A program made the translations under genes and the position numbers. From the NCBI GenBank assembly GCA_964636545.1, contig CAZWSR010000008.1, positions 1 to 34,886 on the forward strand: DNA of 34,886 nt. The letters run 5' to 3'. Below are positions 1 to 34,886 of this stretch, piece after piece. The stretch is from Candidatus Undinarchaeota archaeon (lineage in GTDB: Archaea; Undinarchaeota; Undinarchaeia; Undinarchaeales; UBA543). Each line of letters opens with the position of its first letter. Within the stretch, counting starts at the first letter, position 1. Below the pieces are notes generated by a model. The model saw only the letters and a list, made by a program, of their open reading frames with translations. It did not search any database and was not told the DNA's origin.

Positions 1-147
1 AATCCATGAAGCCATATTCGGAGTTACTGGTGTGTGGTACAGCACTCTTGCTATATTATTCGAAAGCCGCCTGTGAAGTGCACGAGTCAACACTTGGTCG
101 TTTTCTCTTTTTGGTATTACAACTTTTTCCTTTTGTTCTTTTTTCAC
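1..147 (-). CDS. CDP-alcohol phosphotransferase family protein, N-terminal part (runs off the window)
   Basis: Not in the ORF track. GTG at 147 overlaps the TGA of the radical SAM gene (GTGA), with SD-like AGGTGA at 160-155. Manual translation gives MKKEQKEKVVIPKRENDQVLTRALHRRLSNNIARVLYHTPVTPNMASWI, open to position 1. R-x-LS..IA..L..TPVTPN is the typical lead-in of CDP-alcohol phosphatidyltransferases. The catalytic DxxDG...D motif would lie outside the window. Confidence 0.7.
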   Translation of the reverse strand, partial: MKKEQKEKVVIPKRENDQVLTRALHRRLSNNIARVLYHTPVTPNMASWI

Positions 148-1634
148 TTTTTATTCACCTTTGGTTCGTATTTTTCAAAATACAAGTCTGCCAGTTTTTT
201 GAAAATAGTATTACCTTCCTCATCAAATTTCTCTGCTTTTTCAATTTCTGGCCAATACTCTTTTGGAAGATTAACATATAGTAAAAAGGTTCTCTGTAAG
301 CCCTCAACTTGTTTTGCAGTAAGGTGTGGCATGTTCAGCTTAACATCTCGTCTGTAATCGCCTGCAACAGCATCTTTGTCCATATAACCTTTTTCAACTG
401 CAACATTACGCAAGTGAGTTCCACGATAAGCACAGAACACATTTATGATACTTTTCACTCCAATTTTTCTGTTTAATTCAACTGTGTCAAAATAAAGTTC
501 TCGTGTTTCGTCAGGGAAACCAACAATGTTATTTGCAAAACATAACAGGCCAGCTTTTTTCGCTGCTTCAAATGCTTTTATGATTACCTCATTTGGTATG
601 TCTCTATTCAAAACTTTTTTTCTGAATTCGTAATTGCCGTGCTCCACACCCATACTAAGTCGTTCACATCCAATTTCTCTTAATTTTTCAGCAACATCAT
701 CATTAATTGTTTCAACACGCATTTGTGCCCAGAATGGGAGCTTGAACTCCTTGTACCTTTCACAAAACTCTTCAAATCTAGCATATCCGCCCTGCATGAA
801 ATTCTCTGCAATCAAATAAGGATACTGTAATCCATATTTCTCTACTCTGAATTTTAGTTCTTCAAAAAATTTGTCAAGATTTCGCTGTCTTGCGTAAAAC
901 CTATCACCTTTGTGCATGTCTTGAAGTTTTGCATTACAACAATAAGCACATCTGTGAACACAACCACGGTTCAGTTCTATTGGTCCGCTAACCCAGTGTT
1001 TTCCTCCAAATGCCTTGTACAATCTTTCTTTTTCATAAATTGTCCAGTCTTGCATTGGCAACGTGTTCATGTCAATAAGAGGGCGCTTTGGATTTTTTAT
1101 TATTTCACCATTCTTCTTGATCCATAGATTTTTTATGTGACTGTAATCCTCATTTTTATCAAGACAATTTGCAAGTTCAACAAATGCTCCTTCTCCTTCT
1201 CCAACACAAATCATGTCAACACAATCTTGTGAAATAATATATTCTGGCGCCATTGTTACTTGAATCCCACCAACAATTTTTGGAATATCTAAGTCTTTTA
1301 TACTATTGAGAAGTTTCAATCCAATCTCTTGAGTTGTTTCAACAATTGACAAACCAATAAGGTCTGGCTTGTACTCATCAATCATATTTTTGAAATCTTC
1401 ACTCATATCTGTCTTTTTTTCTTTAAGTCCATATTCCTGCAGATTTGTGCTTTTGACCTGTAAGGTTTCAATTCTCGCATCATCACCTGTTCTTTCTACG
1501 GTTTTGTAAAATGTAGTGTCAAACAGTTTTGTATCATGTCCTGCTTTTTTCAAACAAGCAGACAATAAAGAAAGACCAGTTGGTATAAGATTATCCATAA
1601 AACTGTTTGCATACACCAACAATATCTTAGTCAT
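144..1634 (-). CDS. Cobalamin-binding radical SAM protein (class B methyltransferase-like)
   Basis: N-terminal B12-binding-type motifs (PTGLSLLSACLKKAGH, IVGGIQVT, VDMICVGEGE) and the radical SAM motif RGCVHRCAYC (CxxxCxxC), plus GVEHG and IVGFPDET motifs. Confidence 0.9.
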   Translation of the reverse strand: MTKILLVYANSFMDNLIPTGLSLLSACLKKAGHDTKLFDTTFYKTVERTGDDARIETLQVKSTNLQEYGLKEKKTDMSEDFKNMIDEYKPDLIGLSIVETTQEIGLKLLNSIKDLDIPKIVGGIQVTMAPEYIISQDCVDMICVGEGEGAFVELANCLDKNEDYSHIKNLWIKKNGEIIKNPKRPLIDMNTLPMQDWTIYEKERLYKAFGGKHWVSGPIELNRGCVHRCAYCCNAKLQDMHKGDRFYARQRNLDKFFEELKFRVEKYGLQYPYLIAENFMQGGYARFEEFCERYKEFKLPFWAQMRVETINDDVAEKLREIGCERLSMGVEHGNYEFRKKVLNRDIPNEVIIKAFEAAKKAGLLCFANNIVGFPDETRELYFDTVELNRKIGVKSIINVFCAYRGTHLRNVAVEKGYMDKDAVAGDYRRDVKLNMPHLTAKQVEGLQRTFLLYVNLPKEYWPEIEKAEKFDEEGNTIFKKLADLYFEKYEPKVNKK

Positions 1635-2364
1635 TTTCTTGTTTATCTCCTATTAGTGTCTTATAAATTTTATTCTTCGCTCTTTCAAGATCTTCTGGAA
1701 AGTCAATTTCAATCCAAGGTAGTTTTTCAGTTGGAACAATTTTTATTTCTCCACCTTTCTTTGCTAAATTTGTCAAAGCTGATGTGTCATAGTCCATAAA
1801 CTGGCTTTCACCAAGCAACAATTCAATTTCTGGAACTAGTTTTTTCCATCCAGCTGATGTGAATTTAATAATTCCTGTCCATTCTCCAGCTGCTTCATTA
1901 AGCGGAATTGCTTTACTAGACTCAAGCAGGTTTCCATTTTCATCCAGTTTAACTTTCATTGCTTCTTCATCAAAATCATCAGTGTCTGTAACAAGAACAA
2001 TATCTCCTTCTGAATCAATTGCTTTTTTTATCAGCCCATCATGGAAAAGCAAGTCGCTGTGCAAATAAATAAACGGTTCGTCTCCTACTGCTTCTTTTGC
2101 TAGCCAAAGTGTAGCCATGTTGTTTGTTGTTGCAAAAAATGGATTGACAATATAAGTTACTGTGTCACCAAGTTTCTCCTGAATTTGTTCTTTTTTCCAT
2201 CCAGTTACAATTATAATGTCTGTAATCCCGTGTTTTTTCAGATTTTCAATTGTTAAATCAAGTAAAGTTTTTCCTTCAGTAATTTCAGAAAGGCATTTTG
2301 GAATCTCAGCATCATTCCCGTACAATCGGGTTCCGCGTCCTGCTGCAACAATTACTGCTTTCAT
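1627..2364 (-). CDS. LicC/PntC-like phosphonate (or phosphocholine-type) cytidylyltransferase
   Basis: NTP-transferase motifs AAGRGTRL...IPKCL, NPFFATTNN, HSDLLF, EAMKV, GEWTGI and WIEIDFPEDL. Coupled to both neighbours. Confidence 0.85.
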   Translation of the reverse strand: MKAVIVAAGRGTRLYGNDAEIPKCLSEITEGKTLLDLTIENLKKHGITDIIIVTGWKKEQIQEKLGDTVTYIVNPFFATTNNMATLWLAKEAVGDEPFIYLHSDLLFHDGLIKKAIDSEGDIVLVTDTDDFDEEAMKVKLDENGNLLESSKAIPLNEAAGEWTGIIKFTSAGWKKLVPEIELLLGESQFMDYDTSALTNLAKKGGEIKIVPTEKLPWIEIDFPEDLERAKNKIYKTLIGDKQEND

Positions 2365-3317
2365 CTTAGTATTTTCTTGAAAATATTAATCAAGTCCTCC
2401 TTTGTAACTGGTTTTGGATTATTTTCCAAATGCATTTTGTCAGGGAACACAACTTCTGCTAACTCTTCAGCTGTTCCTTTAATCTCCACATTTCCTAATC
2501 CAGTGTCTGTAATTACCTTTTTAATTTGTTGTAAAAGTTCAGGATCTGTTCCATTAAAGTCCATTGCGTGTGGTAGTACAATTGCTATTGCTTCTCCATG
2601 TGGAATTCCTTGATTTGAAAGTGGGTAAGATAATCCATGTGCAAGTGTGGTTCCTGAACTACTGAAAGCCATTCCAGCTAACAAACTCGCATAAGACATC
2701 CATTCTCGTGCTTTCTTGTCACCAGTAATTGCTTTATTGAGATTTTCTTTAATTGTTTCAATTGCTTCTTTTGCAAGGAACTTGGAAATTTCATTACTCT
2801 TTTTTGAATCATGACATTCAACAGCGTGAGCAAGAGCATCAATGCCAGTGCAAGCAGTTAGTTTCTCAGGCATTGTAAATGTGAGTTCAGGATCAACAAT
2901 AGCAACATCTGGAACAAGTTTTTCATTCGTGAATCCTTTCTTTTTTCCATCAACTTTCAAAACTGAGCTGTGAGTTACCTCGCTTCCAGTTCCAGCAGTT
3001 GTTGGAATCATAATCTTTTTTGCATTCAGTTCCATTGCAACGTATTTTGCAACATCAATAACTGAGCCGCCGCCAAGTCCAATAACAAGATCTGCACCAA
3101 GTGCTTTTGCTTTTTCAACTGTTTCCATACTTGGTTCTGGTTCAACATCAGAGAAAATCTTATTTTCACCTAACATTTCTTTGATTTTGTCAACTGGACC
3201 TCTTGTAAGCATTCCTTTAGAAGTAATTAGTAAAACATCAGTTCCATCAACATATTCAGATAGTTTGTTGATAGCTCCCAACTCAAAGAGTATTTGCTTA
3301 GGTAATAGCAATTCCAT
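2361..3317 (-). CDS. Iron-containing (group III) alcohol dehydrogenase, probable phosphonoacetaldehyde reductase making 2-hydroxyethylphosphonate
   Basis: GLGGGSVIDVAK, IPTTAGTGSEVT and metal-ligand segments DALAH, AHGLSYPL, IPHG. The substrate is inferred from the pepM/ppd context (PhpC/FomC-like role). Confidence 0.85.
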   Translation of the reverse strand: MELLLPKQILFELGAINKLSEYVDGTDVLLITSKGMLTRGPVDKIKEMLGENKIFSDVEPEPSMETVEKAKALGADLVIGLGGGSVIDVAKYVAMELNAKKIMIPTTAGTGSEVTHSSVLKVDGKKKGFTNEKLVPDVAIVDPELTFTMPEKLTACTGIDALAHAVECHDSKKSNEISKFLAKEAIETIKENLNKAITGDKKAREWMSYASLLAGMAFSSSGTTLAHGLSYPLSNQGIPHGEAIAIVLPHAMDFNGTDPELLQQIKKVITDTGLGNVEIKGTAEELAEVVFPDKMHLENNPKPVTKEDLINIFKKILR

Positions 3318-3340
3318 ACAAAACAGGTGTTGGAATTGGG

Positions 3341-3379
3341 TATTTTAAGGTTATGAATAGTATATCACAACTTTAATAA
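3341..3379. promoter_or_regulatory. Back-to-back archaeal TATA boxes of the divergent phosphonate operons
   Basis: Minus-strand TTAAAATA (3348-3341) lies 24-31 nt before the ATG at 3317. Plus-strand TTTAATAA (3372-3379) lies about 30 nt before the ATG at 3407. Spacing fits leaderless transcripts. Confidence 0.55.
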
Positions 3380-3406
3380 CCACTTTTCAAAACACTTTTC
3401 TTACAA

Positions 3407-3883
3407 ATGGTTAATACTGGCGAATTTATTGCCAAACTTTCAGAACTTGGATACAACTTCTACGCTGGAGTGCCTTGCTCTATTTTCAAAACTCTAATCA
3501 GTCAGCTTGAGTCAGGAGAAAACTACATTCCAGTAACTCGAGAAGATGAAGGTCTTGGAATGTGCTCAGGGGCTCAGCTTGCTGGAAAAACGCCAGTAAT
3601 GATTATGCAGAACTCTGGACTTGGAAATTCAATAAATGTTCTGTCCTCACTTCTTTTACTTTACAAAATCCCAACCTTGATGCTGATTAGCTGGAGAGGA
3701 GAAACAAAAGAGGATGCTCCAGAACATTGGGTAATGGGAGAGTCAATGACAAAACTACTTGATTCAATTGGAGTTCCATATTTTATTTTTGAAACACTTG
3801 AAGATTTAGAAAAAGCAAATGCAAAAATGCAAGAAACAAATCAGCCAGTTGCAGTTATTTTCAAAAGAGGTACACTTGAATGA
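3407..3883 (+). CDS. Phosphonopyruvate decarboxylase, alpha subunit (ComD-like split ThDP enzyme)
   Basis: GVPCS, REDEGLGMCSGA, MQNSGLGN and ISWRG...APEH motifs of the Ppd/ComD pyrimidine-binding domain; upstream of PEP mutase. Confidence 0.85.
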   Translation: MVNTGEFIAKLSELGYNFYAGVPCSIFKTLISQLESGENYIPVTREDEGLGMCSGAQLAGKTPVMIMQNSGLGNSINVLSSLLLLYKIPTLMLISWRGETKEDAPEHWVMGESMTKLLDSIGVPYFIFETLEDLEKANAKMQETNQPVAVIFKRGTLE

Positions 3884-4440
3884 AAACACAAGAAGCAGTT
3901 TCAAAAATCATATCACTTTTGAAAGGTGATGAAGTTATTATTTCAGCAAATGGTTTCATTAGCAGAGAACTTCACGACACTGGCGATAATGAGCGAAATT
4001 TCTACATGATTGGTTCAATGGGTATGGGTGCTTCAATCGGTGCTGGAATTGCACTTAGTTCGCAAAAGAAAGTTGTTGTTCTTGATGGCGACGGTAATGT
4101 TCTAATGAACTTGGGTGCGTTGGCAACAATTGGCAACAAGAAGCCAGAGAACTTCTTACATATTGTTATTGACAATGGTGTTTACGAATCAACAGGAAGC
4201 CAAAAAACAGTTTCTCCAAGCATTGAGCTTGAAAATGTTGCAAAAGCAGCTGGATACGTTAATTGTGTTAAAGTAACGACTATTGAAGAATTAGAAACAG
4301 CACTTGAAAATACTCTTAACAACAATCCAACTGGGCCTGTCTTTATCCGCGTAATAGTTGATGCAGGCAAGAGAGAAGTTGGAAGAGTGCAAATTTCACC
4401 TGAAGAAATGTCAAATCGGCTTAGAACCTACCTTCCATAA
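3880..4440 (+). CDS. Phosphonopyruvate decarboxylase, beta subunit (ComE-like)
   Basis: FYMIGSMG and the ThDP-binding motif DGDG...DNG.YESTG.Q; ATGA overlap with the alpha subunit gene. Confidence 0.85.
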   Translation: MKTQEAVSKIISLLKGDEVIISANGFISRELHDTGDNERNFYMIGSMGMGASIGAGIALSSQKKVVVLDGDGNVLMNLGALATIGNKKPENFLHIVIDNGVYESTGSQKTVSPSIELENVAKAAGYVNCVKVTTIEELETALENTLNNNPTGPVFIRVIVDAGKREVGRVQISPEEMSNRLRTYLP

Positions 4441-4473
4441 TCTTTTTAATACAAAATCAGGACTTGAAATCTA

Positions 4474-6096
4474 ATGACCAAAGCAAAAAAACTCCGTGAA
4501 CTGTTTGAAAGCAAGGATCTTGTACGGATCGTTGGAGCTCATAATGGATTAACTGCAAAACTTGTTGAATTAAATGAATTTGATGGTGTATGGGCTTCTG
4601 GTTTAGAAGTTTCTGCATCCCACGCAGTTCCTGATGCTAATATTCTTACAATGTCTGATTATCTTGCAGCTGCAACTAGTATGAATGATGCTACAAGCAT
4701 TCCAGTTGTTGTTGACTGCGATACTGGATACGGCAATTCAATGAATGTTATCCGAATGGTTAAGAAATTTGAAGATGCTGGCATTGCTGCTGTTTGCATG
4801 GAGGACAAGAAATTCCCAAAAACAAACAGTTTACTTGAAGGTGGAAAACAGGAATTAGCTCCAATTGCAGAATTTGTTGGAAAAATAATGGCTGCAAAGA
4901 ATGCTCAGGAGACAGAAGAGTTTATGGTTATTGCTCGAGTAGAAGCTTTGATTGCTGGATGGGGTCAGGAAGAAGCACTCAAGAGAGCACGAGCTTATGC
5001 AGATGCTGGCGCAGATGCAATTTTTATTCATTCTAAAAAATCAGATGGAAAAGAAATTGAGGATTTCTTAAAGGCCTGGAATAATTACAAGCCAGTTGTT
5101 CTGGTTCCAACAAATTATCCAACTTTCACAGAAGCGAAGATGAAAGAGTACGGTGTTAAGCTTGTTATTTATGCTAATCAAGGAATTCGTACAATTGTAA
5201 AACATGTTAATGAAACTTTTGCAGAAATTCGAGAAAAAGGAATTACTGAAATTGGTTCTAAAATCGCTAGTGTGCAAGACCTTTTTGCATTACAGGAAAT
5301 GGACAAATTCCGAGAAGATCAGGATAAATTTGTTAGAACAAATGAGCCAGTTAAGGCAATTATTCCAGCTGCTGGTGACAGAAGTATTGAACCAAGTTTG
5401 AAAGAATTGCTTCAGGACAGGCCACTTACTATGCTTGATGTTAATGGAAAATCAATTTTGCAAAGAAGTGTGGAAGCTTTGAAACGCTGTGGTGTTGATG
5501 ATATCAACGTTATTGGCGGTTACAAAGCAGAGCATATTGTTGCTGATGACATTAATTTAATTGTAAATGAAAATTATGAGCAAGGACACATTATGGATTC
5601 AATTGAAAAAGCTGGAGACAATTACGCTAGCAAGAACCTCATTATTTTCTCTGATATTATTTTTGATAATGAAATTCTCGAGAGATTACTCAAAACAGAG
5701 AATGACATTACAGTTGTTATTGACAGTTCAATTAGAAAAACAGAAGAGCGATCAGATATTGAATTAGTAATTGCTGAAAACGCGCCTTTGGCTGGTGACC
5801 GGGTGATTAATGTTAAACGCCAAAACAAAATTTTGAATATTGGCAAAGGTCTTGACCGTGGAAAAGCAAATTATGAATTTATTGGAATGGTTTTACTTTC
5901 AAAAACTGGAATGGAACAGTTGATGAAGGTTTACAAAGATTCTGGAGATAAGAAAATGGGATTAGCCCAGGCGCTTCAGAAACTAATTGACAATGGTGAG
6001 AAAGTTAATTCACTTGAAATCAATAAGGGCTGGAGCGAAATTCACGATTTTGGCGATTACAAAGAAGTTTCAGAGATGTTGGCTCATGAAGGTTAA
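4474..6096 (+). CDS. pepM: Phosphoenolpyruvate mutase fused to a C-terminal nucleotidyltransferase-like domain
   Basis: Diagnostic PepM motif EDKKFPKTNS (EDKxxxxxNS), plus GAHNGLTAK, WASG, DCDTGYG and ARVEALIAG. From about aa 292 a LicC-like fold follows (AIIPAAG, GYKAE, FSDIIF, EFIG, WSEIH). Confidence 0.95.
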   Translation: MTKAKKLRELFESKDLVRIVGAHNGLTAKLVELNEFDGVWASGLEVSASHAVPDANILTMSDYLAAATSMNDATSIPVVVDCDTGYGNSMNVIRMVKKFEDAGIAAVCMEDKKFPKTNSLLEGGKQELAPIAEFVGKIMAAKNAQETEEFMVIARVEALIAGWGQEEALKRARAYADAGADAIFIHSKKSDGKEIEDFLKAWNNYKPVVLVPTNYPTFTEAKMKEYGVKLVIYANQGIRTIVKHVNETFAEIREKGITEIGSKIASVQDLFALQEMDKFREDQDKFVRTNEPVKAIIPAAGDRSIEPSLKELLQDRPLTMLDVNGKSILQRSVEALKRCGVDDINVIGGYKAEHIVADDINLIVNENYEQGHIMDSIEKAGDNYASKNLIIFSDIIFDNEILERLLKTENDITVVIDSSIRKTEERSDIELVIAENAPLAGDRVINVKRQNKILNIGKGLDRGKANYEFIGMVLLSKTGMEQLMKVYKDSGDKKMGLAQALQKLIDNGEKVNSLEINKGWSEIHDFGDYKEVSEMLAHEG

Positions 6097-7238
6097 ATTA
6101 ACCCATTAACTGCTTCAACAACTTTTCCTGGTTCTAATCCAGTAAGACATTTTCTTTCTTTACATCTCAAATAATTAGCAGTAAATGAATCCACACAAGG
6201 ACAACAATCCACTTCGCTTTGTACAACAATAACCTTTTCACCATACGGTTTTGCCTTTTCAGAATCTGTTGGTCCAAAAATACTAACAACGGGCACTCCA
6301 AGTGCTGAAGCAAGATGTCCTGGTCCAGTATCTGCACTAATAAAAACATCACAATTCTTAATCAAAGCAGCTGTTTCTGGAATTGTTTTGTCAAAAAAGA
6401 GCATTGGCTTCTCCTGCATCATTGAATGAATGCTTTTTCCAGCAGTTTCTTCTTCTGGTCCGCCAATTATCATGATTTTTGCATTGTGCTTTTTGCCAAG
6501 TTCAGTACAGGCCTCTGCAAATCCATGTTGAGTCCATTGTTTGTACCAAGTTTCTGGAACAGATCCAGTATGAACACCAATAAGTTTCTGATTTTCACTA
6601 AGTCCTTTTATTTTCAAAAGTTTTCTAGCAGTATCAATATTCTCTGCTGGTAATTCCAGCTTGATACTTTTTTCAAAAATTGTTATTCCAATTTGTCGCA
6701 AAATATCTAAATTCACTTCAACACAATGTTTCTTATTGCTATTTGCAACAATATTCTGGTAAACTCCAGTATTAAACATTCCAACTTTCTGGCTTGCACC
6801 TGCGCGGTTCTTAATTCTTGTAAAGAATGCCGCCATTCCACTAAACTTTCCACTTGGATGTGTTAATATTGACAAATCAAATTTCCTGTCCTTCAAACTT
6901 CGCATGAATTTAATTTTCTTGAAAATTCCTTTGTGTGATTCAACATCAAACATTACAATATCATCAACAAGTCCTTTGTTTGCTTCCATTAGCTCAACAA
7001 CTGGCTTGTAAGATGCAAGAAGAGTGATTTTCGCTTCTGGCCAGTTTTTTTTAATTGTTTTGAGCATTGGGACTGTAAAAATCATATTTCCAAGTCCCAT
7101 TAAATTAATTACAAGAATATTTTTGAAAGGCCCAGTAACTGGTTTTCTTTTTTTGAAAAGTAAATCATATCCTTTACTATCTATCCCAATAAGATTGTCA
7201 AAAATTCTAACATGAAGTGGTTTTTTTATGTTTTTCAT
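6093..7238 (-). CDS. Glycosyltransferase family 9 (heptosyltransferase-like)
   Basis: ILVINLMGLGN, WPEAKITLL, FDLSI, HCVE, KQW, IIGGPEE, DTGPGHLASALGVP.VSIFGPT and a C-terminal CCPC..C..C motif; last gene of the heptose operon. Confidence 0.85.
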   Translation of the reverse strand: MKNIKKPLHVRIFDNLIGIDSKGYDLLFKKRKPVTGPFKNILVINLMGLGNMIFTVPMLKTIKKNWPEAKITLLASYKPVVELMEANKGLVDDIVMFDVESHKGIFKKIKFMRSLKDRKFDLSILTHPSGKFSGMAAFFTRIKNRAGASQKVGMFNTGVYQNIVANSNKKHCVEVNLDILRQIGITIFEKSIKLELPAENIDTARKLLKIKGLSENQKLIGVHTGSVPETWYKQWTQHGFAEACTELGKKHNAKIMIIGGPEEETAGKSIHSMMQEKPMLFFDKTIPETAALIKNCDVFISADTGPGHLASALGVPVVSIFGPTDSEKAKPYGEKVIVVQSEVDCCPCVDSFTANYLRCKERKCLTGLEPGKVVEAVNGLI

Positions 7239-7246
7239 ATTTGTTC

Positions 7247-7305
7247 AGGCACTGGGCACTAGGCCGTAGGTCAGACCTACTACCCACTGCCTACTCCCTA
7301 CTACC
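7247..7305. repeat. Inverted tandem-heptamer element A (RGGYAST / RCCYACT units)
   Basis: AGGCACT GGGCACT AGGCCGT AGGTCAG | ACCTACT ACCCACT GCCTACT CCCTACT ACC. GC-rich and contains the hldC stop codon. Confidence 0.85.
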
Positions 7306-7767
7306 TTTTCTGATCTTTTCAAGTATATTAGTTGTTGAAGCTCCGTCAACTAACTGCAATATTTTTAATTCTCCGCCATATTCATCCAGAGCTTTTGTTT
7401 CAATAACATCACTTTCTTTATAATCTCCACCTTTTGCTTGAATATTAGGGCGCAACTCACGAATAATCTCTTCTGGTGTATCTTCATCAAATATAACAAC
7501 ATAATCAACTGTTTCCAGAGCATCTAGCATCTCTGCTCGCTCATTTTGGGGCACAATTGGCCTGTTTTCGCCCTTTAATCTCTTAACTGATTCATCACTA
7601 TTAATCCCAACAATTAGTACATCTCCTAGTGCCTTTGCTTCTTTCATGTAGCGAACATGCCCGACATGCAGGATATCAAAACAACCATTTGTGAAAACAA
7701 TTCTTTTCCCAGCATTTTTCAATGCAGTTATCTTGTTTTTTGCTTCTTCTCTTGTCAGCACACTCAT
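7291..7767 (-). CDS. rfaE2: D-glycero-beta-D-manno-heptose 1-phosphate nucleotidyltransferase (HldC/RfaE2)
   Basis: VFTNGCFDILHVGH (HIGH-type), GINSDESVKRLKGENRP, FDEDTP, KGGDY and STTNI motifs. Confidence 0.92.
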   Translation of the reverse strand: MSVLTREEAKNKITALKNAGKRIVFTNGCFDILHVGHVRYMKEAKALGDVLIVGINSDESVKRLKGENRPIVPQNERAEMLDALETVDYVVIFDEDTPEEIIRELRPNIQAKGGDYKESDVIETKALDEYGGELKILQLVDGASTTNILEKIRKGSRE

Positions 7768-8684
7768 TTCATCGCCTCCCTCAGGTCAATTTTATTAACG
7801 CGTCTTTGCCCAATAACAAATCCTGCTGCCTTATTTGCAAGTTTAGCTGATTCAATATCATCAAGTCCAGAAGAAAGTGCAACAGCGAGAACAGCAACAA
7901 CTGTGTCGCCAGCTCCTGTAACATCGTAAACCTCTTTTGCTTCAACTGGAATCTGTTCTGCATTTCCATTTGAAACAAGCATCATTCCTTCTGCTCCCAT
8001 TGTCATCAAAACCTTTGTTTCAAGCTGTTCTGCTAGCCTTTTCCCAATTTCTTCAGAGGTTCCGTTCTGGCTCTGAACAATTTCTCTAGATTCTTTTAGA
8101 TTTGGAGTAATTATTTCAACTCCTTTGAAAATTTCAGCATTAACTGGTTTTGGATCAACAAGAACTTTCTTTCCTGTCTGCTTTGCAGCTTCAACAATTT
8201 TTTCAGTAATAACACCTTTTGCATAATCAGAAAGCACAATTATGCTTGCGTCTCCTGCTTTTTCAATGAGTGTTTTGATTATTTTTTCTTCATCTTCTGC
8301 ACTAATTCTGTCTTTCTTTTCATTATCAACTCGCAAAAGCTGCTGAAAGTCCTTTGTAACAATTCTTTTCTTCACAGTTGTTGGCCTGTTCTTGTCAATA
8401 ATTATTGAATCTGTTAAAATTCCCATTTCCTCAGCAAGTTTCAAAAATTCTTTTCCTTCCTGGTCGTCTCCAATAACTCCAATAAGATCAACTTGTCCAC
8501 CAAGTTCAGAAACATTCTTTGCAACATTTGCTGCACCACCAAAAACATCCTTAACTTGCTCAAGATTTACAACTGGTACTGGAGCTTCAGGTGAAACTCT
8601 GCTAGCATCTCCAATCAAATAGCGGTCCAGCATCAAGTCTCCTACAATCAATACTTTAACTCCTTCTGGTTTTAAGCCATTCAT
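7764..8684 (-). CDS. rfaE1: D-glycero-beta-D-manno-heptose 7-phosphate kinase (HldA/RfaE1, PfkB family)
   Basis: VGDLMLDRYLIG..SRVSPEAPVPVV, GGAANVA, RPTTVKKR, QQLLRVD, LSDYAKG, VDPK, TPN and DVTGAGDT. Confidence 0.92.
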   Translation of the reverse strand: MNGLKPEGVKVLIVGDLMLDRYLIGDASRVSPEAPVPVVNLEQVKDVFGGAANVAKNVSELGGQVDLIGVIGDDQEGKEFLKLAEEMGILTDSIIIDKNRPTTVKKRIVTKDFQQLLRVDNEKKDRISAEDEEKIIKTLIEKAGDASIIVLSDYAKGVITEKIVEAAKQTGKKVLVDPKPVNAEIFKGVEIITPNLKESREIVQSQNGTSEEIGKRLAEQLETKVLMTMGAEGMMLVSNGNAEQIPVEAKEVYDVTGAGDTVVAVLAVALSSGLDDIESAKLANKAAGFVIGQRRVNKIDLREAMK

Positions 8685-9223
8685 TCAAGAACCTCGCAAA
8701 TTTCATGAAGTATGAAAGCGTGCATTTCCTGTATTCTTGGAACTTCTTTATTTTGTACTTTTACACTAAAATCACATTCTTCTGCAAGTGTTCCAACATT
8801 TCCAGTCAGTGCAATTGTTTTGATGCCTATTTCTTTTGCTTTCTGAGCTGCTTTAACAACATTTTCTGAAGTTCCACTTGTGCTAATAGCAATTAAAACA
8901 TCTCCAGTTTTCCCAAGTGCTTCAACTTGTCGCTCAAAAACCTTGTCATAACTATAATCATTTGCTATTGCTGTCATTACAGCTGGGTTTGCATTTAGTG
9001 AAATACCTTCCAATGGCTTGCGATCTTGTTTGTATTTGCAAACTAATTCTGCAATAAAATGATTAGCATCTGAAGCAGATCCGCCATTTCCGCAAGCAAG
9101 AACTTTGTGTCCGCCAAGCAAACACTCCTTAATCATGTTTGCAGCATTCTCAACTTCGTTCTTCATGCTGAACGCAGACCGCGCTAAGCTTTCTAATTTT
9201 TTAGCATGTTCTTCAAATGTCAT
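8681..9223 (-). CDS. gmhA: Sedoheptulose 7-phosphate isomerase
   Basis: CGNGGSASDANHFIAEL, TAIANDYSY..VFERQVEAL, ISTSGTS.NV and PRIQEMH. Confidence 0.95.
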   Translation of the reverse strand: MTFEEHAKKLESLARSAFSMKNEVENAANMIKECLLGGHKVLACGNGGSASDANHFIAELVCKYKQDRKPLEGISLNANPAVMTAIANDYSYDKVFERQVEALGKTGDVLIAISTSGTSENVVKAAQKAKEIGIKTIALTGNVGTLAEECDFSVKVQNKEVPRIQEMHAFILHEICEVLE

Positions 9224-9271
9224 ACTTTTAGAACTCCTGATTTCGTTATTTAAAGTTAATGAAATGCTAAT

Positions 9272-10243
9272 TTATCTAATTCCAGCCCGTATTTTGCTCT
9301 TCAAACCACTTCCGATTTTAGAATAAGCTCCTGCAGCTAGTTTCAGTGAACTACTGGAATAAATCCGCGTATAATCAGCAATCTCTCCACCCCAACCAAG
9401 TTTGAAGTTTCGAATACCTTCAATGCCTGCTCCAAGCATGTCGTACTTCTCAAAACCGTTTTCATAAGCCCATTTTATCAAGTGCCACTGAATTACATTA
9501 TTTGGATAAAGTTTTGCAAGCTCGCCTTTTATTGAAGCTCCTGTCCAATAATAAATTGTTTTTCCAGAATATGGGAAAGCAGAAACTCCAATTGTTTTTC
9601 CTTGATATTTTGCAAATAAAAGCTTGATTTTGTTTTTTGCATGAAGCCCCTGAATTATTTTTGTGTAAAATTCTTTTGGAAGTGGGTTGTAATCACTTGC
9701 TTTGTATGTCTCAGTTAGCATTTTATGATATTCTTCAATTGCTGTATCAGAATAATCTTCTTCAACTGTAACTCCATCTTTCTCAGCCTTTTTCACACAG
9801 TAGCGGTGTCCTTTTTTGATTATTTTAAAATGCTCATCAGCATTTGGCTGGTTGAATTTGGTGATAATTGTCTGAGCTTTTTCAGCAGAGCCGAATGTTG
9901 TGTTTGTTCCAGGCGGAAGTATCATGAAAAACTTTCCAATCTTACTTTTGAGTTGTTTCAGATAATCATTTATTTCACTGAGCCCCTGCGCCCCGGTGCC
10001 CCTGCACAAAATTCCTAGGTATGCTGTTTCAGTTCCGAAAATCGGTGAAAAACCAATTTCAATTGGTCCCATCTTTTTTCTGAACAACGGACAAATTGCA
10101 TTTTCAAAAACAGCAATTTCACATTTTGTTCCAAGTGATTGCAGTGCAGATAACCACTCATAAGTGTGGAAAGGTGTAGAATTTTCTAATTGTGAATATT
10201 CATCCAGAATTTCCCGCGATTCTTCCAAACTCTTAATTTCCAT
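9272..10243 (-). CDS. FemABX/BioF2-like GNAT-fold acyl or aminoacyl transferase
   Basis: STPFHTYEWL, RYCVKKAEKDGVTV, YYWTGAS, PNNVIQWHLIKWAYENG..KYDMLG...GIRNFKLGWGG. Start moved from 10297 to ATG 10243, which has AGGAG upstream and an 11-nt overlap with the previous gene. Confidence 0.8.
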   Translation of the reverse strand: MEIKSLEESREILDEYSQLENSTPFHTYEWLSALQSLGTKCEIAVFENAICPLFRKKMGPIEIGFSPIFGTETAYLGILCRGTGAQGLSEINDYLKQLKSKIGKFFMILPPGTNTTFGSAEKAQTIITKFNQPNADEHFKIIKKGHRYCVKKAEKDGVTVEEDYSDTAIEEYHKMLTETYKASDYNPLPKEFYTKIIQGLHAKNKIKLLFAKYQGKTIGVSAFPYSGKTIYYWTGASIKGELAKLYPNNVIQWHLIKWAYENGFEKYDMLGAGIEGIRNFKLGWGGEIADYTRIYSSSSLKLAAGAYSKIGSGLKSKIRAGIR

Positions 10244-11135
10244 TTTCTTTCTCTTCTCCTGAAGTCTTGAAAGCTTGAGGGCTTGAAAGCTTCTCATTTA
10301 CCCTCGCAGCAATTTTCATGCAACTTGTTCTCCAGCATTTCTCATCTTTTGAAACAAGATCAACTAACCAAAGATAGAATTCTCTTTGTCTTGGCAAGTC
10401 CTCAGAAAGTGAGCGCTGATGCACGATTATGTTTATTATTTTGTTTTCCTGTTTTGCTTTTTGAATAAGTGCTTCCATTTTCTCTTTTGCTTTCTTAACT
10501 TTCAAATTTTCATAAAATGGGCTGAACATGTAAGTGTCCATTAAGTGAATTGGGATTTCAACAAGACCTTCTGGTGTTTTGTATGCTTGTTTCAGTTCTC
10601 CTGATTTGTCAAACTCAGTTGAATCATATTCATAACCAGATTCTTTCAAGAATTTCAGCATTTCTGGCTTCTGCGCAAGATAATGCATTCGTATTCCTCG
10701 TGGTTTTCTTGTAAGAATGTTGTACAGGGTTGCGTATTCGTCTTTCATTTCATTCAAATTGTCTTGAAACTGCCCATGCACTCCAATTTCAAAATTAAAT
10801 GGAATATTTCGAATACTTCCTTTTGCTTGATCTCTTGTATACCTCAAACCGCGGCCTGAATTCATTGCAAAAAAGAATGTGCTTGGAATTCTGTGTTTAA
10901 AATCAAGATCGCACATCTCATCAACACAATTCCATGAATCTTTTTTTGTGAAAATGGAATTTTTTACAACTTTTAGATAGCTCAGCATACTTCTTCGTAA
11001 TCGGAACACTTCAATCTTGCAAGTAGCTTGGAATTTTATAAGTTCCCAAATACTGTGCTCTTTGTGGCTAAGATGATCTACATCATGGGTGATACAAATT
11101 CCCCAATTATACCCTTCTGGAAGCACTGAGCTCAT
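10233..11135 (-). CDS. Polysaccharide deacetylase family protein (CE4-like)
   Basis: CITHDVD, PSTFFF, EIGVHG, GIRMHYL, YDST, LVEIP and IVHQ motifs. Confidence 0.8.
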   Translation of the reverse strand: MSSVLPEGYNWGICITHDVDHLSHKEHSIWELIKFQATCKIEVFRLRRSMLSYLKVVKNSIFTKKDSWNCVDEMCDLDFKHRIPSTFFFAMNSGRGLRYTRDQAKGSIRNIPFNFEIGVHGQFQDNLNEMKDEYATLYNILTRKPRGIRMHYLAQKPEMLKFLKESGYEYDSTEFDKSGELKQAYKTPEGLVEIPIHLMDTYMFSPFYENLKVKKAKEKMEALIQKAKQENKIINIIVHQRSLSEDLPRQREFYLWLVDLVSKDEKCWRTSCMKIAARVNEKLSSPQAFKTSGEEKENGN

Positions 11136-11180
11136 GTCGGAAGTTTCCTTCAGAAAGTATTTAAGAGTTATTAAGTAATT

Positions 11181-11250
11181 TTCGTTATTCGTAATTCGTT
11201 TTTCGTTATTTGTAAGCGAAAGACGAACAACAAAGAACGAAAAACAAGAA
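11181..11250. repeat. Inverted tandem-heptamer element C (TTCGTWW / ACGAA-type units)
   Basis: TTCGTTA TTCGTAA TTCGTTT TTCGTTA TTTGTAA | GCGAAAG ACGAACA ACAAAGA ACGAAAA ACAAGAA, ending 4 nt before the ATG at 11255. Confidence 0.8.
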
Positions 11251-11254
11251 TAAA

Positions 11255-12544
11255 ATGAAAATAGCAGTTATCGGCACCGGTTATGTTGGCCTTATCACTG
11301 GAGTTGGCTTAGCTAGCAAGGGCCATCAGGTTTCTTGTGTTGATGTAATTGAGAAAAAAGTTGATCAAATCAATAAGGGAATACCGCCGATTTATGAAGA
11401 AGATTTAGAAGAAATGCTGAAAGATGTTCTGAAGAAAGGAAAATTCAATGCAACTCTTGATGCAAAACAAGCAATTCTTGGTTCTGATGTTACTTTTATT
11501 TGTGTTGGAACTCCGTCAAAAGATGATGGTTCAATTGATCTTTCTTATGTTGAAACAGCTGCAAAATCTATTGGTGAAGCATTAAAAGAAAAAGACGGTT
11601 ACAGCGTTGTGATTATGAAGAGCACTGTTCTTCCAGGTACAACTGAAAAAGTCCTAATTCCTGCACTTGAAAAAGAATCTGGAAAGAAAGCTGGAGAAGA
11701 TTTTGGTGTGTGCATGACTCCTGAATTCTTGAGAGAAGGCAAAGCAATTGAAGATTTCCTAAATCCTGACCGCGTTATTGTTGGACAGGTTAATGATAAA
11801 GCAGGAAATGTTGCAAAACGCCTGCACGAAACAAAAGACAGGCCGTTCCTAAGAACAAATCTGCGAACAGCTGAAATGATAAAATATGCAAGTAATGCTT
11901 TTCTTGCAACAAAAATCTCATTCATCAACGAAATTGGAAATATTTGCAAAGAACTTGACATAAACACAATCCAAGTTGCAAGAGGTATGGGCATGGATCA
12001 CAGAATTTCTCCACACTTCCTGCGCCCTGGTGCTGGTTTTGGTGGTTCTTGTTTCCCAAAAGATGTTGAAGCACTTATTCATCAATCAAAAGATGAATTA
12101 AAATATAATCCTGAAATTATTCAATCAGCAATGTCATTAAATGAAAAACAGCCACTCCGGTTAGTTGAACTTGCTGAACGGAAAATCGGCGAACTAAAAG
12201 GAAAAACAGTAGCTATTCTTGGTCTTGCTTTCAAATCAGGCACTGATGACATGCGAGAATCACGCGCCGTTCCTGTTATTAATGCACTTCTTGAAAAAGG
12301 CGTGACTATCCATGCTTATGATCCAAAAGCATCTGAAAATGCAAAAAAGATTTTTGGCGACAAGATTTCTTATGAAGCTTCAATTAATGATGCTTTGAAA
12401 GATGCTGATTTCTGCATGATTGTTACAGAATGGTCTGAGTTTAAGAATATTGACTTTTCTGCAATGAAAGAGAAAATTGTTTTTGATGGAAGGAATATTT
12501 TGGAAAGCAGAGATGGTATTGATTATAATGGATTGTGTTGGTAG
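11255..12544 (+). CDS. ugd: UDP-glucose/GDP-mannose dehydrogenase family protein
   Basis: GTGYVGL, FICVGTPS, KSTVLPGT, PEFLREG, AEMIKYASN.FLA.KISF.NE, catalytic GFGGSCFPKD, and GLAFK..TDDMRES. Confidence 0.92.
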   Translation: MKIAVIGTGYVGLITGVGLASKGHQVSCVDVIEKKVDQINKGIPPIYEEDLEEMLKDVLKKGKFNATLDAKQAILGSDVTFICVGTPSKDDGSIDLSYVETAAKSIGEALKEKDGYSVVIMKSTVLPGTTEKVLIPALEKESGKKAGEDFGVCMTPEFLREGKAIEDFLNPDRVIVGQVNDKAGNVAKRLHETKDRPFLRTNLRTAEMIKYASNAFLATKISFINEIGNICKELDINTIQVARGMGMDHRISPHFLRPGAGFGGSCFPKDVEALIHQSKDELKYNPEIIQSAMSLNEKQPLRLVELAERKIGELKGKTVAILGLAFKSGTDDMRESRAVPVINALLEKGVTIHAYDPKASENAKKIFGDKISYEASINDALKDADFCMIVTEWSEFKNIDFSAMKEKIVFDGRNILESRDGIDYNGLCW

Positions 12545-12611
12545 TCCCTTTTGGAGTTCTTTATAACACGACATATGAACATATATATAGTAGTTAAAAA
12601 TAACCTAAAAT

Positions 12612-13238
12612 ATGCGTGAAATCCGGTTTTCAATAAAACACAAAGGTTGCTGGTCATCAGAAGCAGCTGACAAATTCTTTGATCTTAAAGCTAATCTAAT
12701 CGGGAATGCATTAAAAAATAAGAGATTGTGGAAATTTGAAGCTAAAAATGAGATACAGATTGCAGAATTTTTAAAATTCTTTCAGAATCATAGGTCTATT
12801 GATTATTCAAAACTCGTGTTTCAGCAAGGAAAGTTTGCAGTAGTTCAGGTGCAAACCAGTTCTGACATACTTGATTTAATTTCCAAATATAATTGTCATG
12901 CTGGCTCTGATCTCTCTGTGGCCAATGGTTTTGAGAACTGGACTGTTCTTGCAGAGAGCTCTAAAGGTGCAACTGAGTTGATGAAGGATCTGGATGATCT
13001 TGGTGAAGTTATTGTTGATAAAATAGGCAAACATGATCCAAATAAGAGCCAGTTCCAGCTCACTGACAAGCAATTACATTCAATTAATCTCGCTGTTGCT
13101 TCTGGTTATTACAACTGGCCCCGCCACATTACTCTTGAAGAATTAGCAACAATCCGAAAGGTCTCAAGACGAACTTTCCAAGATCATTTGCGGAAAGCTG
13201 AATCCAAAATCCTTAAGAAAGTTGTTGAAGCACTATAA
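12612..13238 (+). CDS. Archaeal Bat-like HTH (HTH_10) transcriptional regulator
   Basis: The C-terminal LTDKQ..(A)..GYYNWPR.ITLEELA....VSRRTFQDHLRKAESKI is the HTH_10 signature. The N-terminus (HKGCWS) resembles small archaeal Bat-family sensors. Confidence 0.85.
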   Translation: MREIRFSIKHKGCWSSEAADKFFDLKANLIGNALKNKRLWKFEAKNEIQIAEFLKFFQNHRSIDYSKLVFQQGKFAVVQVQTSSDILDLISKYNCHAGSDLSVANGFENWTVLAESSKGATELMKDLDDLGEVIVDKIGKHDPNKSQFQLTDKQLHSINLAVASGYYNWPRHITLEELATIRKVSRRTFQDHLRKAESKILKKVVEAL

Positions 13239-14213
13239 TTAAATTAAAATTCCCCAAAGTAATCCCAAACCATAACTAAAGTGCACAACCAAATATCCTG
13301 CAAACATCCTAATTCCTTCATTTGCGTTTTTTGCAAGTTTTATACATGAATAAATCAGTGGAGCTGCGTAAACCATCCCTCCTGCGAAAAGAACTTGTTT
13401 TGTTATTGGATATATCAAAGACAGTACTGTAAAAACGCAGAAGAATAGCACAAGTGTTGGCGGTGCTAGGTGTATTGGCTTAAAATGGTGTGGGTGCTTT
13501 CTAATCATCTTGAATCTTGCCCACCCGTACCAAAACATCTGCTTTGCAAGTCCAGTGTAGGTTGGCCGCTTGTATTGTTCAACATAAGTCTGCGAAGTGT
13601 ACAACAATCTGTATTTTTTTGAACGCAATCGAATATTCAGCTCAGCATCTTGCCCAATTCTGAATTTTGGGTCATTTAATCCAACATCAACTAGTGCTTT
13701 TTTGCGGTAGAGTGTAAATGAAACAGAATCAACAAAACGATCCTCTTCATCCTGAACCTGAGTTGTTCCAAAACCACCTATTCTACTGTAAAGTATTTTA
13801 CCAACACTTTTCTGGAAATCAGTTGAATCAGTTGGATCTCTGTGCTTGCAACCAACTCCTGCAACATCTTTTGGTTGTTTGTCAAGTTTTCCAACTAATG
13901 TTTTCAAAAGAGTTGGAGCAACTTGGGTGTGTCCAGATAATTGCATTATGTATTTTCCACGAGCTTTTTTAATTCCAATATTACGTCCTGTTCCTGAATC
14001 TTTTTCTGGATTTTCAAAAAGCGACATGCGTACTTTCGATTTTTTCTTCCAAGTGCGGATTATTTTCTTTGTATTGTCTGTTGATTCTCCATCTACAAAA
14101 ATAATTTCATAATCCTTAACTGGGTAATGCTGTTTTACAAGTGTTGGAATAACTCTAGGTAAGTATTTTTCCTCGTTCCGCACAGCTATTACAATAGATA
14201 TTTTAGGTGCCAT
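13239..14213 (-). CDS. Glycosyltransferase family 2 (ExoA-like, with C-terminal TM helices)
   Basis: ISIVIAVRNEE, VDGESTDNT, RNIGI, QDAELNIRL, KQMFWYG.AR and H.SYGLG; the DxD position reads SGH. Confidence 0.85.
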   Translation of the reverse strand: MAPKISIVIAVRNEEKYLPRVIPTLVKQHYPVKDYEIIFVDGESTDNTKKIIRTWKKKSKVRMSLFENPEKDSGTGRNIGIKKARGKYIMQLSGHTQVAPTLLKTLVGKLDKQPKDVAGVGCKHRDPTDSTDFQKSVGKILYSRIGGFGTTQVQDEEDRFVDSVSFTLYRKKALVDVGLNDPKFRIGQDAELNIRLRSKKYRLLYTSQTYVEQYKRPTYTGLAKQMFWYGWARFKMIRKHPHHFKPIHLAPPTLVLFFCVFTVLSLIYPITKQVLFAGGMVYAAPLIYSCIKLAKNANEGIRMFAGYLVVHFSYGLGLLWGILI

Positions 14214-14270
14214 TCAAAATGAGATTAATTTGGGGTATTTAATAGTTTTGTGATTTGTTATTATTTTTGC

Positions 14271-14338
14271 GGGCAGTAGGTAGTGGGTAGTAGGCAGTAG
14301 GTCAGTACCTACTACCAAGTGCCCACCACCTAGTGCCT
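14271..14338. repeat. Inverted tandem-heptamer element B (same family as element A)
   Basis: GGGCAGT AGGTAGT GGGTAGT AGGCAGT AGGTCAGT | ACCTACT ACCAAGT GCCCACC ACCTAGT GCCT. The core GTAGGTCAG(T)ACCTACTACC is shared with 7266-7284. Confidence 0.85.
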
Positions 14339-14399
14339 TTAACCAATTGTGTCAACATTCCTAACCTATTTAAACAATAAACCACGATACTTTTTGGAG

Positions 14400-15332
14400 A
14401 TGGCAGACAAAGTTATTGTTACTGGTGCGGCTGGTTTTATTGGATCAACATTAGCTACTGCATTGTGCAAAAAAGGATATCAAGTTCTTGGAATTGATTG
14501 TTTTACTGATTATTATCCAAGAGAAATCAAGGAAAACAACCTTTCTGCATTGAAAACTGAGCAAAACTTTGAATTTATTGAGGAAAATCTTGCAACTTGC
14601 GATATTTCCAAACTTTTGGAAGGGGTTTCAATGGTTTATCATGAAGCAGCTCAAGCTGGAGTCCGTTACAGCTGGGATCATTTCCAAACTTATATTGATA
14701 ATAACATAATCGCTACCCAGCGACTACTTGATGCTTGCAAGGATGACAAACAAAGAGTTGTTTTTGCTTCATCTTCATCTGTTTATGGAGATGCAAAAGA
14801 ACTTCCAGTAAAGGAAACAAATCCACTTAATCCAATTTCACCTTATGGTGTTACAAAAGTTGCTTGCGAAGAATTAATCAAACTTTACAATGATGCTTGC
14901 CAAATCCCTGCAGTAATTCTCAGATATTTCACTGTTTACGGTCCAAAACAAAGACCAGATATGGCAATTAATATTTTCACTCAAAAGATAATGAATGGCG
15001 AATCATTTGAAATGTTTGGAGATGGTTTGCAGTCCCGCGATTTCACTTATGTTGATGACATTGTTGCTGGAACAATTTCAGCAGCAGAGTCGCCAAAAGA
15101 ATTTGGAATTTACAATCTTGGTGGCGGTGCAACAATAACTGTTAAGGAACTTGTTGACAAACTTGGAGAATTAATTGGAAAAGAACCAAAATACACAACC
15201 TTGGAAGACCAAAAAGGCGATGTCAAACATACTCATGCAGATATTTCACAAGCAAAAGCAGATTTCGGATACGGCCCAGAAACAAAAATTATTGGCGGGC
15301 TTCAAAAATATGTTGAATTCATAAAAGGTTGA
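14400..15332 (+). CDS. NAD-dependent nucleotide-sugar epimerase (UDP-uronate/hexose 4-epimerase-like SDR)
   Basis: TGAAGFIGS, HEAAQAGVRYS, ASSSSVYG, YGVTK (YxxxK), RYFTVYGP.QRPDMA and RDFTYVDD. Start set at ATG 14400 rather than GTG 14349. Confidence 0.9.
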   Translation: MADKVIVTGAAGFIGSTLATALCKKGYQVLGIDCFTDYYPREIKENNLSALKTEQNFEFIEENLATCDISKLLEGVSMVYHEAAQAGVRYSWDHFQTYIDNNIIATQRLLDACKDDKQRVVFASSSSVYGDAKELPVKETNPLNPISPYGVTKVACEELIKLYNDACQIPAVILRYFTVYGPKQRPDMAINIFTQKIMNGESFEMFGDGLQSRDFTYVDDIVAGTISAAESPKEFGIYNLGGGATITVKELVDKLGELIGKEPKYTTLEDQKGDVKHTHADISQAKADFGYGPETKIIGGLQKYVEFIKG

Positions 15333-15337
15333 TACTC

Positions 15338-16978
15338 ATGGCTGAAAATTCCAAAGTAAAAATAAACAAAAAATTCCTGATATTTGGCGTTATTGTGCTT
15401 ATTCTTTTAGTGGGTGCTTATTTCAGGTTTTATCATGTAGATTTCCCTGTTGCTGGTTATCATAATTGGAAAGAAACTCACTATCTTACTGAAGCGCGGA
15501 ATTTTAACCAAGATGGATTCTTTGAAAATGGATTTTTTGTTCCAGAGCGAGATTATCCTGATTTAGCAACAAATCAATTAGGGGTTCATGGCGATACTTT
15601 CCCCACAACGAGTGTGCTTGCGGCATTTTCTTTCAAAATATTTGGTGAAACCTTATTCGCTGCCCGACTTGTTGGAATATTGTGCTCTCTTGCTTCTGTT
15701 TATTTAATGTTCTTGATTGTCCGCAAAATGTTCAAACGGGACGATATTGCGTATGTTGCAGCTGCGCTGACTGCAATCAATCCTCTGCTAATTTTCTTCA
15801 GCAGAAATGTTCAATTAATGGCTCCTGCGCTTTTGTTCATGCTTTTGGGCTGGTACTATTTCCTTGATTGGCGAGAGTCGCTCCGCCTCAAAACTGGAAT
15901 TCTAACAGTACTTTTCCTAATGCTGTCTTTACTTACAAAATATTCTTTCTTTGTAATTCTAATTCCAATACTTGCAACATTCCCGTACAAACGTGTGATC
16001 GAAGATATTAAACCAAATGTGAAAAACTATTTGTTGTATGTTTTAATGGCACTTCCACTTCCGTTGTGGTTTATTTATTCCAGAAGTGTTGGAAAAGCAT
16101 CTGGAGTAATGGAAGTTGGTGGATTTGTATTTAATTTTGGGGTTCTTTTCACAAGTGGTTGGTTCTCTGCAATGAAGAGTTATATTTCTGACAATTTCAC
16201 TCTTATTGGATTCTCTATTGCAATTCTTGGATTAATTCTTATTGCCCTAATTAACCGAGATCATTTCGGAAACAAGTTCACACTTTATTATGCAGCTGGA
16301 CTCGTTCCTTGGCTTGTGCTAATGGGTGACAAACTTGGACAGCATTCTTACCACCAAACACCAATTGCACCTCTTATGATAATTCTGATGTCATTTGCGT
16401 TAGTTGCAATTGGCACAAACCTTGCTGGAATTGTTTCATCTGGCCCATCTCGCAACTATTCAAAATATGGAATATTACTTCTCATGATTGTTTTGCTAAT
16501 AATTCCATCTGCAACTGCATTGTCAAGGCAGTTTGACACACAATTCCTTGGTCTTGATGTTGCTGGCGATTACATTAAAGAACACAGCACCCCTGAAGAG
16601 CGGATATTGTTCTCACGTGGCCAATCATTTGGTGTTCTCTGGCATGCTGACAGAAAAGGGTACGGATTATCTACTCCAACTCTTGAACAGGTTCAACAAG
16701 CAGAGGAACGAGGCGTTACTTGGATTTTCATGTATCAATGGGGTTTGAATACTTTACAAGACTCAGAGGTAACTGATTATATCACCAGTCGTTATTCAAT
16801 GGAGCAAGTTGGATTCCTTAGTGCAGGTCAGAACTCTCAATTGGTTTATATTCTTCTGAAAAAAGGCGGTACTTTCACAATTGATGAGGTCTCTTCCTTC
16901 CCATCTCAACATAAGGTTCAGGTGAAGACATATGAGTTTTCAAAAGGAATTGTTGAATTCTCCTATGCATCCAAATAA
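15338..16978 (+). CDS. Multi-pass GT-C fold glycosyltransferase (PMT/ArnT-like), probably using a lipid-phosphate-sugar donor
   Basis: TM1 with AYFR, a first loop containing WKET, then FG....AARL, AAALTAINP and L.LLTK motifs, about 10-12 hydrophobic segments and a soluble C-terminal domain. Confidence 0.75.
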   Translation: MAENSKVKINKKFLIFGVIVLILLVGAYFRFYHVDFPVAGYHNWKETHYLTEARNFNQDGFFENGFFVPERDYPDLATNQLGVHGDTFPTTSVLAAFSFKIFGETLFAARLVGILCSLASVYLMFLIVRKMFKRDDIAYVAAALTAINPLLIFFSRNVQLMAPALLFMLLGWYYFLDWRESLRLKTGILTVLFLMLSLLTKYSFFVILIPILATFPYKRVIEDIKPNVKNYLLYVLMALPLPLWFIYSRSVGKASGVMEVGGFVFNFGVLFTSGWFSAMKSYISDNFTLIGFSIAILGLILIALINRDHFGNKFTLYYAAGLVPWLVLMGDKLGQHSYHQTPIAPLMIILMSFALVAIGTNLAGIVSSGPSRNYSKYGILLLMIVLLIIPSATALSRQFDTQFLGLDVAGDYIKEHSTPEERILFSRGQSFGVLWHADRKGYGLSTPTLEQVQQAEERGVTWIFMYQWGLNTLQDSEVTDYITSRYSMEQVGFLSAGQNSQLVYILLKKGGTFTIDEVSSFPSQHKVQVKTYEFSKGIVEFSYASK

Positions 16979-16984
16979 AGTAAA

Positions 16985-17962
16985 ATGAATAAAAAGACAG
17001 TAAAGACAATACTTGCAATAATCTTAACTGCAGTACTTGTTTGGCTGCTTAGTTCTCAAGTTAATCTTGTTGAAACATTTGGGTTAATTAAAAGCTTGCC
17101 ACTTCAGATACTTTTAGCAAGTTTTGGTCTCTACATTCTCGGACATATTGGGAGAGCAGTCAGGTTTTACAGATTATTAGGCTGGAAAACTGGGTTCCAT
17201 GAGCTTTTCAGTATTGTTTGTTTGCATAATTTATTCATTAACACACTTCCTGCAAGAACTGGAGAGGTTTCGTATTTGTATATGACCCAAAAACGAGATG
17301 TTCCATTAACTAAAGCGGGTTCTGTGTTGGTTATTGCACGAGTTTTGGATATGATTTCAATTTCGCTGATACTTGTTTTCGCAGTTTCTTTTACTGAATC
17401 ACTTCCTGCCGTTCTCACAGCATTTTCGCAGTGGATTATTATTCTTTTACTTGTTTGTTTGTTCTTTTTGTTCATGGCTGTTTATTTTGGAACTAATGTA
17501 ATTGAAGTTCTTCAGAAAGTTTCAGGCAAGTTCAAGTTTGGAGAATCAAAAAAAGTGCAATGGCTTCTTGAAAAAGGAATGGAAATTGCAGAAAGCTTTA
17601 CTGTTCTGAAATCACGATGGAAGTTCCTTGAGCATTTGTCTTATTCGCTTTTCATTTGGGGAGTTCGGTTTGTGCTATTCTGGCTAATATTATTTGGACT
17701 TGGTATTGAAATCGGAATTTGGCTTGGAATCATCGGGATAACACTTCCAATGATTTCAACATTCTTACCAATTCAAGGTTTGGGTGGGTTTGGAACTTTT
17801 GAAGGCGTGTTTGCTGGTTCATTTATTCTTCTTGGAGTTGCTACACAAACAGCTATTCTTTCTGGTTTTGCTTTCCACATAGTCTTTTTGACTTACGCAA
17901 TTGTAATGGGGCTTTATGGATTTGTTGTGCTGACGCTGGTTCCGAAACTAAAGAAAAATTAA
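16985..17962 (+). CDS. Lysylphosphatidylglycerol synthase TM-domain (AglD2-like) putative flippase
   Basis: RAVRF..LL, NTLPARTGE, ARVLD and LPIQGLGGFGTFE motifs with about 8 TM segments. Confidence 0.8.
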   Translation: MNKKTVKTILAIILTAVLVWLLSSQVNLVETFGLIKSLPLQILLASFGLYILGHIGRAVRFYRLLGWKTGFHELFSIVCLHNLFINTLPARTGEVSYLYMTQKRDVPLTKAGSVLVIARVLDMISISLILVFAVSFTESLPAVLTAFSQWIIILLLVCLFFLFMAVYFGTNVIEVLQKVSGKFKFGESKKVQWLLEKGMEIAESFTVLKSRWKFLEHLSYSLFIWGVRFVLFWLILFGLGIEIGIWLGIIGITLPMISTFLPIQGLGGFGTFEGVFAGSFILLGVATQTAILSGFAFHIVFLTYAIVMGLYGFVVLTLVPKLKKN

Positions 17963-17963
17963 T

Positions 17964-18896
17964 TTATTTCTTATGAACTTTCTCAACATTGTAGGTGTCT
18001 TTCACATCATGTTTTGTGCGAACAAGCATTTCTGCAAGAATTCCTGTAAAGAATAATTGCACACCCATAATTACCAAAAGTATTGTAAGCGCCAGCATTG
18101 GTCTGCTTGCAATTGACTTTCCATAAACGAATTTCTCAACAAGCAAGTATCCACCTGAAAGAACTCCGAGGAATAGCACAGAAGCTCCCAAACTTCCAAG
18201 AATATGAACTGGCCTTTCACTATATCTAAGTAAAAATTTCAGTGTTATCAAGTCTAAAAATCCCTTGAACAAACGTCTGTAACCATATTTTGTTTTTCCA
18301 AACTGCCTTTTTCTGTGATGTGTTACAACTTCTGTTACATTGTAACCTTTTGCATTAATTAATGCTGGAATATATCTGTGGTTTTCACCATAAAGTTTGA
18401 TACTGTTAATTGCTTCTTTGTTATATGCTCGCAGAGTACACCCAGAATCATGAGTTTTAATTCCAGTTAATCTGCGGTTAAGCCAGTTTGAGAATTTTGA
18501 AGGCCAGCGTTTTAGGATATTGTCTTTGCGATCCATTCTCCAACCACAAACAACATCGTGACCTTTAGCTAATTTCTCTAATAGTCGTGGAATATCTGCT
18601 GGATCATTTTGCAAATCCGCATCCATTGTAATTACTACTTTTCCACTAGCCTGTTCAAAACCTGCAACCATTGCTGGTGTCTGTCCAAAATTCTTTCGTA
18701 GTTTTACAATAACAATATGATTATCTTTTTTTGATAGTGCTTTCAGTACATTGTAGGTTGCATCAGTTGAACCATCATCAACAAAAATTATCTCATACTT
18801 TTTATTCAGTTTATTCATTACTTCTGCGATTTCTTCATATAACTGATTCACATTCTCTTCTTCATTGTATGTTGGTATAACAATTGAGATATCCAT
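17964..18896 (-). CDS. GT2 polyprenol-phosphate glycosyltransferase (ArnC/GtrB-like, two C-terminal TM helices)
   Basis: ISIVIPTYNEE, VDDGSTD, RKNFGQ, TMDADLQNDP, HDSGC, HRYIP and R.FGKTKY. Confidence 0.9.
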   Translation of the reverse strand: MDISIVIPTYNEEENVNQLYEEIAEVMNKLNKKYEIIFVDDGSTDATYNVLKALSKKDNHIVIVKLRKNFGQTPAMVAGFEQASGKVVITMDADLQNDPADIPRLLEKLAKGHDVVCGWRMDRKDNILKRWPSKFSNWLNRRLTGIKTHDSGCTLRAYNKEAINSIKLYGENHRYIPALINAKGYNVTEVVTHHRKRQFGKTKYGYRRLFKGFLDLITLKFLLRYSERPVHILGSLGASVLFLGVLSGGYLLVEKFVYGKSIASRPMLALTILLVIMGVQLFFTGILAEMLVRTKHDVKDTYNVEKVHKK

Positions 18897-18981
18897 ACTG
18901 GAATGTTTTTTGGATTGTTTATATAGGTTATTATTTTGTTTTCTTAAAGCTTAAATACACTTTAAGCAAGATTCTTTGATA

Positions 18982-20322
18982 ATGGAACTTAAATTTAGCA
19001 CAACTGGAATCCGTGGAATTTCAAATAAGACAATGACAGCAGAGCTTGCACTGAAGCTAGGCAAGACTTTAGGTACTTTTTTGAATGGAAAAGGAAGGAT
19101 TTTGATTGCTAGAGACACTCGAACAAGCTCGGAAATGCTTCGCAGTGCACTGGTTTCTGGATTACTTTCAACTGGTGTTAATGTTGTTGATGCTGGTGTT
19201 TCTCCAGTTCCTGCACTATCACATTGTGTAATGGCTGATTTTGATGCTGGTGTAATGATAACTAGCTCCCACAATCCACCTGAGTACAATGGAATGAAAT
19301 TCATCACTGGCGATGGTGTTGAGTTTTCAACTGGAGAAGAGCAGAAATTCCTTGAATTATTCAAATCTGAGCCAATTTCAGCTAATTGGGATACTGTTGG
19401 AAAGCTTGCAGAGAAAAATATTCTTGAAACTTACGAGAAAAAGCTGTTTGAACTTGCTGATACTGATTTAATTAAGACAAAAAATTACAAAGTTGTTGTT
19501 GATACTACTAATGGAGCACAGGGTGTGCTAATGCCAGACCTATTAAAGAAACTGGGCTGCGAAGTTGTTGGTTTGTTCATTGAGCCGAAAGGTATTTTTG
19601 AGCGAACTCCTGAACCACGACCTGAAACTTTGGATGTTTTGAAGGAGAAAGTTGTTTCAGAGCAAGCTGATTTCGGTGTTGCTTTTGATGTTGATGGTGA
19701 CAGGTGTATTTTTGTTAATGAAAAAGGTGAAGTTATTATGGGTGATGTTACTGGAACTTTACTTGCACGAGAACTTATTCGTGAAAAACCAGGTGCTAGG
19801 ATTGTTACACCAATTTCCACTTCAAAAGTAATGGATGATGTTGCTGAAAAAGAAGGTGGGAAAATGCTCAAGACAATGGTTGGTGCAAAATACATTGGAG
19901 AAACCTTGAAAAAAGAGGGTGCTGACTACGGTTTTGAAGAAACAGGTGGTAGTTTTTTCCCTGAAATTAGTTTTACACGAGATGGTTCAGCTGCTACAGT
20001 TAAAGTTCTGGAAACTTTGGCAAAATCTGGGAAGAAATTATCTGAATTAGTTGATGAACTACCAAAATATTATCAAATCAAGTTGAAAGTTCCTTGCGAA
20101 GAAGAAAAGAAGCAAGATACTTCTAAACTCAAAGATAAAATTGATCGAGAAAACAAGGAAATTATCACAATGGATGGAATTAAGGTTGTTTTTGAAGACG
20201 GTTCAGTGCTAATGCGCGCATCTGGAACAGAACCACTTATTAGAATTTTTGTAGAAGCAACTAGTCTGGAAAAAGCTGAGGAGTATGCTGGTTGGGGTGA
20301 AGGATTAGTTAAATCACTCTGA
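18982..20322 (+). CDS. Alpha-D-phosphohexomutase (PGM/PMM/GlmM family)
   Basis: T.GIRG, phosphoserine loop ITSSHNPPEYNG, metal loop FDVDGDR, GFEETG and RASGTEP.IR. Start set at ATG 18982. Confidence 0.92.
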   Translation: MELKFSTTGIRGISNKTMTAELALKLGKTLGTFLNGKGRILIARDTRTSSEMLRSALVSGLLSTGVNVVDAGVSPVPALSHCVMADFDAGVMITSSHNPPEYNGMKFITGDGVEFSTGEEQKFLELFKSEPISANWDTVGKLAEKNILETYEKKLFELADTDLIKTKNYKVVVDTTNGAQGVLMPDLLKKLGCEVVGLFIEPKGIFERTPEPRPETLDVLKEKVVSEQADFGVAFDVDGDRCIFVNEKGEVIMGDVTGTLLARELIREKPGARIVTPISTSKVMDDVAEKEGGKMLKTMVGAKYIGETLKKEGADYGFEETGGSFFPEISFTRDGSAATVKVLETLAKSGKKLSELVDELPKYYQIKLKVPCEEEKKQDTSKLKDKIDRENKEIITMDGIKVVFEDGSVLMRASGTEPLIRIFVEATSLEKAEEYAGWGEGLVKSL

Positions 20323-20323
20323 G

Positions 20324-20707
20324 TTATTTCTTTTTCACAGTCTTCGTTATTTGTTTTTTAGTTTCAACACTATCCAATCTAATAGCAACTTTTCTAACTA
20401 AATCAGTAATTTGCCTTTGTGTCTCCTGATTTCTAATATACACATGGAAAATCAGTGCATATGAGCCAAGTAGTCCAAGTAACATAAGAGCATCTAGTCC
20501 ACGACCAATGTCTGTGAATATGCTTAGGAAATTTGCAAATGTCAGTGGGAAAAGCGCAACTATGAACAACATTATAGAGACTGTGCTCCAAATAATTAAA
20601 TCCTTTCGTTTGAACCTGCCTTTTTTATGTAAGGCTCTGGTCTCAAATGCGATTAGGAATGCGATTGCAATCCCAACAAGTTGTATTCCAAGTATTTGTA
20701 ATTCCAT
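20324..20707 (-). CDS. DUF2304 family small membrane protein
   Basis: Three TM segments, IGRGLDA and a C-terminal ITDLVRKVAI. ATG 20707 overlaps the stop of the upstream GT2 (TAATG), the usual GT2-DUF2304 pairing. Confidence 0.8.
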   Translation of the reverse strand: MELQILGIQLVGIAIAFLIAFETRALHKKGRFKRKDLIIWSTVSIMLFIVALFPLTFANFLSIFTDIGRGLDALMLLGLLGSYALIFHVYIRNQETQRQITDLVRKVAIRLDSVETKKQITKTVKKK

Positions 20708-21411
20708 TATTTTTTCACCCCGATTGTTCTGAGTATCATACTCCACAAAATGTGGAACCCGTTCTTCCACGGCATTTGATTTGTACCGCGCTTTACACTT
20801 CTGTCATCATAGATAGCTTTTATGGGTATTTCAATTATTCGCATGTTGTGATGACCAAGCTGATGAATAATTTCTGAGCTAACTTCGTATTTGTCGCAAA
20901 GAATCATTAATTTCTCAGCAGCTTCCCTGCTAAATGCGCGAAGTCCGCTTTGTGAATCAGTAATTGTGGTATCTGCCATTATATTTGTCATTCCAGTCAG
21001 GAGTGTGTTGCCAAATCTCTTGACCCGCGGCATCATTTCCAAATCTTTTTTACTCATGAATCGTGATCCAATTGCTGCATCTGCTTTTCCTTCTTGAATT
21101 GGTTTAATCAGGCGATAAACATCTTTTCCAAGGTGCTGTAGGTCAGCATCAAAAGTTACAATAAGGTCTGCCCCATGCAAAACAGCTGCTTGTATTCCTG
21201 TTGAAAGTGCTGCTCCAAGCCCGCGATTAATAACATGAGTTAAAACATGAACACCCTGTGCTTCTGCAAGTTCTTGTGTTCTGTCAACTGAACCGTCATT
21301 AACTACAAAAATATCATTTTTTGGAAACTGTCTCTTAACATCCTTGAGGGTCTGCACTACTGATTCTTCTTCATTATACGCAGGGATTACAAAGGATAGT
21401 TTCTCGTTCAT
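20707..21411 (-). CDS. GT2 dolichol-phosphate glycosyltransferase (DPM1/AglJ/GacI-like, no TM)
   Basis: VIPAYNEE, VNDGSVD, NRGLGAAL.TG, TFDADLQH, IGSRF and TDSQSGLRA. Confidence 0.9.
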   Translation of the reverse strand: MNEKLSFVIPAYNEEESVVQTLKDVKRQFPKNDIFVVNDGSVDRTQELAEAQGVHVLTHVINRGLGAALSTGIQAAVLHGADLIVTFDADLQHLGKDVYRLIKPIQEGKADAAIGSRFMSKKDLEMMPRVKRFGNTLLTGMTNIMADTTITDSQSGLRAFSREAAEKLMILCDKYEVSSEIIHQLGHHNMRIIEIPIKAIYDDRSVKRGTNQMPWKNGFHILWSMILRTIGVKK

Positions 21412-21444
21412 CTAGTTTTTGTTTTAAAAAAGGTTTTAAAACAT

Positions 21445-21645
21445 TTATGAAGCACTCTGTTTTTCTTCTTTTTTAATTAAACCCAAAGAGTTACTCATCC
21501 CCTTTATTGAAGTTTCTACTTTTTTTACTTCTAGTTTCTCTCCAACTAGTGGAAGTAGGAAGTTCTTGAATATTTCTGCTAAATTTTTGAAATATGTTTC
21601 ATATTTTTCCTCATTGATTTTAAATCCTCTTTCTTCACTCCTCAT
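21445..21645 (-). CDS. Small hypothetical protein (66 aa)
   Basis: Fills the gap between two minus-strand genes. A TATA-like GATATAAG preceded by AAAAAGT lies about 25 nt upstream. No recognisable motif. Confidence 0.35.
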   Translation of the reverse strand: MRSEERGFKINEEKYETYFKNLAEIFKNFLLPLVGEKLEVKKVETSIKGMSNSLGLIKKEEKQSAS

Positions 21646-21687
21646 ACTAAAACATTATCTTTCAACCCTTATATCACTTTTGAAAAC

Positions 21688-22569
21688 TCAAATTAGTAGT
21701 GTAACAACACCCACCCCAATTTCAATCCCCCAAATAACTGCAACTACTTGCCACTCTCTTCTAAATCCAAGCCACATCACTGCTTTTATCAATGAAACAT
21801 ATTTTCCACGTGGAACTAACTTACCATTCTCAATTCCTGTTGGCTGATGCTCCTTACGGTTCATTATTCCAGTACTCAGGAATTTCAGACCAGCATCAAT
21901 TGCATAAGGAATCAAAAGTATCCCTAAATTAATTAATGGGGCTCCAATCAAATACGCAGCAACCATCATTGTTCCAATTGGGAGTGTTCCAACATCGCCT
22001 GGGAAAACTAAAGCTGGATATTTATTGAAAAGTAGGAAAGCAAACAAACAAGCAGTGTAAATGTAGAGCATTACACTTGCTGGATTATTACTGGAGAACG
22101 CAAGGAAAAATATTGCAATCATTCCTGTTCCAATTTCAAGACCATTGAATCCAGCGAGCATGTTTGTCCAGTTTGATGCAACTGCAACTAGCAAAATTAT
22201 TCCAACTATCATAACAACATTCCACGGAACTAACCAAATTAATGGAATTGCTCCACAACTAACAAGTAAGAATTTACTTTTTGGTGGGAACCCGAAAACA
22301 TCATCAACAAGTCCAATTATTGCAGAAACCAAAAACGCTAGCAATAGAACAAGTGTTATCATATCTTGATTTATAAAATAAAGCACAAGCATTAATATTG
22401 TAAATGCTCCAGCAACTGCAATTCCACCACTTATTGGCCGCTTTGGCTTGCCTTCTTTGTGAAAATCTTCTGAAACAAGCCCGATTTTCATGAATTTCTG
22501 TATTGCAATTTTTGTGAGAACTATTGTTAGTATGAAAGCAGCTGATATTAGATAGATTATCTGGCTCAT
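21688..22569 (-). CDS. UDP-GlcNAc:dolichyl-phosphate GlcNAc-1-phosphate transferase-like protein (AglH/GPT family)
   Basis: D.HK..KP..P.SGG, GLVDD, NMLAGFNGLE (GPT-type), FNKYPA.VFPGDVG, and many TM segments. Confidence 0.85.
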   Translation of the reverse strand: MSQIIYLISAAFILTIVLTKIAIQKFMKIGLVSEDFHKEGKPKRPISGGIAVAGAFTILMLVLYFINQDMITLVLLLAFLVSAIIGLVDDVFGFPPKSKFLLVSCGAIPLIWLVPWNVVMIVGIILLVAVASNWTNMLAGFNGLEIGTGMIAIFFLAFSSNNPASVMLYIYTACLFAFLLFNKYPALVFPGDVGTLPIGTMMVAAYLIGAPLINLGILLIPYAIDAGLKFLSTGIMNRKEHQPTGIENGKLVPRGKYVSLIKAVMWLGFRREWQVVAVIWGIEIGVGVVTLLI

Positions 22570-23567
22570 ATTTCTAATGCTGATCGCACTTTAATTAGTG
22601 GATCTTCAAATTCGCCCATTGCTTCTTCAGCAATCTTGCGACTGTGGTCTTTATTTGATTCTTTAATCATTCCAGTTATTTTGCTAAGGTCTTGGCTGTG
22701 CTGAAGTAGGTTTTTGGCAATCAAGAGATTATCAACTTCAAGTAATTGCTGTGGATAGCATGAAATTGTTGGTGTTCCAAGCAAACAGGCTTCTCTGGTC
22801 ATTGTCCCACCTTCTCCAAGAAATGCTTCTGAATAATAAACTAGGCTGTGGAAATCAATCCCATTGTCAGAAACTTTTGCTCCACCTTTTTCAAACAATG
22901 CGCGGTCCTGTCCGTTTCGTGGAAATGCAATTATATCATAGTCTTTTGAAAGTTCTGCTAAATATTTCTCAAGCTGTGTTTTTTTATTAAAGTAACCCGC
23001 ATCAAGTGGACCAGTCCGGATTGTCAGTATTTTCCCTTGTTCAAGTCCAAGTTCATCTAAAACTGCCTTATCTGGCTTAAATCCAGCAATATTTGAAACT
23101 TCACATACTCCATTAAAAGAAAGCAGGTCAGTGTTTCCATATGCAAGTTCTGTTTTTGCTTTAATGCAGTCTGGAAGAACGCATTTGTCTGCAAATGGCA
23201 CTGTTAATTTGTTTTGTGCAGTGCTTTGGTCATTATCAATCACTAAAGTGCTTGGAATTGCAAGACCGCCTGCAACACGTATTCCTTCAACTGAATATTT
23301 GCATAAAAATTTATCTGGATTGAATTCTTTTACAACTTTGGCTAGTTCCTGAACACGGTTAGTGCTTGCGATTAGCTTATCAAAATTATCTTTTCCAGCA
23401 TGTTCTCCAATAATCTGAGCAGTAATTCCTTCCTTTGCTATTAAATCTTCTAAATAACCATATTTTCTTGCTGTAACTAGCAATTCATGTTCATTTCCAA
23501 GATCCTTGATCAAGCGCCTAAAGAATAATACATGCGGTGCATTGCTCAAGTCAATCCAAAGTTTCAT
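22566..23567 (-). CDS. DUF354 family GT-B-fold protein
   Basis: WIDLSNAPHVLFFR, TAR, IGEH.G, DND and GEGGTM.REA.LLGTP.IS.YP..LL.VD. Start set at ATG 23567, with GGGGAG upstream. Confidence 0.8.
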   Translation of the reverse strand: MKLWIDLSNAPHVLFFRRLIKDLGNEHELLVTARKYGYLEDLIAKEGITAQIIGEHAGKDNFDKLIASTNRVQELAKVVKEFNPDKFLCKYSVEGIRVAGGLAIPSTLVIDNDQSTAQNKLTVPFADKCVLPDCIKAKTELAYGNTDLLSFNGVCEVSNIAGFKPDKAVLDELGLEQGKILTIRTGPLDAGYFNKKTQLEKYLAELSKDYDIIAFPRNGQDRALFEKGGAKVSDNGIDFHSLVYYSEAFLGEGGTMTREACLLGTPTISCYPQQLLEVDNLLIAKNLLQHSQDLSKITGMIKESNKDHSRKIAEEAMGEFEDPLIKVRSALEI

Positions 23568-23582
23568 TTCTCCCCTAACCAA

Positions 23583-23626
23583 ATCTAATATTAGATATAT
23601 AAAAACGTTTTCACTTGTGAAATTGT
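23583..23626. promoter_or_regulatory. Promoter of the DUF354-aglH-like unit with flanking dyads
   Basis: A minus-strand TATA TTTTTATATA (23605-23596) is flanked by a perfect palindrome ATCTAATATTAGAT (23583-23596) and an imperfect dyad ACGTTTTCA-N4-TGAAATTGT (23605-23626). Confidence 0.5.
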
Positions 23627-23632
23627 TTGCAA

Positions 23633-24589
23633 CTATCTGGAAGAGCGCAAAATATAGGTTTTCCCACGCTTTTCTCGTTTTATTTTACCTTTTTTTAGCA
23701 AATCTTTCACATTTCTTGTAACTTTTGGTCTTGAAAAACCAGTAAGCTTCGGCAGGTCTTGTTGTTTTAGCTTGCCTTTTCCTTGTGATACTAAGTTCAA
23801 TATAGTCTGCTCATCATCGTCTATTATTGCAGTTGTTACTTTTGGACCGCGGATTTTCTTGAGCATTACTGCACCCCATAAACTTGATACTAAAAATATC
23901 GCCATTCCACCAATTATTAGGCCAATCATGAAAAATGTACTCTTTTTTGGGTCTTCTCTCTTAATTGGACGTACATTTGTTTGCTGAAGCCCCCCAAGGT
24001 TTGCAAGATCTTGTTTTACTGAGCTTGAAGCATCTCCTATGAGGATAATTCGCTTTGCTCCCAGACGTTCTATTGCAGTTTTTATCTCGTCTGGTAGCTT
24101 TTCTTCTTCTGTAATCAGTAGCGGACTACCATACTCTATTGCTGTTCTAGCTGCTAACATTAGCTCTCCTGCTCCCCCTTGTGTAACAACAACTGTTTCT
24201 GAGTTTGTCCAGAGTGTCATTGCAACTCGTGCAGATGTTCCATAACGGTTCCAGTCCCAAATACGAGTGCTAATTAGCCCAAGATTGTCTAGTTTTGCTT
24301 CAATACTCTTTGGAATTGCCTCTGTTCCGCCAATTATTAGAATATCTGTGTATCCTTGTTCTTTGTAGCCCTCTAATTCATCTTCAAGTTCATCAATTAG
24401 CCATCTTTGAGTTACTGTAACTAAAGGAATACCTGCTTTGCTAGTGTATGCTTGTGCAACTAGCATGTCAACTGGTATGTCGCCTCTAACAATTACTGCA
24501 TCAAAATTACTTTGTGCAAAAGCGCAAGCTGGCAAGGCAATGAGGATTGCCAGTATTATAAGAATGGAACGATTGCAAAACGATTTCAT
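23633..24589 (-). CDS. Membrane-anchored putative regulator: signal peptide, cell-wall-binding repeat 2 (CWB2)-like domain, TM helix, C-terminal winged HTH
   Basis: Signal peptide ending ACAFA; CWB2-like motifs ILIIGGTEAIP, RIW..NRYGTSARVA and PLLIT...LP......I..LG.KRIILIG; TM segment FFMIGLIIGGMAIFLVSSLW; wHTH DEQTIL..V....G...QQDLPKLTGFSRPKVTRNVKDL..KGKI.R.K.GKT. Confidence 0.75.
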   Translation of the reverse strand: MKSFCNRSILIILAILIALPACAFAQSNFDAVIVRGDIPVDMLVAQAYTSKAGIPLVTVTQRWLIDELEDELEGYKEQGYTDILIIGGTEAIPKSIEAKLDNLGLISTRIWDWNRYGTSARVAMTLWTNSETVVVTQGGAGELMLAARTAIEYGSPLLITEEEKLPDEIKTAIERLGAKRIILIGDASSSVKQDLANLGGLQQTNVRPIKREDPKKSTFFMIGLIIGGMAIFLVSSLWGAVMLKKIRGPKVTTAIIDDDEQTILNLVSQGKGKLKQQDLPKLTGFSRPKVTRNVKDLLKKGKIKREKRGKTYILRSSR

Positions 24590-24628
24590 ACGATTTCATT
24601 AACTGTGAAATCGTAATGGTATATAAAA
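24569..24628. promoter_or_regulatory. Candidate operator between TATA box and start codon
   Basis: Perfect 10-bp inverted repeat TACGATTTCA-N7-TGAAATCGTA (24589-24615), extra half-sites ACGATTTCAT (24580-24589) and ACGATTGCAA (24569-24578), and a minus-strand TATA TTTTATATA (24628-24620). Confidence 0.65.
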
Positions 24629-25570
24629 CTAGTGGTTTCTCAACTTACTTTCCATTGCTTCTGCAAGTTCATTAATGTTTCCAGGGCTAACTAATTTACA
24701 TTTCCTGCTTTTTCCAGCAGCTTCTGGAATTCCACCAACTTTGGAAGCAACACAATCCAGTCCGCAGGCAAGTGCTTCAGCAAGCGAAAGCCCATAACCT
24801 TCTGATCTTGATGGCATTACAAACAATTCAGATTCATTCAGCAGTTTTGGAATATTCCTCTGCTCTCCTAGGAAACGAACACGACCTGTTAAATCCTCTT
24901 TTTTCAAAAGTGAGTACAATTTCCTACTGAAAAGTGAATCTGACCGTCTTCCTACAATAACTAATTCATGTTTTGGGAACTTCTTTGCAATTTGTGCAAA
25001 TGCTTTTATTAAAATATCATAACCTTTTCTTGGATAAACTGTTCCAACAGCAATTATCTGTTTCTTTTTCGGAATTTTCATTTTCTTGAACTCTACTCCC
25101 ACCTTGTTCCGCCTTATCTGAATTGCTGTATTCTTTATTCCAGAACCAATTATTCGCTTTTTCAAAGACCTACTAACAACCAAAATCTCATCAGCATTCT
25201 CAAGAGCTCTGCTTGTCAGCCATTTGTGTGGAGTTTTCCGTAGATTTATCAAAATATCTGAACCATGACAAGTTACTGTGTAGCTTATTCCAAACAATTT
25301 TTTAGCAAGATAAGCAACAAATCCAAAAGTTGTTGCAAAATGTGCATTTATTACTTTAATTTCTCGTTTGTGCCTGAAAATTTTCCAAAGGAGTCGTGGT
25401 AAATCTAGTCCAAATTTACTCTTTTTTACAAGCTCAATATTACCACTTTTCTGTTTCTTTTTGCTGGTTCCAATAAAAAGTCCGCCTATCCGCTCATGCT
25501 CTTGTTTTGCCACGATTCCGACCCCCTCATATGGTGGTGGGTACGGTCCTAGAATAGCGTGTTTTTCCAT
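24629..25570 (-). CDS. Glycosyltransferase family 4
   Basis: GPYPP, VINAH, TCHGSD, VVS, KGYDILI.AF and FVMPSRSEGYGLSLAEALACG..V.S.VGGIPE (EX7E). Confidence 0.9.
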   Translation of the reverse strand: MEKHAILGPYPPPYEGVGIVAKQEHERIGGLFIGTSKKKQKSGNIELVKKSKFGLDLPRLLWKIFRHKREIKVINAHFATTFGFVAYLAKKLFGISYTVTCHGSDILINLRKTPHKWLTSRALENADEILVVSRSLKKRIIGSGIKNTAIQIRRNKVGVEFKKMKIPKKKQIIAVGTVYPRKGYDILIKAFAQIAKKFPKHELVIVGRRSDSLFSRKLYSLLKKEDLTGRVRFLGEQRNIPKLLNESELFVMPSRSEGYGLSLAEALACGLDCVASKVGGIPEAAGKSRKCKLVSPGNINELAEAMESKLRNH

Positions 25571-25653
25571 TTCCTCTCCCTATGGATGTTTGTTACGAAA
25601 ACCTTTTTATATCCTTCTCCTCACCTTAAAATACACTTTTCGGGGTTAAGCTA

Positions 25654-26508
25654 TTGGAAATACTAAAACGCTTTGACAATGGAAGTATCCTTGCGCTAGT
25701 CAGTATTGACAAAATAAGGGGGCACGAGGATGTTAAGGAAGATTATTTAGCGGAGCTGACTGCGCGAATTGAAGAAGATGGTGAGCTTTACAAGCCGATT
25801 TTAGTTGTAAATAATGATTTTGTTGTTCTTGATGGTCACCACAGGTTTAATGCATGCAAAAACATTGGTTGCAAGCGAATTACAGCATTTTTAATTGATT
25901 ATTTCAGGGAAGATGTGCAAGTTGAGGCATGGTATCCCCTAATTTTGGATAAAGAAGAAGCAGATCATGTTTTTGAAACTGTTAAACAAGCTGGTTTTGA
26001 AGTTTCTGAAGTTGAATCAGAAGCAAAAATGCAGGAGCTTGTTGATTCCAGACAAGCATCAATTGGTATGATTGTTCATGACAGTCCATTTAAATATTTT
26101 ATAACAAACCGAACAGACGCACTCACTTTTTCTGAAGCAATGAAAGCAATTGTTTCTGATTTACGAGCTAGGCAAAAGCTTCCTGTTCTAAAATATTACA
26201 ATAATCCAGATGAAGTTAAGGAGAAATTGAATCTTGGTGAAGCACATATGCTTATTAAAGTTCCAAAAATCTCAAAGGAAAGTGTAATTACTCGGTCAAA
26301 TATGGAAGAGAAATATCCACCAAAAACCACAAGGCACTTAGTTCCTGATAATGTTGAAGAATATCATATTCCACTTGATAGATTGAAAGAACCAAATCCA
26401 GTTGAGGACTTTGAAGCTTCTGAAGAAATACTGGCTGCTTATGAAAAACACATGGAAGAGCACTCATCTACTCCTTATGAATCTTCAATTGAATGGAAAT
26501 TTGAGTGA
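25654..26508 (+). CDS. serK: SerK-like ADP-dependent serine kinase (ParB/Srx-fold)
   Basis: HE, KPILV, DGHHR, DYF...V.V..WYP and PPKTTRH match the motif pattern of Thermococcus SerK. TTG start, with an acidic C-terminal extension. Confidence 0.7.
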   Translation: MEILKRFDNGSILALVSIDKIRGHEDVKEDYLAELTARIEEDGELYKPILVVNNDFVVLDGHHRFNACKNIGCKRITAFLIDYFREDVQVEAWYPLILDKEEADHVFETVKQAGFEVSEVESEAKMQELVDSRQASIGMIVHDSPFKYFITNRTDALTFSEAMKAIVSDLRARQKLPVLKYYNNPDEVKEKLNLGEAHMLIKVPKISKESVITRSNMEEKYPPKTTRHLVPDNVEEYHIPLDRLKEPNPVEDFEASEEILAAYEKHMEEHSSTPYESSIEWKFE

Positions 26509-27273
26509 TTAGAGTTTGACTTTTTGGAATTTGAATAACACTTGGTATTGTTCTGAAACATCCATATATTGTCCCATTTTTCTAAGTTCACAAAGGTACT
26601 CTGAATTTTTCTGTTTTTTTGTTTCAATATATTTTAATTTATATTCTTTTTTCTTTAATTTTTTATTTAATGAACTAAAAATCTGTGTTTTTACTCTAAT
26701 CTCTATTTGTGGTATGCTTCCTTTTGAATTTGCATCGAAGAAATAATAAATAAATCCGTTTTCTTTCAGAACTCTTGCTGCTTCTTTAATGTATTTTTGC
26801 ATTAATTCTCCATGGTGTGTTTCATCTGCAAGCGAAATATTTTGATCAAGTTTTATTGAAATTTTGTCAAAAGTATTTTCTTCAAAAGGAAGATCATGAG
26901 CTGATGCTTCTAGCACAAAAGCGCTATGCTCTTCAATGTTTTCAGCATCTTTTGGATGTCCTGATATTAGATTTACTTTTTCATCTTTTAGCATTTTTAT
27001 TGTATTTTTAATCATGTATTCTGCAATATCAACTCCAACCACGTATTTGCATTTTTTCGCAGCTTTTGCTAAAAGTCCTCCAAATGCGCATCCAACATCT
27101 ATGAAAATATCTTTCTCACTCAAATTCATTTGTTTAATAAACCAATCATTATATTCTGTTTTTTCTTTTAGGTCTTCAACATTTATTGAATTTCTAGAAT
27201 TTTCCCATTCTTTTTTATCTTCTTCTATAAGGTGCAATAAGTACTTCTCGTGTTTTTTCTTGTCAAATACCAT
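26509..27273 (-). CDS. Class I SAM-dependent methyltransferase
   Basis: FIDVGCAFG, VGVDIA, AHDLPFEENTFD and EAARVLKENG; visibly more AT-rich and Lys-rich than its neighbours. Confidence 0.8.
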   Translation of the reverse strand: MVFDKKKHEKYLLHLIEEDKKEWENSRNSINVEDLKEKTEYNDWFIKQMNLSEKDIFIDVGCAFGGLLAKAAKKCKYVVGVDIAEYMIKNTIKMLKDEKVNLISGHPKDAENIEEHSAFVLEASAHDLPFEENTFDKISIKLDQNISLADETHHGELMQKYIKEAARVLKENGFIYYFFDANSKGSIPQIEIRVKTQIFSSLNKKLKKKEYKLKYIETKKQKNSEYLCELRKMGQYMDVSEQYQVLFKFQKVKL

Positions 27274-27280
27274 TTAATCA

Positions 27281-28501
27281 CTACGCTCCGAATATTTTCT
27301 CTACTCCAGCATAATTCATTAAAATCGGTAGTAAATCATTTCCGCGAATTCTTCCTATGCCACCATGCATACAATTCCGCTCATCAAATCCTCGTGAGGA
27401 ATCTGTTCTTGTTGTTGGTCCGCGAATAAGTAATGGAACTGGGTCGCCTGCATGCTGTTTTAATTCGCAAGGTGTTGTGTGGTCTCCGAGAATTGCAACA
27501 ACAAGGTCTTTCCCAACACTCTTATTTATTACATTCAGTTTACTGTCAATATTCTCAATCATTTCTATTTTTCCTTTCACATTTCCGTCATGACTGAAAT
27601 TATCAGTTGCTTTGATATTGATTATTGAAAAATCCTTGGTTTCAAGTGAGCGCAGTGCAAAGTCTATTTTACCTTTCAGGTTTGTGTCAGCGCCCCCAGT
27701 TGCTCCTGGAACATTTACAACATCTAATCCAAGTGAAGTTGCAACTCCTTTGACAATTGCTGTTGCTGCAATACAACTTCCACGGATTCCGTATGCTTCT
27801 TCAACAGTTGCGGTTTTTTTGTAAAGTCCAGGTCCTCGAAGAAGAATTGCATTTGCTGGCAAAAGTTTGTCCTGTTTTCGAGTAGAATTAATTTTACACT
27901 CATTCAAAGCTCTTTGAGCAAGATCTGAAAACTTATTGATAATACTTGCTGTGTCTTTTGCTTCTTTTGAAGTATCATTTGCTGTGCATTTTACAATTCC
28001 TGCATCAATTTCATGAGGGTCAGTTGCAGTTATGTTATCTGAGAGTTTTTTTCCTTTCAAAACTAGTACTCCGCGATGATCTATTGTGCTTTTGAATATG
28101 AAGTCACAAGGCAATTTAATATCGTTTATTGCTTTCTCAAGTTCGTTAAGATTCCCTGAAATACGGCCAGCTCGTCTATCAACTACTTTTTTTGAGCGGT
28201 TGTCAATTGTAGCAAAATTAGTTCTAAAGCAAAGATCGCCTTCTTTTAATTCAATTCCAGCTCCTAATGCTTCGTAAGGTCCGCGGCCCATGTAAACTTG
28301 GTAAGGGTCAAAACCGAGAAGAGAAACATGTGCAGTGTCTGAGCCCGGAACTACTCCTGGGCGTATTGGGTCTAGTAATCCAGTCATTCCGTCTCGTGCA
28401 AAAGCATCCATATTAGGGGTTTTTGCAGTTTCCAGTGGTGTTTTTCCGCGTTTGTCTGGTCGGTCTCCAAGACCGTCGCAGACTATGATTAAAAACTTCA
28501 T
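27281..28501 (-). CDS. apgM: Archaeal 2,3-bisphosphoglycerate-independent phosphoglycerate mutase
   Basis: DGLGDRP...TPLE.A.TPNMD, PGSDTAH, GRGPYEALG, FRTNFAT, DRRAGRI, KATD..SHDG, DHTTP and H.GDPVP. Confidence 0.93.
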   Translation of the reverse strand: MKFLIIVCDGLGDRPDKRGKTPLETAKTPNMDAFARDGMTGLLDPIRPGVVPGSDTAHVSLLGFDPYQVYMGRGPYEALGAGIELKEGDLCFRTNFATIDNRSKKVVDRRAGRISGNLNELEKAINDIKLPCDFIFKSTIDHRGVLVLKGKKLSDNITATDPHEIDAGIVKCTANDTSKEAKDTASIINKFSDLAQRALNECKINSTRKQDKLLPANAILLRGPGLYKKTATVEEAYGIRGSCIAATAIVKGVATSLGLDVVNVPGATGGADTNLKGKIDFALRSLETKDFSIINIKATDNFSHDGNVKGKIEMIENIDSKLNVINKSVGKDLVVAILGDHTTPCELKQHAGDPVPLLIRGPTTRTDSSRGFDERNCMHGGIGRIRGNDLLPILMNYAGVEKIFGA

Positions 28502-28590
28502 ATTTATCAGTCCTGTATTGAGATGGGGGTTTGTGCTATTGGTTTATATAACCAATTATTTGCTATATGGTAAGTAATTCATATATTGGT

Positions 28591-28646
28591 TCAGGTGTCA
28601 GGTAGCAGCCCTCGGCCATCAGGACCTGACTGCTGACACCTTACTC
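28591..28646. repeat. Inverted tandem-heptamer element D / GC-rich hairpin directly after the AMP phosphorylase stop codon
   Basis: TCAGGTG TCAGGTA GCAGCCC TCGGCCA TCAGGAC | CTGACTG CTGACAC CTTACTC, with outer arms AGGTGTCAG (28593-28601) and CTGACACCT (28633-28641). Confidence 0.75.
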
Positions 28647-30146
28647 TATTTCCTCAAGTATTATCCCACCTAGCTCAACAGCAGGCAGTTTATTAGCAAG
28701 AACAATGGCTTCTCTCAGCTTCTCCTTGCTCTTAGCGTAAACAGTGAACAAAGCATCACCAATATGCACGTCTTCTCCTGACGAAACATGCAAATCCATT
28801 CCAGCACTCTTATCTTTTGGTGCTCCAGCTGTTTTTGCAATTCTTGCAATCAGTTTATTATCAATATGTTTAATCTTACCGCTTGCTTTTGATTTCACAA
28901 CTGCTTTTTCTGGCCCAATTTTAATATCCTCTGGCTTGATTCGTGAATTTCCACCTTGCGCTTTAATAATTTCACGCATTTTCCTGTCAGCTTGTCCACT
29001 ATTCAAAATTTCCTGCGCCATTGCCTTTCCTTCACCTTTCTGAGCTTTTCCAACCATTTCCAGAAGTTTACCAGCTAAATCGCAAGCTTTCCCAACTAAA
29101 TCTTGAGGTCCTTTTCCTTGCAAAGCAAGTAAAATATCTCTTGCTTCAAGTGCTGGACCAATTCCGATTCCAATTGGCTGGCTCCCATCAGTTATAAGAC
29201 AATCAACTTCAATTCCAATCTTCTTCCCCAGCTCAATAAACTTATGGCCTAGTTCTTTTCCTTGATTTATATCAGCAATTTTTGCACCTTTCCCAACTGG
29301 AATATCAATAACAACAAAATCTGAACCAACTGACTTTTTCTTAGCCATAATTGAAGCTAACAACATTCCTTGTGGATCAAGTGAAAGTGGGTGCCGTACC
29401 CTGATTATTTTGTCATCGGCTGGTGCAAGATTAACAGCGCCTGTCCAAACAATACAAGCACCAACTTCCTTCACCATTTTCTGAATTTTTTTAACAGAAT
29501 GACTTACTGGAGCAAGAACTTCCATTGTGTCAGCAGTTCCGGCTGGACTTGTGATTGATCTTGAACTTGTTTTTGGCATTTTTAATCCAACTGAAGCAAT
29601 AATTGGAACAACAAGTAGGGTGGTCCGGTTTCCAGCAACTCCTCCAATACAATGCTTGTCAACAACTTTGTTTCCAAAATCAATACCTTCACCCATATTG
29701 AAAATCGCAGTTGTTAAAGCAGCAGTCTCATCCATACTGTAACCGCGAATATATGAAGCAGCCACAAAAGTACTCAGCTCAACATCACTTAATCGATCAT
29801 TAACAACATCAGAAATAATGGCGTCCATCTCCTTTTGTTTTAGCTCAGCCCCATCCAATTTTTTCTTAATGTACTGGACTGATTCTGGTTTTTCAGCAAC
29901 ATGGACTTCAATAACTCTACCTTTACACCCACTAATCTCTTTCTTGACCTCATTAAATAATCCAATTTCACCTTTTGCAACTCCTTTTTCAGAAAGATCA
30001 ACAATTGCAGTCTTGCTCTTTTTCCCACATTTCAAAATAACTCGGTCAGACATATGAACTGACAATTCCTCTGCATCGTCCTTGTTAAGAAGTACTACTG
30101 CTCTACCTGCTCCTATATTCAGGAACTTTGATTTTAGTTTTAGCAT
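28641..30146 (-). CDS. deoA: AMP phosphorylase (nucleoside monophosphate phosphorylase)
   Basis: N-terminal extension (VLLN.DDA.EL.V...DRV), DKHCIGGVAGNRTT, PKTSSRSITSPAGTAD.ME.L, LAPADD.II, GIGPALEA and AGAP.DK.AG. Confidence 0.93.
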   Translation of the reverse strand: MLKLKSKFLNIGAGRAVVLLNKDDAEELSVHMSDRVILKCGKKSKTAIVDLSEKGVAKGEIGLFNEVKKEISGCKGRVIEVHVAEKPESVQYIKKKLDGAELKQKEMDAIISDVVNDRLSDVELSTFVAASYIRGYSMDETAALTTAIFNMGEGIDFGNKVVDKHCIGGVAGNRTTLLVVPIIASVGLKMPKTSSRSITSPAGTADTMEVLAPVSHSVKKIQKMVKEVGACIVWTGAVNLAPADDKIIRVRHPLSLDPQGMLLASIMAKKKSVGSDFVVIDIPVGKGAKIADINQGKELGHKFIELGKKIGIEVDCLITDGSQPIGIGIGPALEARDILLALQGKGPQDLVGKACDLAGKLLEMVGKAQKGEGKAMAQEILNSGQADRKMREIIKAQGGNSRIKPEDIKIGPEKAVVKSKASGKIKHIDNKLIARIAKTAGAPKDKSAGMDLHVSSGEDVHIGDALFTVYAKSKEKLREAIVLANKLPAVELGGIILEEIE

Positions 30147-30454
30147 TATTTCCCTAAACTTATTTTAATTGTGGACACATTGACATTTTCATCTTCTTTG
30201 CTTTTCAATTCCTCTGTTCCAATATCAATATTATCGATTTTTAGTTCGCTTAGAAATCTTTTCCGCACAATCTCGGCAACATCTACTGCCCTACTAATCG
30301 CGCGCCCGCGGGCTTCCACATGCACGTCCTTGTGCCCGTTATTGAACTGGGTAACTACTGCCAGAACATAATTCATCACGGGCTTGCTGCCTACAAAGAC
30401 AACATTGTCATTTGCAGTTTTTTCAACTGCTTTTACTGTTGTTTCTTCTTCCAT
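30146..30454 (-). CDS. albA: DNA/RNA-binding protein Alba
   Basis: [42 protein letters not shown] and NVSTI.I.L. Confidence 0.96.
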
Positions 30455-30519
30455 TTCTGTAACCCCCTGTAATCTGTAACTATAAATCGCTAGTTATTCT
30501 GCGTTTTTAAAGCTTGTCT

Positions 30520-32091
30520 TTAACCAATCACCGCAATTCTGACATGGTGGAGTCCGCTTGCCTGAGTTGAAGTTACTTTAATGTAATTTATATTTCCAGT
30601 TGGTTTTAATTTAAAAATATGTGACTTGTACTCAACTGTATCATCTACAGAATGTATTTTTTCCTGTTTGCCAATTTCAATTAAACCATTTTCTGTTTCT
30701 CCAGCTTCTACTGTTATTGTTGATTCCTGGTCTACTGTATTTACTGTGAATATAACAAGAAGCTCAGGATTTGCTAGTGTTTTTGTTGTTTGGAATTTTG
30801 CACTGTCATATGTGCCATCTCTTGAAACCCAATATGGTTCTAGGTATGTATATGGCTGGCAGAAATTTTCAACATATATCTGTGACTCTTTTATGTTCTC
30901 GCTTGTTTCTACTTTTAAATAACGGTATGGGACAGTAACATCTATTCTGTCTCCAAATATTGGAACTTCGCTTTCTCCACTTTCTCTGTAATTAATATCT
31001 ATTGTATCTCCAGTAGTCCAGTCTTCATTTTCTTCTGTTCTGAAATAGGTGTTAACTGTAATACTTTGCTTAGCATTTGTTGAGCATTCACATCTTCTTC
31101 TATCTGCACCTTCTGCTGAATTTATATCACCAACAAACACACCAGTTTTCCCAACTGAAGTGCATTTCTCTGCGCAGGAAACTGGCGTGTCCAGATTTGG
31201 ATCAGTACAATCTGTTTCTAGATGCGCCCAACATTTTGTTGATTTCCAAGTATTGTCCCAACAACAATAATATGTTTCTTTTTCAGGCTGTATCGCGTAA
31301 AATAATTCATCTCCAGCTGGCAGGTTTGTTCCAAAATCAAAAATAGTTTCTTTTCCTCCAGCGTCCAATACATTTCTCTTATATGATCCTGAAACATCTG
31401 GGTCTGTTGTTAATTCTATAATACTTGGTTCTGTATAAGAATAACTCATATTTACTCCACTTTTAGTAACTGTGATAGGATCTTTTAATTCATAATTAAC
31501 TTGGAGTTTGTCATTATATGGGCATAAGCATCTTACTGGATCAGTTTGGTCTTCGATAGCTCCGCCAGAATCCACTCCAGCTATTGTTCCACCACTGCAG
31601 AACTCTCCACAAGAGTCACACTCAGTTGCTGCATGAAGGTAAGTATTCAACCCAACTTGTTTCCATACTTGCGGATTCCACACACAATAATATGTTTCAT
31701 ATATATTTGAAAAAACAGCCTCTTTTATTTCCGGCAATGGATTCTCTCCATATGTAACTGTTTTCACATCCTCTTTTACTCTATTCACAAGTGCTGTATT
31801 CAGATCAGCATATGTGGCTGCATTTAATCTTGATCCACACACACTTCCTGATCCATATCCAACATCTTCAAGTGCACTAAAAGTTTTACTTGCAATAAAC
31901 TCATCATAATACATCCGCATACTTTCAAGATCATTTGCTTGATCAATACTGTATGTATAAAAGTCAGCTCTTACCATCGCACTTCCTGAAACATTATTCA
32001 CAAAAAATCCTGTTCCAAGAGTTATACCTAGTGCAAGAAGTAATAGTGCAAATGGTTTCAATTGTGCTTTTCTATTTTTTAATATGTCCAT
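30520..32091 (-). CDS. Secreted or membrane-anchored Cys-rich protein with a class III-like signal peptide
   Basis: N-terminus KNRKA/QLKPFALLLLALGITLG and two copies of a Cys-rich module starting ETYYC.W. Confidence 0.7.
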   Translation of the reverse strand: MDILKNRKAQLKPFALLLLALGITLGTGFFVNNVSGSAMVRADFYTYSIDQANDLESMRMYYDEFIASKTFSALEDVGYGSGSVCGSRLNAATYADLNTALVNRVKEDVKTVTYGENPLPEIKEAVFSNIYETYYCVWNPQVWKQVGLNTYLHAATECDSCGEFCSGGTIAGVDSGGAIEDQTDPVRCLCPYNDKLQVNYELKDPITVTKSGVNMSYSYTEPSIIELTTDPDVSGSYKRNVLDAGGKETIFDFGTNLPAGDELFYAIQPEKETYYCCWDNTWKSTKCWAHLETDCTDPNLDTPVSCAEKCTSVGKTGVFVGDINSAEGADRRRCECSTNAKQSITVNTYFRTEENEDWTTGDTIDINYRESGESEVPIFGDRIDVTVPYRYLKVETSENIKESQIYVENFCQPYTYLEPYWVSRDGTYDSAKFQTTKTLANPELLVIFTVNTVDQESTITVEAGETENGLIEIGKQEKIHSVDDTVEYKSHIFKLKPTGNINYIKVTSTQASGLHHVRIAVIG

Positions 32092-32570
32092 GTGATTAAT
32101 GTTGTTTGAGCGGTTTTTCCATCTTCTATAAACATTGTGTGTTCTGTGTATGTCGCTTTCCTTGCGTCCTCTGGATTAATTCCTATAGTCAAATATTGTC
32201 TACCTTCATAAATAATATAGAACTTGTAATTATCATGAAGTCCATCTAGATTTTTTTGTATTTCTTCTTTAACGTTTTCTTCATTATCACTATCATCTTC
32301 TTTTAAAAGTTTTTTAATAACATCACCCATTTTTTGATCATCCTCTGTTGTGATTTGCATAAGAACATTCAGGGAGTTTGAAACTGCTCCAGCATTTTCA
32401 AAAATTTCTATTTTTTCCTCAACTTTTTCACCACCACCACCTCCGACACCTATTGTTATTACTACCATCACAATCAAAAAACCAATAGCAAGGAGTACCA
32501 CCATTGACACTGGTATGTCTGCTGTAACTTCCATTCCTTTCTTATTTTTGAAACTTTGTTTGTATTTCAT
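32079..32570 (-). CDS. Pilin-like protein (class III-like signal peptide)
   Basis: KNKKG/MEVTADIPVSMVVLLAIGFLIVMVVITIG followed by a small soluble domain. Confidence 0.65.
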   Translation of the reverse strand: MKYKQSFKNKKGMEVTADIPVSMVVLLAIGFLIVMVVITIGVGGGGGEKVEEKIEIFENAGAVSNSLNVLMQITTEDDQKMGDVIKKLLKEDDSDNEENVKEEIQKNLDGLHDNYKFYIIYEGRQYLTIGINPEDARKATYTEHTMFIEDGKTAQTTLITWTY

Positions 32571-32572
32571 TT

Positions 32573-33796
32573 TTATCTAATATACTCATATATTGCTAAT
32601 CTATTCATATAAGGGTCACCACGTTTTTCAAACAATTTTTCTCCAGTTCCACCATTAAACAGCACAAGCGCATCTCTGGCTGGTATATTGTGCCACCCAT
32701 CAGATTTTTTCCAGTGTGTTGATTTCATAATAACTATGTCCTCTCTCTTGTCGTTTCTAATTTTCCCAACCACGACCTCTGTAATTCCTTGTGTCAATGT
32801 AACTGGGTTGCTTTCTCCTTTCCACTCTACTGTTTCTGTTTTTCCTATTGGCCCAATGGTTTTGTACTTTGTAATTCCAGTTATAGCTCCCTCATCTGAT
32901 TCAACACTATATAATTGAAGTCTGTCCTGTGATACTGAATTATAGCCCCACCTTCTATGAATTAAAACTATTTCATCTTCATCTGTTGTTATATCTAAAT
33001 TTCCAGAATCCATTCCTGTAAATGGTATGTCTGCATATGTCTTAGTTATCATATCATAATGGGTATTAGCAGTTGGTCTCCAAAGTGTAGTGGCTAGCTC
33101 TGGTAATGCTGTCAACCTCCCTGTTTCTGCATTTATTTCATAAAACATAATTTTAAATGGATTACCTGAAACTCTCAGAACAGCAATTTGCTCACGATCT
33201 GAGCCTTTAATAAATTTTCCAACAGTTACATCAGAGCACTTTGATACTGTTAGCATATTTGGGGCAGATACTCCTTTGTTATTGAATACTCTTACTGAGC
33301 ATGTGTCCCATGAACCAACAACTACAATTTCGTCTCCTGGTGAGTCATCTCCTGGTATAAGATCTCCTGCTCCAATATATGTTAATTCTTCTCCGTTTGC
33401 ATTAAACTGATGAATATACTTTCCGTTTCTGTCAGCAATATAAACCAAATCTGCGCTTCCTTTCTCACTATTAATTATTGCCAGTTCCTCTCCATGACCA
33501 ATTGTGTCAAAATCACCTGCAACTATATCCATTGAATTGTACATAAACTCAGTCTTTTGATCAAATCTAACTAGCTTGTCATTAAAAAGAAAAAGGTGGT
33601 CATTTCCAGATTCCGGCCAAGCTAGTATTGCAATATTATCGTCTGACGGACTAGTTGTCAAGTCTGTAAATGCTGCATAGATTGGCTTTGCCGCTGCTCC
33701 TGCACCAATCACGCCAATGATTCCCATTACAATATAAATTATTGCAGTGAGTCCCATTGCAATTTCTGCTTTCCTACTTCTTGTTTTTCTTTTCAT
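32573..33796 (-). CDS. Pilin-like protein with FG-GAP/VCBS-like repeats (putative beta-propeller adhesin)
   Basis: ATG 33796 (ATGA overlap); RSRKA/EIAMGLTAIIYIVMGIIGVIG; repeats AGDFD..G.GEELAII, AGDL.....PGDEIVVV, VGKF..GSDREQIAVL, SGNLD..TDEDEIVLI and VGKI.NDKREDIVIM. Confidence 0.65.
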   Translation of the reverse strand: MKRKTRSRKAEIAMGLTAIIYIVMGIIGVIGAGAAAKPIYAAFTDLTTSPSDDNIAILAWPESGNDHLFLFNDKLVRFDQKTEFMYNSMDIVAGDFDTIGHGEELAIINSEKGSADLVYIADRNGKYIHQFNANGEELTYIGAGDLIPGDDSPGDEIVVVGSWDTCSVRVFNNKGVSAPNMLTVSKCSDVTVGKFIKGSDREQIAVLRVSGNPFKIMFYEINAETGRLTALPELATTLWRPTANTHYDMITKTYADIPFTGMDSGNLDITTDEDEIVLIHRRWGYNSVSQDRLQLYSVESDEGAITGITKYKTIGPIGKTETVEWKGESNPVTLTQGITEVVVGKIRNDKREDIVIMKSTHWKKSDGWHNIPARDALVLFNGGTGEKLFEKRGDPYMNRLAIYEYIR

Positions 33797-34359
33797 TGTT
33801 CTTCCCACAATATCCTCATTTCTTCAAGTTCCGAACCCCCAGTATATTGAAGGTACACATTAACTTCAACGACTCCTGGATTTATATTATCTCCACGTTT
33901 TATTCCAACAGCTTTCTGAACTACCTGCATTACTGCATTTGGATTATCTTTCACTGTTGTTGTCCAACTAGCAAGCATTCCATCATCAACATACGCGTCT
34001 GTAAGGTCTACTGAATCCCCAACTCTATTATCTGTTACTGTTAAGTAATAGAGATAAGCTCCTTTTCTTGGGCAATAAACTGGATAATTCGTTTTCCCTT
34101 CTATTTTCTCCCAATCAATAATATCTTTTGTATATCTTAGCTCTCCATCTATTTCTTCAACATACAGTAGGCAGTCTGGCATATTAACAATTCCTTCAGC
34201 AAGCATTGTAGCAGAGGTTCCATCATCTATTATTTCTATTGATGCTACTCTGTTTACCATCATTACATTTGTTAGTGACATTCCAGTCATAACTATTATT
34301 GAAACAACAAGGAAAACTAGTGTTGATGCCATTCCAATCGCTGCTTTATTACACTTCAT
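33793..34359 (-). CDS. Pilin-like protein (class III-like signal peptide)
   Basis: Start moved to ATG 34359, giving MKCNKA/AIGMASTLVFLVVSIIVM; 11-nt overlap with the upstream gene. Confidence 0.65.
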   Translation of the reverse strand: MKCNKAAIGMASTLVFLVVSIIVMTGMSLTNVMMVNRVASIEIIDDGTSATMLAEGIVNMPDCLLYVEEIDGELRYTKDIIDWEKIEGKTNYPVYCPRKGAYLYYLTVTDNRVGDSVDLTDAYVDDGMLASWTTTVKDNPNAVMQVVQKAVGIKRGDNINPGVVEVNVYLQYTGGSELEEMRILWEEQ

Positions 34360-34885
34360 CTTCTTGTTCTCCCTCTGGTATTCCTGTGCCTGATCTACAC
34401 CTGACAAGACTTTGTGAATTTCCAGCATCATTACAATAATTAGCATCATTCCTCAATATTATTTGTGGATTTTCAAGATAGCATTCCTGTTCTTGACCCT
34501 GTCCATTTACCTGAAGTCCTGCATCTGCAACCCCTTCTGCATCTGTTCCTTGTGTTCTCAAATAGGCCCACGCCCCATTAGGTTTTTGATCGCAGTTCCA
34601 AATAACTTCTCCTGGCACTGCATAATTCTGTGGATATATTGTTGATTCTTCGCTTTCTCCATCTACTTCTTCAGTCATAAGAACTATTTTTAATTCAGTC
34701 TGTTTTGTTCCAGGACTTATTCTTTTTACAATTTTTATATAATCCCAATCATCACAATCAATATCGGTTTTCGGCATATTCAGGTGCGAGGGTGCCATGA
34801 ATGCATAATCCCCTGTACCTGCCCCAACTGTTGCGTCTATACTAACTGTAATCACTCTTGTTTCAATTGTAAAAACCCTATTCTC
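34349..34885 (-). CDS. Hypothetical acidic, Cys-containing protein, C-terminal part (5' end outside the window)
   Basis: The frame is open from 34885 (ENRVFTIETR) through the track ORF at 34855 to the stop at 34349, in the same operon as the pilin-like genes. Confidence 0.6.
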   Translation of the reverse strand, partial: ENRVFTIETRVITVSIDATVGAGTGDYAFMAPSHLNMPKTDIDCDDWDYIKIVKRISPGTKQTELKIVLMTEEVDGESEESTIYPQNYAVPGEVIWNCDQKPNGAWAYLRTQGTDAEGVADAGLQVNGQGQEQECYLENPQIILRNDANYCNDAGNSQSLVRCRSGTGIPEGEQEDEV

Positions 34886-34886
34886 T

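Follow-up and report, generated by a model that had tools for sequence, protein, structure and literature searches.

What does a tiny symbiotic-type archaeon make with a cluster of phosphonate genes, and to what is the product attached? The cluster lies at one end of a stretch of 34,886 nucleotides (the window), which is the entire contig C8 of a small DPANN (Undinarchaeota-like) genome of 83% completeness. The contig is archaeal, as the original prediction had supposed, and not chimeric: it belongs to a bin with archaeal rRNA, it carries archaeal-type genes, and the cluster is found in two independent congeneric MAGs. The closest named relative, a Candidatus Undinarchaeota MAG, has the same cluster in syntenic order. 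Our preferred reading, to which we give a probability of roughly 0.62, is that the cluster would encode a cell-envelope phosphonate tailoring pathway. Open reading frames and Pfam matches place all seven of its genes where they were first predicted to lie, next to a set of glycan genes assigned from Pfam and NCBIfam context:

1-147, minus strand: CDP-alcohol phosphotransferase, N-terminal part of 49 codons (GTG start at 147; runs off the contig)
144-1634, minus strand: B12-binding and radical SAM protein, 496 aa (PF02310, 51 bits; PF04055, 66 bits)
1627-2364, minus strand: free-standing PntC/LicC-type nucleotidyltransferase (NTase), 245 aa (PF00483, PF12804)
2361-3317, minus strand: compact Fe-ADH, 318 aa (PF00465, 124 bits; PF25137, 116 bits)
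3318-3406, no strand: divergent intergenic region, 89 bp (read from the sequence)
3407-3883, plus strand: Ppd alpha, TPP_enzyme_N, 158 aa (Pfam, TIGR03297, context beside PepM)
3880-4440, plus strand: Ppd beta, TPP_enzyme_C, 186 aa (Pfam; TIGR03297 top match)
4474-6096, plus strand: PepM::NTase fusion, 540 aa (PEP_mutase at aa 7-252, 199 bits; NTP_transf_3 at aa 320-421)
6093-7238, minus strand: GT9 heptosyltransferase
7291-7767, minus strand: RfaE-II-like adenylyltransferase
7764-8684, minus strand: PfkB kinase
8681-9223, minus strand: SIS/GmhA-like isomerase

The predicted overlaps between the minus-strand genes are real, amounting by their coordinates to 4, 8 and 4 nt. The 89-bp spacer, read by eye, holds only AT-rich TATA-like boxes about 25-30 nt 5' of both start codons; that a single divergent promoter drives both arms, as originally proposed, is conjectural. 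A scan for bacterial-type promoters gave 16 sites as against 20.3 in shuffled sequences, which is no more than the chance level.

Homology and context suggest that the pathway would very probably begin with the synthesis of 2-hydroxyethylphosphonate (HEP), with PepM converting PEP to phosphonopyruvate, PpdAB yielding phosphonoacetaldehyde and the Fe-ADH forming HEP. The identity of PepM, which occupies aa 1-290 of the fusion with the PF12804 NTase domain C-terminal to it (aa about 293-540), is upheld by its EDKX5NS motif (EDKKFPKTNS at aa 110); its best PDB matches are PEP mutases (5unc, 1m1b), and it scores 316-318 bits against TIGR02320, whose cut-off is 319.55. The top match of Ppd beta is TIGR03297 (196.7 bits, profile positions 172-360 of 360). 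The 158-aa TPP N-domain protein scores 123 bits against TIGR03297 (Ppyr-DeCO2ase) and more, 147.7 bits, against TIGR03845 (sulfopyruvate decarboxylase alpha), slightly below the cut-off of the latter; it is assigned as Ppd alpha because of its context beside PepM. The Fe-ADH, a compact form whose internal loop deletions are common to its ortholog in a congeneric MAG (locus L011), retains GGGS and the D/H/H/H metal ligands and scores 169 bits against TIGR03405 (Phn_Fe-ADH), below the cut-off of 424; it is a candidate HEP-forming phosphonoacetaldehyde reductase. The gene order PepM-Ppd-ADH-NTase is consistent with the synthesis of HEP and CMP-HEP as first envisaged.

Activation of HEP to CMP-HEP, a step nearly as probable, would fall to a PntC/LicC-type cytidylyltransferase, be it the free enzyme, the PepM-fused domain (kept across 9 related fusions) or both. 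The free NTase, a candidate HEP cytidylyltransferase, has as its best PDB match the PntC domain of Treponema denticola Tde1415 (6pd1), and the alignment spans the whole enzyme (aa 2-239 against 4-240, E 1.6e-15); LicC (1jyk) is also matched. The two share the nucleotide-binding motif, in its canonical form AAGRGTRL, but the Treponema enzyme is AEPT-fused and prefers AEP (PMC6697681), whereas the substrate of the window's enzyme is presumably HEP; the latter has His where PntC has the amine-binding Glu104, and Asp at Glu196. The Fom1-type cytidylyltransferase of the original prediction has to be set aside: the Fom1 domain is an N-terminal PF01467 (PMC6697681), whereas both NTases of the window are of the PntC/LicC type (PF12804/PF00483) and the fused one is C-terminal. 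Fom1-type PF01467::PepM fusions do occur in related archaeal loci (L013, L026, L033, L045, L046, L051 and L052).

PepM was found in 3 of 17 genomes of the phylum, all three in the window's genus. One congener (L011, genome G018) has the complete gene set, with 88% identity in the radical SAM protein and 77% in the transferase. The other (G017) lacks the radical SAM gene and shares the rest of the set; its NTase and transferase genes have 4 nt in common, and the transferase is just 47% identical to that of the window, as against 80-94% for the NTase, ADH and PepM. Conservation with pepM thus extends to the transferase in both congeners and to the radical SAM protein in G018, and the two are met again in numerous phosphonate loci of DPANN archaea and of bacteria; on this count the original prediction is not refuted. 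Since the sister species has the cluster without the radical SAM gene, this enzyme would constitute an optional tailoring step.

The radical SAM enzyme is a candidate class-B (cobalamin-binding) C-methylase of a CMP-phosphonate. Its CxxxCxxC motif (C225/C229/C232) is invariant, and its AlphaFold model (pLDDT 92) matches the folds of TsrM, MgmA, AprD4, OxsB, CysS and TokK (TM 0.61-0.67). We put at even odds that it would tailor the CMP-phosphonate, likeliest by C-methylation to CMP-2-hydroxypropylphosphonate; such chemistry is plausible by analogy with Fom3, which, in the account given in PMC9088020, accepts only a cytidylylated substrate, CMP-HEP and not HEP. The best-surviving alternative, which we nevertheless hold to be unlikely, keeps the phosphonate part as proposed and has the enzyme tailor something else (a sugar of the neighboring glycan or an installed head group) or perform non-methylating radical chemistry. 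Among the fold neighbors are AprD4, a dehydratase, and OxsB, a ring-contracting enzyme, but methylases (TsrM, MgmA, CysS and TokK) make up four of the six distinct best matches by structure. The protein exceeds the cut-off of no curated family, all NCBIfam matches being far under theirs (the best, HpnJ, at 92 bits versus 578). Across the best 80 of 247 loci surveyed for the family with a 10-kb radius, 59 have no pepM within that distance and share a Mo-oxidoreductase, a xylose-isomerase-like TIM barrel and LPG_synthase_TM; PepM, Ppd or AEPT lies within 10 kb in the remaining 21, 12 of which also have a CDP-alcohol transferase. Against the alternative, a FastTree tree puts the window's protein in a nine-row clade (98% support), eight rows of which are phosphonate-linked, the ninth being on a 10-kb contig, and in five the transferase directly follows the orthologous radical SAM gene on its 3' side. 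Further, relatives show fusions to Ppd (Ppd::rSAM in L045) and to AEPT (rSAM::AEPT::methyltransferase in L021), and the window's own gene overlaps both of its neighbors, the NTase gene on one side and the transferase gene on the other. One CPR genome has the NTase-rSAM-transferase trio with no PepM anywhere in the genome.

The transferase gene was correctly positioned by the original prediction but is not complete there: only its first 49 codons are in the window, and the remainder is at positions 1-579 of contig C11. Aligned to the L011 ortholog, the two parts have exactly 2 residues (6 nt) in common and leave no gap, giving a protein of about 239 aa. The C11 part matches PF01066 (46 bits) with a complete DxxDGxxARx8GxxxDxxxD motif, and the best PDB matches of the L011 ortholog are AF2299 (4o6m, E 2.8e-23) and IPCT/DIPPS (4mnd, 5e-12). 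The window's transferase resembles both in its juxtamembrane helix and full catalytic motif and differs in lacking a fused cytosolic domain and in its proposed donor, a CMP-phosphonate. These closest solved or curated relatives (AF2299; DIPPS, 81.5 bits) are users of soluble CDP-alcohols, and in IPCT/DIPPS a cytidylyltransferase is paired with a transferase using such a substrate. In the final step of the preferred pathway, this AF2299/DIPPS-like enzyme would probably use the CMP-phosphonate as its "CDP-alcohol" donor, releasing CMP and esterifying a hydroxyl at the cytoplasmic face of the membrane.

In the classical direction, CDP-archaeol would instead serve as donor to a hydroxyl on HEP or HPP, and the product would be archaetidyl-hydroxyethylphosphonate, a phosphodiester lipid that ends in a phosphonate. 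The genome encodes the CDP-archaeol synthase CarS, HEP offers a free hydroxyl, and the C11 fragment alone scores best against archaetidylinositol-phosphate synthase (AIPS; 54.6 bits). Full-length orthologs, however, match DIPPS (81.5 and 70.4 bits) and AF2299 above AIPS, and a CDP-archaeol donor would leave two in-cluster cytidylyltransferases without a role. Loci with AEPT in place of the ADH also retain the trio, and because AEP has no hydroxyl, the transferase there must take a CMP-phosphonate as donor. Two further CDP-alcohol transferases in the genome would serve ordinary head groups; a housekeeping paralog on contig C3 resembles AIPS (159 bits). This direction is quite improbable.

Under the preferred reading, the acceptor would be either a lipid or a lipid-linked glycan, with neither favored. 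An archaeol-type lipid would yield a phosphonolipid in a Kennedy-like reaction; we know of no precedent in archaea for a Kennedy-type reaction on free archaeol. The glycan option draws on the 11 further co-directional genes into which the minus-strand genes run on C11, coding for a GT-B protein, WbuX-like and HisH/HisF-like proteins, NeuB, a CMP-sugar synthetase, GT2, a formyltransferase and PIG-L, together with one unannotated ORF (9173-10267); the GT-B protein and the nonulosonic-acid genes would supply the glycan. To our knowledge, no CDP-alcohol phosphotransferase modifies glycans. On the other side, the ADP-heptose glycan genes (6093-9223) are convergent on pepM, and the GT9 gene beside it is kept in L011 (65%) and L093 (69%). 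A soluble product, either a DIP-like phosphonate diester solute from an IPCT/DIPPS-like pair or a fosfomycin-like antibiotic, is most improbable: IPCT/DIPPS is the best or near-best curated match of both NTase and transferase, DIPPS works on soluble substrates, and the order PepM-Ppd-ADH-CyTase-rSAM parallels the upper fosfomycin route as outlined in PMC9088020, but a search of the genome (83% complete) found no DUF402/FomD homolog, no epoxidase-like gene such as Fom4 is seen among the cluster's Pfam matches, the cluster forms part of a large surface-glycan island and runs in the same direction as it, and eight related loci have Wzx-type flippases.

The novelty first claimed for this system was overstated. 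The combination of Ppm::PntC, PntC and a CDP-alcohol transferase has long been predicted, in the "Group 1 phosphonolipid" and "Burkholderiales_CDP-OH" neighborhoods of Yu et al. 2013, cited in Li & Horsman 2022 (PMC8942020). As summarized there, the Group 1 phosphonolipid set, like the window, has Ppd, a Ppm::PntC fusion, another PntC that stands free and a phospholipid gene of the CDP-alcohol type, with predicted transfer of a CMP-phosphonate to a membrane acceptor and a product never characterized. It is bacterial and uses an AEP transaminase and an alpha-ketoglutarate oxygenase to reach 1-hydroxy-AEP, whereas the window takes the HEP branch through an Fe-ADH, has a B12 radical SAM enzyme, lacks the oxygenase and lies in the glycan island of a DPANN archaeon. 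A similar set in a Methanoperedens Borg (Cobalt 308, 319 and 320), described from structure prediction only, is likewise associated with archaea and lies in a surface-glycan region; it has a PepM::cytidylyltransferase fusion, a PntC-AEPT-like protein and a CDP-alcohol phosphotransferase without a cytosolic domain. It differs in being of the AEP type, and a radical SAM enzyme is not mentioned for it (0 occurrences; 10.1101/2024.11.05.622173). Streptomyces fosfomycin synthesis (Fom1 CyTase-PepM, Fom2, FomC, Fom3), as presented in PMC9088020, likewise proceeds from PEP through PnPy, PnAA and HEP to CMP-HEP and then to a class-B cobalamin radical SAM enzyme. There, hydrolysis and epoxidation come next; in the window, a membrane transferase would act in their place. 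The component enzymes are of known kinds and their combination is uncharacterized; together, they would equip this tiny archaeon to tailor its cell envelope with a phosphonate.

The genome of this Candidatus Undinarchaeota archaeon (G000; 840 kb in 39 contigs, 82.8% complete) carries at one end of contig C8, whose 34,886 nt make up the entire window, two oppositely oriented gene sets separated by a spacer of 89 bp. A scan for bacterial promoters and terminators, a type of scan inapplicable to archaea, returned no enrichment. The genes, with window coordinates, are the following:

1-147, minus strand: 5' part of a CDP-alcohol phosphotransferase gene, starting at 147, running off the contig end after 49 codons and continuing at position 1 of contig C11
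144-1634, minus strand: B12-binding radical SAM protein, 496 aa, complete
1627-2364, minus strand: free nucleotidyltransferase (NTase), 245 aa, complete
2361-3317, minus strand: Fe-ADH, 318 aa, complete
3407-3883, plus strand: TPP N-domain protein (putative Ppd alpha)
3880-4440, plus strand: TPP C-domain protein (putative Ppd beta)
4474-6096, plus strand: PEP_mutase::NTP_transf_3 fusion (PepM), 540 aa
6093-9223, minus strand, convergent on pepM: genes of the ADP-heptose type (SIS/GmhA-like, PfkB kinase, and RfaE-II-like adenylyltransferase as a gene of its own) plus a GT9 heptosyltransferase

As the original prediction had it, the minus-strand genes overlap one another, successively by 4, 8 and 4 nt. 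The remainder of the window is largely given over to glycan biosynthesis; a GmhB-like phosphatase is not among the annotated neighbors of the ADP-heptose genes at 6093-9223. The glycan island further includes, at 9272-11135 and 23633-24589, a FemAB/GNAT-like acetyltransferase, a WbmS-like polysaccharide deacetylase and a protein in which CWB2 cell-wall-binding repeats accompany a winged-helix domain, and five ORFs of 163-523 aa have no Pfam match at E <= 0.001 (25654-26508, 30520-32091, 32079-32570, 32573-33808, and 33793-34449). The archaeal origin assumed at the outset is borne out by archaeal SSU and LSU rRNAs on short contigs of the bin, by archaeal-type window genes (an ApgM-type phosphoglycerate mutase, an AMP-phosphorylase-like protein, HTH_10, and DUF7343), and by synteny of the cluster on contigs of two other MAGs in the genus. 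Because of this synteny a chimeric bin is unlikely, and we reject that reading. The nearest public locus, L011 of the congener G018, encodes radical SAM and PepM proteins with 88% and 90% identity to those of the window. Contigs C27 (locus L008) and C28 (L009) of the same bin both cover positions 155-2163 of the archaeal LSU rRNA model with similar scores; the bin therefore holds two rRNA variants or strains. Across the GTDB phylum, represented by 17 species genomes, PepM occurs in three, all of the window's genus, and in none of the 14 others (72-98% complete); the phosphonate cluster is therefore a lineage-specific acquisition.

The EDKXXXXXNS motif tells Ppm, the PEP mutases, from other members of the isocitrate-lyase superfamily (PMC6697681), and the PepM of the window displays it as EDKKFPKTNS at aa 110. 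It scores 316-318 bits against the TIGR02320 equivalog, 1-3 bits below the cut-off of 319.55, its congeneric orthologs score 322-323 bits, above the cut-off, and its best PDB matches are PEP mutases. The two TPP subunits are about equally well described by the profiles of two families: the beta subunit scores 196.7 with TIGR03297 (phosphonopyruvate decarboxylase, Ppd) versus 186.4 with the sulfopyruvate decarboxylase ComDE, whereas the alpha subunit scores 147.7 with ComD versus 123.4 with TIGR03297. We read them as Ppd because they adjoin PepM, and on this context set aside a sulfopyruvate decarboxylase of coenzyme M synthesis. The Fe-ADH falls below the cut-off of the phosphonate-ADH equivalog and is shortened by loop deletions shared with its congener; it retains the GGGS motif and all four metal ligands. 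The free NTase aligns over its full length (aa 2-239) with the Tde1415 PntC domain (6pd1, E 1.6e-15), and also with LicC, making it a candidate phosphonate cytidylyltransferase of the PntC type, which would use CTP to activate AEP or 2-hydroxyethylphosphonate (HEP). It differs from Tde-PntC in having a His in place of the amine-binding Glu104. The NTase domain fused to PepM is more divergent (LicC, E 7.5e-5), yet it is conserved across nine comparable fusions.

The gene truncated at the contig end encodes a CDP-alcohol phosphotransferase. In a genome-wide search with PF01066, the extreme start of C11 matched from profile position 13 onward (46 bits versus a cut-off of 22), and the ends of C8 and C11 have 6 nt in common. 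Aligned to a relative's full-length ortholog, the C8 piece spans residues 12-60 and the C11 piece residues 58-245, giving a seamless join. The family is characterized by the motif D(x)2DG(x)2AR(x)8G(x)3D(x)3D, and the full catalytic motif is present in the C11 translation as DMVDGDLARAKNMLSKYGHLLDSTLD. With full-length orthologs as queries, the nearest matches are two transferases of solved structure, AF2299 (E 2.8e-23) and IPCT/DIPPS, and DIPPS gives the orthologs a higher score than does archaetidylinositol-phosphate synthase. The housekeeping role would fall to a paralog on contig C3, which resembles the latter enzyme (159 bits); CarS is also encoded in the genome. Downstream of the transferase, C11 carries 11 further co-directional genes, including those for a 628-aa protein ending in a GT-B domain, a WbuX-type amidotransferase (400 bits), HisH-like and HisF-like proteins, NeuB, a CMP-sugar synthetase, a GT2, a formyltransferase and PIG-L, and an unannotated ORF (9173-10267). 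At L011 an additional class-I SAM methyltransferase gene (12208-13029, 273 aa), absent from G000, lies between the transferase and GT-B genes. The assembly break falls inside the transferase gene, which together with the adjoining radical SAM gene is the part of the cluster that varies among congeners; because the broken gene belongs to this variable part, strain heterogeneity may underlie the break.

The radical SAM protein combines an N-terminal B12-binding domain (PF02310, 51 bits, cut-off 32.1) with a radical SAM domain (PF04055, 66 bits) in which the CxxxCxxC cysteines C225, C229, and C232 are invariant. Its predicted model (pLDDT 92) matches at TM 0.61-0.67 both the methylases TsrM, MgmA, CysS, and TokK and the non-methylases AprD4 and OxsB. 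Domains, motif, and modeled fold thus agree in assigning it to the class-B cobalamin-dependent radical SAM enzymes. No curated family was matched near its cut-off in the NCBIfam search, a look-up in the ESM Atlas gave only generic "B12-binding radical SAM" clusters, and Fom3 is not among its PDB sequence/profile or NCBIfam matches, the likeness to Fom3 being one of class-B fold.

The family is large, with 975 proteins reaching E <= 1e-10 in the scored candidate set and, in species-representative genomes, 247 loci, of which the best 80 were examined. Locus ORFs were labeled by HMM and jackhmmer searches; single-linkage clustering fused PepM, Ppd, NTase, and radical SAM proteins into one group by way of fusion proteins. 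Among these best 80 of 247, 21 loci are linked to phosphonate genes: 16 with PepM, four with Ppd at the locus edge, and one with only an AEP transaminase (AEPT) at a contig end. Fe-ADH is present in 7 of the 21, an Aminotran_5 AEPT in 10, and a CDP-alcohol transferase in 12. A FastTree tree of 100 rows, 99 of them ORFs of 400-620 aa, places the window enzyme in a clade of nine with 98% support, the supports being solely SH-like and subject to a long-branch warning. Excluded from the tree are the fused forms at L021 (1059 aa) and L045 (874 aa), by length, and L042, L050, L063, L071, L074, and L077 (gene masked by an overlapping longer ORF). Eight of the nine clade members are phosphonate linked, and the ninth lies on a 10-kb contig; the transferase gene directly follows the orthologous radical SAM gene in five, and the head-group enzyme is an ADH in three and an AEPT in five. 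Two small neighboring clades are likewise linked wherever their contigs are long enough. A clade from Scalindua, Brocadiia, and Proteobacteria is mostly unlinked (5 of 33 rows linked). Four of five genomes checked for their unlinked loci have a bona fide PepM gene at another site, in one case probably just beyond the examined flank, if contig C51 is that of locus L025; the fifth, a CPR Nealsonbacteria genome, has none. Fusions tie the enzyme to phosphonate synthesis itself: Ppd::radical SAM (Woesearchaeota, L045:8849-11473), radical SAM::AEPT::class-I methyltransferase (Woesearchaeota, L021:9977-13156), and HAD hydrolase::radical SAM (protein P0106).

Two further arrangements emerged from this survey. 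Phosphonate loci of a woesearchaeote (L017), an omnitrophote (L018), and a member of Planctomycetia (L019) contain four to seven B12 radical SAM paralogs in no more than 21 kb, for which iterative or multiple head-group alkylation is conceivable. A recurrent module at L022-L043 and other loci of Scalindua, Brocadiia, and Rhodospirillales (e.g., L041:7037-12365) combines a molybdopterin oxidoreductase (~700 aa), a xylose-isomerase-like TIM barrel (~288 aa), and a B12 radical SAM protein with a 3-hydroxyisobutyrate-dehydrogenase-like protein or LPG_synthase_TM. Linkage to PepM or Ppd is seen at L029, L031, L041, L047, and L054, but not in Scalindua.

A natural variant of the cluster is found in the congener G017, with the same order (GT9, PepM::NTase, PpdB, PpdA, Fe-ADH, NTase, transferase, GT-B). 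It lacks the orthologous radical SAM gene, the best match genome-wide scoring 156 bits versus 805 in G018, and a 4-nt overlap directly connects its NTase and transferase genes. That G017 keeps the cluster without this gene shows, at the level of gene content, that the radical SAM step would be a dispensable tailoring reaction between activation and transfer. The expectation that both the radical SAM and transferase genes accompany pepM in relatives therefore stands for the transferase in both congeners, and for the radical SAM gene in G018 but not in G017. The G017 transferase is only 47% identical to that of the window, versus 80% for NTase and ADH and 94% for PepM, whereas in G018, with the radical SAM gene, it is 77% identical. 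This suggests that transferase specificity co-varies with the presence of the radical SAM enzyme; it is a hint rather than proof, because the GT-B gene is equally divergent (47-52%).

In the pathway we propose, PEP would be converted via phosphonopyruvate and phosphonoacetaldehyde to HEP, which would be activated to CMP-HEP and optionally methylated; on the membrane's inner face, the phosphonyl group would then pass to an acceptor hydroxyl, and CMP would be released. A CMP-phosphonate is the favored donor because the cluster has two predicted cytidylyltransferases, because the transferase is kin to enzymes using soluble CDP-alcohols, and because the same NTase-radical SAM-transferase trio recurs with AEPT, whose product lacks a hydroxyl and so cannot be the acceptor. 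A precedent for a radical SAM enzyme following the cytidylyltransferase is offered by Fom3, which strictly needs the CMP moiety (PMC9088020). Regarding the acceptor, family precedent favors a lipid, while the co-directional glycan genes and the Wzx-type flippases in eight related loci favor a lipid-linked glycan. The most far-reaching reading is that a clade of B12 radical SAM enzymes dedicated to phosphonates, in DPANN archaea, Methanosarcinales, Omnitrophota, and Planctomycetota, C-methylates CMP-HEP or CMP-AEP for envelope decoration rather than for antibiotics, that larger branched alkylphosphonates may be made where a locus has as many as six or seven paralogs, and that here 2-hydroxypropylphosphonate would be transferred to host-derived archaeol by a Kennedy-type transferase, yielding the first archaeal phosphonolipid. 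Taken jointly, we give all of this about one chance in five.

Among described systems, a layout of Ppm::PntC, PntC, and CDP-alcohol transferase marks the predicted and uncharacterized "Group 1 phosphonolipid/Burkholderiales_CDP-OH" type (PMC8942020). The window cluster shares with it the Ppm::PntC fusion, a second PntC, and the CDP-alcohol phosphotransferase. It differs in having an Fe-ADH in place of the AEPT and alpha-ketoglutarate/Fe(II) oxygenase of the seven-gene Group 1 core; no Aminotran_5 or oxygenase domain was detected in the scanned ORFs of window 144-9223 or C11:1-9176. An AEP-type version of the layout is reported from a Methanoperedens Borg (10.1101/2024.11.05.622173). The likeness to the fosfomycin cytidylyltransferase drawn in the original prediction does not hold: the Fom1 CyTase is PF01467 (PMC6697681) and N-terminal to PepM, whereas the fused domain here is C-terminal and PF12804 and the free NTase is PF00483/PF12804. 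FomD (DUF402, the CMP-2-hydroxypropylphosphonate hydrolase) was not found in the G000 genome (83% complete), nor the HppE epoxidase among the Pfam matches of the cluster. The Fom1 architecture itself, an N-terminal PF01467-like domain of ~140 aa fused to PepM (432-446 aa), is seen at seven related loci of Nanoarchaeota, Woesearchaeota, and Methanosarcinales (L013:11485-12795, L026:8476-9774, L033:833-2134, L045:6688-8028, L046:6697-8007, L051:3588-4892, and L052:2996-4327). All seven carry a radical SAM gene and five an Fe-ADH, and in four a free PF01467 gene of 177-185 aa lies close upstream of PepM (adjacent in three, two genes upstream in L013).

What is new, then, is that in a DPANN archaeon an HEP branch is combined with an AF2299-like transferase and with a B12 radical SAM enzyme from a phosphonate-linked clade, and that the fusions and the natural with/without variant provide genomic evidence for action of this clade on the phosphonate head group. 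The literature searched describes no phosphonolipid or phosphonoglycan cluster that includes a cobalamin radical SAM enzyme, and no phosphonate genes of Undinarchaeota; the supplements of PMC8942020 (Table S1 and Fig. S4, with 12 archaeal neighborhoods) and of the Borg preprint may hold similar clusters. Most microbial phosphonate capacity is thought to serve surface decoration, with transfer steps and products largely unknown (PMC6697681; PMC8942020). The cluster offers a compact, testable seven-gene system with a built-in natural control in G017, the sister species that retains every gene but that of the radical SAM enzyme and whose transferase has diverged. Should the radical SAM reaction prove to be a Fom3-like C-methylation, a chemistry so far known only from fosfomycin biosynthesis would turn out to be a widespread form of envelope tailoring among uncultured archaea and bacteria. 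Groundwater and marine organic phosphorus would then be predicted to contain new bound phosphonates, for example esters of 2-hydroxypropylphosphonate, and a symbiont-type archaeon with a genome of 0.84 Mb would need externally supplied cobalamin for its surface chemistry.
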